Shown here: positions 1-58,677 of the stretch, in pieces | How positions within the stretch are numbered: the first letter of the stretch is position 1 | Layout: each line of letters opens with the position of its first letter | IMG/VR virus record: IMGVR_UViG_3300043429_001390 | Coordinates: 1-58,677 of that record | Direction: 5' to 3' (one strand) | Length of the DNA stretch: 58,677 nucleotides | Origin: a virus | Lineage: Duplodnaviria; Caudoviricetes | The notes under the pieces: model-generated | What the model saw: the letters and a program-made list of their open reading frames with translations, nothing else | Told to the model about the DNA's origin: nothing | Databases searched by the model: none | Made by a program: the position numbers and the translations under genes

Positions 1-255
1 TCAGCACTTCCAGGCCCGCAGGCTCTTGTTGATCCGGCTGTTCGGGTCCTTCGCCGTCTTCTCGCTCGTCAGCTTCTTCTTCATGCCCTTCATCCGGGCG
101 CAGAACGAGTCGCGTCGAGGTCCCCCTTCCGGCTGCGGGGGCTTGAGTCCGGGCTTGCCGGGATTCGCCTTGTTGTAGCTGGCGCGCCCCTTGGCGTTCA
201 GCCCACCCTTGGGATCCTTGCCCTCGGCCCTCTGCCATGCGGGTGTCTTGGCCAT
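1..255 (-). CDS. Small basic conserved phage protein (DUF6321-like), 84 aa
   Basis: MAKTPAW..GKDPKGGLNAKGRASYN..RRDSFCARM..SLRAWKC; GAGGAG RBS upstream of ATG at 255; directly follows the giant ORF. Confidence 0.7.
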   Translation of the reverse strand: MAKTPAWQRAEGKDPKGGLNAKGRASYNKANPGKPGLKPPQPEGGPRRDSFCARMKGMKKKLTSEKTAKDPNSRINKSLRAWKC

Positions 256-257
256 GG

Positions 258-3200
258 TCACTCCTCGTCTATGAGCTGCTCTACGAAGCGACGGGTGTCG
301 CGGTTGAACTGGATGCCGCCCAGCGTGTTGCGCTCGCGCTGGCGCTGCGACTGCTCCGACCGGATCAGGGACGACAGGGGCTGGCGCCGGTAGCCTGCTT
401 CCTCGCGGGCGTCCTGCAGCTTCGCCCACCGCTCCCGAGCCTCCGCCCGGGCGTCCGGGTCGTCCTTGGCGCGCAGGTAGGCGTTGCGGATCTTCTCGGC
501 CCTGTCCTGGAACTTGTTGTCCGCCTCGCGCTTGACCCGGTCCCGGAACTGGCGCACCGCCAGCTCGGTGGGCTGGAAGCCGATGGCCTGCCAGAAGGTC
601 TCCATGCCGGAGATCTCCTCCGGGGTGATCAGCACGTCGCCGTTGCGCCGGGTCACGCCCTCGGTGGCCTGCCGGTACGACTTCATGGCGTTGGACACGC
701 CGGTGGGCACGAGCTGCTCCAGGCCGCGGTAGTACTGCCCGTCGCGCATCAGAGCCAGACCGTCGGCTGCGCGCAACCCCAGAGAGCCAGCCGGGCCGCC
801 GAAGATGGCCGCCATGGCCGACTCCACACCGGTGCGGCTGGACAGGTCCAGATCGTTGAACGGCAGCAGCGACAGCACGTTGCCCATGCCGAGCTTGTTG
901 GACAGGTCCACGCCGAGCGCCGCAGGAGCTCCACGGGTTATCAGGGTCGCCACCTGCCCGTTGCCCAGCAGCTCGCGCAGCTCTTCCTCCAGGTTGAACG
1001 GCTCGTCGTCCCCGCCGTCCTTGAGCATGCCCAGCATCCAGGAGATGGCGGCGAAGCCCGGCAGGCCGATGGCGCCCGCCATGACAGCGGTGTGCCCCAG
1101 CAGGAACCCGAGCGCCTTGCGTGCAGCGGCTTGGTCATCGCCGGTGAAGCTGTTCTTCACGAGCTTGGCCAGCAGCGTGAGCTGGATGAGCTGGAACTTG
1201 CGGAACTGCAAGGCCACCTTGCCCGTGGCGGTGTTGAACACCCGCGGCGCGTTGCCCCGGGTGTAGTCGCCGTGGGTCTGGCTGATGATGTCGTCGGCGT
1301 ACTGCAGTGCCTCAGCGGCGTTGCCGGTCCGGGCGAGCTCCATCCGGTAGGCCGCGATGGCGGTGGACAGCCGGTTGACGGCTTCGAGCTTCTGGGCGGC
1401 GTTGCGCAGCCCGCGATCGACCTTGTTCCAGCGGTCCTTGACCGGGCCCTCGCCTTCGAGGCGGAACTCTCCCAGGTCGGTGTCCATGCCGATGTCGATG
1501 CGCCCGCGGTCCACCAGCTTGGAGATGGCGGCCCGGACATCCTGCGGCGCGGCGGCGTAGTTGAACTGCTCGCCCAGCTTGGCCGTACGGAACATAGGGG
1601 CCAAGTCCGTGTAGGCCTTGACCAGCGCAGTGCCCACCTTGAGGTAGTTGAACTTGCCCGCCATGACCGGCAGCGACATCATGAACGGCTGGGTCAGGTT
1701 CTGCAGGTAGTACGCCGGGCTCGTGGCCAGATACCAGACCGAGGTCAGCCGGGCGAGCTTGGAGGCGATGGGCGACGGGTCGTAGTCCATGGACTGCGTG
1801 TGCCGCTTCATCAGCTCATTGAACACCCCTGACTTGGTGTTCTGCGCCTCGGCGTCACCCGACTTCACCTCGCGGCGCATCGCGTTGAAGGTGTCCAGCG
1901 TCTGGTTGTTGTACTTGGCCCCGGCGATGAACTGCGCGTCCGCCCGCCCTTGGGAGGTGAAGGAGCGCAGCATGTCGATCTCGCCGGCCACGCCGCGGCG
2001 GCGCATCTCGGACTTGCGGGCCGAGCTCTCGGCCAGGGACGACAGGTACAGCTCGCCCACCACCCGGCGCGCGGCGCGCAGGGCGTTCTTCTCGCCCGGC
2101 TGGGCGTCTGCCAGCTCCGCATCGAGCTCCGCGCGCAGCTTGTTGAAGGCCGAGAGCATGCCGCCGAACATCGTGTGCTGGACGGCCTCCTTCTGGCGGA
2201 ACACCACCTCTGCGAAGGCGCCCTGCTTCTGAAGCTGCTCGACCAGCTCGCGCGCGTCGGCGGCCGACTCTGCGAACGAGACGTGGTAGTCATCGCCCGA
2301 GTTCTCCAGCTTGGCCCGGGACTTCTCGTCGGCGTCCAGGTAGGCCTGGGACTTGGCGATGACCACGTAGTCGCCGAAGCGCTTCAGCGGCGCGTAGGGG
2401 CGGAACTCCTGCAGCTCGAAGAGCGAGTTGAACCGCTTGAGCTGGTCGGCCTTGTCCGCATCCAGGCGCGCAGCCTTCTTGGTGTCCCCGAGCTTGCGGG
2501 CGGCCGCGATCAGTGCGTCGTACTCGGAATCGGTGGCCTCGATGACGGTCTGCTTCTTGAGCGACAGCACCTCGTCGCCATGCTTGAAGACGGCCTCCAC
2601 CAGAGCCTTGGACTCCTTGGACAGCGCATCGAAGCGCTGCTTCATCTCAGGGTCGACCTTGACGTTGGCGCTCGTGCCCTTGCGCCAGTCGGGCTTGAAG
2701 CCCCACTTGCCCTCGCGCGTGGCGTCGTAGAGGAACTGGTTGGCCGACTTCGGGCCGGTGCCGCGCTCGGCCTGGGGCACCTTGTTGTACAGGTCCGCCA
2801 CGCGCTCGACTTCGCGCTCCAGCTTGCCTGTGAGCGCCGCACGCTCCTGGTACACGCGACGCAGGTTGCCCGCAGCCTCCACCCCCAACGAGATGGCGCG
2901 GTTGATGACGTCCTCGGTGAACGTCAGCGTGTTCAGCGCCGCGTTGCCGACGTCGCGCAGCGTGTTGGTGACGACACCGACGGGCTTCTGGAGCTCTGTC
3001 GGCAGGCGCTCGGTGGGGTTCTTGCCGAAGCGCATGCGCTGCTTGTCCGCAGCCACCTGGGCGCCCACGCGGAAGATGTTCTTGTCGTTGAAGATGACGA
3101 GGTTGCTGGTCCGTACTTGCGACTTGGCGCTCTCAAGGGCCGCTTCAGCGTCTGCAACGGCTTTTTGGCCGTCAACGACCTGCTTCTCGTGGTAGCGAAC

Positions 3201-6200
3201 AGCCGCGCCGAGTTTGTTCTTCAGGCCCACCACAGATGTGGCTCTCGTCTTCTCCGCGCTCTTGGCGATGTTGTCGCGAATGAAAGCCGGAGCGCTGTCA
3301 ATCAGGTCTTGAAGCTCTTTCTGACTGCGTTCAAGCGCCTCTTGCGGGTTGGTGTCGGCAAACGCCCGCGCAGCTTTTGCCTTTTCCAGGGCCGCGCGGC
3401 TGGCCTCAAGGCCGTCTCTTGCGGCGTCAAGGCGGTCCTGCGCGCCTTTCACTGAATCGCTGCGACTGCGAGCGTCCAGGAACCTGATGCCCTTGATGCC
3501 GATGGAGTCGAGCCACTCAGACGCAGCCTTGTCGGAGCCGAACTTGTTCTCAAACCAGTTGTACAGGTTCTCGCCATCTATGCGCGGGTCGTCCCACGCA
3601 TCATCGAAGTCCTCCGCGTATTTAGAGTTCTCGATGGCCTGACGCACTTTGGCGCTTTGCTTGCTCAGTGGCTTGTCCCAGTCCAGCAGCTCGTCGTCGG
3701 CGACGGCGGTGTCCACGCGCATGAGCGAACCTTCTGGGTTAGGGCCCGCCCGCATCTCAACTTCGCGCCCTCCGGTGATGGCCAGCAGTCGGTCCCAACG
3801 CGACTTGTTGCTCTTGCTGGCAAACTTAGTCTTGCCGTCGAACAGCAGCTTGTTGTACAGCTCGCGCAAAACAGACGCCGGCACCGGCTGGCCCGTGTCG
3901 GAGTACACCGGCTGGGCGCTTTGGCTCTTACGATTGACGTCAGCCTCGAAGTACCCCTTGGCGATGCCGAACCGCTGCGCCAGATAGGTGCCCCAGCCGT
4001 ACGCTTGCGCACCCTCACCCGACCCCATGAACTTGTGGTCGAACTTGCGGAACGCCGCCGCCGTGCCATGCCACGTGCCGGTGATCTCCAGGCGGGCTGC
4101 ACCGAACGCGAGGTTGACGATGTCCTGTGCGGTCAGGCTCTCGGGCTTCAGGCCCAGCCGGCGCACCGCGACCTTGAACGCAGCCCACAGGGTGCGGAAC
4201 CACTCCCGCAGTCCAGCAGACCCGCGCATCGTCTCCGCCGTGGGGTCGATGCCTCGCTGCACAGCCTCTTCGAGGAAGTAGGCCAGGATCTCGGCCCGGC
4301 GGTCTTCCTTGGGCGTGTTTGCGTCCATCGTGCGCTCGACGGCAGCCAGGGCGACTTCGCTCTCGGTGGACCCGTTGTCCTGCTTGGCCCAGGAGATGAT
4401 CTGGTCGACGAGCTTGTCGTACACCGCCTTCGGCAGCAGGTTCTCCAGCCCCAGGTGGCCGCCCACCTCGTGCATGAACTTGGCCCGGCCACGCCCCTTG
4501 GCGATGCGGTCCGCCACGAGATACGCCACCCCGTCAGAGGCCACACCATAGGCGCCTTCGAGGGCCATCTTGGCGCCCAGTACCTTCTTCGTGCGGTCCG
4601 AGGAGGTCAGCAGGTCGCCGATGGTGTCCACGATCACGAGCTTGCGCCCCAGCACATCGGCGCGGATGAAGGCCTTGATGTCGTCAATCAGCTCGGCGGC
4701 GGTGTAGCCGTTCTTGACGGCGCCGGCACCCTTGGTCTTGCCGAACTGCTGCCCGCCCCCCTTCATGGCCTGGACCATGCGGTTCCAGTCGCGCGGGGCG
4801 ATGTCCAGCACGGCGGCGTACTGGAAGGGTGCTTCGGGGCGCAGGGCCCCGGACTCCACCGCGGCGCGGGCGGCTTCGAGCGCGTCCTCCATCGAGACGA
4901 ACTTGCCGGTGGTGGCCAGCATGACGTCGCCCGGCTGCTCCTTGTCACGGGACTTGGCGCGCAGGTCGCGCTCGCGCTGGGAGGTCGAGTTCTGCGAGGT
5001 GCGGGAGTCTGGACCGGATGATGACGATGTCCATACCGGCCACGGCATAGAACGCTGCATCAGCGACACGACGTCCTGGCGGGTCCAGTTGTTCTCGCCG
5101 TAGCCCACGAACTCCTTGCGAGTGGTCTCAGGCAGGTCCGCCCACTTGGGTGCGCCAGGGATGGTGTTGGCGGCTTGGTCCCACGCCCGGCCAGCCTGCT
5201 CGGTCGGAGTCAGGACCTTGTCCACGGGTGCTGCCGGCGCGGGCGCTGCAGCCTCTGCCTTCTTGACGCGGCGAACCTTGGGAGCCTTGGGAGGCTCGGC
5301 ACCCTTGGCCTTGCGCACCGCTCCCCGCTGAAGGACGCCCTCGGCGCGCTCGATCTCGGCCTCCGCCTTGGCTTGGAGCTCCGCAGCCTCCTGCTCCAGT
5401 TGCGCGACGGGCACCATCTTGTTGTTGACTGAGACCTCGGTCTTGCCGGCGGCGCGGGCCTGGGCGATCTGCTCGGCGCGCTTGGCGGCCTTGTCCTGCA
5501 AGTCCATCGCCTTCTGCGTGAACTTGGCTGCGACCTCGCCGGGGGTCAGGTACTTGGCTTCGATCTGGGAGATCGCAACGTCGGCCTCCTCGACCTTGTC
5601 GTTCTTGCCGGCTTCTTCCGCAGCGGCGCGCTGCTGGTACAGGGAGTCCAGCTTGTCCTGATCGGCCTGTGAAACGTCCTCGCGCCCGGCCAGCTCACCG
5701 GAGTCGCGCCAGTTGGAGACTGAGCCGCCCAGTGACGCACTGGTGGAGAAGCCCGCCTCGCGCAGGCTGGGGTCGCGCCCGCCCATCTCCGGGGCGGTGT
5801 CAGCGCCGAAGGCGGACTCCGTGGCTTCCAGATCAACCTCGGTGCGCCCGCTCGTGGGGGCGTCAACCTCGGTCTGCGTCTGCGCAGGCGCGAGTCGAGC
5901 AGCCAGCCTCGCCACGTAGTCATCGGTCCAGCCGAACTTCTTCTGGGCGTTCTTGATGCGGGTCGCCCGGGTCTTGGCCCCGAGCTCGCCCTCGCCCGTC
6001 ACCTTCTGCACGGTCTGCCGCGACAGCCCGTACTTGTTGGCGATGGCCTCCTCGGTCATGTTCTCCACGTAGCGGTCGTAGAGCATGGCCGCATCGCGCT
6101 CGCCGAAGATCTGGTTGAGTGTGGTCAGCGTGTCGTCATCGCTCTCGTTGGTGTCGCCCTGCTCGGCGACGATGTCCTCGGCGATCTTGAAGAGGTTGAC

Positions 6201-8084
6201 TCGGCGGCCCTGCGCTTTGGCGGCGCGGGCCTCTGCCCAGACCTGACGCAGCGACGGTGTGAGTGCTGCGAGCGCCGGAGCTCCGTCGGGCTTGGAGTCT
6301 TCCCAGTCGCTCTCGTCCGTGGCCTCGGCAGCCTCGGCTTGCTCAGCAACGGGTTCGGGGGCAACGAAGGCCTGCGACTGTGCCAGGGCGGCCGGACTCA
6401 CCAGCCTGCGCTTGCGCTGGACTACAGGCTCGGTTGGCGCAGCGGGAGCTGCGGCATCTTGTGCGGGGGCGGCTGCCACGGCAGCTTCTGCCGGCGGCGC
6501 TGCTTGGACGGCTTGACTGGCTTGGACATCGGCGGGGACCTCCGTGGCCGTTGGGGGAGTTGCCGGCGCGGGCTCGACCACGGGAGCCACGACAGGCACA
6601 GGAGCCGCCACAGGGGCAGGCGCAGCGACGGGAGCAGCCACCGGAGCCTTCTTGGACTCGATGATGGCCGCGGCCAGGAGCTTCTTGGCCTGCGCGTTCT
6701 TGCGCTCGGACATGGCGGTGACCACCGGGGTCAGCGACTCCAGGGGGAGCCCGGACGCCTTGATCTCGGAGAGCAGCTCCAGTGCCTTGCCGTTGGGCAC
6801 GACGCCCATGTCGATGAGTTCCTGCTCCTCCGGCGTATAGACCTTGGAGGCGGGCGCGGGCGGCGGAGCCGGCGCAGCGGTCGGCGTAGTGGGCAGCCCT
6901 TGGGAGAGCATCGACGCCTCGTAGGCCGACAGCTCGCGCTCGGTGCCATCCGGCCCTGCGACACGGACACCCGACGGGGCGTCGAACGCTGCGGTGATGT
7001 CGGCCTCGCGGGCCTCGCGCTGCTTGTCGTCGAGCGGCGCGCCCACGCCAGCCTGTTGCTCGACCCAGTTCTTGAGCGGAACGCCCGGGTTGTCGCGGAT
7101 GAGCCCGAGGATGGGCGCGAGCTGCTCCTGACGAGCCTTCTCGGCGTCGGCAGCGGCCTTGTCCCTGCGCAGAATGTCGGCCTCGATGGCGCGGTTGTTG
7201 AGCGCGCCGAACCCACCACCCGTGGCGACCCCGGCCAGCATGCCCATGGCGCCGGCGTTGCCCACACCCTGATCCCAGGGCCTGCCCAGCGCGACGTTCT
7301 GCCAGACCTGCTCCTGCATGGACTGGGGCAGTTCCTCGAACACGCCTTCGGACAGCGCGCTGCCACCGATGTTGCGCAGCATCCCGCGCTTGCCGGTGCC
7401 CATGGCGCCTTGCGCGAGCGCAGTGTCGATGTCGCCCAGCCCCACGCGGTTGGCCAGCCGGCCGCCGGCAAGACTCAGAACGCCAGCGCCGAAGCCCGAT
7501 GCGGCAGCGGCAGCCCCCTGCCACGGGGTGAGGAGTCCGTCCTTGGTCTCTGCGCGGATCTGAGACGCCGCAGAGCCGGCCCCGAGGATGCCTTCGCCCG
7601 CAGCGCCGGCCACCACAGGAGCGACCTTCGGGGCGACTCGCAGCAGTCCGCGGGCGATGCCGGCGCCGCCGATCATCTGAGGCAGCGACTCCCCCGCAGC
7701 AGTCAGGATCGTGCTGGGGTTCTGGAGCGCAGTGCCTACGGTGTCGAGGAACCCGTCGGCCTGCTTGACCTTCTCGTTGGCCGCCTGCTGCGCCGGCGAG
7801 TACCACGAGTCGATGAGCTTCTGAGCCTCTTCGGGGCGGTAGCCCAGCTCTTCGAGCGCCTTGCCGACGCGGCCACCCGTGGGGATGTCCGCCAGACCCG
7901 CGAACGCCTGCGGCAGGCCCACCGCGCCCTTGAGCGCGACGACGCCCACGTCCCCCATCGTGCCGAGGATGGTGCGCTCGGGATCCTTGGGTGGCAGCGG
8001 CGAAACGAAGGTCGGGGTGAACCCCTCGACGGGCGCAGCCGAGCGCCGAGATGTGGCTTCGGTGAAACCCTCGATGATCGGCAT
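258..8084 (-). CDS. Giant internal virion / DNA-ejection polyvalent protein (2608 aa) with zincin-like peptidase, ART-like and PLxRFG regions
   Basis: Long ORF with native codon usage; motifs FMHEVGGHLGLE, WHGT..FDHKFMGSGEGAQAYGWGTY, YAPLKRFGDY; last large gene of the virion module. Confidence 0.8.
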   Translation of the reverse strand: MPIIEGFTEATSRRSAAPVEGFTPTFVSPLPPKDPERTILGTMGDVGVVALKGAVGLPQAFAGLADIPTGGRVGKALEELGYRPEEAQKLIDSWYSPAQQAANEKVKQADGFLDTVGTALQNPSTILTAAGESLPQMIGGAGIARGLLRVAPKVAPVVAGAAGEGILGAGSAASQIRAETKDGLLTPWQGAAAAASGFGAGVLSLAGGRLANRVGLGDIDTALAQGAMGTGKRGMLRNIGGSALSEGVFEELPQSMQEQVWQNVALGRPWDQGVGNAGAMGMLAGVATGGGFGALNNRAIEADILRRDKAAADAEKARQEQLAPILGLIRDNPGVPLKNWVEQQAGVGAPLDDKQREAREADITAAFDAPSGVRVAGPDGTERELSAYEASMLSQGLPTTPTAAPAPPPAPASKVYTPEEQELIDMGVVPNGKALELLSEIKASGLPLESLTPVVTAMSERKNAQAKKLLAAAIIESKKAPVAAPVAAPAPVAAPVPVVAPVVEPAPATPPTATEVPADVQASQAVQAAPPAEAAVAAAPAQDAAAPAAPTEPVVQRKRRLVSPAALAQSQAFVAPEPVAEQAEAAEATDESDWEDSKPDGAPALAALTPSLRQVWAEARAAKAQGRRVNLFKIAEDIVAEQGDTNESDDDTLTTLNQIFGERDAAMLYDRYVENMTEEAIANKYGLSRQTVQKVTGEGELGAKTRATRIKNAQKKFGWTDDYVARLAARLAPAQTQTEVDAPTSGRTEVDLEATESAFGADTAPEMGGRDPSLREAGFSTSASLGGSVSNWRDSGELAGREDVSQADQDKLDSLYQQRAAAEEAGKNDKVEEADVAISQIEAKYLTPGEVAAKFTQKAMDLQDKAAKRAEQIAQARAAGKTEVSVNNKMVPVAQLEQEAAELQAKAEAEIERAEGVLQRGAVRKAKGAEPPKAPKVRRVKKAEAAAPAPAAPVDKVLTPTEQAGRAWDQAANTIPGAPKWADLPETTRKEFVGYGENNWTRQDVVSLMQRSMPWPVWTSSSSGPDSRTSQNSTSQRERDLRAKSRDKEQPGDVMLATTGKFVSMEDALEAARAAVESGALRPEAPFQYAAVLDIAPRDWNRMVQAMKGGGQQFGKTKGAGAVKNGYTAAELIDDIKAFIRADVLGRKLVIVDTIGDLLTSSDRTKKVLGAKMALEGAYGVASDGVAYLVADRIAKGRGRAKFMHEVGGHLGLENLLPKAVYDKLVDQIISWAKQDNGSTESEVALAAVERTMDANTPKEDRRAEILAYFLEEAVQRGIDPTAETMRGSAGLREWFRTLWAAFKVAVRRLGLKPESLTAQDIVNLAFGAARLEITGTWHGTAAAFRKFDHKFMGSGEGAQAYGWGTYLAQRFGIAKGYFEADVNRKSQSAQPVYSDTGQPVPASVLRELYNKLLFDGKTKFASKSNKSRWDRLLAITGGREVEMRAGPNPEGSLMRVDTAVADDELLDWDKPLSKQSAKVRQAIENSKYAEDFDDAWDDPRIDGENLYNWFENKFGSDKAASEWLDSIGIKGIRFLDARSRSDSVKGAQDRLDAARDGLEASRAALEKAKAARAFADTNPQEALERSQKELQDLIDSAPAFIRDNIAKSAEKTRATSVVGLKNKLGAAVRYHEKQVVDGQKAVADAEAALESAKSQVRTSNLVIFNDKNIFRVGAQVAADKQRMRFGKNPTERLPTELQKPVGVVTNTLRDVGNAALNTLTFTEDVINRAISLGVEAAGNLRRVYQERAALTGKLEREVERVADLYNKVPQAERGTGPKSANQFLYDATREGKWGFKPDWRKGTSANVKVDPEMKQRFDALSKESKALVEAVFKHGDEVLSLKKQTVIEATDSEYDALIAAARKLGDTKKAARLDADKADQLKRFNSLFELQEFRPYAPLKRFGDYVVIAKSQAYLDADEKSRAKLENSGDDYHVSFAESAADARELVEQLQKQGAFAEVVFRQKEAVQHTMFGGMLSAFNKLRAELDAELADAQPGEKNALRAARRVVGELYLSSLAESSARKSEMRRRGVAGEIDMLRSFTSQGRADAQFIAGAKYNNQTLDTFNAMRREVKSGDAEAQNTKSGVFNELMKRHTQSMDYDPSPIASKLARLTSVWYLATSPAYYLQNLTQPFMMSLPVMAGKFNYLKVGTALVKAYTDLAPMFRTAKLGEQFNYAAAPQDVRAAISKLVDRGRIDIGMDTDLGEFRLEGEGPVKDRWNKVDRGLRNAAQKLEAVNRLSTAIAAYRMELARTGNAAEALQYADDIISQTHGDYTRGNAPRVFNTATGKVALQFRKFQLIQLTLLAKLVKNSFTGDDQAAARKALGFLLGHTAVMAGAIGLPGFAAISWMLGMLKDGGDDEPFNLEEELRELLGNGQVATLITRGAPAALGVDLSNKLGMGNVLSLLPFNDLDLSSRTGVESAMAAIFGGPAGSLGLRAADGLALMRDGQYYRGLEQLVPTGVSNAMKSYRQATEGVTRRNGDVLITPEEISGMETFWQAIGFQPTELAVRQFRDRVKREADNKFQDRAEKIRNAYLRAKDDPDARAEARERWAKLQDAREEAGYRRQPLSSLIRSEQSQRQRERNTLGGIQFNRDTRRFVEQLIDEE

Positions 8085-8096
8085 GACGAGCCCTCG

Positions 8097-9338
8097 CTAC
8101 TTCTTGCCCGGCTTGGCCGCGGCGGCCTCTTCGAGCGTGCTGTACGGCAGGCCATCGCGGCCGATGAACGCCACCGCCGGAGCTCCGTCCGGGCCCTTGC
8201 CCAGCGCAGCGCGAACGCCGGCCTTGCTTGCCTCCCGCTGCATGCGGGCCCAAGAGGTGTTGTCCACGCCCAAGGGGGCTTCGAGCCCGCCGTTGACCAC
8301 GTTGTAGAGCGGGCGTCCGTCTTCGGCGTGCGCGGTGTGCGTGCCGTCTTCGCCCTTGAGGAACTTGGCGGGTCGCGGACCCTTCTCGCCAGTGACCTTG
8401 GGGAACAGGCCCGAGTAGCCTTCCGGCACCGGGACTTCCCTCACGCCGCTGCCGACGCGCCCGAGGATTCGGCGACCGTCGTCGGACACTCCGATGGGGT
8501 TGAAGATGTCGGCGGACGTGGGCGGACGCTGGAACATGCCCCCGCGCTTCTTGGCCTCGTACTCGTCGCGCTCCAAACCGAGCTTGTCGCCGTAGTACTT
8601 CTGCATGAACTCCCGGTAGGCCTTCTCGTCGGCGATCTTCTGGTCGCCCTGGCGCACACCTTGGAACTGAGCCCAGGCAGACGGATCGAGGAACCGCTGC
8701 GCATGCGTGAGCGCGGCCTCCACGTTCTCCCGTGTGACGGGGACCGGGGGTTCCACCCACTTGCCGTCAGGCGTGGCGAGGCCGAACCGACCGTCCTGAG
8801 AGACGACCAGCTTGCGCCCGTCGGGGTAGCTCTCGTAGCCGGTGGAGAGCTCGCGCAGAGCGCCACCAAGGTCGCCCCGAGAGTAGCGAAGCCCCGCTCG
8901 CTGCCAGCCCTCCATCGCCGCGGCGCGGCGTTGAGCGGCTTCGGCCGCCGTGATCTGAAAGCCGGTGAGCCTGCGGGTGTTGGCGCGGTCCGTGTCGGCT
9001 TCGTTGAGCGCGATCATCTGCTCAGCCTCGGCCGGCCGCCCGAAACGACGGTAGACGTTGGCCGTGTCACGCCGCACATCGGCGGCCGAACGCGTCACGG
9101 GCTGGGAGTAGGCCACACCCTCACGGGTGGGGTCGTCCACGGGGGCGTTGGACGTGCCCTCGGGCTGGATGCCGCGCAGCGCAGTCTGGAACTCGTCGTC
9201 CTGCTGCTGCTGCTTCAGCATCCGCTCACGCTGGGCTGCCTGGAACTTGCGGTCCTCGTCCTGCTGCGCCCAATCGCGGCTACGTTCATAGCCGCGGACG
9301 AACCCGTCAACCAGTCCAGCGAACGCGCCAGCGGCCAT
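8097..9338 (-). CDS. Internal virion (ejection) protein, 413 aa
   Basis: N-terminal GAFAGLVDGFVRGY followed by Q/R-rich helical region; position between two other internal virion genes; RBS GAGGAG. Confidence 0.6.
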   Translation of the reverse strand: MAAGAFAGLVDGFVRGYERSRDWAQQDEDRKFQAAQRERMLKQQQQDDEFQTALRGIQPEGTSNAPVDDPTREGVAYSQPVTRSAADVRRDTANVYRRFGRPAEAEQMIALNEADTDRANTRRLTGFQITAAEAAQRRAAAMEGWQRAGLRYSRGDLGGALRELSTGYESYPDGRKLVVSQDGRFGLATPDGKWVEPPVPVTRENVEAALTHAQRFLDPSAWAQFQGVRQGDQKIADEKAYREFMQKYYGDKLGLERDEYEAKKRGGMFQRPPTSADIFNPIGVSDDGRRILGRVGSGVREVPVPEGYSGLFPKVTGEKGPRPAKFLKGEDGTHTAHAEDGRPLYNVVNGGLEAPLGVDNTSWARMQREASKAGVRAALGKGPDGAPAVAFIGRDGLPYSTLEEAAAAKPGKK

Positions 9339-9348
9339 GATCTACTCC

Positions 9349-9639
9349 TCAGAGGTCCAGTTCGAGCTGCTCGGGGATGACATCCACCTCGGCAGCCTCA
9401 GCCTTGCGACGCCCGCGCTTGGGCGCAGGAGCTTCCGGGGGTTCAGCGGGTTCCGCGGGTTCGGCAGGCGCCTCGAACGACAGCTCGTTGCTGATCTTCA
9501 GGCCCAGCTCGTTGAGAAACGGCATGCCGTCACTGCCCACCGCGGTGAGGTACTGCTTCTTGCCGTCGACCACGGCGATGAGCCGGCCGCCCACGATCTC
9601 GCCGCCGACCTTCTCTGCCAACACGTTGATGTCCATCAT
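9349..9639 (-). CDS. Hypothetical protein, 96 aa, Pro/Glu-rich tail
   Basis: ORF with ATGA overlap to the upstream gene. Confidence 0.65.
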   Translation of the reverse strand: MMDINVLAEKVGGEIVGGRLIAVVDGKKQYLTAVGSDGMPFLNELGLKISNELSFEAPAEPAEPAEPPEAPAPKRGRRKAEAAEVDVIPEQLELDL

Positions 9640-10832
9640 GCCCTTCCAATTCCTAACTGCTTCTCGAACTCCAGCCCGGCCTGACGCATCTTCTCCAACT
9701 TGTCGATGCCGAACTTCTTCACGGTGCCCACCGGCATGACGAACTCACCGTCCGACAGCAGCGCGGGCACACGATCATCCTTGGGGCCTCCGGGGCCCGA
9801 GACCTTGCCCCCGCTCTGAGTCGTGGACCCGGGGCGCATCTTGGGCGGGCGGGCGACCGGGCCGCCGGACTTGTAGCCCATGACGGAGTTGACCTGCATC
9901 TCGGCAATCGAGCGCGGGTCGTAGGCGTCCTCCATGACTTCGCCGCCGTCGGCGTACTTCTGGATGAGGCCGCCGTTGGCCTTCCCTCCCGGCGGGCCGA
10001 ACAGCTTCCCACCGACGGCGGCGCCCATGGGGCCGCCAACAGCCATACCGGCCAGCGAGCCGACGGCGCTCATTGCGCCGCCGATAGCCTGCTGCTGCGC
10101 CTGATAGCCCTGCATGTTGTAGTTCGACAGCCCCATTGCGAGGTTGCCGGCGTTGCCGTACATGCTGCCGGACATGCCGTAGCCGCCGCGCATGAAGTCG
10201 TTGCCCTGGCCCATGATGCCCATGCCCTGGGCGGAGTTCCCGCCGGCCGCTCCGCCGGCCGCGTTGGCGCCCTGCATGAAGTTGCCGGTGTCCATGACCA
10301 GCCCTCGGCCCATGCCGGCGACGGAGGCCTTGCGGGCGAAGTTCTCGCCTTCGGCTGCGGCGCGGATGTTGGTGCCAAGGCCCGCAGCGCCCAGGGCGTC
10401 CGCGTTCTTGTTGGCCGCCATCGCGTAGGCCATGGCCGTGCCATTGCCCATGTTGTTGCGGTTGGCCTCGCGCATCATCTGCTGGTTGCGCAGCGAGCTC
10501 TGCTGACTGAAGTCGGCCAGCCCGCGGTTCACGCGGCCCTCGATGTCGATGCCACGCTTGGCCTCGGAGACCAGATCGTCTTCCAGCGGCGCGTAGAGGT
10601 CCTTGTAGCGCCCGAACTGGTAGTCGGCGTACTCGTCCTGCTTGCGCATCGAGCCGAGGTAGGCGTCCTGGAGCTGCTCACGCAGCGCCGCGTCGCGCTG
10701 CATGGCGGGCAGGTAGTCCCGCTCGTAGACCTGCTTGGACCAGTCGAACTGCTGCTTGGCCAGCTCGGACTGCTTGTCGATGGCTTCCCCGACACGCGGG
10801 TCCGGCGGCGGAGGACTTCCTGACCATCCCAT
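9636..10832 (-). CDS. Internal virion (pilot/ejection) protein, 398 aa, starts MGWSGSPPPPDP
   Basis: Gly/Ala/Met-rich body; C-terminal GPGGPKDDRVPALLSDGEFV motif typical of phage ejection/tape-measure-type proteins; GGAG upstream of ATG 10832. Confidence 0.7.
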   Translation of the reverse strand: MGWSGSPPPPDPRVGEAIDKQSELAKQQFDWSKQVYERDYLPAMQRDAALREQLQDAYLGSMRKQDEYADYQFGRYKDLYAPLEDDLVSEAKRGIDIEGRVNRGLADFSQQSSLRNQQMMREANRNNMGNGTAMAYAMAANKNADALGAAGLGTNIRAAAEGENFARKASVAGMGRGLVMDTGNFMQGANAAGGAAGGNSAQGMGIMGQGNDFMRGGYGMSGSMYGNAGNLAMGLSNYNMQGYQAQQQAIGGAMSAVGSLAGMAVGGPMGAAVGGKLFGPPGGKANGGLIQKYADGGEVMEDAYDPRSIAEMQVNSVMGYKSGGPVARPPKMRPGSTTQSGGKVSGPGGPKDDRVPALLSDGEFVMPVGTVKKFGIDKLEKMRQAGLEFEKQLGIGRA

Positions 10833-10834
10833 GG

Positions 10835-11281
10835 CTACTTCTCCAGGTACTCTTCCAAGGTGTCGTTCTGCACCAGGAGCTTGACCTCCGGTGCGACCTC
10901 GATGCCCCACTGCATGCCGCCGATGAGGCGCGCCATGTGGATGAACAGGTCCCCGATGCCGTGCCGGATCACGTTGGCGATCTCAAGGCTCTTCCTGTCG
11001 CCTGCGGCCTCGAAGCGGTTGGCCGTCAGCCAGTTCACTACGCCGAGCTCCAGCACCGGGAGCAGCTCCTCGATGTGCTGGCGATAGAACCTGTTGCGCG
11101 GCATGGCACACGTGGCGAAGAGGAAAGCCTTGTTCAGGTCCTCCGCCTTGACTTCGCTGTCACGGTCGATCAGGTCGTCCCACACGTCCGCGATGTGGAT
11201 GACCATCAGTGCCAAGTTCACCGCATCCTCGTTGCCTTGGAAAAAGCGGCGGAACTTGTCGACAGTGACCGAGTCTCGCAT
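10835..11281 (-). CDS. Small helical protein with DDxxD motif (isoprenoid synthase / prenyltransferase-like), 148 aa
   Basis: HIADVWDDLIDRD on a predicted helix; ATG at 11281 (alternative 11290 overlaps the -10 box). Confidence 0.55.
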   Translation of the reverse strand: MRDSVTVDKFRRFFQGNEDAVNLALMVIHIADVWDDLIDRDSEVKAEDLNKAFLFATCAMPRNRFYRQHIEELLPVLELGVVNWLTANRFEAAGDRKSLEIANVIRHGIGDLFIHMARLIGGMQWGIEVAPEVKLLVQNDTLEEYLEK

Positions 11282-11288
11282 GGCGGGC

Positions 11289-11316
11289 ATTGTACGTTAG
11301 CAGGTGCTCACTGCAA
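11289..11316 (-). promoter_or_regulatory. Putative sigma70 promoter TTGCAG-N16-TACAAT, probably giving a leaderless mRNA; TGCTAAC motif in the spacer
   Basis: Minus strand TTGCAGTGAGCACCTGCTAACGTACAAT, 7 nt before ATG 11281. Confidence 0.5.
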
Positions 11317-11320
11317 CTAC

Positions 11321-12046
11321 TCAGTTTGTGCGGATCAGGCGGATGAAGGCGGCCCCCAGGTCCAGGTGCCACCACTTCGTGCGGAAGTCGGCCCGGCCTG
11401 GATGGTCGTGGTGCGTCTTGTGCATCCACTCACCACCTGTAGGCAGCACGTACTCGAGCCACGCAAGATTGCGAGGTTCCCCTCCCCTGTGACTCGTGAC
11501 CTGATGGATAGCCCCCACCAGATGTGCACTGCCAAGCGGCACGATGTACAGGAACAGGAATGCGGTCGGCGAGATGGCCAGCGCCAACGCTACGAACCCA
11601 AGCCACAAGGTGAGCCCATGCCGATGTACGAAATCCAGAGTCGGGTCGCCCACCAGACGCTTCAGGCGCCCTTTGACCATCGGTACATCACGGAACTGCT
11701 TGTCGATCACGTACCGCCAGGTGGCGTAGTGCGGGTCGAGGGGCGTATCGGAATGCACATGGTGCGTCGTGTGTGCCGCTGCCCATGCGTGAGGCGAGCC
11801 GTAGAGCATCAAGACGCTCCACCCAGCCATGAATCGATGCCAGAACGGCGTCGTCTTGAAGGAGCCGTGCGAGAAATAGCGATGCAGGCCTGCGGACACC
11901 ATGATGGTGTTGAAGGCATGCAGGAAGGGCCACGGCAGAAGCCACGCCCAGTGCGCCTTTCCTGTCGCCACCAGCCAGATAGCCAGCACGATACCGAGAT
12001 TGCCGCCGATGTGGCCGACGGTCACCATCCACTTAGACTGCTTCAT
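11321..12046 (-). CDS. Membrane-bound fatty acid desaturase (delta-9 / acyl-lipid desaturase family), 241 aa
   Basis: Three His boxes AGLHRYFSH, HTTHHVHSD..DPH, GEWMHKTHH; hydrophobic segments; C-terminal WWHLDLG; GGAGG RBS before ATG 12046. Confidence 0.9.
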   Translation of the reverse strand: MKQSKWMVTVGHIGGNLGIVLAIWLVATGKAHWAWLLPWPFLHAFNTIMVSAGLHRYFSHGSFKTTPFWHRFMAGWSVLMLYGSPHAWAAAHTTHHVHSDTPLDPHYATWRYVIDKQFRDVPMVKGRLKRLVGDPTLDFVHRHGLTLWLGFVALALAISPTAFLFLYIVPLGSAHLVGAIHQVTSHRGGEPRNLAWLEYVLPTGGEWMHKTHHDHPGRADFRTKWWHLDLGAAFIRLIRTN

Positions 12047-12590
12047 TCCTGCCTCCCGCAAACACGAATCCGTAGGTCTGGGCCCAGGACACAAGTCTGG
12101 CGCGCGACACTTCGAACGAATCACCCGGGCCGTAGCGATCGAGCGAGCCTGCGCACACAAGCACCTTCGCACCCGACTCGAGAAACACCTCGCCACCTTC
12201 CGGCAGCTTGATTGGCGTCAGCACCGGGAGCGCGCCTCGATTGGCGTGCCAGTTGAAGCACCAGAACTCGGTCTCCTCGATTGCCTTCAGGGTGACAATT
12301 CCGCTCGGGTGCGGACCTCGGTCGCCCGAGTACATGCCAGGCATGCGATCCAGAAACCGCTCCTCCGTACCGTCGTCGGACTTCTTGCTGATCGTGGCAA
12401 AGCCGCGCACGTACATCGTCAGGTTGGGGGCCGACTCCCGCTGCACGTCTATCGCGGACGTGAGCACGAGAGTCGAGCCTTCCGGCATGACGTGCTGATG
12501 AACTTTCCAGCCGAATGCCTCGTGTTCTCGCACACGAATGGCGGCCGGGTTGGCGTATGCGCCACGCCATTCGCGACGCGACGGGATCAC
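12033..12590 (-). CDS. Hypothetical protein, 185 aa, beta-rich
   Basis: GTGA overlap with upstream gene and overlap with the desaturase start, consistent with co-transcription. Confidence 0.65.
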   Translation of the reverse strand: MIPSRREWRGAYANPAAIRVREHEAFGWKVHQHVMPEGSTLVLTSAIDVQRESAPNLTMYVRGFATISKKSDDGTEERFLDRMPGMYSGDRGPHPSGIVTLKAIEETEFWCFNWHANRGALPVLTPIKLPEGGEVFLESGAKVLVCAGSLDRYGPGDSFEVSRARLVSWAQTYGFVFAGGRNEAV

Positions 12591-12982
12591 GGCCCCACCC
12601 CGTAGACGACCACCGACCCAGGCACCACCGAGTTGTCCTTCGGATAGGCCGCTTTGACGGCCTTGATGCGGCTGTACATCGGCTCGATTTTCGGCAGCAC
12701 CCCGGTGTCCATCGCATGCCAGAGCATGTCGAGTTGCTCGTTCACGGGCGGGTACTGCTCCAGGCGGGCCTTGCGATAGTCCATGTCGATCGGAGGCGGA
12801 GGCTTGCCACCTTTCACGACTTTCTTGAGAACCGGGTCGATCACATCCTGCTCGACATCGGACTCGGCCTCGATGACATGCTCGCCAGGAGCTGCCTGGG
12901 CTTCGACCATGTCGGCTTGGCAGATGCCGCTGCGAAGGATCTCGCCGGTCTCGTTGTAGACGGTGAAGTGCTTCATGCTCAT
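12587..12982 (-). CDS. Tail fibre assembly / chaperone-like protein, 131 aa
   Basis: MSMKHFTVYNETGEILRSG..YRKARLEQYPPVNEQLDMLWHAM..IKAVKAAYPK; ATGA-coupled to the fibre gene. Confidence 0.65.
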   Translation of the reverse strand: MSMKHFTVYNETGEILRSGICQADMVEAQAAPGEHVIEAESDVEQDVIDPVLKKVVKGGKPPPPIDMDYRKARLEQYPPVNEQLDMLWHAMDTGVLPKIEPMYSRIKAVKAAYPKDNSVVPGSVVVYGVGP

Positions 12983-15900
12983 CGCTTCAAGACCACGACG
13001 CCGAGGCGCATCGTGCCCGTGTAGTAGGCCCGCGAGACCGTGATGGTGTGGTTGCCAGCACTGGGGCTGACGATGATCGAGCCGGTCGTGTTGCCGTTGT
13101 CGGTCAGCCCGGTGATGACCGGGCCGTAGGTGAAGGTGCCGCCGCCGTCCTTGCCGCCGCCTCCGGTGTACGTCACCGTCGAGGGGCCGAGGAAGTAGTC
13201 GATCAGGAGTGCGCTGGCGTTGGCTGGAACGTTGACCGTGACAGACACAGATGCCCCTGTCGTCGTGACGACAGAACCGACGGACGCGGCGTTGCCAGTG
13301 ATCGCGTTGGTGTCGATGACGTTCGCGGAGACCGTGCCGCTGAAGACCGCACTCCCGCCGCTCGTGATCGACAACCCCGGCATCGAGACGTTGCCGCTGA
13401 CATCCGCGTAGAAGTACTTGTTGTCGTTGGCGTTGCCAATCAGAAGACCGTTGGGGCCAAGGTAGAAGCCCTTCTTGTTCTGGCCGGCCGGCGGCCACGT
13501 CCAACCAGTGATGTCGCCGCCGGAGATGTCTCCTCGCACCGCGACTTGGTTGAAGTAGGCCGCACCGGCCTTGGTGATTCGCCAGCCGGCAGACCCTGCG
13601 CTGTAGTTCGTGGTCTGGATGTCCGTGCCGAGCTTCGTGATGCCGATGCTGTCGTCGGCGACGTACCCCATCGGGTTCCAGGGGCCTGCGTCGGTAGCGT
13701 TATCAGCGACCTGCTCTACTTGAACCCGGCCCACGAACATGTAGCTATCGCCGTAGCCGGACTTGGTGTCGATCTTGCGCAGATGGACCCTCAAGTAGGC
13801 GGCGGTCGACGGCATCGTGAGCACGCCGACTGTTCGCTTGTAGCCAGTCAAGCTCGTGCCGCCGGACGCCTCCTCGTTGTTCTCGACGTTGCCGATGTAG
13901 GTGTTTCCGACGACGGCGCCGGACGCGTCATGGATGTAGGCGAAGACTGCGACCCTGCAGCGATGTGCCCCCGTGTACGCAGAGATGGCGTATCGCTTGC
14001 CCCCAATGACCGTGCAGGTCCTGCCGGCGATCTCGTAGTAGTTGTTCTGGTTGTTCGTCGTGCCGATCTGGCGGCTCCACAGCACGGAGGTGCCGGGCCC
14101 CGTGTAGGGCGCAAGGTAGTAGCCGCTGAGGTTGACGCCCCACGAGTCTTGGGAGATTCCAACGCCCCCGGCGTACGTCCACCCGTCGAGCCCGTTCGAG
14201 AAGTCCGAGTTGTACTGGAGGTTGACGCCGTTCGCGATGTACGTGTTGTCGACCTGGACGCTACTCGTGCCGATGCCCTGCAGCACGCCGGAGCTGACGG
14301 TGATGTTCTGGTTCAGCGTGTCCTGCGGAGACGGCGTCCACGAGCTGGGCTGCGTGCCCAACTCGACCTTCGGGCAGCAGATGTCGATGACCGACCCACT
14401 GGGCAGAGACCCGGACACGCTCCACGACAGGTACAGCTCACCGACGGGCGTCTGCGCGTTGCTGTTGGGGATGCCCCGGAACACATACCGCTGCCACGAT
14501 CCAGTCAACGCGGGATTTTCGAGCACCGTCGTGCTGTTGAACCCCATGTTGCTGTCGTACCCGTTCATGTACTTGCCGACAGCGCCGCCAGACCCCCTGG
14601 CCCAGTAGCTGATGCAGTAGAACAGCCCTGGCTCCCAGGCCTTCACGGAGTCAGTGCTGTTTCCGGCGACAGCTATGCCCATCGTCGCGGTCGTGCTGGC
14701 GTTGGTAGTAACGCGGTAGTAGTTCTGCCCGAACAGACCGCCCGACTGAACAGAAGTAGTGACCGAGATGCCGAGGTTGTTGTAGACGAACCAGTTCGTC
14801 GGCAGCGTCCCGTTGTGCTTCAGGAAGCCGCTGTTGCCGACGAGGTTCACGCCCCCAGCGCGGACCTGATCATTGGCTACAACAGTGCCGGCCCCGGTGC
14901 CGATGCCCTGAATGGCGCCGCCGCTCACCGTGATGTTCGAGTTCAGCCACCCCGACGCAGCGTTCACGCGGCTGGAGTCGATGTTGTTGTTGACCCCGAA
15001 GAGGATGTTGCCGCTGTTGTCGCGGATCGTCAGGCCGTTGCTGTTGATCTGGGCGGCCGTGAGCTGGCCTCGGATCGAGGCGGCCCCGAGCTCCGCGGTG
15101 CCGTTCTTGTTGATGTGCCAGCCGGAGGTGCCCGCCACGTAGTTCGTGGACTGGATGAAGTTGCCGATCTTGGCGTTGGTGATCTGGCCGTCACCGATGT
15201 TGGCCTCGACAATCGTCCCGGCTGCGATCTTCGCGCTGCCGTCGATGGTCAGGGACTGAATCATCGCGTTGGTGATGGCGCCGGTCTCGACGGCAGCCGT
15301 TCCGACAGAGATGGCGTTGGCCGAGAGCTTGGTGGCCGTGATGGCGCCGTCGACGATCAGCTCGGCGGTGTTCGCCTTGCGCACGTGGATCTTGGTGACG
15401 AACCAGTTGCCCGCGGGAGACGCGACCCCCACAGTGCCGAACGCGATCAGAGCGCGTGCCGGCACGTACGTGGTGCTGTTGTACGTGAACGTGGCAGGGA
15501 TCGTGATCTGGCCAGAGTACCGGGCCCAGCCGGTCGCGTTGCTCGGCGTCAGCGGGATGCTGGGCCAGTAGTAGCCCACGCCGGTCTGGTCGTTGATCTG
15601 GAGGAAGATGCGGGTGGGGCTGTTCGCGGTCGCGTCCGAGGCAGCGTAGAACTCCGCGTAGTAGACCTCTCCGGGCCTGACGTCGAACGTGCCGATCGCG
15701 GCGCAGTCGTTGTTCGCGTTCGTGAGCACCGGGTTGCGCACGACGTACGCGGCCGGCGCACCGGAAGGAACTCCGGCAGCCCCCCTGGCGACGACCGAGG
15801 ACGACCCCGTCAGCACCCAGCCATCGCTCGAACCGCCGCTGAAAGAGGGGTTCTTGATGAGGTTCGTGGTGTCGACGACGGCGAGCTTGCTGGCCGTGAT

Positions 15901-16683
15901 CGCGTTCGCGGCGATCTGGTCGGAGCCGATTGCGCCGGCCTGGATCTTCCCGCTCGTGATCGTGCCGGTTGTGATCTTGTCCGCCGACAGTGTGTTGTCG
16001 ACGATGACGTCGCCGCCGAAGAACGCCGTCAGCACAGTCCACGTTCCGCCGGAACTGCGCACGCGGGTCTGAGTGAAGCTCGACCCAGTGTTGTACAGGG
16101 TGACGACGTCGCCCTGCAGCGGGCTGCCCCCACCCGCGTTGGAGATGGCAGTGGCCGCCTCCGCGTCAGACCATGCCGTGCCGGTGATCGCCCGTGCGGT
16201 GGTGATCGTGCCGCGCGTGCCCGTTGGGCCCGTTGGACCCGTTGCGCCCGTTGCGCCCGTCGCACCCGTTGCACCGGTGGCCCCCTGTCGGGCCTTGGCG
16301 ACGCTGAAGCGCTTCGTCAGGTTGACGCCGCTCTTGCTGGCCGTGATGTCCAGGTAGGACAGGTCCTGCGTCAGGGAGACGACGCGCACGTAGCCCGTCG
16401 TCCCCGTGATCAGCCCGTTCGTGGCGCCCGTGCCAGTCCGATCCGACGTGTCGTCGCTGTCCCTGTACGCGATACCGCCCCCGGTGGCGGAGACGTAGAA
16501 GGACCACGTCGAGCTGGTGTCGACGCCCGCCTCGAAGACCTTGAGCTGGGTCTCGGCCCCGGTGAACGACGCCACGTTCCCCGCGCTGTCCGCGGCGATG
16601 ACGTAGCTGTCGTTCGTGAGCAGGCTGCCAACACCGTCGTTGACATCGACGATGGTGATCGCACCAGTACTGACGACGGGCAC
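12979..16683 (-). CDS. Tail fibre / receptor-binding protein, 1234 aa, with collagen-like segment and three CBM-like domains
   Basis: Gly-X-Y run (GATGAT..GPTGPT), ITAxKL repeats, IQSTNY..GW.I.K.G motifs, three NLxxNxxF domain starts; AGGAG RBS. Confidence 0.8.
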   Translation of the reverse strand: MPVVSTGAITIVDVNDGVGSLLTNDSYVIAADSAGNVASFTGAETQLKVFEAGVDTSSTWSFYVSATGGGIAYRDSDDTSDRTGTGATNGLITGTTGYVRVVSLTQDLSYLDITASKSGVNLTKRFSVAKARQGATGATGATGATGATGPTGPTGTRGTITTARAITGTAWSDAEAATAISNAGGGSPLQGDVVTLYNTGSSFTQTRVRSSGGTWTVLTAFFGGDVIVDNTLSADKITTGTITSGKIQAGAIGSDQIAANAITASKLAVVDTTNLIKNPSFSGGSSDGWVLTGSSSVVARGAAGVPSGAPAAYVVRNPVLTNANNDCAAIGTFDVRPGEVYYAEFYAASDATANSPTRIFLQINDQTGVGYYWPSIPLTPSNATGWARYSGQITIPATFTYNSTTYVPARALIAFGTVGVASPAGNWFVTKIHVRKANTAELIVDGAITATKLSANAISVGTAAVETGAITNAMIQSLTIDGSAKIAAGTIVEANIGDGQITNAKIGNFIQSTNYVAGTSGWHINKNGTAELGAASIRGQLTAAQINSNGLTIRDNSGNILFGVNNNIDSSRVNAASGWLNSNITVSGGAIQGIGTGAGTVVANDQVRAGGVNLVGNSGFLKHNGTLPTNWFVYNNLGISVTTSVQSGGLFGQNYYRVTTNASTTATMGIAVAGNSTDSVKAWEPGLFYCISYWARGSGGAVGKYMNGYDSNMGFNSTTVLENPALTGSWQRYVFRGIPNSNAQTPVGELYLSWSVSGSLPSGSVIDICCPKVELGTQPSSWTPSPQDTLNQNITVSSGVLQGIGTSSVQVDNTYIANGVNLQYNSDFSNGLDGWTYAGGVGISQDSWGVNLSGYYLAPYTGPGTSVLWSRQIGTTNNQNNYYEIAGRTCTVIGGKRYAISAYTGAHRCRVAVFAYIHDASGAVVGNTYIGNVENNEEASGGTSLTGYKRTVGVLTMPSTAAYLRVHLRKIDTKSGYGDSYMFVGRVQVEQVADNATDAGPWNPMGYVADDSIGITKLGTDIQTTNYSAGSAGWRITKAGAAYFNQVAVRGDISGGDITGWTWPPAGQNKKGFYLGPNGLLIGNANDNKYFYADVSGNVSMPGLSITSGGSAVFSGTVSANVIDTNAITGNAASVGSVVTTTGASVSVTVNVPANASALLIDYFLGPSTVTYTGGGGKDGGGTFTYGPVITGLTDNGNTTGSIIVSPSAGNHTITVSRAYYTGTMRLGVVVLKR
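16208..16286 (-). repeat. 9-bp period repeat encoding collagen-like Gly-X-Y triplets
   Basis: (c/g)cccgttg units encoding GATGATGATGATGATGPTGPTGTRG. Confidence 0.8.
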
Positions 16684-16698
16684 TGCTGTGGGCTCCTG

Positions 16699-18165
16699 TT
16701 ATGGACGGTTGGCTTCGCAGAGGATGCGGGCCTTCACGTCCACCTCGTCGCCGGTGACGGTGATCGAGGCGCCGGCGCTCGTGGTGCGGGTCCCGCCGTT
16801 GGCGGTGCAGCCGTACAGCTTGCCGCCCACGAAGTCGCTCGCCGACGAGGGAGCCGGGAAGTCGGTGAAGTTCAGCCACGTGTTCGTCGACGGGGTGCGG
16901 ATCGTGACGACGTTGGTCGTGCTCGATGCCACCTCGTAGAAGAACGCCGTGCCGTCCGGCTTCACTGCCTTCACGATGTCGCCGGCCGCGAACGCGTAGC
17001 TCGTGCCGCCGTAGGTGATCGTGGCCGAGGTGCCGGTCGTGTTGGCCGAGATGGCAGCGCCGCCGGCAGTGCTGATGCGAGCCGTGTCGACGAAGCCACC
17101 GCGCTTGCCGTTGCGGTCGTACAGGTACCACGTGAAGGACCACCCCGTGAGGTTGGTCACCTCGGTCGGGCCGTAGAACACACGCGGCGAGAGGGCGGTG
17201 CTGCCCTGCCCGTTCTGCAGCTTGTCACCCGACGTCGACTGGACCTGCGTGGTGTACAGGTCGCTGATGTCGTAGACGGTGAAGTACTGGCTGTACGTCT
17301 TCGAGTCCGAGTCGGTGATGTCCACCCGGAACACGCCGATGTTGGCGATTGCGCTCTCGTTGATCACGAGCGTGTTGAAGGCATTGCCGCTGCCAGATGC
17401 GGGCACGTTGACGCCGAGATCGGAGCCGGACGCGGTCGGCGTGACGCCGGTGGCCGTCGTCTTCATGCCGTACTTCGTCGCGAAGCTGCTCGTCGAGGTC
17501 GAGATCTGCGTCGACGCGTTGCCGTCGTACCAGCGGTACGTCAGGCCGCTCGTGTCCACGCCGCTCGAACGCACGAGGTCGGCCGTGATGGCGACGTTGT
17601 TCTTGGTCGAGCCCGTGGCCTGCTCGATGTTGGTCTGGCCGCGCGTCGTGATGTAGACCGCGTTCGTGCCCGTCTTCACGGTGTTCAGAGTGATCTGAGC
17701 CGTGATGTGGGTCGTCAGGCTCGTGACCGGGTCGACGAAGTCCGCATCGAAGAAGAGCGCCAGGGACGCGACGGAGTCCTTCAGGTTGCCAGCGATGGAG
17801 ATCGTCGAGGCGGTGGACGATCCGTTCGCGGCGTGCGAGACCGTGAAGGGGTTGTTGACCTGCACGTCCGAGTTGTTCACGAACGAGGTAGACGTCGAGC
17901 CCGTCGTCAGGGCCGTGCCACCAGCAGTCAACGCGAACTGCTTGTTGACGAGTGCCGCCCAGGCCTGCGCGTTGTTCAGGCCGCCGATCGAGATCTGCGG
18001 CGTGATGACCAGCGCACTCGACGCCCACGAGGGGGTGTACGAGATCGTGGACTCGTCCTTGGTGTAGACCTGCTGCGTACCGCCGTTGGCGGTCAGGGCG
18101 AGGGTGATTGACCGCGCATCGTTGGTGTCAACGATGGTGATCTGACCGGTTGAGACAAGAGGCAT
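16699..18165 (-). CDS. Tail-associated Ig-like repeat protein, 488 aa
   Basis: Thr/Ser-rich beta protein with TYRWY/SFTWY strands; AAGGGAG RBS. Confidence 0.7.
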   Translation of the reverse strand: MPLVSTGQITIVDTNDARSITLALTANGGTQQVYTKDESTISYTPSWASSALVITPQISIGGLNNAQAWAALVNKQFALTAGGTALTTGSTSTSFVNNSDVQVNNPFTVSHAANGSSTASTISIAGNLKDSVASLALFFDADFVDPVTSLTTHITAQITLNTVKTGTNAVYITTRGQTNIEQATGSTKNNVAITADLVRSSGVDTSGLTYRWYDGNASTQISTSTSSFATKYGMKTTATGVTPTASGSDLGVNVPASGSGNAFNTLVINESAIANIGVFRVDITDSDSKTYSQYFTVYDISDLYTTQVQSTSGDKLQNGQGSTALSPRVFYGPTEVTNLTGWSFTWYLYDRNGKRGGFVDTARISTAGGAAISANTTGTSATITYGGTSYAFAAGDIVKAVKPDGTAFFYEVASSTTNVVTIRTPSTNTWLNFTDFPAPSSASDFVGGKLYGCTANGGTRTTSAGASITVTGDEVDVKARILCEANRP

Positions 18166-18176
18166 TTCAAACTCCC

Positions 18177-19556
18177 TTACGAACTGATGACGTCACAGAA
18201 GAACGTGGCTCGGGCGTACACATCGTCGACGTTGATGGAGACCTGCGTGTAGCCCGTCTGGTACAGGTTGTTCCACGTGGCATCGTCATTGGGTGGCGCC
18301 TGCGGGATCGCAGACACCCTCCGCCAGCGAAACCACCCGGTCGGCGTGACGTCGGTCACCTCCGCTCCGTTCTTGAAGAGGTGCGCCTTCAGCAGCGTGG
18401 TCGTGCTCTGGCCCCTCCTGAAAATCGTCCCATTCGTCGACTCGATAGTCAGCGTGAATGACTGGCCGTCCGCCAAGTACACAACCCACCCAAGAGGCGT
18501 GCCGGTTAGCACGTAGCTCTTGCCGTCGGTCGAGTTCTTGTAGACCGAATTCTGCCTCCACGAGGCGCCGAGCTGAGCCTGCGTCGGGGCGCTCGCGAAC
18601 TCGCCCACGTAGTTCAGGGACGGCACCAGCGAGTTCGCGGCCACTGTCGACAGCAGCACGTTGTTGCTGTTGACGTTGACGTAGGCCGTGGATGAGATCT
18701 CGCCCGTGGAGGAGAAGACCGGGGTGCCGTCCGAGGAGAGAATGTTCAGTCCCCGAGCGTCTACGTCGGAGGCCGGCGTGTCTTTCGTGTACGCGGTGCC
18801 GTTCCAGCGGTACAGCTTGCCGGTCGTGGTGTTGAAGATGTTCGCCGTGACCCTGGTTGTCGGGATGGACGTAACGAGCGTGACGGGCTCGATGTCGTTG
18901 GCGAACTTGGTGGCGTCGACGGCCAGGGGCGCCAGCTTCGAGGCCGAGACGGACCCGTTCGCGAGGTTGCCGGCCTCCACGATCAGCGGGCTCAGGTCGA
19001 CGTTGCCGATCTTGCCTGTCGTCGCCTGCACGCCATTCGTGCTGTTGTACGGCCCCGTGACATCCGCAGTCGAGCGAAACCGCACCCAGTAGAAGTAGGT
19101 GACCCCGGTCGAGCCGATCGCGTCGCTGTAGAAGCGCGTGTCGGAGGTGCCGATCAGGAGCGCGTTGCCGATCACATCGGTCGAGCTGCGCCAGATCTCG
19201 GTGTAGGCGTGGTTGCCATAGCTCCAGGCGGCCCACTCCAGGATGATGAGCGCGAGGCCGGCCGAGGCCGTGAGCCCCGTCGGCTGGGGCGGGGGCGTGA
19301 GGTCCGGCTGCTCCGTGTTGCCCGACCCGAGGCCGGGCGCCGGTGAGATGTTGACCGAGCCGGACCCGCCGCCGCGGGAGACCACGGTCGCATCCGCGAG
19401 CCCACCATCGACGAGGTCGCGCAGCGTGACGTTCCTGTCGAGCGGGTCTCCGATCAGCCCCTCGCGCACATCCAGTACGTTCTTGACCGCGCGAGCAACG
19501 TCGCGCAGGTTCGCGTCGGTGGGCGCGGGGATCGCTGCTACGCGGGTCTTGGTCAT
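18177..19556 (-). CDS. Tail tip / fibre attachment protein with FnIII-like domain, 459 aa
   Basis: DLTPPPQPTGLTAS..LEW..TEIWRS..TYFYWVRF FnIII pattern; ATGA-coupled to upstream tail gene. Confidence 0.75.
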   Translation of the reverse strand: MTKTRVAAIPAPTDANLRDVARAVKNVLDVREGLIGDPLDRNVTLRDLVDGGLADATVVSRGGGSGSVNISPAPGLGSGNTEQPDLTPPPQPTGLTASAGLALIILEWAAWSYGNHAYTEIWRSSTDVIGNALLIGTSDTRFYSDAIGSTGVTYFYWVRFRSTADVTGPYNSTNGVQATTGKIGNVDLSPLIVEAGNLANGSVSASKLAPLAVDATKFANDIEPVTLVTSIPTTRVTANIFNTTTGKLYRWNGTAYTKDTPASDVDARGLNILSSDGTPVFSSTGEISSTAYVNVNSNNVLLSTVAANSLVPSLNYVGEFASAPTQAQLGASWRQNSVYKNSTDGKSYVLTGTPLGWVVYLADGQSFTLTIESTNGTIFRRGQSTTTLLKAHLFKNGAEVTDVTPTGWFRWRRVSAIPQAPPNDDATWNNLYQTGYTQVSINVDDVYARATFFCDVISS

Positions 19557-21175
19557 ACACGCCGCAGCTCTTCAATGGAAGTTGCCATGCTGACCTGCGA
19601 GACGTCGATGGCGCCCGTGATCTCAAGCTGCCAGTCCACGCCCCGGAACCCGCCGGGCAGTCGGAAGATGTTGGCGCTGGCCACGCTCTGCGTGTGGCGC
19701 AGGCTGCCGTCGACGTAGACCTTCAGGGTCACTGGGTACGAGCTCGCATAGACCAGGGCTGCGCCGAAGTTCGTCGGGTATGGCTGGCGGAACTTCTTCG
19801 AGCGCCACGTGTACGTCAGTGACGTACCCGCGTTGAACCTCACGATGTTGGTGCCCTGCGCCATGTACAGCGTGTCGCTGCGCGGGTCCGAATAGGCGGC
19901 CGTGATCGCCGTGGCGGCGTTCAGGTCGCTGGCCTGCATGGTCGCGCCCTGCCCCGAGAAGTCGAAGATGAGCATGCCCCGCGTGCCGCCGCTCGTCGTG
20001 TAGAGCATGTGGTAGCGGTTGTCGTGCACGTATGCCGAGATGCTCGACGGGTTGTACGCCTGCCACTGGTCGCGGGTCATGAAGTCCGACGTCAGCAGCT
20101 TGATGCCGCCAGGGCTGATGCCCACGAGGCCGTCGGGGCTCGCGTACATGACGCCGTCACCGGTGTCGACGATGGACCGCTTGGAGACGCAGGCCTGCGG
20201 CAGCTCCATCTTCTCCTTGCTCATCGCCTGCGGGTCGGCGCCGGACAGCAGGACCGGGTAGCTGTTGGTGAGCAGGACCGCGGACTGCCGGAACACGCCG
20301 ATGCCCACGATGGTCTCGTCGATCGGGTACAGGTGCGGCCACGCGTGGGGCAGGTTCGGCTCGGAGAAGTACGCCGTGTTGTCCTTGAACCCGATGGCCG
20401 CGCCGTTGGCCATGAGCTTCAGGCCCTTGAGCCCGACAGGCGGCGCGAACCAGTTGTCCGTGGCGAGCACCTCGCCCAGCAGGGACTGCGACACGGTGTC
20501 GGTGTAGGACGTGACGGCCACGGCGACTTCGGCCACGAACTGGAACTGCGCACTCGTGCCGGTCGCCGACGACCGGTAGATGCGCTTCTTCGTCACGTTG
20601 TAGCTGCCGGACGGGGCCGTCGAGGGCAGGCTCACAGTGACCGACGCAGAAGGGTCCAGCGTCACCGGAGTCGAGGCATCGCTGGGCGGCCCCTCCTCCT
20701 CGTACGCCGTCACGTACGTGTACACGTAGGTGCGGGTCTCCGCCGTGGTGCCCGAGCCGGCAGTCGACGATGTGATGGAAGGCGCGCTCGCGGGGGACGG
20801 AACCCCGAGGGTGTAGGAGCCGCCGGGGTAGCTGGCTCCCGACAGGGCGAGGGTGTTCGGCGCGTACTTGGGCGTGCCGCCGTCAGTCCAGTAGACCCGG
20901 CCATACGGGTCGCTGGCCACGGGCGAACGCATGACGTCCGTGTCGGCCAGGAACTCCAGCCAGTAGTTGGTCTCGGTGGCGTCGTTGCCGTAGCGCCAAA
21001 TGGTGGCCGGCGCGGTCTTCGTCAGAGCCTTGAGCGTCGTCGTGCCCTTGAGCGGCGAGAGCGCGCCCGACAGCAGTCGCGTGTTCAGCGCAATCGTCGC
21101 CTCCGAGTCCTTCAGAAGCTGAGCGTCCTGAACGGGCCGCAGCCCGTCGAACACCTTGATCGTGATCACGCCCAC
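19553..21175 (-). CDS. Tail nozzle / stabilisation protein, 540 aa
   Basis: TRTYVYTYVT..EEGPPS, RIYRS, FSEPNLPHAWP, YASPDGLV, WRSKKF motifs typical of podovirus tail tubular/stabilisation proteins. Confidence 0.7.
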   Translation of the reverse strand: MGVITIKVFDGLRPVQDAQLLKDSEATIALNTRLLSGALSPLKGTTTLKALTKTAPATIWRYGNDATETNYWLEFLADTDVMRSPVASDPYGRVYWTDGGTPKYAPNTLALSGASYPGGSYTLGVPSPASAPSITSSTAGSGTTAETRTYVYTYVTAYEEEGPPSDASTPVTLDPSASVTVSLPSTAPSGSYNVTKKRIYRSSATGTSAQFQFVAEVAVAVTSYTDTVSQSLLGEVLATDNWFAPPVGLKGLKLMANGAAIGFKDNTAYFSEPNLPHAWPHLYPIDETIVGIGVFRQSAVLLTNSYPVLLSGADPQAMSKEKMELPQACVSKRSIVDTGDGVMYASPDGLVGISPGGIKLLTSDFMTRDQWQAYNPSSISAYVHDNRYHMLYTTSGGTRGMLIFDFSGQGATMQASDLNAATAITAAYSDPRSDTLYMAQGTNIVRFNAGTSLTYTWRSKKFRQPYPTNFGAALVYASSYPVTLKVYVDGSLRHTQSVASANIFRLPGGFRGVDWQLEITGAIDVSQVSMATSIEELRRV

Positions 21176-21178
21176 TTG

Positions 21179-21640
21179 CTACTCCAGCAACGAACATTCT
21201 GCCTGTCGACGCCTAACAAGCCCGGGCAGAACTTTACCTCCTCCACGCACCCACAACAGCAACTGTTCTCGGGAACCTTCCCAGTCAAGCGCACGCAGCT
21301 TGCGCCGCAACGTGCTGGTCTGCAGCCGGCCGGCGCCAAGGTTGAACGTGAAGTCCACGATGGCGCAGAACGGCCGCCACTTGCCGTTGGCCACGCTCCA
21401 GGCGAAGAGCTCCGGCACGAGACGGATCACCGCAGGTGCGGACACCTTGTTGAGCTCCCACAGCAGCAGCTCCTCGGCGCGCTGCGGGGTGATGGGTGGG
21501 TCACTCAGCGAGACCCGCTTGCCGTCCTCGTAGTACGTGGCGCCGTAGCCGATGGTGGGGATGCCGGCAGGGCACAAGTAGGGCTTGAGATACAGGCCCT
21601 CGAAGTGCTTGCACAGCGCAATGGCAAATTCCAGCGTCAC
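21179..21640 (-). CDS. Endolysin, GH24 phage lysozyme, 153 aa
   Basis: FEGLYLKPYLCPAGIPTIGYG, FTFNLGAG, STLRRKL, LPGLVRRRQAE; GTG start overlapping holin stop. Confidence 0.92.
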   Translation of the reverse strand: MTLEFAIALCKHFEGLYLKPYLCPAGIPTIGYGATYYEDGKRVSLSDPPITPQRAEELLLWELNKVSAPAVIRLVPELFAWSVANGKWRPFCAIVDFTFNLGAGRLQTSTLRRKLRALDWEGSREQLLLWVRGGGKVLPGLVRRRQAECSLLE

Positions 21641-22134
21641 GCCAGCCCACGCCTTTGCAGCGTCCGGTCGAGGAACCAGTAGTTGATCGTGCCGCCCAGC
21701 AGCGCCGCGAAGTCGGCCGTCATCATGGTCTTGAAGACCACCTCGGGGGGCATGCCCTTGAGCCACGCGTTCCAGGCGAACCACACGTGGATGAACGACC
21801 AGACGAACAGGATCCAGTAGGTCACGACGGGGCGCACGCTGGCCGACAGCGAGGCGACCCAGCCGCCAGCGGTCTTGACCATCTCCGTCTGCTGCTCGAT
21901 GGCCGACTTGAACGCGGCGAGCACGCCGGCATCCACCGCCATGTCGCGCTGAGCGCCGATCTCCTGGAGCTTCTGCGCGCCGCGCACCTTCTCCAGCTCG
22001 CACTGCTTGTCGAACATGGCGAGCTCGTGGGCCCGCTCGTTCTTCTTGTCGAGCCACTTGAGGACCTCGGGCGCGAGGCGGAACAGGCCGCCGAAGATGG
22101 AGCCGATCAGGCCACCGCCAAGAATCTCACCCAT
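21637..22134 (-). CDS. Holin-like membrane protein (GTA 3TM holin-like)
   Basis: WVASLSASVRPVVTY followed by TM segments and YWFLDR; immediately upstream of lysozyme. Confidence 0.65.
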   Translation of the reverse strand: MGEILGGGLIGSIFGGLFRLAPEVLKWLDKKNERAHELAMFDKQCELEKVRGAQKLQEIGAQRDMAVDAGVLAAFKSAIEQQTEMVKTAGGWVASLSASVRPVVTYWILFVWSFIHVWFAWNAWLKGMPPEVVFKTMMTADFAALLGGTINYWFLDRTLQRRGLA

Positions 22135-22136
22135 GC

Positions 22137-22490
22137 TCACCCCTTCATACCGCTCTTGAAGTGCTCCCAGGCCGCGACGCACAGGAACGCCAGCGCCGCC
22201 CACAGGCCCATCGAGGCCGTCTTGGCGAACGCGTCCGACTTCACCTTGTCCCACCAGTTGGCCGACGCAATGGCCTTCTCGTGCGCCACCCGATGGCCGT
22301 GCGGGTCACCGTTCGGGAACGCCTCGGCAAAGGTCAGCTTGAGCTGCAGGAACTGCTTGTCCATGTGCGCCGTCAGGTGCTGCTCGTGCGTGGTCAGCGC
22401 CTGCTGCACGGCGGCCTGGATGAGGAGCTTCACTCGGTCTTCGGTGATCGCTTCGGTGCGGCGCTCCGGGCCGTCGTACGGTGGGCTCAT
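22137..22490 (-). CDS. Lysis-region membrane protein, 117 aa
   Basis: MSPPYDGPERR..FPNGDPHGHR..C-terminal TM; ATGA coupling. Confidence 0.6.
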   Translation of the reverse strand: MSPPYDGPERRTEAITEDRVKLLIQAAVQQALTTHEQHLTAHMDKQFLQLKLTFAEAFPNGDPHGHRVAHEKAIASANWWDKVKSDAFAKTASMGLWAALAFLCVAAWEHFKSGMKG

Positions 22491-22735
22491 AGGGTCAACT
22501 CCAACAATCCCCAGGCGACCCAGCCTGGTAGCGCGGTTGCGGCAGCGTCCCACGGGTCCGGCTGCCCCTCCTTGCGGATCCACTGGTTGACCTCGTACAG
22601 AGCGCCGTACGCAGTGGTCTGGAAGGCCAGGAAGGCCCCCGCTCCGAAGCGGGACAGGACCCAGTAGCTGACGACCACGCAGAGCAGCCAGAGGCAGCCC
22701 AGGCCGATATGCAGAAGCTTGTCGCGCGGGATCAT
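22487..22735 (-). CDS. Small hydrophobic membrane protein, 82 aa
   Basis: DKLLH..YEVNQ..DPWDAAAT pattern with hydrophobic stretches; GAGGAG RBS. Confidence 0.6.
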   Translation of the reverse strand: MIPRDKLLHIGLGCLWLLCVVVSYWVLSRFGAGAFLAFQTTAYGALYEVNQWIRKEGQPDPWDAAATALPGWVAWGLLELTL

Positions 22736-22752
22736 GGGCTCTCCTCGGGCTG

Positions 22753-23391
22753 TCACCAGATACGCTGGAGGCGAACCCGCATCGGCGCGTGGTTCATGCC
22801 GCCATTGACGAACGCGCGAGCGCGGTTGGTCCCGGCGATGAACAGCGCGCGGTAGGCCATCGCGCCGGCCGGGTCCGTGTACGGCTGGTCCGGTGTGAGC
22901 TTCAGGCGCGCGATGGCGCCGTTGGCGATCTCGTCGAGGTAGCGCTCCAGGACGAGGTCGTTGACGTCGGTCGAGGTCCGGGTCGGGGTGATCGCGATGC
23001 GCCCGGTGAGCCCGCTGTCAGCCTGCTCCGAGGGGTTGAGGGCCACCGTGATGGTGTCCGGGGTGAGCTGCGTGAAGACCCTCGGGGTGCCGGCCAAGCT
23101 CTGCCAGTCGCGCGTGTAGAGGCGCTCCAGTTCGAGCTGGCTCTTGCGCTCCATGCGCGCGCCCTTGTAGTAGAGCGAGAGCACCTGCGAGAGCACGTAG
23201 CCTGTCGGCACGGCCACGGTGTACGTGTTGTTGCCGGCGACCACGTTAATCGCTGTCATGTCCTGCTGCAGCACGAGCGAGTCTCGACAGAAGTCGATGC
23301 ACGCGTTGCGCACGGCCGTGACGGCCTGCGGCTCGAAGCACGCAGGCACGTACGGCAGCACGTGCGGCAGGAACGACTCGTAGGCCGCCAT
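22753..23391 (-). CDS. Head-tail adaptor / tail tubular protein, 212 aa
   Basis: FLPHVLPYVPAC..AVRNACIDFC motif; position after capsid and first adaptor. Confidence 0.65.
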   Translation of the reverse strand: MAAYESFLPHVLPYVPACFEPQAVTAVRNACIDFCRDSLVLQQDMTAINVVAGNNTYTVAVPTGYVLSQVLSLYYKGARMERKSQLELERLYTRDWQSLAGTPRVFTQLTPDTITVALNPSEQADSGLTGRIAITPTRTSTDVNDLVLERYLDEIANGAIARLKLTPDQPYTDPAGAMAYRALFIAGTNRARAFVNGGMNHAPMRVRLQRIW

Positions 23392-23394
23392 GGC

Positions 23395-24084
23395 TTACTT
23401 CGTGCCGCCGGGGAGGTTCGGGTTGAAGCCGCCCAGCGAGGCGTTCGGGTTGGAGGCAACCTCCGACGCCGTCTTGCCCTGCATGATGGCCTGGAACTGC
23501 GTGTAGTACGCCGTGGCGAGCTGTGCGTTGTTCGCGTACTCGGCGTCCTTGGTGTAGGCCCGGAACAGGATGTAGTTCAGAAGCGCCGTCATGTAGATGT
23601 CGTCGATGGTGATCGTGCTCACCAGCGTCGCGTCCGTCGGCGAAGCCACGTAGATGATCTCCACCTGATTCATGCCGGTGGACGGCTGCGGCGGGTAGAC
23701 GTAGAACGTCTTGGGGTCCAGCGGCGTGTAGACGTAGTGCTTGGCGGTCGCGCTGGCCGTCGAGCTGTGCCAGTTCTTGATCTGGGCGTCCAGGATCTCG
23801 CGCGTGACCACGCGGATGGCGTCGCCCGGCGTCGAGCCGTTGGTGCCCATGTTGCGCACCACGTCGATGAGCGACACGCCATCGGCCGGCAGCGCCTGCT
23901 TGGTGCCGGCCACGAGCTGCACCGGGATGTTCTTGACGAAGACGTTGGGCTTGAAGAGCGCGATCTCGCGCTGCCCGTCGTTCAGCCAGTCCAGCAGTTC
24001 ACTCTGGGGCCAACGGATGTTCGTCGGGTCCTGAAGGACGACGGCGGCGCGGTTGAGCAACGACGCCACTGTGGTGACAGCCAT
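23395..24084 (-). CDS. Head-tail adaptor protein (DUF6682-like), 229 aa
   Basis: LQD..RWPQSELLDWLNDGQREI..FYVYP..YILFRAYTKDAE; AGGAG RBS; follows capsid. Confidence 0.7.
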   Translation of the reverse strand: MAVTTVASLLNRAAVVLQDPTNIRWPQSELLDWLNDGQREIALFKPNVFVKNIPVQLVAGTKQALPADGVSLIDVVRNMGTNGSTPGDAIRVVTREILDAQIKNWHSSTASATAKHYVYTPLDPKTFYVYPPQPSTGMNQVEIIYVASPTDATLVSTITIDDIYMTALLNYILFRAYTKDAEYANNAQLATAYYTQFQAIMQGKTASEVASNPNASLGGFNPNLPGGTK

Positions 24085-24126
24085 TGAAGACTCCTGACTG
24101 CGTTAGGACTTACTCACATGCTAACA

Positions 24127-24148
24127 CAGGGGCCCCGAAGGGCCCCTG
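24127..24148 (-). terminator. Hairpin after major capsid gene (9-bp stem, UUCG loop)
   Basis: Minus strand CAGGGGCCC-TTCG-GGGCCCCTG followed by TGTT; weak U-tract. Confidence 0.65.
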
Positions 24149-24162
24149 CATCAGCTACTGCG

Positions 24163-25152
24163 TCAGCCCTTGACGACCGCGTAGGTCAGAGCTTCCGGCT
24201 TCACGGTCTTGCGACCGTAGATCATCAGGCCGCGCACCAGGGTCCCGAAGTCGTTCGGGTTGGGCAGGCTCTCGACCTTGTTGATCTGGCTGGCGAACGT
24301 CATGGCCGACTTGTGGCCGGCGATCATCACGTGCCGCTTGATCTTGCCGGCGTCCGCGCCGCCCGTGTAGTTCTGGTTGGCGGCGGCCTTCGGCAGCAGG
24401 TTCGACACGTAGATGTCGAAGCGGTCGATGCGCCCGATCTTGCCGTTGCGCAGGATCGACTGGCTGTCACCGGTGACGTACGCCTGGGCCAGGGGGGACT
24501 GCATCAGGAGCTGGCGCTCGTAGGGCGTCAGGACCAGGAAGCGGTCGCTCTCCGGCACGTTCTGCTCGTCCAGGATGTTCCCCATGGACACGATCGTGTT
24601 CAGGATCTGCGGCGCGTTCGAGGCCGCGGCGTAGTCCAGCGGCGAGGCGTCGGTGCCCAGGTTGTACTGGCCCGACAGAGCGCCGGCGGTCGCGCCGACG
24701 TTGGCCGCAGCCGCGTCGCTGAACGTCCCCAGGAAGCAGTCGGTGTCGACCTTGATCTTCATCTGGTTGGCCGCGTCCGTGGTGAACATGTCCATCAGGT
24801 TCGGCTGGGACTGGTACTCCAGCACGTCCGAGACGTTCACGCCGAAGTAGAAGCCCTTGTCGATCTGCAGCTCGATCGTGTTGGGCGTCGGCACCTCGTA
24901 CGACAGCGACTGGCCCACCGTGTAGGTGTTGATGCTGATCGTCGGGATGTTGTTGATGATGACCTTGTCGCCCATGTTCTTGATGTCGCCTTCCCAGTTG
25001 GTGTTGGAGACATCGCCGAAGGTCGTGTTCGCGTAGAACTTGACGTTCAGCTTGGACGACCAGATGGCCGGGATGAAGGTGCCGGAGTACGACGGGCTCG
25101 TATTGAACGGCGACTGGACGGCATAGGCGGCGGCGGGGGTGATGGTGGACAT
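24163..25152 (-). CDS. Major capsid protein, 329 aa
   Basis: FIPAIWS..NTNWEGDIKNMGDKVII..RNGKIGRIDRF..VRGLMIYGRK; follows scaffold; AGGAG RBS. Confidence 0.9.
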   Translation of the reverse strand: MSTITPAAAYAVQSPFNTSPSYSGTFIPAIWSSKLNVKFYANTTFGDVSNTNWEGDIKNMGDKVIINNIPTISINTYTVGQSLSYEVPTPNTIELQIDKGFYFGVNVSDVLEYQSQPNLMDMFTTDAANQMKIKVDTDCFLGTFSDAAAANVGATAGALSGQYNLGTDASPLDYAAASNAPQILNTIVSMGNILDEQNVPESDRFLVLTPYERQLLMQSPLAQAYVTGDSQSILRNGKIGRIDRFDIYVSNLLPKAAANQNYTGGADAGKIKRHVMIAGHKSAMTFASQINKVESLPNPNDFGTLVRGLMIYGRKTVKPEALTYAVVKG

Positions 25153-25199
25153 GGCAAAAGCTCCTGGTTCACGGTTTTCAACTCACCACCCCCGGGGAC

Positions 25200-26201
25200 T
25201 TACGGCGTAACCCGTCCCTCCACGAGAGCAGCGTTCAGCTCTGCTTCGAGCCGATTGGCCTCGTCCAATGCCCCCTTCTGCATCAGCCGCATCAGGCGAT
25301 TGCTCTCGACCTGATACTCGGCACCCGTGTAGGTGCGCTTGGTGTTCGCAGTGGGGGCAGAGGCGCTCGACTTGCTCGGCGCGACTTGACGTTGAAGCTC
25401 TTGCTTGGCGGGTGCCGGGGCCGGCTCCGGCGCCGGAGCGCTCGGGTTCAGCGTCGGGTGCTTGCTGAAGAAGTTCTCGAAGACTTCGAGAACCGTCTTC
25501 ACGTCGCGGCGGCTGGCTGCGTCCTTCAGCGCCATGTCCCACGTCACCGTGGTCCCTGGGATCCGGTTGCCGAGCCATTCCTGGCATTCGGCCGTTGCCT
25601 GCACTCTGTCCCAGCCCGGAAGGCGAGCATCGAGCGCCTCGAAGAAGCGTTCGTTCGCCGTCTTGGCCGTGGACTCCACGACTTCACCGACCTGACCCTT
25701 GGCTTCGGCGAGCTGCCCCTGCAGCGCCTCGATTCGCTCGATGTACTTCGACTCGCGCTTGCCGAACTCCTCTTTGGCTATGCGGCGAGCGAGGTCCACC
25801 AAGTCCTCACCAAAAGCGTCAACGTCCTTCTTGGTCACCAGATCGGCTTCAGGTGCGGGCTGGGGGGCCGGGGCCTCCTTCGCCTTCAACTGCTGCGTGA
25901 GCTGCGCCACCGACTCCGTCAGCGTGTGCACCTGCTGCTGTAGAGCAGGCACTTGGCTGTTGTACTGACCCTGCAGCGACAGGTAGCGCTGGCGCCACGT
26001 GTTGCTGTCGTCATCAGTCGGCTTCGGCGGATCAGCCGGCGCAGGTGCCGGGGCTGGTGCCGGGGCATTTCCTTGCGGGTCCTTGGGCGGGGTTTCCGAG
26101 TTGTCGGGCGGCTTGGGTTCGGCGCCGCGCGCCTCCTCAAGTTGTCGCTCGTACTGCTGTAGCGCATCGGCCTGCGCCTGGACCTGTTTCGGCAATGCCA
26201 T
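25200..26201 (-). CDS. Capsid scaffolding protein, 333 aa
   Basis: MALPKQVQ..WRQRYLSLQGQYN coiled-coil, Pro/Ala linkers, C-terminal EGRV; directly upstream of capsid. Confidence 0.75.
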   Translation of the reverse strand: MALPKQVQAQADALQQYERQLEEARGAEPKPPDNSETPPKDPQGNAPAPAPAPAPADPPKPTDDDSNTWRQRYLSLQGQYNSQVPALQQQVHTLTESVAQLTQQLKAKEAPAPQPAPEADLVTKKDVDAFGEDLVDLARRIAKEEFGKRESKYIERIEALQGQLAEAKGQVGEVVESTAKTANERFFEALDARLPGWDRVQATAECQEWLGNRIPGTTVTWDMALKDAASRRDVKTVLEVFENFFSKHPTLNPSAPAPEPAPAPAKQELQRQVAPSKSSASAPTANTKRTYTGAEYQVESNRLMRLMQKGALDEANRLEAELNAALVEGRVTP

Positions 26202-26264
26202 GAATACTCCGTCGCCGGCCCCGCAAGGTAGGGGCTTGGGCAAGTTGAAAACCGACGCCGGGCT

Positions 26265-26507
26265 TTAGGCCTTGGGCTGTCGGGACTTCTCGGCCACTGC
26301 GGGGGCACCCCGCAGCAGCTCGATCAGCTCGTACACCTCGGAAGCTCGTCCTTGCAGCTTCGAGGTCACGTCGCCGGACGAATCCAGCAGGTTCAGTTGC
26401 AGCCTTCGGAGTTCGGTGTCCAGCAGCGCCAGGAGCACCTCTCCATCAGGGTTGCGGGCCAGCCGCGCCAGTGCTTGGTACTGGTGAGCGTCCGGCCGGG
26501 TAAGCAC
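26265..26507 (-). CDS. Small head-module protein, 80 aa
   Basis: Helical ORF with LQGRA motif between portal and scaffold. Confidence 0.6.
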   Translation of the reverse strand: MLTRPDAHQYQALARLARNPDGEVLLALLDTELRRLQLNLLDSSGDVTSKLQGRASEVYELIELLRGAPAVAEKSRQPKA

Positions 26508-26508
26508 T

Positions 26509-27015
26509 TCAGCAGGCCTTGCCGTGCGACTTCAGCTTGCCCAGGCGGACCAAGCCGCCGGAGGCCAGTTTCACCACGGACTTGCCGGTGCGCTCCGACT
26601 CGGCCGCCTTCTCGTAGGCGGCGCGGCTGGAGTCGCGCATCTTCGTAAGTGCCTCGCGAGCGCTCGGGCTCGTCTCGGCAGGCATGTTTCGGTAGGCCCG
26701 GTCCACGGCGGCGTACTTCTCGCCCAGCCCCTGCGACAGCGAGCGCGAAGGCTTGGGGGCCGCCGGCTTGGACGAGGCCATCTCGGTCGTGTACTTCTTG
26801 CCCTTCCACTCGAAGGTCTTGGCGCCGCCCTTGCGCGCCGAGGCGAAGGCCTCCTTGAACGAGCTGGGCTCGGGAGACGACGTCGGAGCCGCAGGGCTCT
26901 CGCCCGAGGTCTTCGGGCTCATGTCGTTGACCACCTCGGTGCCGTCGGTCATCGTGGTGACCTCGCCGCCATCGGCGAAGCGGCCGACCTTCTTGGCCTT
27001 CATGAGCGACTTCAT
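26509..27015 (-). CDS. Basic low-complexity head-module protein, 168 aa
   Basis: FADGG.., SFKEAFASARKGGAKTFEWKGKKYTT, ends LASGGLV..KSHGKAC. Confidence 0.7.
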   Translation of the reverse strand: MKSLMKAKKVGRFADGGEVTTMTDGTEVVNDMSPKTSGESPAAPTSSPEPSSFKEAFASARKGGAKTFEWKGKKYTTEMASSKPAAPKPSRSLSQGLGEKYAAVDRAYRNMPAETSPSAREALTKMRDSSRAAYEKAAESERTGKSVVKLASGGLVRLGKLKSHGKAC

Positions 27016-27194
27016 CGGCAGGCCTTTCCGTGCGACTTGGCGGTCATGCGGGCCTTGACGGACCCACCCGAAGCGAACTTCACGCCCTTCTTGGCGTACT
27101 CCTCGCGCTCTTCGGCCATGAGCTGCTTGGACGCGCCACCGCGCCGGAGGGCCTTGGCCTCTTCGTTCGCGTGCTCTTGCAGTTTGCGCTTCAT
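27012..27194 (-). CDS. Small basic protein, 60 aa
   Basis: AGGAG RBS; ends FASGGSV..KSHGKACR; ATGA-coupled to next gene. Confidence 0.65.
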   Translation of the reverse strand: MKRKLQEHANEEAKALRRGGASKQLMAEEREEYAKKGVKFASGGSVKARMTAKSHGKACR

Positions 27195-27242
27195 GGGTTC
27201 AGCTCCTAACAGTCGCGGTTGTATCCGAAGTAGGTACTAACG

Positions 27243-29315
27243 TCAAGCCCCCGTGGGCTCGAAGTTGTCCGTCACAGGGGCACCATCCATCAGCTCCTGG
27301 CCGCCGGGCTTTTCGGCGGGGCCGCCGATCGCGGGGCTGGCGGCGGGCGGCATGCCCTGCTGCATCATCTGCTGGATCTGCTGCTGCACGCGCAGACGCT
27401 GCGGGGGAGGCACCACGTCGTCGGGGTTCACGTCGAGCTGCTTGGCGGTCTCGCGCAGCAGCGTGGCCCGGCCATCGAGGCCCATGATCTGCATGTCGAT
27501 CGGGTTGGCGGTGGCCGCCAGGAACTCGTTGCGCCGCACCTGGGCGGCTTCCTTGGCCAGCACGCTGGAGACGCCGCGCGCCATGATGTTGACGTCACCC
27601 TTGAGCTCGGGGTCCTCGCTGTACTTCATGTTGTGGAAGTACAAGCGCTCCAGCAGCTCGGTCATGGCGCGGTCGATGTTGGCCACCACCTGCTTGATCG
27701 ACTTGTTGGCGTTGTTCATGAGCATGCTCATGCCGGACGCCGTGCGCCCTGCTCCGCCGGTTGGCGAGCTGCCCGTCATGTAGCGCGGCACGCCCGAGTA
27801 CTCGTCGGCCAGGATGGAGAACTTCTCGTAGACCGCCATCAGCTCCTGGGCGTTCGAGTTGGGCTGGAAGAAGCCCACCGGCGCGGCCGAGGAGCCCATC
27901 GGATCGCTCGTGACCTGATGGATCTTCCACGGGTACAGGTTCGTGATGTCCTCGCCCGCGGGGATGCGATCGACGTTGACCCAGACCTGGGGCCCCGAGC
28001 TGATGCCCATGTTGTTGGCCAGGGCCCGGGCTGCCGAGTTGCACATCTCCTGGCAGTCCTTGATGAGGTCGTAGACCGAGTTGCCCCAGAAGGTGCCCGG
28101 CACGTCCTCGTAGGACGCCTTGTAGTACGGCTTGCGCCCCAGCGGGTCGAAGTTCAGCGACGCCTTGATGACCTTGTCGCCGATGAGCCACGCCTCGCAG
28201 GGGTACTGCTTGGCGATGTCGGGCACGTCGGCCTCGGACAGGCCCCAGTCGCGCAGCATCTGGCCAGAGACCATGCCCCAGAACTGGAGCGCGTCGATCA
28301 GGTGCTCGGAGTTCTGCATGACCGCGGTCGTGGACCGGCCCTCGGCCTGCGCCTTGGTCGAGTCGACGATGAGCCACTCCTGCAGGCCGCCGCGGCCATA
28401 GGCCTCGATCACCATGCGGATGGCCTCGTCGTCGTAGCCCTCGACGCCGATCAGCGCCTCCAGGTCGGCTTGGCGCAGCTTGTGGCGCTCGATGAGGTAG
28501 CCGTCCTGAATGCCCGTGGAGGCCGGGCTGGGGTACACCATGAACGGGTCGACGCGCTCCCACTCCATCACGAGGTCGTCCACGACCGAGAGCTGGTAGC
28601 CGCCGGTCAGCGCCGCGTTCCACTTCAGGCGCGGCTTGCGACGGATGATCGGGCCCTTCAGGAACGCGCAGGGGAACGTCGTGAGGTCGTCGATGAAGGC
28701 GTCGATGGCGTTGAGGAACCCGCCCTCGATGAGCTGGTCCTCCATCTTGTCTTCCATGCGGCGCGTGTTGTACTTCGCCTGCTCCTGCAGGTTGTAGACG
28801 TACTCCTCGCGCAGCTCGTTGAGGTAGCGCCGCAACTGGATGGGCGGCAGGGCCTGCCCCGTGGTCTGGATGACCATGGCGACCTGCTGGACCGCGTGCT
28901 GGCGCAGCTCCTCCATCAGCTCCGGCGGCAGCTCCGGCGACGGCGTGGGCCGCAGCGTCCAGGGCTTCTCGCTGCCCTGACCGAGCATGACGTCGCGCAG
29001 CCAGCTCGAAGCGCCGCGGCACTTGTTGCTCATGAGCATCATGTAGATCTCGGAGCCGCCCTGCTCGCGGATCTTGGTCAGGATGTCGGGGTCGTACTCC
29101 CCGCGCCGGGCGCGAACCGCCTTGAACATGCGCGGCTCGACGGTCTGCTCCTTGGCCTTGCGGGCCTCGGTCCAGCACTGACGGACGTGACTCGCCAGAC
29201 CCCTGATGAGGGGCTGGGCCTGTGCGACCTCAGCCGCCTTGCGTTCCTGCTCGGCGATGGCGCTGGCAGACAGGGCCGGGAGGATGCCGCCCACGCTGAT
29301 CCCGAGAGGCTGCAT
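27243..29315 (-). CDS. Portal protein, 690 aa
   Basis: Size and position; ERVDPF..YP, LANNMGISSGPQV, RTASGMSMLM motifs; AAGGAG RBS. Confidence 0.9.
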   Translation of the reverse strand: MQPLGISVGGILPALSASAIAEQERKAAEVAQAQPLIRGLASHVRQCWTEARKAKEQTVEPRMFKAVRARRGEYDPDILTKIREQGGSEIYMMLMSNKCRGASSWLRDVMLGQGSEKPWTLRPTPSPELPPELMEELRQHAVQQVAMVIQTTGQALPPIQLRRYLNELREEYVYNLQEQAKYNTRRMEDKMEDQLIEGGFLNAIDAFIDDLTTFPCAFLKGPIIRRKPRLKWNAALTGGYQLSVVDDLVMEWERVDPFMVYPSPASTGIQDGYLIERHKLRQADLEALIGVEGYDDEAIRMVIEAYGRGGLQEWLIVDSTKAQAEGRSTTAVMQNSEHLIDALQFWGMVSGQMLRDWGLSEADVPDIAKQYPCEAWLIGDKVIKASLNFDPLGRKPYYKASYEDVPGTFWGNSVYDLIKDCQEMCNSAARALANNMGISSGPQVWVNVDRIPAGEDITNLYPWKIHQVTSDPMGSSAAPVGFFQPNSNAQELMAVYEKFSILADEYSGVPRYMTGSSPTGGAGRTASGMSMLMNNANKSIKQVVANIDRAMTELLERLYFHNMKYSEDPELKGDVNIMARGVSSVLAKEAAQVRRNEFLAATANPIDMQIMGLDGRATLLRETAKQLDVNPDDVVPPPQRLRVQQQIQQMMQQGMPPAASPAIGGPAEKPGGQELMDGAPVTDNFEPTGA

Positions 29316-29333
29316 GCCTTACTCCTTGGCGCT

Positions 29334-29498
29334 TCAGTCGGGCAGCAGCGTCGGCTGCACTGCCTGTTCGCTGCCGCTGTCCTGCGAGACCTCGGTCTGC
29401 TGCGTGGTCACGTGGCCAGCTTCGTCCGTGAAGGACTCGGCCAGCCACAGGACCCCGTCGGGGTCTCGGAAGAACACCTCTCCGGTCTTGGTCAGCAT
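29334..29498 (-). CDS. Small hypothetical protein, 54 aa (MLTKTGEVFFRDPDG...)
   Basis: GGAGG RBS, native codon usage, fills the gap before portal; below ORF-track cutoff. Confidence 0.55.
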   Translation of the reverse strand: MLTKTGEVFFRDPDGVLWLAESFTDEAGHVTTQQTEVSQDSGSEQAVQPTLLPD

Positions 29499-29511
29499 CT
29501 GCCCCTCCAGA

Positions 29512-32103
29512 TCAGTCGTGCGCCTTGATCATCACGTAGCCGGCCGTCACGCCGACGCCCGCCGTCGACACCCGGGCCCGGATCAGCGCCGAGTTGATGT
29601 CCACCGCCGTGAGCTGCACCGTGGAGCTGGCCACCGCGGTGAGCGGCGAGCCGATCGCGTACCACGAGGCGCCGTTGTCGTCCGAGCCTTCGAGCTGCAG
29701 GGCCGGCGCGGTCGTGGTGATGGCGCCGACGTTCACGACCATCTGCACCCGGTTGCCCGCATCGCGCGCATCCAGGCTGGGGGTCGTGCTGTTGAGCGTG
29801 GTGAGCACCACGCTGCGGTCGATCAGTTGCCGCACCGGCTCGCTGTTGCTGCTCGACTGCAGGCGGTTGATGGCCCGCGTGAAGCTGGGCGTCGTGCCGC
29901 TCACGGTCTGCACGTAGCGCACTCGGTTGCCGGTCATGCGGATGATCGGCGAGCGGTACATGCCGGTCGCGGTGATGCGCGGGAAGTCGTAGACGCGGAA
30001 CCAGTTGGTGCCCGAATCGTCGCTCTCCTCGATGCTCACATCGAGCGTCGGGGTCGTGCCGGTCACGGCAGTCACCGGGATGCTCACCGAGTAGGCCGTG
30101 CCGAAAGTGGGTGTGAAGGCCGCGGTCGTCGCGGTCGACGTCAGCGCGGCCGAGGCCACGTCGGCAATGATGCCGGGGATGCCCAGGTTGGCCGCCGTGA
30201 CTGCGGAGACCGTGGTCACGCCCGTGACAGTGGTGACCGTGCTGACGGTGGTGACGGTGCCGCTCGACACGGTGACCGCCGGCGTGTTGTTGACCGCCAC
30301 CGGGAGCGAGGCCGCGATGTCGGACGCTGGACGGGATAGAACCTCGACGCGCTGGCGCTCGTAGTCGAACACCCGCACGAAGCTCACCCGCAGGTCCGTG
30401 CGCTTGATGACCGCGCCACCGCAGTTCACGGAGCCGAAATCTGCCGGCAGTGTCATGCTGCCCGAGTACGGCAGCACCAGCGTCAGCGCGGTGGAGACGA
30501 TGTTGGCAACCTTCCACGCGCCGTCCACTCCGACCGTGGCGCCCGCGGTGTTGTCGCGGCAGCCGACCACGTTGACCAGATCGCCGATGCTCAGCCCACC
30601 CCAGGCCGCAGAGCCGGTCAGCACCAGTTGCCGGGTGCCATCGGTAAGCGTCGAAAGAACTGCCGACTGAATCACCTGAGCGACCGCGCCCAGCGCGGAC
30701 ATCAGGTTGCCACCCTGCACCTTGGCGACGTAGCCGCCGTAGGAGGTCACGGTCGAGGCCGTGCCGATCACGATGGTGAAGGTCGTGGCGTCAACCACCG
30801 ACGCGACCGCCGTGGCTGTCAGAAGGTTCGGGAAGCTCGCCGCCGCCTGATCCCGGATCCCGTAGATCACCACCGGGTCTGCAGCAGCCAGACCGTGGGG
30901 GGTGGCCGTGACGACGGTCGCGGTGGTGGTGCCGGTCTTGGTCGCCGACACGATCTGCGCGTTCGGCACCGTGAGGGACTTGTTGTTGACCGCGCGCAGG
31001 CGAAGCTCGTACTCGGCGTCCGGGTCGGGGCACACCTGACTGCGCGCCAGGCGGCTCGTCATGGCGGCAGTGGTGTCGACGGGAGCGTCAGCCCACTGCG
31101 AGCGGTCGGTCTGCACCAGCAGCTTGAACTCGGTTGTGGGCGACCAAGCGTACTGGTAGGCGGCGCTGACCAGGGCGATCGGGGCGGTGGTGCCGAAGGT
31201 GAGCGACTGGTTGCCGGCGATGGCGCCGCTGGGCAGGCCGTCGCCAGACTCGGACCGGATGTACGCGCTGGCGTTGGTGACGGTCGCGTTCTCGAAGATC
31301 ATCGAGACGCCGTTGTTGGCCCGGCCGAGGCGCTCGCGCTGGTAGACGAATCCCTTGGCGCCGGTCGGGTTGGTGATGGTCTGCGAGGCGATCGTGCCGC
31401 CCGGACCGGCCGTGGCCGTGAACTGCGTGGGCGTCGGGGTCGAAGCCACGACCAGCGACGGATAGTTGGCCAGCGGGTTGGAGCAGTCCCGGATGCCGAT
31501 GCAGCGGCCCACGCTCAGGCCGTGGGGCAGCACCGTATCCACCGTCAGGGTGGTCGTAGCCTGGGAGATGCTGCTGATCGCAAGGTCGGAGAACGCCGCC
31601 AGGGGCGTTCCGTTGTCCACCACCTCGACCGCGAACTCCTGCCCCAGCGTGCGCTGCGACATCGACAGGCCGATGGCCACCTCGACGGGCAGGCTGAAGG
31701 CCAGGATCGACTCAAGGCGGCTCTCGGTGCCCGCGCTCAGCGGGTCCTTGGAGATGACGAGGTAGCTCGCGCCGGCAGCGTTGCCATCGACGTAGACCAG
31801 ATCGCCTGAGGCCTTGGTTTCCGTCCACTTGCTGCCGGGGGTGTAGACCTCGAAGGCGTCACGGAACTTGGTCGTGATGTTCTTGGTGTACGCGGAGATC
31901 GGCACGCCGTTGTCGATGCCCTGGACGGCCTGAGCAGACGTGCCATTGACACCAGCCGCCGTGACGCTGCCCGAAGCACCGCCGCCGCCACCTCCGCCAC
32001 CGACGACCGAGACGACCTCGGCGAAGGTGCCATCGCCCATGTCGACGTACTTGACGTCGGGCTTACGGTAGCCGCTACCGTCCTTGAACACAACGTCGGC
32101 CAT
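29512..32103 (-). CDS. Large beta-rich virion-type protein (head fibre/spike candidate), 863 aa
   Basis: Thr/Val/Ser-rich; repeated HGL..G..V.I domains; TVTTV repeats; two SDDxGxxW motifs. Confidence 0.7.
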   Translation of the reverse strand: MADVVFKDGSGYRKPDVKYVDMGDGTFAEVVSVVGGGGGGGGASGSVTAAGVNGTSAQAVQGIDNGVPISAYTKNITTKFRDAFEVYTPGSKWTETKASGDLVYVDGNAAGASYLVISKDPLSAGTESRLESILAFSLPVEVAIGLSMSQRTLGQEFAVEVVDNGTPLAAFSDLAISSISQATTTLTVDTVLPHGLSVGRCIGIRDCSNPLANYPSLVVASTPTPTQFTATAGPGGTIASQTITNPTGAKGFVYQRERLGRANNGVSMIFENATVTNASAYIRSESGDGLPSGAIAGNQSLTFGTTAPIALVSAAYQYAWSPTTEFKLLVQTDRSQWADAPVDTTAAMTSRLARSQVCPDPDAEYELRLRAVNNKSLTVPNAQIVSATKTGTTTATVVTATPHGLAAADPVVIYGIRDQAAASFPNLLTATAVASVVDATTFTIVIGTASTVTSYGGYVAKVQGGNLMSALGAVAQVIQSAVLSTLTDGTRQLVLTGSAAWGGLSIGDLVNVVGCRDNTAGATVGVDGAWKVANIVSTALTLVLPYSGSMTLPADFGSVNCGGAVIKRTDLRVSFVRVFDYERQRVEVLSRPASDIAASLPVAVNNTPAVTVSSGTVTTVSTVTTVTGVTTVSAVTAANLGIPGIIADVASAALTSTATTAAFTPTFGTAYSVSIPVTAVTGTTPTLDVSIEESDDSGTNWFRVYDFPRITATGMYRSPIIRMTGNRVRYVQTVSGTTPSFTRAINRLQSSSNSEPVRQLIDRSVVLTTLNSTTPSLDARDAGNRVQMVVNVGAITTTAPALQLEGSDDNGASWYAIGSPLTAVASSTVQLTAVDINSALIRARVSTAGVGVTAGYVMIKAHD

Positions 32104-32184
32104 AGCAGTACCCACCCCAGAAGTGCACCTGGCGCGATGTTAGCACTTCCTATCACGGGCCGGAAGGCCCCGTCAACAAGTTCC

Positions 32185-33654
32185 TCAGTAAACCCGCTCG
32201 ACCTTCTTGACTTCGCGCCGGCCGGACTGCAGGGCCACCCCTCTCACGTTCATGTCGATGACGCTGTCGGCGTACTGGTTGGCGTCGTGCACGTGGGAGA
32301 ACGAGTTCTTGTCCGGGCGGTCCTCCAGCTCACCGTTCTTCTTGATCTTGTACCGGTAGCCGTAGCGAAAACCCCGGATCAGCGTCTCGCACGAGGGGTC
32401 GATGAGGTACATCGCCTTGCCCTCCAACTGTTGAACGAGCAAGCGTTCGACGGCCTGGATGCGCCGCTCGGGGTCGTTGGTGGGTGGGCGCACGCACTTG
32501 AAGCCGGCCTTCTTCAGCACGTCGACGAGGCTCATCTCGTTCATCTGCTGCTTGGCGAAGCCGGCCGGGTCCGGGGCGCACACGAACGAGCCGCCAGCAA
32601 AGTTGTTGGCGATGAAGGGGTTGAGCCGCGTGCTGATGAACGTCTCGATGCCCATGTTCTCCGCGGTTATCTCCCCCAGGGTCAGCACGCGCCCACGCGG
32701 GTCGCGCTGCTTGAACACCGCTGCGGGCGTGCGGCCGAAGTCCACGCCGATCACGATGGGGTATGACTCCCCGCGGATGTACTTCAGCGGCGTCTCGCTC
32801 ACGTGGAAGTCGTACGTGAAGGTCTTCTCGTAGACCGGCGTGCCGGACAGGGACCGGCCGTACTCCGAGCGCAGGTACACGCGCAGCCAGTCCTCGGTCT
32901 TGCCCGGGATCAGGTTGGGGTAGTAGGCCTTGGGCAGGTGGTCGTAGTTGTCGCACTCGGGGTTGACCGCCCACTCGTTGAGGTCCTTGTCCTCGAAGAC
33001 CTCCTCGGGCTCCTCGCCGTAGAGCTCGACGTAGCGCTCGGGCTTGAGGATGGCAGCCGGCTGCTTGTAGACCGCCCAGTTGCTAGGCGGGTTCTCCATC
33101 TTGTCGTGCCACCACGTGTCCTCATCGGGCATGTTGGTGTCGAAGAGCGCGCAGCTCCGGGTGGGCCCGCCGTCCTTCATCGAGGGGTATCGGTTCAGGC
33201 GCCCCAGCAGGCCGTCCACGACCTCGCTGTGCAGCTCGCGCGCCTCGTTGCCCCACAGGAACGTGGTCTCCAGCGACAGCGCCTTTCGCACGTCGTCCGG
33301 GGTGTCCAGCGCGATGAACAGCCACTCCGACTCCACCCGGGTGCCGTCTGGCAGCGTGGCCATCAGCGTGAAGGTCTTCTCCACGGCCTTCCACACCCCG
33401 GCCTCGCCCGGGGGCAGCCAGTCGAAGACGGTCTTCCTGGTGGTCAGCGCCAACTGGTCGGCGGTGTTTCGCACGATGACAGCCCGGGTCTTCCTCACCC
33501 CGTTCTTGTTCGGGGCCTGCCCGCAGGCAAGGCGCACGAGCTCGTGCACACAGGTCACCGACTTGCCACCGCCCACGGGGCCGGCCAGTACGCGCACGTA
33601 GGCCTCATCGAGCATGAACGCGCGCTGGGTCCTGGTCGGGTCGTAGACGCTCAT
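32185..33654 (-). CDS. terL: Terminase large subunit, 489 aa
   Basis: Walker A GPVGGGKS, VIVRNT, DTN coupling motif, nuclease GVDFGRTP, DPAG, SHVHDANQY. Confidence 0.95.
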   Translation of the reverse strand: MSVYDPTRTQRAFMLDEAYVRVLAGPVGGGKSVTCVHELVRLACGQAPNKNGVRKTRAVIVRNTADQLALTTRKTVFDWLPPGEAGVWKAVEKTFTLMATLPDGTRVESEWLFIALDTPDDVRKALSLETTFLWGNEARELHSEVVDGLLGRLNRYPSMKDGGPTRSCALFDTNMPDEDTWWHDKMENPPSNWAVYKQPAAILKPERYVELYGEEPEEVFEDKDLNEWAVNPECDNYDHLPKAYYPNLIPGKTEDWLRVYLRSEYGRSLSGTPVYEKTFTYDFHVSETPLKYIRGESYPIVIGVDFGRTPAAVFKQRDPRGRVLTLGEITAENMGIETFISTRLNPFIANNFAGGSFVCAPDPAGFAKQQMNEMSLVDVLKKAGFKCVRPPTNDPERRIQAVERLLVQQLEGKAMYLIDPSCETLIRGFRYGYRYKIKKNGELEDRPDKNSFSHVHDANQYADSVIDMNVRGVALQSGRREVKKVERVY

Positions 33655-33821
33655 TGCAGCCGCAGCTCCCCGCTCTCGTACTTCTCGCGCCCATCCAGGC
33701 TGTGGTGGACGTAGACCGACGGGTCGTCCTCCAGTGGTGTCGGGTGGCACCAGCAGCCGACACTGACCTCATGCTCGCGCAGGTCGTTCAGCGGCACGAC
33801 GTGGACGAAGTCTTCCCTCAC
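33651..33821 (-). CDS. Small His/Cys-rich protein, 56 aa
   Basis: HVVPLNDLREH..CWCHP..VHHSLDGRE; GTGA and ATGA overlaps with both neighbours. Confidence 0.65.
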   Translation of the reverse strand: MREDFVHVVPLNDLREHEVSVGCWCHPTPLEDDPSVYVHHSLDGREKYESGELRLQ

Positions 33822-34330
33822 TCGGCCTCCAGCACGTTGACGTCCTGCACGGCCTGGATGGGGCGCGGCCCGTTGGTCATGCTGATGCTCTTGTCGCCCA
33901 GGTTGATCTGGATCGAGAAGCCAGTGCCCGCACCGGCCGGGCCCTTGACCTCCTTGGGTTCGAGGTTGCCGAGCTTGGCGAAGGTCTTCAGGGCCTCCAG
34001 GCGCTGCGGAAGGCTCACTTCGGGCCCCATGGCCTGGATCCACGTCTTGTCGCGCAGCTCCGCGGCCTGCATGGCGGCCATGACCTGGAAAGTGATGCCG
34101 TCCTTGTCCAACTGGGCCCGTTGCGCAGCCAGAGCGACCTGGAAAGGGCGCAATTGGCTCAGCCGCTGGTAGTCCTCGACCGAAAACCCGTACCTGGATG
34201 CCACCACGAGCTCGTCTTCGCGCCCAAGGGCGAGGTAGAAGAGCATTTCAGGGGGTACCGGGGGCAATGAAACCGGCCGAAAGTCCGGTTCGAGGGGTGA
34301 ATCGTCGATTTCGTCGTCACTGGGGCCCAT
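33818..34330 (-). CDS. terS: Terminase small subunit (putative), 170 aa
   Basis: Position upstream of terL; N-terminal HTH-like region; C-terminal GFSIQINLG strand. Confidence 0.65.
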   Translation of the reverse strand: MGPSDDEIDDSPLEPDFRPVSLPPVPPEMLFYLALGREDELVVASRYGFSVEDYQRLSQLRPFQVALAAQRAQLDKDGITFQVMAAMQAAELRDKTWIQAMGPEVSLPQRLEALKTFAKLGNLEPKEVKGPAGAGTGFSIQINLGDKSISMTNGPRPIQAVQDVNVLEAE

Positions 34331-34478
34331 TTTTCGCCTCCGCAGCCTTCCTGACGGCCATCAGGTACTTCTCCAGGGCGGTTCTTACCACGTCAGCGAG
34401 CGGAACCCCCCGTTTCTGGGCGAGTTTCCGGGCCTCGGCGACCAGTTCGTCGGGCAAGAACATGTTGTGGCGCTTCAT
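34317..34478 (-). CDS. Ribbon-helix-helix (CopG/Arc-like) DNA-binding protein, 53 aa
   Basis: MKRHNMFLPDELVAEARKLAQKRGVPLADVVRTALEKYL matches the RHH strand-helix-helix pattern; not in ORF track. Confidence 0.75.
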   Translation of the reverse strand: MKRHNMFLPDELVAEARKLAQKRGVPLADVVRTALEKYLMAVRKAAEAKNGPQ

Positions 34479-34488
34479 CGGCGGGCTT

Positions 34489-34626
34489 TCAGCAGCCGTA
34501 TCCGAGGCAGAACAGCCAGACAGCGACCCTCAGAGCCGCCCCGATCGCGAAGATGCAGAACGCCCACAGGGCGAACAGCGCCATGAGGTTGGCTGTGGCG
34601 TCCCAGAAGTCCCATCGTGCGCGCAT
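34489..34626 (-). CDS. Small membrane protein, 45 aa
   Basis: AAGGAG RBS; MRARWDFWDATANLMALFALWAFCIFAIGAALRVAVWLFCLGYGC is hydrophobic. Confidence 0.5.
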   Translation of the reverse strand: MRARWDFWDATANLMALFALWAFCIFAIGAALRVAVWLFCLGYGC

Positions 34627-35217
34627 CAGTAGCTCCTTGTGCGCCTGGGATGTTAGCACGTGCATGGCAACGTGTGTATGTCGTGGGGGTCGGGTCGCTG
34701 TGGGAGCGCGCCGTCAGGCAGGGGGCGTGGGCGGGTGGGGGGTGGGGCCACCCCGGGGGTCGGGTAGCAGGGCCGCCCTAGGTGTCAGGGCAGCTCCTAA
34801 CGGTAGCAAGCCCGCCGACAGTGGAGAGACCCGGCGTCCAGCGCACGACGCGAATAGCCGGGGGGTGCGAGTAGGTACCCCCATGGGCTCCCAGTGCGGG
34901 GGTTCATGGGACTCTGAGGCCCCGTGGATAGTGACACGCCAACACGTCATGGTGGGCCGGGTCTCATGCCACAACCTGCCCAGCAGGATGGTTTCCGCAC
35001 ACGGATAACCCGCAATCCCGCGGGCCGCGCCGTGTTCCCGGAGTTCCCACAAAAACGTTCCATATCGCGGATTGACGGTTCCGACCAAGCAACTGACCGT
35101 CGCGCCTCGGGAGGCGCAAGTATCCCTGCACCATCAGCTAATGCGCACTCGCAATCACGGGGTGCGCATTGTCGGGCGGTGCCCGAGTCCCCTCAATCAT
35201 TCACTGGAGTACACCAC

Positions 35218-35748
35218 ATGGACATCAAGCAACTCATGCAGGCCATCGGTCGCATCGGCAAGGCCGCGGCCAAGCTGACGAAGGACGTGCAGACCGTCGC
35301 GGTCGAGGCGGCCCTGCACGCCGTCGATCACGGCAACGTGACCCCCGCCAACGAGCTCGTGGAAGCCATCGGCAAGGGCATGCGCCGCGCCTCGCTGCGG
35401 GCGTGGTTCGAGACGAACACCCCGATGTTCATCCCCAAGGGCAAGGACAAGTTCGGGTTCGACTCCGAGCGCGCCAAGGCCATGAAGGCCGAGGACCGTG
35501 CCGCCCTGCGGGAGCGCCTCATGGCCCTGCCCTGGGAGGAGGCCAAGCCCGAGGAGAAGGTCGTCTCCGTGTTCGACGTGTCCGAGGCCTTCGACAAGTT
35601 CATCAAGCGCGTGGAAGGCATGGTGAAGGACGCCAACGTGAGCGTGCGCAACCGCGAGCTGCTGGAGCTGCTCAACCAGCAGGTCTCCATCTACCACGCC
35701 AAGCGCATCCTGGCCAACGTGAAGACCGACGGCGCCGACGAGGAGTGA
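35218..35748 (+). CDS. First early gene, hypothetical helical protein, 176 aa
   Basis: GGAG RBS; strongly biased codon usage from MDIKQLMQ; upstream in-frame extension looks non-coding. Confidence 0.8.
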   Translation: MDIKQLMQAIGRIGKAAAKLTKDVQTVAVEAALHAVDHGNVTPANELVEAIGKGMRRASLRAWFETNTPMFIPKGKDKFGFDSERAKAMKAEDRAALRERLMALPWEEAKPEEKVVSVFDVSEAFDKFIKRVEGMVKDANVSVRNRELLELLNQQVSIYHAKRILANVKTDGADEE

Positions 35749-35760
35749 GCCTAGCGGGTT

Positions 35761-35776
35761 GGCCCCTACGGGGGCC
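35761..35776 (+). terminator. Short hairpin after first early gene (UACG loop)
   Basis: GGCCCC-TACG-GGGGCC. Confidence 0.4.
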
Positions 35777-35804
35777 TTCCCAGTAGGTTTACGAAGGAGG
35801 CAAC

Positions 35805-36080
35805 ATGCCCACCGTGTATCGCGTGACCGCGGGCACCATGCCCGCAAGCGGGCGTCGCACTCAGCCCGATGCGCTCGACTTCGATGCGGTCATCCGTGCC
35901 CGCATCCCCCAGACGGCCACGCGCCCCGGTTACACCGGCGTGCGTGCGGGTGCAACGCTCAAGACCCCGGCCATCTACGCGGCCGCGCGCTCGGGCGGGT
36001 TCCGCTACCCCAACCAGTTCAAGGAGCCGGGCCCCGGCCGGTTCTGGGTGGCCAAGCACGCGAAGGACACTACCCGGTAG
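35805..36080 (+). CDS. Hypothetical basic protein, 91 aa
   Basis: AAGGAGG RBS; stop codon lies inside the first palindrome of the repeat region. Confidence 0.7.
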   Translation: MPTVYRVTAGTMPASGRRTQPDALDFDAVIRARIPQTATRPGYTGVRAGATLKTPAIYAAARSGGFRYPNQFKEPGPGRFWVAKHAKDTTR

Positions 36081-36843
36081 TGTGACACTAGCGGATAGTG
36101 TGTCCGGGGGCTGCGCACGCGCAGCACTCATCGCGCCGCCATGGCTGCCGGTGTTACAAAATCATCGTGACACACTACCGGATAGTGTGTCCCCGGTTTT
36201 CGGCCGTGTGCGCCCAGGCAGGGACACTACCGGCTAGTGTCCCCCATGCAATTAGACAAGGGACACACTACCGTCTAATTGCTTGTCTAATTGCAAAACG
36301 GCCAAAAGACACTATCCGGTAGTGTGTCACGATGATTTTCAGCTTGTAATTAGACAATTAGACAATAAGACAAGAAAAAAGGATCCGTGTACGTGAGGCG
36401 ATGACGGGGTCTGAGAGCGGCCCGCGTCATGGTCACAAAGGCCCCTCCAAAAATCCGCTCTGCCAATTCCGGGGTTGTCTAATTACAAGCCCGCACCCCC
36501 CAAAAACCCCCACACGACACTACCCGCTAGTGTTTCCGCCCCCCTTTTGCATTTAGACACGGCCTGTCTAATTGCCCCCTCCCACCCTGTCTAATTACGA
36601 GCCCCTCATGGACGAACGCGACCTTGCCCACGAATCCGACCTGCGCCAGCGTGAACTCGAAGCCCTGATGCTGGACTGCGAGGGCGAGGAGCCCGTGCCC
36701 TGCGAGCCGTGGCCCCTGGAGGACCTCGACTTCTGAGCGCACACACTACCCGCTAGTGTGTCAACACCTTGGGACGCTACCGGATAGTGTCCCTGCCCGC
36801 TCGGCGGTTCAGCCGCTAACCCAGACACACTACCGGATAGTGT
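36067..36843. repeat. Array of nine 17-bp palindromes ACACTA-N5-TAGTGT plus interspersed TGTCTAATT motifs and long inverted repeats
   Basis: Copies start at 36067, 36085, 36172, 36224, 36309, 36517, 36743, 36774 (ACGCTA variant), 36827; half-site near 36265. Confidence 0.92.
36608..36736 (+). CDS. Small acidic peptide, 42 aa
   Basis: MDERDLAHESDLRQRELEALMLDCEGEEPVPCEPWPLEDLDF; native codon usage; weak RBS. Confidence 0.45.
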   Translation: MDERDLAHESDLRQRELEALMLDCEGEEPVPCEPWPLEDLDF

Positions 36844-36874
36844 GTCCCCCACCCACACCCCATTGGAGGACGTC

Positions 36875-37402
36875 ATGCGCACGCACACCCGTCACGCCCA
36901 CGTGGGCAAGCGCAGCAACAACCAAGGCCTGTTCAAGTTCTGGGCACGTGACTACAAGCGCACGGCCAAGCTGGCCGACCGGGCCCTCGCCCGGCGCGAA
37001 GCCGAGGACGAGCTCAACCCCCGGCGCGAAGCCGAGGACGAACCCAATGAGGAGCGCGACTCCGAGTACGAGCGAGCGGTCGAGCACTCACGCCAGGAGG
37101 CCAACGCCCGGTTCCTGCGCCGCATGGGCGAGGGCACCGTGTTCTGGGAGCAGGTGCGGTCCCTGCGCTCCGATGTCAGCGTGCAACTGCTGCGGGTCAA
37201 CCGCGACCGGGAGTCGTACCTGTTCGATGACATCGAATGGTGGGCTTCCACGCTGGCGACCGTCGAGCTCGACCGGGACGCATTCGAGTGGCGCATCCAC
37301 GTGCGTGGGCGCGAGGACAACAACCTCACCCTGCCCTTCGACCGGTACACCCTGGAGCAAGCGCTGGCCGTGGCCCACACGATCCACCACCTCTACACCT
37401 GA
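36875..37402 (+). CDS. Hypothetical early protein, 175 aa
   Basis: GGAGG RBS; internal 22-bp duplication (RREAEDE twice, 30-bp period at 36990/37020). Confidence 0.75.
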   Translation: MRTHTRHAHVGKRSNNQGLFKFWARDYKRTAKLADRALARREAEDELNPRREAEDEPNEERDSEYERAVEHSRQEANARFLRRMGEGTVFWEQVRSLRSDVSVQLLRVNRDRESYLFDDIEWWASTLATVELDRDAFEWRIHVRGREDNNLTLPFDRYTLEQALAVAHTIHHLYT

Positions 37403-37415
37403 CCCGGAGCCCTCG

Positions 37416-37730
37416 ATGGCCGACATGCCCAAGTTCGAGCCCAAGCCCAAGCCCACACTGGACAACATCAGCTTCAACTGGTCCGGTGCCAGAACCGAGG
37501 TGGGGGCCAAGTTCACCGTGATCCCCGAGCGAATCGAAGTCATAGCCGCCTCTGACCGTCACGCATCGTGCCCCCACTGCGCGGCAAAGCGTGGGCAGTT
37601 GAGCGGGCGCCCCGGCGCAATTGGGTGCCAGGACGTGCCGATGTGCGCAGATATCACGTTCATCCCCAACACACCCGAGGGCCGCGCACTCGTGGCCGCC
37701 GCCATCCTGACTGGAAAGAAGCAGCAATGA
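37416..37730 (+). CDS. Hypothetical Cys-containing protein, 104 aa
   Basis: GGAG RBS; CPHC..C..C. Confidence 0.6.
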   Translation: MADMPKFEPKPKPTLDNISFNWSGARTEVGAKFTVIPERIEVIAASDRHASCPHCAAKRGQLSGRPGAIGCQDVPMCADITFIPNTPEGRALVAAAILTGKKQQ

Positions 37731-37975
37731 GCCTTCGCGACCAACGCAACGCGCTGCGCAAGCAGCGCATCCGTGAGGGGCTCCACACCCTCTCACGCAT
37801 CGTCGGACCTCGGTGCCCGGACTTCGAGCCGGGCTGCTTCGTGTGCCAGTCCTACCACCTGCTCGACACGCTGCAACGCCTGCCGGGCTACGAGCCCACG
37901 CTCAGGCGAGTGCGCAGCACTCACGAGGCCGCACCCCCAGCCCCCACCCCCACCCCCACCAAGGAGGGCTCGTGA
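37727..37975 (+). CDS. Hypothetical protein, 82 aa
   Basis: ATGA overlap; RCPDFEPGCFVC motif. Confidence 0.65.
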   Translation: MSLRDQRNALRKQRIREGLHTLSRIVGPRCPDFEPGCFVCQSYHLLDTLQRLPGYEPTLRRVRSTHEAAPPAPTPTPTKEGS

Positions 37976-38067
37976 GACTCGACGACAACCCCACCGCCAA
38001 CGCCCTGCTGTACGCCGCCTACGCGGCAGCAGCCATCGTCCTCGTCCTCACGTGGAGTACCCCATGA
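37972..38067 (+). CDS. Small single-TM peptide, 31 aa
   Basis: AAGGAGG RBS, GTGA overlap, hydrophobic stretch. Confidence 0.45.
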   Translation: MRLDDNPTANALLYAAYAAAAIVLVLTWSTP

Positions 38068-38327
38068 ACCCACGCGTCATCCCGGCGTCCCTGTACGAAG
38101 CCGCCAACCAGGAGGAACACCGCCCAGTCGTGGCCGTGCACGTGCGTGACCAGTACGGCACCAAGGCCTTCCACCCTGCCAACGACGCCGCGCACTCGTT
38201 CGCTGCCATCGCGGGCACCAAGACCCTCACGCTGGCCACGCTCGGCCACGTGCTCAAGCTGGGCTTCGACATCAAGTACATCCACCCCTTCGACGACCCG
38301 CTCGCTCAACTCAAGGAGGCCGCGTGA
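38064..38327 (+). CDS. Hypothetical protein, 87 aa
   Basis: VRDQYG..HPAN..A..FAAIAGTKTLT..LGF pattern common in phage early ORFs. Confidence 0.7.
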   Translation: MNPRVIPASLYEAANQEEHRPVVAVHVRDQYGTKAFHPANDAAHSFAAIAGTKTLTLATLGHVLKLGFDIKYIHPFDDPLAQLKEAA

Positions 38328-38539
38328 AGACCAAGCCCAGCACCGACCCCAAGGTGCGCTGCACTGTGTGCAGCCGCGACACCGAGCCCAAGATCACATT
38401 CCATGAGCCCCGATGGGAATGCTCGCACGTGGACTGCCCGCACAGGCGCAGCTCGTGGAGCGAGCGCCCTGAGCCCCCGCCGTCCAAGCCGGACGGCATC
38501 TTCAACCCGTACGCCAAGTACATCCCCGAGGACCCCTGA
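38324..38539 (+). CDS. Small zinc-binding protein, 71 aa
   Basis: CTVC..ECSHVDCPHR; AAGGAGG RBS. Confidence 0.65.
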   Translation: MKTKPSTDPKVRCTVCSRDTEPKITFHEPRWECSHVDCPHRRSSWSERPEPPPSKPDGIFNPYAKYIPEDP

Positions 38540-38775
38540 TGACCCACGCATCGACAACCCTGGCCCCAGGCCACGTGGCCAACTTCAAAGCCATGCTGCG
38601 AGCAGCCCTCAACAAGGACCTCGCGCTCATCCAGTGCACCGATGCCAAGACGGGCGAGCCCGTACCCACCATCTGCATGGTCAACAAGGACGCCGAAGGC
38701 AACGTGGAGTTCATGCCCGTGGCCCGGATGTTCAACACCAACCCCTATCAGGAACTCTTGCCGCCCAGCATCTGA
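38539..38775 (+). CDS. Hypothetical protein, 78 aa
   Basis: TGATG coupling; LALIQCTD..TGE..ICMV..PVARMF..NPY. Confidence 0.7.
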   Translation: MTHASTTLAPGHVANFKAMLRAALNKDLALIQCTDAKTGEPVPTICMVNKDAEGNVEFMPVARMFNTNPYQELLPPSI

Positions 38776-38831
38776 TTCCGTTAGGATCTCACCCCTCGTT
38801 CCCTTTCTCATTCATTCAATCAGGAACTAAC

Positions 38832-39836
38832 ATGCGCTACCAGCACATCAAGACCTCGATCCTCGAACAGTTCAAGGCCCCCAACGGCAACAAGATCGTG
38901 CCGTTCATCCTGGGCGCCCCCGGTGGCGGCAAGTCCGCCTGCGCTCGTGACGTGGTTCAGTCCCTGAACATCGACCCCGAGAAGGTCATCGAGTTCAACG
39001 CCTCGCTGCGCGACCCGGTCGACATCCTCGGCCTGCCGTCCTCCAAGGGCGATCACTCCGACTGGCTGGCGTCCAAGGAGTTCTGGACCGTGCGCCGTGG
39101 CCAGGGCCGCGCAGCACTCATCCTGGAGGAGCTGTCCGACGGCAGCGTGGCCATGCAGAACGCGCTGTGCCGCGTCATCTACGACCGCCATGCCGGCCAG
39201 CTCCCGCTGTCTGACGAGCTGTTCATCATCGCCACGGGCAACCGCACCGAGGACAAGTCCGGTGCCAACCGCATCACCAGCAAGCTGGCCAACCGCACGC
39301 GGCGCTTCGAGTTCACCGAGAACCTCGACGACTGGACCGAGTGGGCGCTCGACAACAACCTGCCCGCCGAGCTCATCCAGTTCATGCGCTTCCGTCCGGG
39401 CTTGCTCTCCGAGTTCGATCCCAACCGCTTCTGCAACCCGACGCCCCGCTCCTGGGAGCGCGTGGCGTGCATCCCCGACTCGCTGCCCGAGCAGCTCTAC
39501 TTCGACAACGTGGCCGGCGAGGTGGGCGAGGGCGCGGCGGCCGAGTACACGGGCTTTCGTCGCATCTACCGCCAGCTCCCCAACATCGACGCGCTGCTGC
39601 TCGACCCCAAGGGTGCCGACGTGCCCGATGACCCGGCGGTGCGCTTCGCCATCACCGGTGCGCTGGCCCGCAAGGCCACGAAGGACAACTTCGACCGCAT
39701 CACGACCTACACGGCGCGACTGCCCAAGGAGTTCGACGTCATGACCGTCAAGGACAGCATCAAGCTGTGCCGCGAGGTGCAGAACACGCGCTCCTTCGTC
39801 GAGTGGGCCACGCGTAACGCCGAGGTCCTGATGTGA
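38832..39836 (+). CDS. MoxR-type AAA+ ATPase, 334 aa
   Basis: Walker A GAPGGGKS, Walker B ILEEL, IIATGNR..D, LANR, PTPRSWE. Confidence 0.9.
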   Translation: MRYQHIKTSILEQFKAPNGNKIVPFILGAPGGGKSACARDVVQSLNIDPEKVIEFNASLRDPVDILGLPSSKGDHSDWLASKEFWTVRRGQGRAALILEELSDGSVAMQNALCRVIYDRHAGQLPLSDELFIIATGNRTEDKSGANRITSKLANRTRRFEFTENLDDWTEWALDNNLPAELIQFMRFRPGLLSEFDPNRFCNPTPRSWERVACIPDSLPEQLYFDNVAGEVGEGAAAEYTGFRRIYRQLPNIDALLLDPKGADVPDDPAVRFAITGALARKATKDNFDRITTYTARLPKEFDVMTVKDSIKLCREVQNTRSFVEWATRNAEVLM

Positions 39837-40033
39837 CCAAGCCGTTCAACCCGCACCGGGAGTACAAGGTCCGGCAGCAGGTCAAGCGCGGCAAGAAGAC
39901 CGGCAAGTGGTACGTGCAGTTCTACGAGCCGGCGCCCCACTACGGGTTCTGGAAGGTCGGCGGTGCCCAGGGTGACTTCACCTCCAAGGAAGAAGCTAAC
40001 AACTGGGTGCTCGCCATGCGGAGGCTGACATGA
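39833..40033 (+). CDS. Hypothetical protein, 66 aa
   Basis: GTGA coupling, native codons. Confidence 0.6.
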   Translation: MTKPFNPHREYKVRQQVKRGKKTGKWYVQFYEPAPHYGFWKVGGAQGDFTSKEEANNWVLAMRRLT

Positions 40034-40302
40034 GCCGCCTGGAGTGGCGCTCTGCCATGCGATACAGCGTGGAAGTGTGGAACCTGCGCAGCACGGGCGA
40101 CAACGTCACGTGGGACAGCATGAACGGGTCGATCGTCGGAACCATCACGTACGTGGGCTGGAACCGCCGCGCCGACTGGGCCGACAGGAAGCAGCGCTGG
40201 CGCATCACTCGCATGGGCGGCGGCGACCTCGGAGAGATCGAAGTCAAGGACCTCGAAGAGGCCAAGGCCACGGCCCTGGCCATCCTGCAACTCACTAACT
40301 GA
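40030..40302 (+). CDS. Hypothetical protein, 90 aa
   Basis: ATGA coupling, GGAGG RBS. Confidence 0.6.
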   Translation: MSRLEWRSAMRYSVEVWNLRSTGDNVTWDSMNGSIVGTITYVGWNRRADWADRKQRWRITRMGGGDLGEIEVKDLEEAKATALAILQLTN

Positions 40303-40314
40303 AAGGGGAGCAAC

Positions 40315-41193
40315 ATGCTCACTCGCGTATCCAAGCTGGCCGACAAGGCCATCCTCGTCAAGCTCACCATCCGTCGCGCAGCACTCACTCGGCGCGACAA
40401 CGCACTGACCGCCAAGGTGCAGGCCGCAGAGCAGGACGTGGGCATCACCGTGCTCACCAAGCTCTTCACGGACAAGGCCTCGCCGATCAACAAGATCATG
40501 CGAGCAGTCAACGAGGTGTACTCGTACCACAAGACGCAGACCCTGCCCTACGTGGACGCCGGCCCGCGCATCCTGCCCAACGCGAACTACTTCACCTACA
40601 CCCACGAGGTGCAGCACAAGATCGCGCTCGTCGAGAACATGCTCGACACCTACATGCCGTACTACGACCAGCTCGTGCGTGATGACGTCATGTACCGCAA
40701 CGCGGGCCGGGCTGCTGGGCGCGCACACGTGGACGAGTACCCCAGTGCGGACGCGTTCCGACGCAGCATGTCGCTGGAGTACAAGTTCAGCCCCATGCCC
40801 GATGCGAGGCACTTCCTGTTCGACCTGTCCGAGGCCGACATGCAGGCAGTCGAGCAGGCCGAGAACGACGCGCTGGCCGCCGCCAACGCCGACACCATCA
40901 ACCGCATGCTCAAGCCGCTCGGCGCGCTCGTGGAGCGCCTGGGCGAGTACCAGGGCGGCAAGGGTGAGCGCTTCCACCCCACCGTCATCAGCAACGTGCT
41001 CGATGGCATCAAGGAGGCGCGCTCGCTGATGCTGTTCCCCAACGCCGAGCTCGAAGAGCACATCGCTGCGCTGGAGACGTTGACCAAGAAGTACCTGGAC
41101 AACGTCGAGATGGTCAAGGGCAGCGCCGTGGTGCGCGACGACGCACGGGCCAAGCTCAAGGAGGCCGCGGACAAGATGTCCGCGTACTTCTGA
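40315..41193 (+). CDS. Helical protein associated with AAA/vWA module (DUF3150-like), 292 aa
   Basis: GGGGAG RBS; TKLF..TLPY.D.GPRILP..EYPS; lies between ATPase and vWA genes. Confidence 0.6.
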   Translation: MLTRVSKLADKAILVKLTIRRAALTRRDNALTAKVQAAEQDVGITVLTKLFTDKASPINKIMRAVNEVYSYHKTQTLPYVDAGPRILPNANYFTYTHEVQHKIALVENMLDTYMPYYDQLVRDDVMYRNAGRAAGRAHVDEYPSADAFRRSMSLEYKFSPMPDARHFLFDLSEADMQAVEQAENDALAAANADTINRMLKPLGALVERLGEYQGGKGERFHPTVISNVLDGIKEARSLMLFPNAELEEHIAALETLTKKYLDNVEMVKGSAVVRDDARAKLKEAADKMSAYF

Positions 41194-41411
41194 TGGAAGC
41201 ACGCATGGGCAAGCCCTTCAAGCCGCTGCCGAGAATGACCATGCGGTCCCGCACCGTTGCCATCAACGTCGTGCAGTTCAACGACAACCGCACCACGGTC
41301 AACGTGTTCAACGACGGTAGGGCCGAGAGCAGCCACGGGCTGCCCGGCCACGTGTCTCTCGCCGAAGCCCTCATCTGGTACGGCACAACCCTCAAACTCC
41401 AAGGAGAGTAA
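41193..41411 (+). CDS. Hypothetical protein, 72 aa
   Basis: TGATG coupling. Confidence 0.55.
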   Translation: MEARMGKPFKPLPRMTMRSRTVAINVVQFNDNRTTVNVFNDGRAESSHGLPGHVSLAEALIWYGTTLKLQGE

Positions 41412-41415
41412 CCCC

Positions 41416-41982
41416 ATGGGCACTGCAAAGATGTTCCAAACCGCACGGGTAGCTGCGCTGCCCGGCGTCGAGACCACGATGGTCTTGTACCCGCAGAACA
41501 TCCCCATCCGCACCCGCAAGGCAGCAGCACGCATGCTCGCCGGTGGGGTGGCTGTCGGTGGCTGGGCGTCCAAGTCCCTGAAGATCGCGCGCATCGTCGC
41601 CGAGCACTTCGGCATCGCGCTGGCCCGCGTGCACACCCACAGCAGATACGTCGAAGTGCCGCACGACAACAAGGTTCGTGAGGATGTCCTGCGCGTCTTC
41701 GATGTCGACAGCGTGCAGTACATGCTCACCGCCAACGAAAGCCGCCACCACTTCAACCCCAGTCTGTTCAAGGAACGCCGCGCGCGCCAAGTCTCGCAAC
41801 TACTGGCTGGCGAGTCCGACTCACTGGGGTTCGTGTCCCGGGCTCGCTTCAACGAGGCGAAGGCCATCGTGGTCGAGTACCACCGCAGGGCCGCATCCAC
41901 CGACCACCACAACAAGCGGGCCGCAGACTTCATGCTCGGCACCGAGCCGATCACCTTGACGCACATCCCCAAGGGGTTCTGA
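41416..41982 (+). CDS. Hypothetical protein, 188 aa
   Basis: AAGGAG RBS before ATG 41416. Confidence 0.65.
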   Translation: MGTAKMFQTARVAALPGVETTMVLYPQNIPIRTRKAAARMLAGGVAVGGWASKSLKIARIVAEHFGIALARVHTHSRYVEVPHDNKVREDVLRVFDVDSVQYMLTANESRHHFNPSLFKERRARQVSQLLAGESDSLGFVSRARFNEAKAIVVEYHRRAASTDHHNKRAADFMLGTEPITLTHIPKGF

Positions 41983-42028
41983 CAGCAACCCACCCACCCG
42001 CTTACCCACTGACTGAGAGGACAACACC

Positions 42029-43144
42029 ATGACCGTCACCAAGCTCGACAAGGCCAAGGTCGCCATCGTCACGCAGCAACCGTTCTTCGCCTCCATCCTG
42101 TTGAAGCGCAAGCTCATCGAGGACAAGTCGATCCCCACGGCCGCCGTCGACCAGCGCGGCCAGATCTACTACAACCCCGACTTCATCGAGAAGCTCACGG
42201 TCGACCAAGCCGTGTTCCTCCTCGCACACGAGGTCGGCCACGTCATCGGCCAGCACGCTGCGCGACGTGGTGCACGCACCGCCCGACGCTGGAACATCGC
42301 CGGCGACGCCTGGATCAACGACATGCTCAAGGACGCCAAGGTCGGCGACTTCATCACCGGCGGCGTGGACATGCCCGGCTCCAAGGACGACACGGTCGAC
42401 GCCATCTACAACCGGCTGCCCGAAGACGACGGCCAGGACGGCTCCGGCAAGGTGCCGGGCATCGGCGATGACCTCATCGAGCGCGGAACACCACTCACGC
42501 AAGACGAGGCCGACAAGATCGACGCCGAGACGCGCGTGGAGGTCGCGCAGGCCGCACAGGCCGCCAAGATGCAGGGCAAGCTGCCTGCCGCCATCCAGAA
42601 GATCGTGGCCGACCTGCTCGACCCGGGCACGCCCTGGTACGAGATCCTGGAGCGCTACATGACCTCGTTCAAGCGCGGCGAAGTGTCGTGGGCGCGCCCC
42701 AACCGGCGCTTCGAGCAGTACCTGCCGTCGCCCGGCAAGGTCGCCGAGATGGGCGAGGTCGTCATCCAGATCGACGTCAGCGGCTCCATCAGCCCGCGCG
42801 AGCTGAACTACTACAACGGCCACCTCGCTCGCATCCTCGAGCAGTGCGCCCCGGAGCGCGTGCACGTCTTGTACACCGACACCCGCGTGTGCAAGCACGA
42901 CGTCTTCGAGCGCGGTGAGGAGTTCGCCCTGCAGTTCTACTCCGGCGGCGGCACCGACATGGAGGCCGGCTTCACCTACCTCGACGACAAGGGCATCGAC
43001 CCCGAGGTGTTCGTCTGCCTGACCGACGGCTACACGTCCTTCAACGTGGGTAGCAAGCCCGCCTACCCTGTCGTGTGGTGCATCTCGTCTGACGTGGAGG
43101 CGCCGTACGGCGACGTCATCCACTTCACCATGGACGCATCATGA
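42029..43144 (+). CDS. Metallopeptidase + vWA domain protein (DUF2201-like), 371 aa
   Basis: LAHEVGH zincin motif, WNIAGDAWIN, MIDAS DVSGS..GGGT..LTDGY. Confidence 0.9.
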   Translation: MTVTKLDKAKVAIVTQQPFFASILLKRKLIEDKSIPTAAVDQRGQIYYNPDFIEKLTVDQAVFLLAHEVGHVIGQHAARRGARTARRWNIAGDAWINDMLKDAKVGDFITGGVDMPGSKDDTVDAIYNRLPEDDGQDGSGKVPGIGDDLIERGTPLTQDEADKIDAETRVEVAQAAQAAKMQGKLPAAIQKIVADLLDPGTPWYEILERYMTSFKRGEVSWARPNRRFEQYLPSPGKVAEMGEVVIQIDVSGSISPRELNYYNGHLARILEQCAPERVHVLYTDTRVCKHDVFERGEEFALQFYSGGGTDMEAGFTYLDDKGIDPEVFVCLTDGYTSFNVGSKPAYPVVWCISSDVEAPYGDVIHFTMDAS

Positions 43145-43290
43145 AAGAGCTAGACGAACTCCTGGCCGCCTTCGAGCGGCTGCTGAAGATCTGCCACGAG
43201 GCGCTGTCACCGACGGCAACGCCCAGGCAGAAGAGCGAAGCCAGAGCGGTCATCAACGACTGGCTTTCGACCCGAGGGCAATCGCGTTAG
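43141..43290 (+). CDS. Small hypothetical protein, 49 aa
   Basis: ATGA coupling; MKELDELLAAFERLLKICHEAL.. Confidence 0.5.
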   Translation: MKELDELLAAFERLLKICHEALSPTATPRQKSEARAVINDWLSTRGQSR

Positions 43291-43305
43291 CGTCTGCCTA
43301 CACAC

Positions 43306-43327
43306 GGGGCCTGGTACGCCAGGCCCC
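43306..43327 (+). terminator. GC-rich hairpin (UACG loop)
   Basis: GGGGCCTGG-TACG-CCAGGCCCC; no U-tract. Confidence 0.4.
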
Positions 43328-43357
43328 AGCAACTCACTCACTCAGAGGTTACACACC

Positions 43358-44074
43358 ATGGCACTCGTACGTATCTCCCGACAGCTCATCTCCGACGTCG
43401 AAACCCGGTGCAACGTCATGCGCAACGCCGAGGTCAATGAGCAGGATTACCCGTCCACCGAACGGCAAGGGTCCGCCCCCGAACTCGCCACGATCCAGGC
43501 CTTCATGTGGGGGGACCACGAGCACCTGCGCACCTTGATGCCTACCGACTGGTGCGCGGTCGCAAACGACTTCTCGGTCACCACCACGTACAGGCACGAC
43601 GACGGCCACCTTGAGACCACCGCGCCCGTGACGTTCACGTTCAGCAGCCTCATGACCCTCCCGCCCAAGACCAGCTTGGGGTACCGCAACGGCAAGTACA
43701 ACTGCGCCCAGGTCAACGTCCAGTACGAGGTCATCGAGCAGGCCTTCGAGGACCCGAAACACCCGCATCACATGGTGGCCTGCGCGGTGATGGCCATCGT
43801 CGACCGCGAGAAGCGCCAACGCAAGATCGAGACGGTGTGGCGCGTGCGGGTCGCCAACCTCAAGGACTTCCTGGGCAAGTGCAAGAGCCTCAACGAGGCC
43901 ATCAAGCTCTGGCCGCAGGTCAAGCTCTACGTGCCGCAGAGCTACATCGACACGGTGGAGACGCCGGTCGTGCGCACGCAGGCTGCGGCGCGCAAGGAGA
44001 AGGTCACCGAAGGGCTCGACACCGACGGTCTCACGGCCGCTGCCATCGCAGCCAAGCTCGCGGGGGTGCTGTGA
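43358..44074 (+). CDS. Hypothetical protein, 238 aa
   Basis: GAGG RBS; C-terminal SLNEAIKLWP..YVP. Confidence 0.75.
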   Translation: MALVRISRQLISDVETRCNVMRNAEVNEQDYPSTERQGSAPELATIQAFMWGDHEHLRTLMPTDWCAVANDFSVTTTYRHDDGHLETTAPVTFTFSSLMTLPPKTSLGYRNGKYNCAQVNVQYEVIEQAFEDPKHPHHMVACAVMAIVDREKRQRKIETVWRVRVANLKDFLGKCKSLNEAIKLWPQVKLYVPQSYIDTVETPVVRTQAAARKEKVTEGLDTDGLTAAAIAAKLAGVL

Positions 44075-44289
44075 TGTTCTCCCTGTCGCGACTGCGCTCG
44101 ATCGGCGCCATGCCCACTGCGAAGACGCTGGCCGAGCGGGCACTTCGCCGCGCCGAGCGCGAGCTGCTAGAAGCCCACGACGCTGTGGAGCAGGCCACCT
44201 ACGACCTGCACGCGGGCAAGCAGCGCGTGCAGAGCTACCAAGTCAAGATCGCACGGCTGCGTGCGTACATCGAGGAGGCCGGGGGGTGA
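44074..44289 (+). CDS. Small coiled-coil protein, 71 aa
   Basis: TGATG coupling; LA.R.L..AERELLEA..IARLRAY. Confidence 0.65.
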   Translation: MFSLSRLRSIGAMPTAKTLAERALRRAERELLEAHDAVEQATYDLHAGKQRVQSYQVKIARLRAYIEEAGG

Positions 44290-44741
44290 ACACCCTACGA
44301 GCTGCCGCCCAGCAGGCGCTGGAGGCGTTGGAGAACAGCAGTCCGGACAACGCGAGGCCCGAGTGCGTTTTTCTTGACAAACACCAAGAAGCCATCACCG
44401 CCCTCCGCACCGCGCTGGCGCAGCAGGAGCAGGAGCAGGAGCCGGTGGCGTGGAGCACGCGAGAGCACTTCTATGAAGCGTTGGATCGCGCCGTTGGAAA
44501 CGTCCGTCAAGAGATGCGGATCAAGACTGTGACGATGCGCCGCAAAGACCACGACATTGCGCTGCCGATCATCGACGCCTATTCCGGCCATGTGTTTGTG
44601 GGCGACCTACCCCGCCGCGAGTGGCAGTCGCTGCCCGCGTGCGAGGACAAGCCTCATGCAGTGCTGGTAAATGGGTATGGATACGTCGATGTGCGTGCGG
44701 TACGCGCCATCGAGGCCGCGCTGAAGGAGCGAAACACATGA
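44286..44741 (+). CDS. Hypothetical mosaic phage protein, 151 aa
   Basis: LRAAAQQALEAL..AITALRTALAQ..EPVAW..RAIEAALKERN modular pattern. Confidence 0.7.
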   Translation: MNTLRAAAQQALEALENSSPDNARPECVFLDKHQEAITALRTALAQQEQEQEPVAWSTREHFYEALDRAVGNVRQEMRIKTVTMRRKDHDIALPIIDAYSGHVFVGDLPRREWQSLPACEDKPHAVLVNGYGYVDVRAVRAIEAALKERNT

Positions 44742-44750
44742 CCTAATCAC

Positions 44751-44787
44751 TTGCTAACTCGTTAGCCTCCTGTCACAATCGTTAGCA
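44751..44787 (+). promoter_or_regulatory. Putative sigma70 promoter TTGCTA-N17-CACAAT overlaid with three GTTAGC/GCTAAC motifs
   Basis: TTGCTAACTCGTTAGCCTCCTGTCACAATCGTTAGCA. Confidence 0.55.
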
Positions 44788-44813
44788 CCTGTTCAACAAC
44801 TCAGTGATTCACC

Positions 44814-45233
44814 ATGAACATGTACACCGTCTCCGACCTCCGCTCTGAGGTCAACTGGCTGCCCCACACCAAGCTTCTCGCCTTCCTCAAGGCCAAGAAG
44901 ATCGCGCCTGCCCACCAAGTCGTGGCCGGCAAGCGCACGTTCCGCCTGTACGACGAGGCAGCACTCATCAAGTGCCGCGCGCTGCGCAAGGCCTACGACG
45001 AGAAGCGCGGCCTGACCAAGAAGTCGCCCGAGCCCGCGCCCGCGCAGCAGCCCTACGCCCCCTCGGTTGCCGCACTGCACCTCGCCATCGAACGCATGGC
45101 CGAGCAGATCACGCGCATGGGCACGCAGCTCGACATCCTGGTCAAGGAGCTGGGCAGTACCGCCAGCTTCGATGACGCGCCCGCGCCCGCACCGGCACCC
45201 GCACCCGCACCCGCGGTCGGAGGCACAGATTGA
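44814..45233 (+). CDS. Putative DNA-binding protein, 139 aa
   Basis: N-terminal HTH-like YTVSDL..KLLAFLK..RLYD, coiled coil, PA-rich tail. Confidence 0.6.
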   Translation: MNMYTVSDLRSEVNWLPHTKLLAFLKAKKIAPAHQVVAGKRTFRLYDEAALIKCRALRKAYDEKRGLTKKSPEPAPAQQPYAPSVAALHLAIERMAEQITRMGTQLDILVKELGSTASFDDAPAPAPAPAPAPAVGGTD

Positions 45234-45469
45234 AGTGCCCAACGTGCGGCGCCTGGACCCAGGTGCTGGAGACGCGATCACACCGCCGGGCGAACGCCAA
45301 GAGGCGTCGCTACGAGTGCGCGAACCAGCACCGGTTCACAACCCTGGAGTCCGTCATTTCCCCGCGTGGCCCTTCCTTCGCGTCTGGAGAGACGGAGTCC
45401 TCTACATCAACCGAGCCCCGCGACGAAAGCGGGATCTCAAGAGTTACGGAGAAGCACCATGGTGAATAG
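45230..45469 (+). CDS. Zinc-ribbon protein (NrdR N-terminal-like), 79 aa
   Basis: MKCPTCG..VLETR..RRRYECANQHRFTTLE; GGAGG RBS, TTG start. Confidence 0.75.
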   Translation: MKCPTCGAWTQVLETRSHRRANAKRRRYECANQHRFTTLESVISPRGPSFASGETESSTSTEPRDESGISRVTEKHHGE

Positions 45470-45665
45470 CTTTGGATGCAAGGGCCCGTGCGACCAAGGC
45501 CGCAAGAACTGCCCCCACCCGCAGGCCTGCGAGCTCGACGACGAGCCGGAGTACGGGCCTCGCGAGTGGTTCGACAGCACCCTGTTCGATGCGCTGTGTG
45601 TCGTGGCGGTCATCACGTGCGTCCTGGCTGTCGCGGCCGCAGCGTACTGGGCGGGTTCGCAGTGA
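45459..45665 (+). CDS. Small Cys-rich membrane protein, 68 aa
   Basis: C.GPCDQGRKNCPHPQAC plus C-terminal TM. Confidence 0.65.
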   Translation: MVNSFGCKGPCDQGRKNCPHPQACELDDEPEYGPREWFDSTLFDALCVVAVITCVLAVAAAAYWAGSQ

Positions 45666-46021
45666 TCACACCGCCCAACAACAAGGGCCGGCGCATCTTC
45701 AAGATCAACGCCTTCACGCAGGCCAAGCTGGTCAAGCTGATGCTCGAAGGCACGTACACCTGTGCGGAGCTGGCCGAGCAGACAGGCCTTCACTACGTGA
45801 CGGTGCTGGGCTACTGCCGCGCGTTCCACCGCGAGGGCGCAGCTCACATCAGCATGTACGAGAAGGACAGCCGAGGCCGCGACTCGCTGAAGGTCTACAA
45901 GATCGGGCCGGGCAAGGACGCCAAGCGCTCCAAGCTCACACCGGCACAGCGACAAGAGCGCGTGCGCAAGCGCAAGCAGATGGCCGCCATGCTCGGGCTC
46001 ACCGCAGGATCGCCATCATGA
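45662..46021 (+). CDS. Winged-HTH protein, 119 aa
   Basis: TCAELAEQTGLHYVTV HTH; GTGA coupling. Confidence 0.7.
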   Translation: MITPPNNKGRRIFKINAFTQAKLVKLMLEGTYTCAELAEQTGLHYVTVLGYCRAFHREGAAHISMYEKDSRGRDSLKVYKIGPGKDAKRSKLTPAQRQERVRKRKQMAAMLGLTAGSPS

Positions 46022-46197
46022 AAGACCAAGACATCCTCGGTCGGCTCGTGCGCATCGAGACTCGACTGAGCAAGCTCATGACCTTCTTCGGGCTCAACCC
46101 GCACACGGGCGAGCCCTTGCCCAACGACAAGCAAAGGACCAACGATGGACCGCGAACCCAAAAGATCGAGCGCCAACAACGTCCAGATAGGCGGTGA
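46018..46197 (+). CDS. Small hypothetical protein, 59 aa
   Basis: ATGA coupling; RLVRIETRL. Confidence 0.55.
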   Translation: MKDQDILGRLVRIETRLSKLMTFFGLNPHTGEPLPNDKQRTNDGPRTQKIERQQRPDRR

Positions 46198-46378
46198 CCA
46201 CTACAAGTCCAAGGCGATCCAGCCCTGGGACTACATCGCAGCCAACAACCTCGGGTTCTTCGAGGGGAACATCGTGAAGTACATCACCCGCTGGAGAGAC
46301 AAGGGCGGCCACGGCGACCTGCTCAAGGCCCGCCACTACCTGGACAAGCTCATCGAGCTTGAGGAGCAAGCGCAATGA
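46145..46378 (+). CDS. DUF3310 / SaV-like protein, 77 aa
   Basis: QIGGDHYK..IQPWDYI..GFFEGNIVKYITRW..KGG..DLLKARHYL. Confidence 0.85.
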   Translation: MDREPKRSSANNVQIGGDHYKSKAIQPWDYIAANNLGFFEGNIVKYITRWRDKGGHGDLLKARHYLDKLIELEEQAQ

Positions 46379-46731
46379 GCCCCGACAAACCCCACGAGGA
46401 CCCGTCGCCCCATGACGAGTACCGGCGCTACATGGACGAGTTGAATCGGCGGCAGATGATGAACGCCTACCCGCCCGGCTTCATCGACCAGCTCAAGCAG
46501 GCTGAATACCACAAGCACATGGCGGCGCAGCAAGCCGCGATGATCAACCAGATGGCATCCAACGCCCACTCGCCCCCGCGGGCCATCACTGTCGGGAAAA
46601 CTCAACTCCGCGAGGACGACGTGCTGGATATGCGCGCCGCCGTTGCGTTCATCCGGTTCGCCATCGAGGCCGACGAGGAGATGAATAGGCTGTGGACCGC
46701 CTTCAAGGTGGCCAGAAAGCTGGAGAGCTGA
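46375..46731 (+). CDS. Hypothetical protein, 118 aa
   Basis: ATGA coupling, GAGGAG RBS. Confidence 0.65.
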   Translation: MSPDKPHEDPSPHDEYRRYMDELNRRQMMNAYPPGFIDQLKQAEYHKHMAAQQAAMINQMASNAHSPPRAITVGKTQLREDDVLDMRAAVAFIRFAIEADEEMNRLWTAFKVARKLES

Positions 46732-46733
46732 AC

Positions 46734-47009
46734 ATGGGCATCCGCAAGTGGCTCCGCAACTGGCTCACCAGTGACGTTCCTCAGGGAGGAGCGATGGCGT
46801 CCATGGACCCTCCCTCGCAGCGGGACACTACCCCCACGTGCCGTGTGTCCGTCCTCAAGGCGATGAACGGGCGCGTGCTGGAGGTGGGGATCTACAAGCC
46901 CAACCCCCGAGGCCCCGACTGGACGTTCGAGCTGTTCATCGTCCCCGAGAACGCGACCATCGCGTCTGCCATCACAACCGTGTTCGCCATGAAGGCGTTG
47001 GAGAACTAG
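46734..47009 (+). CDS. Hypothetical protein, 91 aa
   Basis: GGAG RBS; VLKAMNGRVLEV. Confidence 0.65.
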   Translation: MGIRKWLRNWLTSDVPQGGAMASMDPPSQRDTTPTCRVSVLKAMNGRVLEVGIYKPNPRGPDWTFELFIVPENATIASAITTVFAMKALEN

Positions 47010-47327
47010 ATGAGACCGAGCTACCGAGAAGTGGAGATGGACGTCCTGCGCTGGGCTGAGGCCCGCAGGATCATTCCCAACAGCACCCCGGCCGCGCAGT
47101 TCATGAAGGCTGTGTCGGAGATGGGTGAGCTGTCGGATGCGCTGACCGAGAACGACCGCGAGGCCACGAAGGACGCAGTGGGTGACGTCATGGTGTGCCT
47201 CGTGAACATGTGTGCACTGCTTGACCTCGATGTCGTGGACTGCATGGCGCACGCGTACAACCAGATCAAGGACCGCACGGGCACGATGCTGCCCGGAGGC
47301 GTGTTCGTGAAGGACCCTGCCCCCTGA
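47010..47327 (+). CDS. MazG-like NTP pyrophosphohydrolase, 105 aa
   Basis: WAEAR..Q..K.VSEMGEL..DAVGDVMV..AYNQIKDRTG..GVFVK. Confidence 0.88.
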   Translation: MRPSYREVEMDVLRWAEARRIIPNSTPAAQFMKAVSEMGELSDALTENDREATKDAVGDVMVCLVNMCALLDLDVVDCMAHAYNQIKDRTGTMLPGGVFVKDPAP

Positions 47328-47479
47328 GTTGCTCACCCGCATTGCACATACGGCCGTGCGCAGCGCGGGGGCAGGATGTGCTGTAGACGCTGCGCGCGGG
47401 AGGTCTCCATAACGAGTAACGCCATCGGAATGTGCATCGGCGTGACAGCACGGAGAGACGGCACTTACAAGGACAACGA

Positions 47480-49432
47480 ATGAGCTTGACACCCACCTAC
47501 ATCGACTTCGAGACGTACTGGTCCGCGGACCACTCGCTAACCAAGATGTCTCCGACCGAGTACGTCATGCACCCGGACACCGAGATCATCTCGGTGGCCA
47601 TCAAGGTGGGGAACGCACCCACCGACGTCATCTTCGGCGAGAGTGAGATCAAGCGTCACCTGGACGCACTCGACTGGTCGGCCAAGATGGCCATCGGCCA
47701 CAACATGAGCGGCTTCGACGCCATGATCATGGCCTGGAGGTTCGGCATCCACCCGAAGATGTGGGGGTGCACGGCAGCCATGGCGCGCAGCAAGTACGGC
47801 AAGACGTGCGGCGTGTCGCTCAAGGCCCTGTCCAAGGAGCTCGGCATCGGCGCCAAGCTCGACCTGGAGGCCACCAACACCAAGGGCAAGCACCTCAAGG
47901 ACTTCACGCCCGCCGAGCTGGCCGCGATGGAGGAGTACAACAAGATCGACACGGAGCTGTGCGCTGCTCTCTTCAAGGCGCTCGCACGCGGCTTCCCCAG
48001 GAACGAGCTGGTGCACATCGACATGACCACGCGCATGCTGGTGGAGCCCAAGTTCGAGCTCGACGTGGCGCGCGTGGAGAGCGCGCTCGATCAGGTGCGC
48101 GAGGAGAAGAAGCGTTCGCTCATGCACTTGGCGATGCAGCTCGGCATCGAGGAGTTCGTGACCCGTGCGCTGGATGGCGAAGCCTCCATCGAGGAGCAGG
48201 TGCGAGAGCAGCTCGCCTCGTCGATCAAGTTCGCCGCGCTGCTGGACCGCCTGGATGTGGAAGTGCCCATGAAGCCCTCGCCCACCAACTCCGGCAGGCT
48301 GGTGCCGGCGCTGGCCAAGACCGACGAGGCGTTCCTCAAGCTGCAGGAGCACCCCAACCCCATCGTGGCTGCGGCCGCGCGTGCCCGGCTCGACGTCAAG
48401 TCCACGCTGCTGGAGACGCGACTGCAAGCCTTCCTGCGTGCGGCCAAGGCGTGCGGCGGCAGGCTGCCCGTGCCGCTCAAGTACGTGGGCGCAGACACCA
48501 CTGGGCGCTGGTCGGGCGAGCAGTACAACATGCAGAACCTGCCGCGCATCCCTCGTGACAAGGAGGGGAACATCATCGACAAGCCCAGCAACGCGCTGCG
48601 TCTGAGCCTGCGTGTCCCCGAGGGGCACAAGGTCATCGTGGCGGACCTCTCCGGCATCGAGCTGCGGGTCAACCACTTCCTGTGGAAGGTGAGCTCCTCC
48701 ATGGCGCTGTTCAAGGCGGACCCGGCCAAGGCGGACCTGTACAAGGACTTCGCGTCCATGCTGTATCAGATCGCCAAGGAAGAGGTGACCAAGGACCAGC
48801 GACAGGTGGGCAAGGTCGCCCACCTCGGGCTGGGGTTCGGTGCCGGCGCAGCCACGTTCAGGAAGGTCGCCAAGCTCATGGCCACCATCGACCTGAGCGA
48901 GGAGGAGGCGCAGACCGTGGTCCTCGCGTGGCGCAGTGCGTACAGCGAGATCGTCGCCGGCTGGGCGTCGTTCCAAGAGCACCTGCCCAAGATCCTTGAG
49001 GGCGTCGAGTCATCCATCGACCCGTGGGGTCTTTGCGTGACCGAGAAGAACGCCGTGCGGCTGCCGTCCGGGCGTCGCATCTACTACCCTGCCCTCACAC
49101 GCCATCGCGACGAGGAGACCGGCAAGTCCGAATGGTGGTACGGCGTGGGCCGGCACCGGGCCCGCATCTACGCCGGCAAGGGGGTGGAGAACCTCGTGCA
49201 GGCGCTTGCCCGAGACGTCATCGCGGACAACGCCCTGGCGTTCCGAAAAGCCACCGGGCTCTCACCGGCGCTCACTGTCCATGACGAGCTCGCTTACGTG
49301 GTGCCGCAGAAGCAGGCCGACAGCCTGCTGGAGCAACTGCAGGCCACCATGCGCATCGCGCCGACGTGGTGGCCGGAGCTCGTCACGTGGAGTGAGGGCG
49401 ACGTGGCGGACTGTTACGGCGAGGCGAAGTAG
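47480..49432 (+). CDS. Family A DNA polymerase with 3'-5' exonuclease, 650 aa
   Basis: ExoI IDFETY, ExoII HNMSGFD, TGRWS..NMQNLPR, motif A DLSGIELR, motif B RQVGKVAHLGLGFG, motif C TVHDE; AAGGA RBS. Confidence 0.95.
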   Translation: MSLTPTYIDFETYWSADHSLTKMSPTEYVMHPDTEIISVAIKVGNAPTDVIFGESEIKRHLDALDWSAKMAIGHNMSGFDAMIMAWRFGIHPKMWGCTAAMARSKYGKTCGVSLKALSKELGIGAKLDLEATNTKGKHLKDFTPAELAAMEEYNKIDTELCAALFKALARGFPRNELVHIDMTTRMLVEPKFELDVARVESALDQVREEKKRSLMHLAMQLGIEEFVTRALDGEASIEEQVREQLASSIKFAALLDRLDVEVPMKPSPTNSGRLVPALAKTDEAFLKLQEHPNPIVAAAARARLDVKSTLLETRLQAFLRAAKACGGRLPVPLKYVGADTTGRWSGEQYNMQNLPRIPRDKEGNIIDKPSNALRLSLRVPEGHKVIVADLSGIELRVNHFLWKVSSSMALFKADPAKADLYKDFASMLYQIAKEEVTKDQRQVGKVAHLGLGFGAGAATFRKVAKLMATIDLSEEEAQTVVLAWRSAYSEIVAGWASFQEHLPKILEGVESSIDPWGLCVTEKNAVRLPSGRRIYYPALTRHRDEETGKSEWWYGVGRHRARIYAGKGVENLVQALARDVIADNALAFRKATGLSPALTVHDELAYVVPQKQADSLLEQLQATMRIAPTWWPELVTWSEGDVADCYGEAK

Positions 49433-49497
49433 CTTGTCTCGGGGGGCAACTATGTGTAATGTGATGGCAATTCTGCTAACACCTTACAGGGTTTCCC

Positions 49498-50100
49498 ATG
49501 ATCAGCTACGACCTCATGCGAGCGAGGATGGCTGTGCAGTTCCTTGTCGACAGCTCGTACTTTCATCAGCACGTCCGCAAGCTTCGCACTGCCGTGGTGC
49601 GCCCCAGAGCCATGCCGTTCAAGGCCGACGCCGAGCCGCTCAACGAGCTGCTGGTGATTGGCCGGCAGAACGTGCAGGCGATGGAGAACCTGATCGAGGT
49701 CGCACAGATCAAGCGCGACGGCCGCAACGACTACCAGCGCCAGTACATGGCGGCCAAGCGCCAGCGCGACCGCAAGGTCGTCGAGTTCGAGGAGCGCGTG
49801 CTTGGCAAAAAGCTCGCGCCGGAAGCCAAGGTCCAGGTTCTGCACCGGCAGTACGCCACGTGGAACCGCGAGCGCGACGCCTACATCAAGTCCATGGGCG
49901 AAGTGACCTGGACAGAACGCAACGACCGGCTGCGCGAGTTCTGGGCCCGCAAGGAGCGAGAGATCGACGCCCTGATCGAGGAGGCCAAGGTCAACGGTCC
50001 GGTCAAGCGCAAGCGCATCGTCAAGGTTGCACCAAAGCCGAGCACGGCGTTCGGCGAGAAGCTGACCAAGGCGATCCAGTACCCGCCCTCGAAGCGTTGA
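49498..50100 (+). CDS. Hypothetical basic helical protein, 200 aa
   Basis: Native codon usage; preceded by candidate promoter TTGTCT-N17-TAATGT (49434-49462). Confidence 0.7.
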   Translation: MISYDLMRARMAVQFLVDSSYFHQHVRKLRTAVVRPRAMPFKADAEPLNELLVIGRQNVQAMENLIEVAQIKRDGRNDYQRQYMAAKRQRDRKVVEFEERVLGKKLAPEAKVQVLHRQYATWNRERDAYIKSMGEVTWTERNDRLREFWARKEREIDALIEEAKVNGPVKRKRIVKVAPKPSTAFGEKLTKAIQYPPSKR

Positions 50101-50131
50101 CAGTTCGACGGCCTGACCCTACAGTCAGGCC
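50097..50131 (+). promoter_or_regulatory. Putative sigma70 promoter TTGACA-N17-TACAGT with palindrome over the -10
   Basis: TTGACA 50097-50102, TACAGT 50120-50125; GGCCTGAC-N6-GTCAGGCC at 50110-50131. Confidence 0.6.
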
Positions 50132-50179
50132 CTAACTCAATGGACCCCAGCGACGAATGTCGTCCTGGGGCGTAACCGC

Positions 50180-50848
50180 ATGAAGATGCCAGCCTGGACC
50201 TACTCGCAGCTCGACTCGTTCGAGAGCTGCCCCAAGAAGTTCTACCACCTGAAGGTAGTCCGAGATGTGGTGGAGCCGCCCTCGGTACATACCGAGTGGG
50301 GGACCAAGGTCCACACCGCTTTCGAGGACGCCATCAAGAAGGGTGACCACCTACCCGAAGGGATGACCCAATGGCAAGTTCTAGCCAACAAGTTGGCCAA
50401 GCTGCCCGGGGAGAAGCTCACCGAGGTCAAGTTCGCGATCGACCGCTCGTTCCAGCCCGCTGACTGGAAGAACTCCTGGAGCCGCGGAATAGCCGACCTT
50501 CTCGTGGTTTGCGGGGAGAAAGCCGCGGTAATGGACTACAAGACCGGCAAACGCAAGCCCTCCGAACAGTTGGACCTGTACGCCAATTACGTCTTCCACC
50601 ACTACCCGCAAGTCAACAAAGTCACCACAGGCTTCGTGTGGTTGAAAGATAGACGCATCGACTGGAAACCCATTACAAGGTCTTCACTATCAGAGACTTG
50701 GCAGTCATTATTGCCACGGGTTCGCAAGTTAGAGTCAGCGTACGAACGCGATAGCTGGCCGGCGCGACCCTCGGGGCTGTGTAACGGCTGGTGCCCCGTC
50801 ACTTCGTGTCAGTTCAACAAGGACAGATCGGGGAAAGGACGTGGTTAG
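50180..50848 (+). CDS. PD-(D/E)XK exonuclease (Cas4/RecB-like), 222 aa
   Basis: WTYSQL..F..CP, GTKVH..E, RGIADL, MDYKTGK, QLDLYA, LCNGWCPV..C. Confidence 0.9.
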   Translation: MKMPAWTYSQLDSFESCPKKFYHLKVVRDVVEPPSVHTEWGTKVHTAFEDAIKKGDHLPEGMTQWQVLANKLAKLPGEKLTEVKFAIDRSFQPADWKNSWSRGIADLLVVCGEKAAVMDYKTGKRKPSEQLDLYANYVFHHYPQVNKVTTGFVWLKDRRIDWKPITRSSLSETWQSLLPRVRKLESAYERDSWPARPSGLCNGWCPVTSCQFNKDRSGKGRG

Positions 50849-51005
50849 GACTGAATACTCGTGGTTGACCAGCGAGGAGCTGGTCATCGTGGCCTCCAAC
50901 AAGAAGTCAGCAACTCCCCTGGAGATCGAGCTGGCTCAGAGGCTGGCCGTTTACATCGAAGACCAGAAAGGGGCTGATGAATGCCCACCCCAGAAGGACG
51001 AGTGA
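50841..51005 (+). CDS. Small hypothetical protein, 54 aa
   Basis: AAAGGA RBS, GTG start; TPLEIELAQRL. Confidence 0.5.
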   Translation: MVRTEYSWLTSEELVIVASNKKSATPLEIELAQRLAVYIEDQKGADECPPQKDE

Positions 51006-51319
51006 AGGAGTCCGTGAGGAAGTTCCTCAAGGACAAGGGGGTCTGGTACTACCAGCCCGTGCAGAACGGCATGGGTGTGGTCGGCATCCCCGACTTCGTG
51101 TGCTGCTGGCACGGCAGATTCATCGCCATCGAGACCAAGGCGCCCGGCAAGGTGTTGGCCACCACGCCCAACCAGAACCGGGTGCTGCAAGCCATCTACG
51201 ACCACGGGGGCTACACCATGGTCGTGGACGACATCGCCCTGCTGAAGAAGCAGTTCACCGCCATCGAAGTCGCGCTCGCACTGGAAGGAGTTCAACATGC
51301 CAAAGTCAACCGCGCGTAA
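50981..51319 (+). CDS. VRR-NUC domain nuclease / resolvase, 112 aa
   Basis: TPEGRVK..GIPDF..FIAIETKAPGK..TPNQ..GG..VV. Confidence 0.9.
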   Translation: MPTPEGRVKESVRKFLKDKGVWYYQPVQNGMGVVGIPDFVCCWHGRFIAIETKAPGKVLATTPNQNRVLQAIYDHGGYTMVVDDIALLKKQFTAIEVALALEGVQHAKVNRA

Positions 51320-51563
51320 GCTGGAGTACCAGAAGGCGTACAACGCCCGACCGGAGGAAGTCGCCAAGCGCGTGAAGAACAACGCCGCGCGCCGCGAGGC
51401 CATCAAGCAGGGCCGAGCCAAGGTGGGCGACGGCAAGGACGTGGCTCACAAGGTGAGCCTGGAGAACGGAGGCACCAACGCGGCGGGCAACCTCGCAGTG
51501 CAGTCCCGCGCCAAGAACCGCGGGTGGAGGAAGGGCAGTGGCTCTTACAACCCAGACAAGTGA
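51297..51563 (+). CDS. HNH-like endonuclease, 88 aa
   Basis: GDGKDVAHKVSLENGGTN..NLAV.SRAKNR. Confidence 0.75.
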   Translation: MPKSTARKLEYQKAYNARPEEVAKRVKNNAARREAIKQGRAKVGDGKDVAHKVSLENGGTNAAGNLAVQSRAKNRGWRKGSGSYNPDK

Positions 51564-51582
51564 GCACCTGTACGAGAGGGCT

Positions 51583-51780
51583 ATGTTCGCGAAGCTGCGT
51601 CAGCAGGGTCTGACCCACGTGACCCACCTTCGGCGGGCGTACGAGATCGAGACCGCGACGCAGAAGTGGGCCTGGAAGACCAAGGCCGGCAACATCGGGG
51701 TCTTCGACATGGTCGATACGCTGAACCCAACCACCGAGGAGCTGACCGCGATGTTCGTGGCCATCAAGCTCACTGACTGA
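51583..51780 (+). CDS. Small hypothetical protein
   Basis: GAGAGG before ATG 51583; alternative start 51538. Confidence 0.5.
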   Translation: MFAKLRQQGLTHVTHLRRAYEIETATQKWAWKTKAGNIGVFDMVDTLNPTTEELTAMFVAIKLTD

Positions 51781-51791
51781 CCCCCACAACA

Positions 51792-52073
51792 ATGACCTTC
51801 GACTTCTCCTCCCCCAAGCTGTGGCAGTTCAGCGGGCACGTGCACTTCATGGTGCAGCCGACCCCCGCCAACAAGCTTCCCCAGCCCATGCGCCAGTTGC
51901 GCGCCAAGACCTACGGCGTCGTCGCCAAGAGCTTCGACTCCGCGCTCGTCAAACTGAGGTCCGCAGTCCCGGAAGACCAGTTCCGCGTCCAGAACGTCGG
52001 CATGCACGATGTGCCCATCGACCTCATCGCCGACGACCCGGTGGCTCACTGGGTGGCCGCGTCACTGGAGTAG
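51792..52073 (+). CDS. Hypothetical protein, 93 aa
   Basis: Native codon usage; fills gap before helicase. Confidence 0.6.
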   Translation: MTFDFSSPKLWQFSGHVHFMVQPTPANKLPQPMRQLRAKTYGVVAKSFDSALVKLRSAVPEDQFRVQNVGMHDVPIDLIADDPVAHWVAASLE

Positions 52074-52075
52074 GC

Positions 52076-53656
52076 ATGCTTATCCACAAGCGCAAGAAGG
52101 CAGTCGTCCTCAAGCTGCGCAACCCTGAACGCGTAACGACCGTCATCCCGACGGCCATCCAGGTCAACGCCCACATGGTGGCGGTTCCGCACCGCCCCGA
52201 TGAGACAAGGGTGCTGCGCAACCTGGGCTTCGAGGTCCCCGACCCGATGCCCATTCACTACGACTGGCCCAAGGTCAACGGCCACCACGATCCGTTCGCG
52301 GCCCAGCGCACGACGGCCAACTTCCTGGCCATGCACTCGCGTGCCTACTGCCTGAACGGCATGGGCACCGGCAAGACGAACTCGGCGCTGTGGGCCTACG
52401 ACTACCTGCGGCGCACCAAGCAGGCCAAGCGCATGCTGGTCGTGTGCCCGCTGTCCACGATGGAGCGTACCTGGGCGGACTCGGTGTTCTTCACCTTCCC
52501 CCACCTCGACTGCGCGGTGCTGCACGGCACTCGCAGCAAGCGTCTGAAGCTGCTTCAGCAGGACGTCCACATCTACATCATCAACATCGACGGGCTAAGC
52601 ACCATCCGCGACGAGCTGGCCAAGCGCGACGACATCGACTTGGTCGTCATCGACGAGCTGGCCTTGGCGCGCAACTCGGGAACCGAACGATGGAAGACCC
52701 TGAACACGATCTGCAACAAGCAGCACAGCCGCAGGGTGTGGGGGATGACTGGCTCGCCCACCCCGAACGCCCCGACCGACGCATGGGCGCAGTGCCGGCT
52801 GGTGACCCCCGACAACCCCGACGTGCCGAAGTACTTCGGCAAGTTCCGGGACATGGTCATGAAGCAGTTGAGCCCCTTCAAGTGGGTGGCTCGCCAGAAC
52901 GCGATGGAGACGGTGCACAACATGATGCAGCCGGCCATCCGGTTCGCGCTGGAGGACTGCGTGGACTTGCCCGAGCAGACCTTCATCACCCGCGAGGTGG
53001 CGATGACTGCGGAGCAGGCCAAGGCCTACAAGGACATGCTGGCCAAGCTTTCGACGGAGTACCAGGGCGGGCAGATCCTGGCGGTCAACGAGGCGGTCAA
53101 GGCCAACAAGCTCATCCAGATCGCCTGCGGCGTCGCCTACGGTACCGATGGCACCGAGGTCGTGATTCCCTCGACCCCGCGGCTGGAGGTGCTCAAGGAG
53201 CTCATCGAAGAGTCCACCGGGAAGGTGATCGTATTCGTACCCCTGACTGCTGCGCTGGAGTCTGTCGCCCAGGCGCTGAAGGCCGACTGGAGCGTGGAGG
53301 TCGTCCACGGCGAGACCAGTAAGGCCGAGCGCGACCGCATCTTCGGCGACTTCCAGCATCAGATCCACCCACGGGTGCTGGTGGCCAACGCGGCGACCAT
53401 GAGCCACGGCCTGACCCTGACGGCTGCCACCACCATCGTGTGGTACGCCCCAGTGCACAGCAACGAGATCTACGAGCAGGCCTGCGCCCGGGTCCGCCGG
53501 CCCGGCCAGAAGCGCACCACGGTCATCGCCCACATCGCCGGCAGCGACATCGAGCGCCGGGTCTACAAGCGCCTGCAGGACAAGCAGTCCATGCAGGGCC
53601 TGCTGCTCGATCTGGTCCGAGAAGGGAGCAAAGGTGAGTTAGCAACTACCCCTTGA
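52076..53656 (+). CDS. SF2 (SNF2-like) helicase, 526 aa
   Basis: MGTGKT, VVIDEL, MTGSPTPN, HGLTLTAA, YEQACARVRRPGQ; GGAG RBS. Confidence 0.92.
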   Translation: MLIHKRKKAVVLKLRNPERVTTVIPTAIQVNAHMVAVPHRPDETRVLRNLGFEVPDPMPIHYDWPKVNGHHDPFAAQRTTANFLAMHSRAYCLNGMGTGKTNSALWAYDYLRRTKQAKRMLVVCPLSTMERTWADSVFFTFPHLDCAVLHGTRSKRLKLLQQDVHIYIINIDGLSTIRDELAKRDDIDLVVIDELALARNSGTERWKTLNTICNKQHSRRVWGMTGSPTPNAPTDAWAQCRLVTPDNPDVPKYFGKFRDMVMKQLSPFKWVARQNAMETVHNMMQPAIRFALEDCVDLPEQTFITREVAMTAEQAKAYKDMLAKLSTEYQGGQILAVNEAVKANKLIQIACGVAYGTDGTEVVIPSTPRLEVLKELIEESTGKVIVFVPLTAALESVAQALKADWSVEVVHGETSKAERDRIFGDFQHQIHPRVLVANAATMSHGLTLTAATTIVWYAPVHSNEIYEQACARVRRPGQKRTTVIAHIAGSDIERRVYKRLQDKQSMQGLLLDLVREGSKGELATTP

Positions 53657-53681
53657 CGGCCGGGACAACTGGCACCACAAT
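53653..53681 (+). promoter_or_regulatory. Putative sigma70 promoter TTGACG-N17-CACAAT
   Basis: Spacing exact; GTTAGCA just upstream at 53638. Confidence 0.5.
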
Positions 53682-53708
53682 TCACTTCCTTACAAAAGGA
53701 GCTAACAC

Positions 53709-54095
53709 ATGAAACTGTCCGAAGCAGTTAGCTTGTACATTCGACTGCGTGACCGTAAGGCCGAGATCAAGGCCCAGATGGACGAGCAGATCGCACCCAT
53801 CCAAGAGAAGATGGACAAGCTGGAAGCCAAGCTGCTGGAGGCCTTCCAGGCCACCGGCGTGGACTCGGTGAAGACCGAGTTCGGCACCGCCTACACGAGC
53901 GTTCGCACGACGGCCAGCGTGGCCGATCGCGACGCCTTCATGGAGTTCGTCAAGGCCCGCGGAGAGTGGAGCCTGCTGGAGGTCCGCGCCGCGAAGACCG
54001 CCATCGAACAGTACCGAGCCGCCAACGACGACGAGCTGCCCCCGGGTGTCAACATCCGTGAGGAAAGGGTCGTCAACGTCCGTCGGTCCGCGTAA
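53709..54095 (+). CDS. Conserved replication-module protein, 128 aa
   Basis: AAGGAG RBS; coiled coil then GVDSVKTEFGT..VAD..F..LLE.R..LPPGV. Confidence 0.75.
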   Translation: MKLSEAVSLYIRLRDRKAEIKAQMDEQIAPIQEKMDKLEAKLLEAFQATGVDSVKTEFGTAYTSVRTTASVADRDAFMEFVKARGEWSLLEVRAAKTAIEQYRAANDDELPPGVNIREERVVNVRRSA

Positions 54096-54118
54096 ACTCA
54101 TCGTCCCCAGGAGTACCA

Positions 54119-55087
54119 ATGAACATCATCCCGTTCGAGGGCAAGACCCTCCCCGCCTACCTCAAGAAGTTCGACGTCTCGGCGCTGAACGCGGACCTGA
54201 CCGCCCACGCCGGCGGCGGCTTCCCCGTGCTGTCCACCAAGGGCAACAAGTGGGCCGTCGTGCGCGACGGCGAGCGCACCGTGCTGCCCAACCCCAAGGA
54301 CCCGGAGAGCCCGGCGACCTACGTGGACGTGGTCATCATCAAGGCCAACAAGGACAAGTCCAAGGTCTTCTACCTGAAGGGCTATGACCCGGAGTCCAGC
54401 GAGAAGCAGAAGCCCGACTGCTACTCCCCCGACGGCATCGCCCCCGGCGCGGACGCGGCCGCCCCACAGGCCAAGAAGTGCGCCACCTGCCCGCACAACC
54501 AGTGGGGCTCGAAGATCGGCGACAAGGGCGCCACCAAGGGCAAGGCGTGCAGCGACAACGTGCGGCTGGCGGTGGCCCCCGCCGGGCAAGTCAACGACCC
54601 GATGCTGCTGCGCGTGCCGCCTGCGTCCATCCGCAACCTGGGCGAGTACGGCCAACTGCTGGCCAAGCGCGGCGTGGGCTACAACATGGTGGTCACCAAG
54701 ATCGCCTTCGACCCCGACTCGCTCGGCAAGATCACGTTCAAGCCCGTGGGCTTCCTGGACGATGCGTCCTACGCCGAAGTGCAGGAGGTGATGGACTCCG
54801 ACCTCGTGCGCGACATCACGGGCGGTAGCCTCACGCAGGTCATCGAGTCCGTGGCTGCCGCCGATGCGCAGGAGATCGCCAAGGAAGCCGAGGCCAAGGA
54901 AGTGGTCAAGCAGGCCGTCTCCAAGGCCAAGCAGGTCACCGACGAGGAAGTCGAGACCGCCGTGCGCGCCGCAGAGAAGCCCTCCAAGGCCAAGCCGGCC
55001 GAAGACAAGCCCAAGGCCAAGGCGAGCCCGGTCGTCAGCGAAGATCTGGACGTCGACCTCGACGGCATCAGCTTCGACGACGAGTGA
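54119..55087 (+). CDS. ssDNA-binding / annealing protein, 322 aa
   Basis: PDCYS.DG, CATCPHNQWGS..GKAC; acidic C-terminus ending DLDGISFDDE. Confidence 0.7.
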   Translation: MNIIPFEGKTLPAYLKKFDVSALNADLTAHAGGGFPVLSTKGNKWAVVRDGERTVLPNPKDPESPATYVDVVIIKANKDKSKVFYLKGYDPESSEKQKPDCYSPDGIAPGADAAAPQAKKCATCPHNQWGSKIGDKGATKGKACSDNVRLAVAPAGQVNDPMLLRVPPASIRNLGEYGQLLAKRGVGYNMVVTKIAFDPDSLGKITFKPVGFLDDASYAEVQEVMDSDLVRDITGGSLTQVIESVAAADAQEIAKEAEAKEVVKQAVSKAKQVTDEEVETAVRAAEKPSKAKPAEDKPKAKASPVVSEDLDVDLDGISFDDE

Positions 55088-55097
55088 ACCACAACAC

Positions 55098-55131
55098 GGG
55101 GGAGGCGCGAGGGCGACCTCCCCCTTCTGTC
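55098..55131 (+). terminator. Probable intrinsic terminator after SSB-like gene
   Basis: GGGGAGG..CCTCCCC followed by TTCTGT. Confidence 0.5.
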
Positions 55132-55147
55132 TGCACCTGGGGCTTGC

Positions 55148-55399
55148 ATGTCATACAACATTGAACCGAGGAAAGTTGCCGGCGTGGTCAAGGAGGCCAG
55201 CGCCGCGCTCGAAGGCAAGGACTTCAACCACGGCGAAGTCCTGGTTGGACTGGCTGAACTGCTGGGCCGTGTCATCGTGGACGTGGGCAAACACCACGTC
55301 CACATGGATGACATGAAGAAGGTCGTCGTCGACCACCTGGAGCGGACTGTCCGCATCGGGGCCCACGCCACGGAGAAGAGTATCGCCGCACGGGGGTGA
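55148..55399 (+). CDS. Hypothetical protein, 83 aa
   Basis: ORF immediately upstream of primase. Confidence 0.65.
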   Translation: MSYNIEPRKVAGVVKEASAALEGKDFNHGEVLVGLAELLGRVIVDVGKHHVHMDDMKKVVVDHLERTVRIGAHATEKSIAARG

Positions 55400-55400
55400 G

Positions 55401-58388
55401 ATGGACACCCTTGAGTTTCTGCGCACGATCCTGCCCGACGAGGGCATCTACTATCTGGCCCTCTTCCGCGAGGGCTACCAGTTCCCGGCGCACCGCGCCT
55501 ACACCGACCTGGAGACCATGGCCTACGCCGTCGAGGAGATGGCGGACAAGAAGGGCCTGTCGGTCTACCACGCCTGCGCCAGCTACCAGAAGGCAGTCAT
55601 CGAGATCGAGTCCGATGACCCCGACAAGCCCAAGCGCAAGTACCGCATCCCCGAGAACTGGGACCGCGCCAAGGCGTTCTGGGTCGACATCGACTGCGGC
55701 CAGGAGAAGTTCGACAAGGGCGACGGCTACATCACCAAGGCTGATGCGGCCAAGGCAGCCTTCAAGTTCGCCGACACCATCGGCTGGCCGCGCCCCATGC
55801 TCGTGGACTCGGGCAACGGGCTGCACGCCTACTGGCCGCTGATCAAGCCGCTGAAGGCCGAGAGCTGGCGCAAGATCGCCAACGTGTTGAAGGCCACGCT
55901 CGCCCACGAGGGCGTGCGGGCTGACCCCACGCGCACGGCCGACTTCAGCTCCATCCTGCGCCCCGTGGGCTCGGTCAACCGCAAGAACGGGGGGTCGAAG
56001 GCCGTCAAGGTCAAGTCGCTTTGCGTTGCCCAGGATGCAAAAGCGTTAGCAACTGCCCTGCTGAAGTACGCCACCGAGCACGGCGTGAAGCAGCCCAAGG
56101 CGGCAGCACCGTCCAAGCCTCGGGGTGGCGCGGACCTGAACTCGGACCTGACTGGGCACCTGTCGTACCCGGACATCCCGAGCAAGGGGGCCGAGGTGGC
56201 CTCCAAGTGCGCCCAGGTCGCTCTCATGCGCGACACCGCCGGCGACGTGAGCTACGAGCACTGGCGTGGGGTCATCGGGCTGCTCACCCACTGCGAGGAC
56301 GGACGCGAGCTGGCCGAGGCCTGGAGCGCGGAGCGGGAGAACACCGGCCACGCGCAGACCGACTGGCATACCCGGTTCGACACGTGGGGCTCCGGCCCGA
56401 CCACCTGCGAGTTCTTCGAGAAGTGCAACCCCGACGGCTGCACGGGCTGCGAGTTCAAGGGCAAGGTCAAGTCCCCCATCATCCTGGGGCGGGTCATCCC
56501 GATCGCCGTCGAGTCCGAGGTCGAAGTCATTAGCAACGAGGGCGAGTCCGAAGTCGTCACGACTCCGGCGCTGCCCACGTCTTACGTGTACTCCAACGGG
56601 CTGCTCACACGCCTGCTGCCGGACAAGGACGGGGTGCTGCAGTCGTTCCCCTTCTGCACCCTACTCTTCTACCCCACGGCGCGCATCCGGGCCGAAGACG
56701 GCACCTACCGCATCGGCATGCGCATGCACCTGCCCAACAAGCGCGTGCGCGACTTCGAGATGACACACGAGTCCATGGCCTCGCAGACCGACATGCTGAG
56801 GGCGATGGCCAAGTACGAGCTCACGCAGAGCAACCACAAGGACGCAGGCTCACACATGGCTGCCTACCTTCGAGACCAACTGGAGGCGCTCAAGCGCCAA
56901 GTCGAGGAGGTCAGCACGCTGACCAGCTTCGGCTGGAAGTCTGACGGCGCGTTCCTCATCGGGGACCGCCTCTACGGCGCCGACGGCTCGGTGCGCAAGG
57001 TGCTGCTGGGCGGCTCGGCCACCAAGTACTCGGCGAGCCTGCCCGCCCCCAAGGGCACGCTGGCCGGCTACGCCTCGGCGCTCAACTTCATGTACAACCG
57101 CGCCGGCATGGAGCACTGGCAGTACGCCATCTGCTCCGGCTGGGGGTCGATGCTGACACCCATGTGCGAGGAGCTCTTCAAGGGCCTTCTGGTAGCGCTG
57201 CGCGGAGGCGACTCGGGCAAGGGCAAGACCACCTGCTGCTACGCGAGCCTGTACGCCTTCGGCAACGCCGAGGGCATGTCGCTCAAGTCCAAGGACGGCT
57301 TCACGTACAACGCGCTGTGGGCGGTGCTCGGGGCGTTCAACAACCTGCCGGTGCTGCTCGATGAGCTCACCAACATGGACGCGGCGATGTTCTCCGACCT
57401 CGCCTACGGCGTGTCCAACGGACAGGAGAAGATCCGCCTGACCTCCAAGGGCGGCAGCGTCGGGTTCGCCAACACGATCCAGTGGCGGCTCTCCCCCTTC
57501 GTGACCGGCAACCGCGACTTCCACGGACTGCTCGCCACCACCCAGGCGAACTCGCAGGCCGAGGCCGTGCGCCTCGTGCAGATCAACGTGGACACCTACC
57601 CCGTGGTCCACCTGGACGAGGACCCCCAGCGCGAGGCCGAGATCGCGCAGCAGTGCATCGAGGCCATGAAGGCCAACGCCGGGTGCGCCGGCGACGCCAT
57701 GATCCGCTACGTCGTGCAGAACGTGAAGGCCCTCACCGACGAGGTGCGCGCCACGACGCTGGAGCTCGCCCGGCACCTGCCCGACACGAAGTACCGCTTC
57801 TACCGCGCGCACGGCGCATGCACGCTCACCATGTGCAGAGTTGCCCGCGACCTGGGCATCGTCGAGTTCGATCTCGATCGGCTCTTCGAGTTCACGGTCG
57901 AGCTGCTCAAGGAGCTGGCCGAGAACGTCGCCATCACCAACACGGTGACCATGGAAGACGCCTTCAGCCGCATGATGGCCGAGCTCGCCAGCCGCATCAT
58001 CGTAACCCACGAGTTCCGCGACGCCCGCCACAAGAACGGCCCGGAGACGCCGCGCAACCGCATCCAGGGTGCAGTGGCCGGGCGCTACGTGCTGGGCACC
58101 ACGACGTCGCGCGACTGCGCCGGGTACATCATGCTCAACCAGAAGGAGGTGCGCGACTGGTGCATGCGCAACCGCACCGACTACAACGCCATGGTCGGGC
58201 AGCTCGAACGCGACGGCGCGCTCGTCAAGCGCATGGACAAGATCACGCTCACGCGCGGCACCGACTTCCCCACCGTGCAGGCCCGCTGCATCATCGTCAA
58301 CTCGTACAAGCTGGACAAAGAGGCGCTAACTCTTGTTAGCAACAGTGTAGGCGAAGAGGGTGACAGACAAGCGGTCGGAGAGGTATGA
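55401..58388 (+). CDS. Primase-helicase fusion (AEP/RepB'-like primase, PriCT-like, DUF927-like, P-loop), 995 aa
   Basis: FWVDID, VDSGNGLHAYW, ILRPVGSVN, SYEHW, C..C..C Zn site, FGW..FLIG, GDSGKGKT, LLDELT. Confidence 0.9.
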   Translation: MDTLEFLRTILPDEGIYYLALFREGYQFPAHRAYTDLETMAYAVEEMADKKGLSVYHACASYQKAVIEIESDDPDKPKRKYRIPENWDRAKAFWVDIDCGQEKFDKGDGYITKADAAKAAFKFADTIGWPRPMLVDSGNGLHAYWPLIKPLKAESWRKIANVLKATLAHEGVRADPTRTADFSSILRPVGSVNRKNGGSKAVKVKSLCVAQDAKALATALLKYATEHGVKQPKAAAPSKPRGGADLNSDLTGHLSYPDIPSKGAEVASKCAQVALMRDTAGDVSYEHWRGVIGLLTHCEDGRELAEAWSAERENTGHAQTDWHTRFDTWGSGPTTCEFFEKCNPDGCTGCEFKGKVKSPIILGRVIPIAVESEVEVISNEGESEVVTTPALPTSYVYSNGLLTRLLPDKDGVLQSFPFCTLLFYPTARIRAEDGTYRIGMRMHLPNKRVRDFEMTHESMASQTDMLRAMAKYELTQSNHKDAGSHMAAYLRDQLEALKRQVEEVSTLTSFGWKSDGAFLIGDRLYGADGSVRKVLLGGSATKYSASLPAPKGTLAGYASALNFMYNRAGMEHWQYAICSGWGSMLTPMCEELFKGLLVALRGGDSGKGKTTCCYASLYAFGNAEGMSLKSKDGFTYNALWAVLGAFNNLPVLLDELTNMDAAMFSDLAYGVSNGQEKIRLTSKGGSVGFANTIQWRLSPFVTGNRDFHGLLATTQANSQAEAVRLVQINVDTYPVVHLDEDPQREAEIAQQCIEAMKANAGCAGDAMIRYVVQNVKALTDEVRATTLELARHLPDTKYRFYRAHGACTLTMCRVARDLGIVEFDLDRLFEFTVELLKELAENVAITNTVTMEDAFSRMMAELASRIIVTHEFRDARHKNGPETPRNRIQGAVAGRYVLGTTTSRDCAGYIMLNQKEVRDWCMRNRTDYNAMVGQLERDGALVKRMDKITLTRGTDFPTVQARCIIVNSYKLDKEALTLVSNSVGEEGDRQAVGEV

Positions 58389-58473
58389 TGCGCCCCGTTA
58401 GTTCCTACAGGTGCTTTCTCCGGGGTATGGGTTGGGAGTTCTCGGCCGCCCCGGATCTTTTTCCGAGGCTGCG

Positions 58474-58677
58474 ATGAAACTGACCCTAGATGCCAAAGGC
58501 CTCGCCGAGGCCCTGAGCCTGCCGGTGCGCACTGTCCAGCAGTACGCCTCCCGCTACCCCGACAGGCTGCCCCCGCGGCTCAATCTGCCCAGCCGAAAGC
58601 TGATGTGGGCTGTGGCTGACGTGCAGGAGTGGATCGAGCGCCATCGTGCAGCTTCGCAGCCAGCTCCGCAGGAGTAG
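58474..58677 (+). CDS. Excisionase / AlpA-like HTH protein, 67 aa
   Basis: LAEALSLPVRTV..LPP..RKLMWAVADVQEWI; GAGG RBS. Confidence 0.7.
   Translation: MKLTLDAKGLAEALSLPVRTVQQYASRYPDRLPPRLNLPSRKLMWAVADVQEWIERHRAASQPAPQE

Follow-up and report, generated by a model that had tools for sequence, protein, structure and literature searches.

A compact isoprenoid-synthase-like protein encoded beside a phage ejection protein may chemically modify that protein

The DNA that we analyzed, called the window below, is the 58,677-nucleotide virus record IMGVR_UViG_3300043429_001390 of IMG/VR, and all of the genes described here lie on its minus strand. The gene at 10835-11290, which we refer to as the DDxxD gene, encodes a protein of 151 aa from the ATG at 11290. 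A second ATG in the same open reading frame, at 11281, gives a 148-aa product that begins at Met4, and this is the start used by most homologues (MRD...). Residues 32-44 of the 151-aa protein read HIADVWDDLIDRD; they include the Asp-rich motif W37-D38-D39-L40-I41-D42-R43-D44 (11159-11182), located at the C-terminal end of helix 2 (residues 21-42). The junction with the next gene (10833-10844), as read off the sequence, has GGAG at 10844-10841, the stop codon TAG at 10837-10835 and a spacer of 2 bases (CC), after which the ATG at 10832-10830 opens MGWSGSPPPPDP. This next gene (9636-10832) encodes a 398-aa virion protein of the ejection type. Its product starts MGWSGSPPPPDPRVGEA and matched phrog_8003 'virion structural protein' (E = 4e-24), and a tblastn search also matched it to virion-associated proteins in 46 records of Bcep22-like, Gervaise-like and other phages. 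The open reading frame, the AlphaFold2 model and the sequence all agreed with the initial annotation of this locus, which described a 148-aa helical protein with this motif that stops 2 nt before a virion protein starting MGW. The annotation also assigned the DDxxD gene a predicted promoter of its own, and this part did not hold up: a scan for the sigma-70 consensus returned no sites in 9000-13200, where 0.5 would be expected. Inspection by eye picked out TTGCAG-16 nt-TACAAT, which scores 8/12 and whose -10 hexamer abuts the ATG at 11290.

The 398-aa gene is followed by a 96-aa gene (9349-9639) that overlaps its stop and is common to the closest relatives, with a product identity of 80% in locus L201 and 60% in locus L202. 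Next in the internal-protein block is a gene for a 413-aa virion structural protein (8097-9338; phrog_9667, E = 2.9e-5), and the block ends with an open reading frame for a giant polyvalent virion protein of 2608 aa (258-8084), which had a weak ART-PolyVal match below the cut-off. By positional comparison, the giant protein stands where Bcep22-like phages encode their DarB-like proteins (BcepIL02 gp70 and Parlo gp81). Directly upstream of the DDxxD gene, 11321-12049 encodes a 242-aa membrane protein resembling fatty-acid desaturases (PF00487, E = 5.6e-5, below the cut-off; partial match to the NCBIfam DesA family). We considered this gene as a member of the module and rejected it: it occurred in none of 80 IMG/VR loci with the DDxxD gene, and the sole other carrier among the loci searched was L201 (54.5% identity). 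The desaturase-like gene is lineage-specific and lies outside the conserved pair.

The 151-aa protein matched phrog_21390 (PHROG 21390; E = 8.7e-25), and found no match in Pfam, even at E<=1, or in NCBIfam. This phage family is unnamed and large, with 809 cluster representatives at E<=1e-3 among metagenomic clusters of 50% identity and at least 563 loci in IMG/VR. A tblastn search with three family members found a single carrier among 50,697 cultured-phage records, Achromobacter phage CF418P1, whose downstream protein starts MGC, and the family has therefore been missed by bench work. We aligned 104 diverse members, with a mean column identity of 33%. D38 and D42 were invariant among them, and W37, D39, L40, D44, N66 and R109 were conserved in at least 90%. 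Judged from this alignment, the pattern of conserved Asp residues, N66 and R109 looks like a catalytic or metal site. A second Asp-rich or N..S..E motif was not found among the invariant or nearly invariant columns; near residue 143, a single acidic position is commonly kept. Fusions to a class-I SAM methyltransferase, in both orders, were found in four members of the family. The methyltransferase of fusion P0113 had as its nearest solved relative the GPP methyltransferase BezA (7fbh, E = 2e-7), and geranyl diphosphate 2-C-methyltransferase was among its listed matches (E = 1e-3). That of fusion P0052, for which we found no locus in IMG/VR, was closest to phosphoethanolamine N-methyltransferases. 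The C-terminal extension of another member, P0135, showed no similarity to an alignment of GNAT proteins.

The AlphaFold2 model of the 151-aa protein was all-alpha, with eight helices (pLDDT 96, pTM 0.89). When it was compared with 48,161 chains in an unbiased VIA search, class-I isoprenoid enzymes made up 47 of the top 50 rows (38 trans-prenyltransferases, 8 terpene cyclases and squalene synthase), with 138-150 of the 151 residues aligned at an rmsd of 3.1-4. A second structural comparison placed prenyltransferases in 49 of its 50 rows. The best Z scores, 9.2 and 9.9, respectively, are below the level of about 13 that the tool states to be safe for helical-bundle matches. Foldseek against the PDB gave no row at E<=1e-3, and its rows with a TMq above 0.45 were prenyl synthases only; against BFVD, it returned just four uncharacterised proteins from uncultured phages. 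Two of the four nearest named clusters in an ESM comparison were polyprenyl_synt and HexPS-like, at low scores. Both structural searches spoke for an isoprenoid-synthase-like fold and not an HD or MazG-like one, and neither of the latter appeared among the best 50 rows of either search, an absence that is not proof in itself. Taken together, these data predict for the 151-aa protein a compact, eight-helix version of the class-I isoprenoid-synthase fold, with a single Asp-rich motif, WDDLxDxD, that is invariant. The model covers only about the helix B-H part of this fold, and the protein is half the size of any known catalytic class-I isoprenoid member.

In Bacillus, the enzyme ComQ, which has an isoprenoid-synthase fold, attaches a prenyl group to a Trp of ComX, the peptide encoded adjacent to it. 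The pair in the window resembles ComQ-ComX in fold type, in the DDxxD motif, in having the enzyme gene directly upstream of the presumed substrate, and in a Trp that is conserved within a subclade. However, ComQ has about 300 aa (polyprenyl_synt proteins about 260-350 aa), whereas the window protein has 151 aa and one Asp-rich motif; ComX is a secreted pheromone, whereas the presumed substrate in the window is a virion protein of 398 aa with Trp at position 3; and in most relatives the Trp is replaced by Cys or by other N-termini. By sequence, the 151-aa protein lies outside the polyprenyl_synt family (PF00348), the one that holds ComQ. Neither the protein nor the 104-member profile found more than chance-level rows in sequence searches of the PDB (E >=0.4), and when the family was run by hhalign against 32 polyprenyl synthases from genomes, the probability was a non-significant 0.2, in a global alignment that put DDxxD on the second motif of the synthases. 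Of the proposal that the protein is a ComQ-like enzyme, the likeness in fold was retained, whereas the lack of sequence membership, the small size and the lack of a second Asp-rich motif spoke against it.

The best or joint-best structural matches, which are also similar in size, were small subunits of heteromeric medium/long-chain prenyl diphosphate synthases, namely that of S. aureus HepPPS (5h9d_D, Z 9.2) and 9kp1_A of B. subtilis (Z 8.5); HexPS component A is of the same kind, and a feature neighbour in the ESM comparison was HexPS-like. Small subunits of this kind are non-catalytic and are not known to carry a DDxxD. Their genes adjoin that of the catalytic large subunit, whereas the neighbours of the window protein are virion genes and its DDxxD is invariant. 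MoeN5 and other single-substrate prenyltransferases (5b02_A, 5b00_A and 6j8w_D) matched the fold at Z 8.0-8.4 over 148-149 residues. Enzymes of the MoeN5 type move a prenyl group to an acceptor that is not an isoprenoid diphosphate; they have about 260 aa and a lipid acceptor, whereas the window protein has 151 aa and its presumed acceptor is a protein.

We collected 181 loci with the family profile, all of which contained the DDxxD gene, and these represented 137 distinct downstream cases. The next gene started -41 to +10 nt from the DDxxD stop in 129 of the 137 and overlapped it in 108. The pairing of the DDxxD gene with the virion gene is far beyond chance, and these data show that its translation is coupled to that of the ejection-protein gene. 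A GNAT gene just upstream of the internal virion genes, which the initial annotation ascribed to many podoviruses, stood upstream of the homologous virion protein in all six related podoviruses that we sampled, with the GNAT fold confirmed. IMG/VR loci of the two types number more than 860, with 301 GNAT and at least 563 DDxxD loci. GNAT and DDxxD genes excluded each other, occurring together in 0 of 181 and 0 of 80 loci, and a profile of GNAT-linked proteins was matched by 41 of 129 DDxxD-linked downstream proteins. The metagenomic phage L053 presents a clean GNAT-to-DDxxD swap in which the gene order of Gervaise and BcepIL02 is kept: a 580-aa protein, a 100-aa protein, the slot (DDxxD), a gp66-like protein and PAPS reductase. 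These results show that the DDxxD protein occupies the slot filled by a GNAT N-acetyl/acyl-transferase in Bcep22-like phages. There, the gp65 GNAT and the gp66 virion protein (phrog_4470) have the same position and the same coupling to the first ejection protein, whereas the folds are unrelated, gp65 being an alpha/beta GNAT and the window protein all-alpha. The product names in the GenBank record of BcepIL02 designate gp63, gp64, gp66, gp68 and gp69 as virion-associated, but not the slot protein gp65.

Gene 14 of P22 ('head morphogenesis', 151 aa) has the same position, 2 nt before the ejection gene 7. P22 gp14 was linked weakly to the GNAT family (hhalign probability 56%, E = 1e-4), phrog_651 was matched by one of six GNAT members, and hhalign of gp14 against the DDxxD family gave a probability of 1%. 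In the P22 record, mature gp7 starts KGGKGG after cleavage by OpdA. P22 gp7 had no detectable similarity to the family of the 398-aa window protein or to the GNAT-linked profile, and for the downstream gene P22 is therefore a positional analogue only.

The N-terminal segment of the ejection protein differed between the two kinds of loci. In 49 of 49 GNAT-linked ejection proteins, a Lys preceded a conserved DP by about 9-10 residues. This Lys, part of a GK/KK motif in proteins of the BcepIL02 gp66 type, falls in column 3, 4 or 5 of the HMM in the GNAT-linked set, and columns 3-4 held Lys in none of the 19 aligned DDxxD-linked proteins; the DDxxD-linked homologues that lack it begin MGW, MCC or MGC. 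In the window, the corresponding codons M1-P12 (MGWSGSPPPPDP) lie at 10797-10832, with W3 where the GNAT-linked homologues have Lys. Ten of the 49 GNAT-linked proteins had a Cys near the DP anchor, and Cys-hydrophobic junctions (ICFGK) also occur in that set. The ejection protein of L053 is nested in the GNAT-linked clade of a quick tree but begins MCC and no longer has the Lys; the enzyme of L053 groups as sister to the one from locus L069, whose ejection protein also starts MCC. These comparisons show that, at the level of sequence, the start of the ejection protein varies with the type of enzyme, in support of the initial annotation. The enzyme switched at least twice, but perhaps only twice. 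The Lys covariation requires only the GNAT half of the story.

An N-terminal Trp downstream of the DDxxD gene, the link that the annotation had envisaged, was invariant only in the window subclade. In the subclade, Trp3 was invariant in eight of eight relatives of 27-76% identity, as were G2, P8, P10, D11 and P12. Family-wide, MGW accounted for 10 of the 137 distinct downstream N-termini, in at least 2 enzyme lineages. Cys-first N-termini (18 of 137) were commoner, as were other short forms, such as MP[DENS] (14 of 137) and MG[FST] or MS (13 of 137), and leaders of about 20 residues (53 or more of 137), some of which contain neither W nor C, for example MFKLSSLLGFLLGPRLHISMGGGG. W or C occurred within residues 2-5 of 36 of 125 downstream proteins versus 47 of 490 other open reading frames from the same loci, counts in which relatives are not independent. 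Co-folding the alignment of the family with that of the ejection protein (residues 1-90) gave a score of 0.00, which is uninformative both ways.

The prenyltransferase-like protein beside the ejection protein may chemically modify that protein. In the specific form that we favor, which we consider quite possible though short of probable, the 151-aa protein is a Mg/diphosphate-dependent and probably prenyl-transferring maturation enzyme for the ejection protein. It would be a late and probably non-virion protein that acts on the first ejection (internal virion) protein. Its Asp motif would hold Mg2+ together with the diphosphate moiety of DMAPP, GPP or FPP supplied by the host, and the prenyl group would be moved to a nucleophilic residue close to the start of the ejection protein: Trp3 of (M)GWSGSPPPPDP here, and Cys2 or Cys3 in relatives. 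The prenyl group might then serve as a hydrophobic anchor of the ejected protein in the envelope of the host. For GNAT phages, the counterpart would be acylation of this N-terminal segment at its invariant Lys. The host genome carries three polyprenyl_synt (PF00348) genes, on other contigs, and prenyl diphosphates should therefore be on hand.

The main rival, which we regard as rather unlikely, is that the protein is a non-catalytic assembly chaperone of the gene-14 type, whose isoprenoid-type cleft takes up the ejection protein by its hydrophobic or aromatic N-terminus, keeps this segment soluble and passes it to the procapsid, with the acidic motif used for peptide or metal binding and not for catalysis. 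A position like that of P22 gene 14 and a translational coupling that suits a stoichiometric partner are both consistent with such a role, as is the presence of non-catalytic heptaprenyl and hexaprenyl diphosphate synthase small subunits among the best matches (5h9d_D and the HexPS-like cluster). Moreover, for all their diversity, nearly all downstream N-termini are hydrophobic, aromatic or rich in Gly, as would be expected if a physical property, and not one acceptor residue, were recognized. However, four acidic residues, N66 and R109 are kept at 90-100% in the 104 members; the known non-catalytic small subunits have no DDxxD; the slot protein of the sister phages has an enzyme fold; and the fusions to methyltransferases of the small-molecule type are hard to explain by a chaperone.

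Those same fusions, to lipid- or small-molecule-type methyltransferases, are in line with a different target, a host isoprenoid lipid in place of the ejection protein. The gene would then encode an enzyme or binding protein and would just happen to lie at a hot-spot of variation in the virion module; the protein might, for example, sequester or hydrolyse polyprenyl diphosphate or pair, like HepS/HexA, with a long-chain synthase of the host. The fold and size are like those of the small subunits of heteromeric prenyl synthases, and the module has room for further enzymes that are not structural, with PAPS reductase in BcepIL02, Gervaise and L053 and the desaturase-like gene in the window. We consider this explanation improbable, in that the DDxxD gene is fixed before one gene in 129 of 137 cases, unlike the desaturase-like gene, which occurs in only 1 other locus, the downstream N-terminus tracks the type of enzyme, and no catalytic large subunit is encoded nearby. 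That the protein is a structural virion component, small and internal to the core or near the portal, whose isoprenoid likeness reflects a common helical arrangement, is very improbable: its place between the tail-fibre genes and those for internal proteins, within an operon of late structural genes, Z scores in the warning range of the tool and the example of T7 gp13, a small internal virion protein at a comparable position, are outweighed by active-site-like conservation, by a BcepIL02 slot protein (gp65) that is not annotated as virion-associated, and by the concentration of 47-49 of the 50 best structural rows in a single enzyme superfamily, a pattern that generic helical bundles do not produce.

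The reading of the 151-aa protein as a maturation enzyme can be extended, on the doubtful side of plausible, to podoviruses of the P22/Bcep22 type as a whole: the enzyme in the gene 14 slot would mature the first ejection protein, and two unrelated enzymes would have been recruited to do so, a GNAT acylating an invariant Lys and a miniature, single-motif prenyltransferase of the isoprenoid-synthase fold lipidating a Trp or Cys at the extreme N-terminus. The comparisons of loci yield a testable rule, namely that the gene before the first ejection protein is either a GNAT or isoprenoid-synthase-like, never both, and that the N-terminal segment follows the choice. It also bears on how short-tailed phages move ejection proteins from the capsid into two membranes. 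A full-text literature search returned no report of a phage prenyltransferase or of a lipidated ejection protein, and the terms 'acetyltransferase', 'acyl' and 'myristoyl' do not occur in a 2022 review on ejection proteins that we searched. If the two-enzyme reading is true, the ejection protein would be the first prenylated phage virion protein, and the DDxxD protein would be the smallest catalytic class-I isoprenoid member. A catalytic DDxxD protein would represent a minimal prenyltransferase scaffold of half the usual size, and virion proteins would be lipidated in a new way; a non-catalytic one would be an isoprenoid fold newly used as a peptide chaperone. The DDxxD-type group of the two-enzyme reading is huge and almost wholly uncultured.

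The window is a prophage-sized block of ~58.7 kb with 65% G+C, lying within contig C9 of a 5.55-Mb genome. Its late operon, encoded on the minus strand, runs from the tail fibres, the last of which is a 1234-aa gene (12979-16683) with Phage_Tail_Tip and CBM_4_9 domains, through a 185-aa gene, a 242-aa desaturase-like gene (11321-12049), the 151-aa DDxxD gene (10835-11290), a 398-aa gene (9636-10832) matching phrog_8003, 'virion structural protein', a 96-aa gene and a 413-aa gene to a 2608-aa gene (258-8084) that closes the internal-protein block. HIADVWDDLIDRD occupies residues 32-44 of the 151-aa ORF. The stop codon of this ORF, TAG (10837-10835), is separated by CC from the ATG GGA TGG that opens MGWSGSPPPPDP; the initial annotation was correct in describing a DDxxD protein encoded 2 nt before a virion protein starting MGW. 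Its length of 148 aa for the DDxxD protein is probably the real one, because the majority of homologues begin at the Met4 position (MRD...), but the separate promoter that it proposed was not recovered, as a consensus scan of 9000-13200 found no sigma-70-like site. In a mechanically generated ORF list, the 398-aa gene starts further upstream, at a GTG at 10910 (9636-10910, minus strand; 424 aa), giving a 75-nt overlap with the DDxxD gene. We favour the ATG at 10832, because the MGW start is kept in 8/8 relatives and GGAG is found 8 nt 5' of this codon. In tblastn, the 398-aa protein also matched virion-associated proteins in 46 phage records, most of them from podoviruses of Ralstonia (Gervaise-like) and Burkholderia (Bcep22-like). 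Bcep22-like phages carry a DarB-like giant protein at the position of the 2608-aa protein, and the latter has a weak, sub-threshold match to ART-PolyVal (ADP-ribosyltransferase of polyvalent proteins) at residues 1338-1408.

The DDxxD gene was found in all 181 fetched loci. The next gene starts between -41 and +10 nt from the DDxxD stop in 129 of 137 distinct cases, and overlaps the DDxxD gene in 108, showing that the two genes are a conserved unit. In contrast, the desaturase-like gene upstream was common only to the closest relative, L201, among the loci searched (54.5% identity; the adjoining DDxxD gene is 82% identical), and looks like a lineage-specific auxiliary gene. Its product, with weak FA_desaturase and DesA-family model matches, is a membrane protein bearing three His boxes (HRYFSH, HTTHHVH and HKTHHDH) in the middle of a virion operon.

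In BcepIL02, Parlo, Skulduggery, Gervaise and POI1126, the gene just upstream of the 398-aa homologue encodes an annotated 'acyl-CoA N-acyltransferase' of ~145 aa. Sinorhizobium phage PBC5 has the same gene as an unannotated 150-aa ORF (L091:1992-2441, record positions 13556-14005) that fills the gap between gp18 and gp19, aligns with BcepIL02 gp65 at 44% identity and is a clear GNAT-family member. Counting this ORF, the GNAT was present in 6/6 sampled phages, as had been claimed for many podoviruses. The family (phrog_4470) has a GNAT fold (model pLDDT 93; Foldseek E 4e-9 to SpeG, RimI and others), and an IMG/VR scan found 301 loci of this kind. No locus carried both the slot GNAT and the DDxxD gene (0/181 DDxxD loci, 0/80 GNAT loci). 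Locus L053 has the gene order of Gervaise and BcepIL02 (a 580-aa protein, a 100-aa protein, the slot, a gp66-like protein ending ...GAGISAF, and PAPS reductase), with the DDxxD gene exactly in the expected place of the GNAT. The proposal that one gene replaces the other is borne out. A profile built from GNAT-linked downstream proteins matched 41 of 129 DDxxD-linked ones, and the two sets are one family.

The layout is the same in P22, in which 2 nt separate the end of gene 14 ('head morphogenesis', 151 aa) from gene 7 ('DNA ejection'). A weak relationship links P22 gp14 to the slot GNAT family (hhalign probability 56%, E 1e-4; phrog_651 matched by one of six members). P22 gp7, whose N-terminal 20 residues are cut off by host OpdA according to its sequence record, showed no detectable similarity to the proteins compared here.

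The DDxxD protein had no Pfam or NCBIfam match and matched phrog_21390, of unknown function. An exhaustive HMMER search with a cut-off of E<=1e-3 gave 809 cluster representatives, almost all of them ~150 aa, and a family pattern scan found at least 563 loci in IMG/VR, 293 in metagenomes and 21 in representative genomes of bacteria. Among cultured phages, only Achromobacter phage CF418P1 carried the family (1/50,697 records; tblastn with three different members as queries). Among 104 diverse members, whose alignment columns average 33% identity, A23, D38 and D42 never vary, and conservation reaches 90% or more at W37, D39, L40, D44, N66, F68, P78, W87, R109, G124 and G125.

An AlphaFold2 model from this alignment (pLDDT 96, pTM 0.89) has eight helices, with the Asp motif at the C-terminal end of helix 2. 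Foldseek against the PDB gave no significant row, and the rows with TMq 0.48-0.61 were only GGPP and octaprenyl-PP synthases and related prenyltransferases. A Foldseek-independent search with VIA (48,161 chains) returned, as its best 50 rows, 38 trans-prenyltransferases, 8 terpene cyclases, squalene synthase, two UbiA-type entries and one unrelated chain, and prenyltransferases made up 49/50 rows of a second structure search. The best matches, S. aureus heptaprenyl diphosphate synthase small subunit (5h9d_D; Z 9.2, rmsd 3.6, 138 residues aligned) and yeast GGPPS (2e8v_B; Z 9.9, rmsd 3.5, 145 residues), respectively, lie below the Z of ~13 under which helical proteins may share merely a common arrangement; the near-pure list of prenyltransferase-type matches argues against this. 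Named ESM-Atlas feature neighbours include polyprenyl_synt and HexPS-like clusters, at a score (0.77) that is a lead only. The predicted model agrees with the isoprenoid-synthase-type fold proposed initially. Membership in the ComQ/polyprenyl_synt family fails: sequence profiles gave no connection to polyprenyl synthases, the protein is small and spans roughly half of the fold of a synthase (aligned ranges ~residues 30-240 of 300-aa enzymes), and a second Asp-rich motif is absent.

We then compared the N-termini of the downstream proteins, many of which have in common an anchor, DP-x-[IV]-G-x-A (...PPPPDPRVGEA in the window). All 49 distinct GNAT-linked proteins with the anchor carry a Lys ~9-10 residues before DP in a Gly-rich stretch (MGK.., MGGK.., ..FKKG.., ..CFGKGG..), at HMM columns 3, 4 and 5 in 26, 42 and 5 of 54. 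When 19 DDxxD-linked proteins were aligned to this profile, none had Lys at columns 3-4; L201 and L202 have one further along, at column 8. DDxxD-linked proteins start MGW, MAGW, MCC or MSF, or have ..C[YIC]LDLGG.. junctions. A link between enzyme type and substrate N-terminus is thus visible in the sequences. After the annotated OpdA cleavage, mature P22 gp7 (L302:9369-10058) would begin KGGKGG, which, together with the Lys in 49/49 GNAT-linked proteins, suggests that the GNAT of the gene-14 slot modifies Lys. Some GNAT-linked proteins (L121-L200) begin at the Lys stretch (MGK.., MGGK..), whereas others have 40-70 additional residues in front of it, with a hydrophobic helix among them in BcepIL02 and Parlo.

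In a quickly computed maximum-likelihood tree of the shared domain, the proteins linked to the GNAT group into a single clade (SH-aLRT 97). Enzyme type changed at least twice, because the L053 downstream protein, which has lost the Lys and begins MCC, is nested inside this clade. The enzymes of L053 and L069 are sisters (99), but the L069 substrate, which likewise begins MCC, is placed elsewhere on the substrate tree; this suggests joint movement of the enzyme and the first codons of its substrate's gene.

The initial annotation had asked whether DDxxD homologues co-vary with an N-terminal Trp downstream. In the window's subclade G2, W3, P8, P10, D11 and P12 are invariant in 8/8 proteins (27-76% identity), and MGW occurs in at least two, perhaps five, enzyme lineages, but it opens only 10 of 137 distinct N-termini; the others are Cys-first (18), MG[FST] or MS. 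(13), MP[DENS] (14), a ~20-residue leader followed by a Gly run (53) or other (29). Trp is a subclade feature. W or C is enriched in residues 2-5 (36/125 downstream proteins vs 47/490 other ORFs of the same loci), with a Fisher p of 2e-7 that is inflated by the non-independence of relatives. Several kinds of leader lack both residues, and Cys-hydrophobic junctions also occur in 10/49 GNAT-linked proteins; together with the spread of N-termini, and with a Lys rule that by itself requires only the GNAT to be an enzyme, this weakens a reading as prenylation. Leaders are similar across enzyme types, ..LLDLGIPELDDRAF.. in DDxxD-linked L027 and L257 vs ..LGIPDHDEDAF.. in GNAT-linked L130 and L150, and are followed by Y/F-GGGG and Y-G(G)KGGG, respectively. 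By analogy with P22 gp7, the leader may be a removable propeptide.

In four family members (P0052, P0113, P0122 and P0172; 4/10 long members scanned), the DDxxD domain is joined to a class-I SAM methyltransferase, which lies on either side of it. For the P0113 fusion, the closest relatives of solved structure are small-molecule C-methyltransferases, among them BezA (7fbh, E 2e-7) and geranyl diphosphate 2-C-methyltransferase (E 1e-3); those of P0052, the other fusion compared, are phosphoethanolamine N-methyltransferases. The fusions point, though not specifically, to small-molecule or lipid chemistry over a passive chaperone. Other long members (P0135, P0179 and P0047) have unexplained extensions; for the C-terminal ~110 residues of P0135, neither a Pfam match nor any similarity to the slot GNAT was found.

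Our tentative reading is that the DDxxD protein may be a Mg/diphosphate-dependent transferase whose target is the ejection protein. A non-catalytic chaperone is somewhat less likely. A role directed at host lipids seems less probable still, and a structural protein we consider very improbable. Full-text literature searches turned up no work on prenyltransferases of phages or on lipidation of their ejection proteins, and the passages available from PMC10386132, PMC6606913, PMC10461980, PMC8954989, PMC5850374 and PMC9728967 do not mention a gene-14-slot enzyme. GenBank annotators call the Parlo and POI1126 ejection homologues intramolecular-chaperone or endosialidase-chaperone domain proteins. 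The C-termini of ejection homologues (L203, L204 and L217 among them) differ: those of the window, L201, L202, L003 and L007 share ..GPGGP.DD.VPA.LS.GE.V.P.., and others end in a different module.
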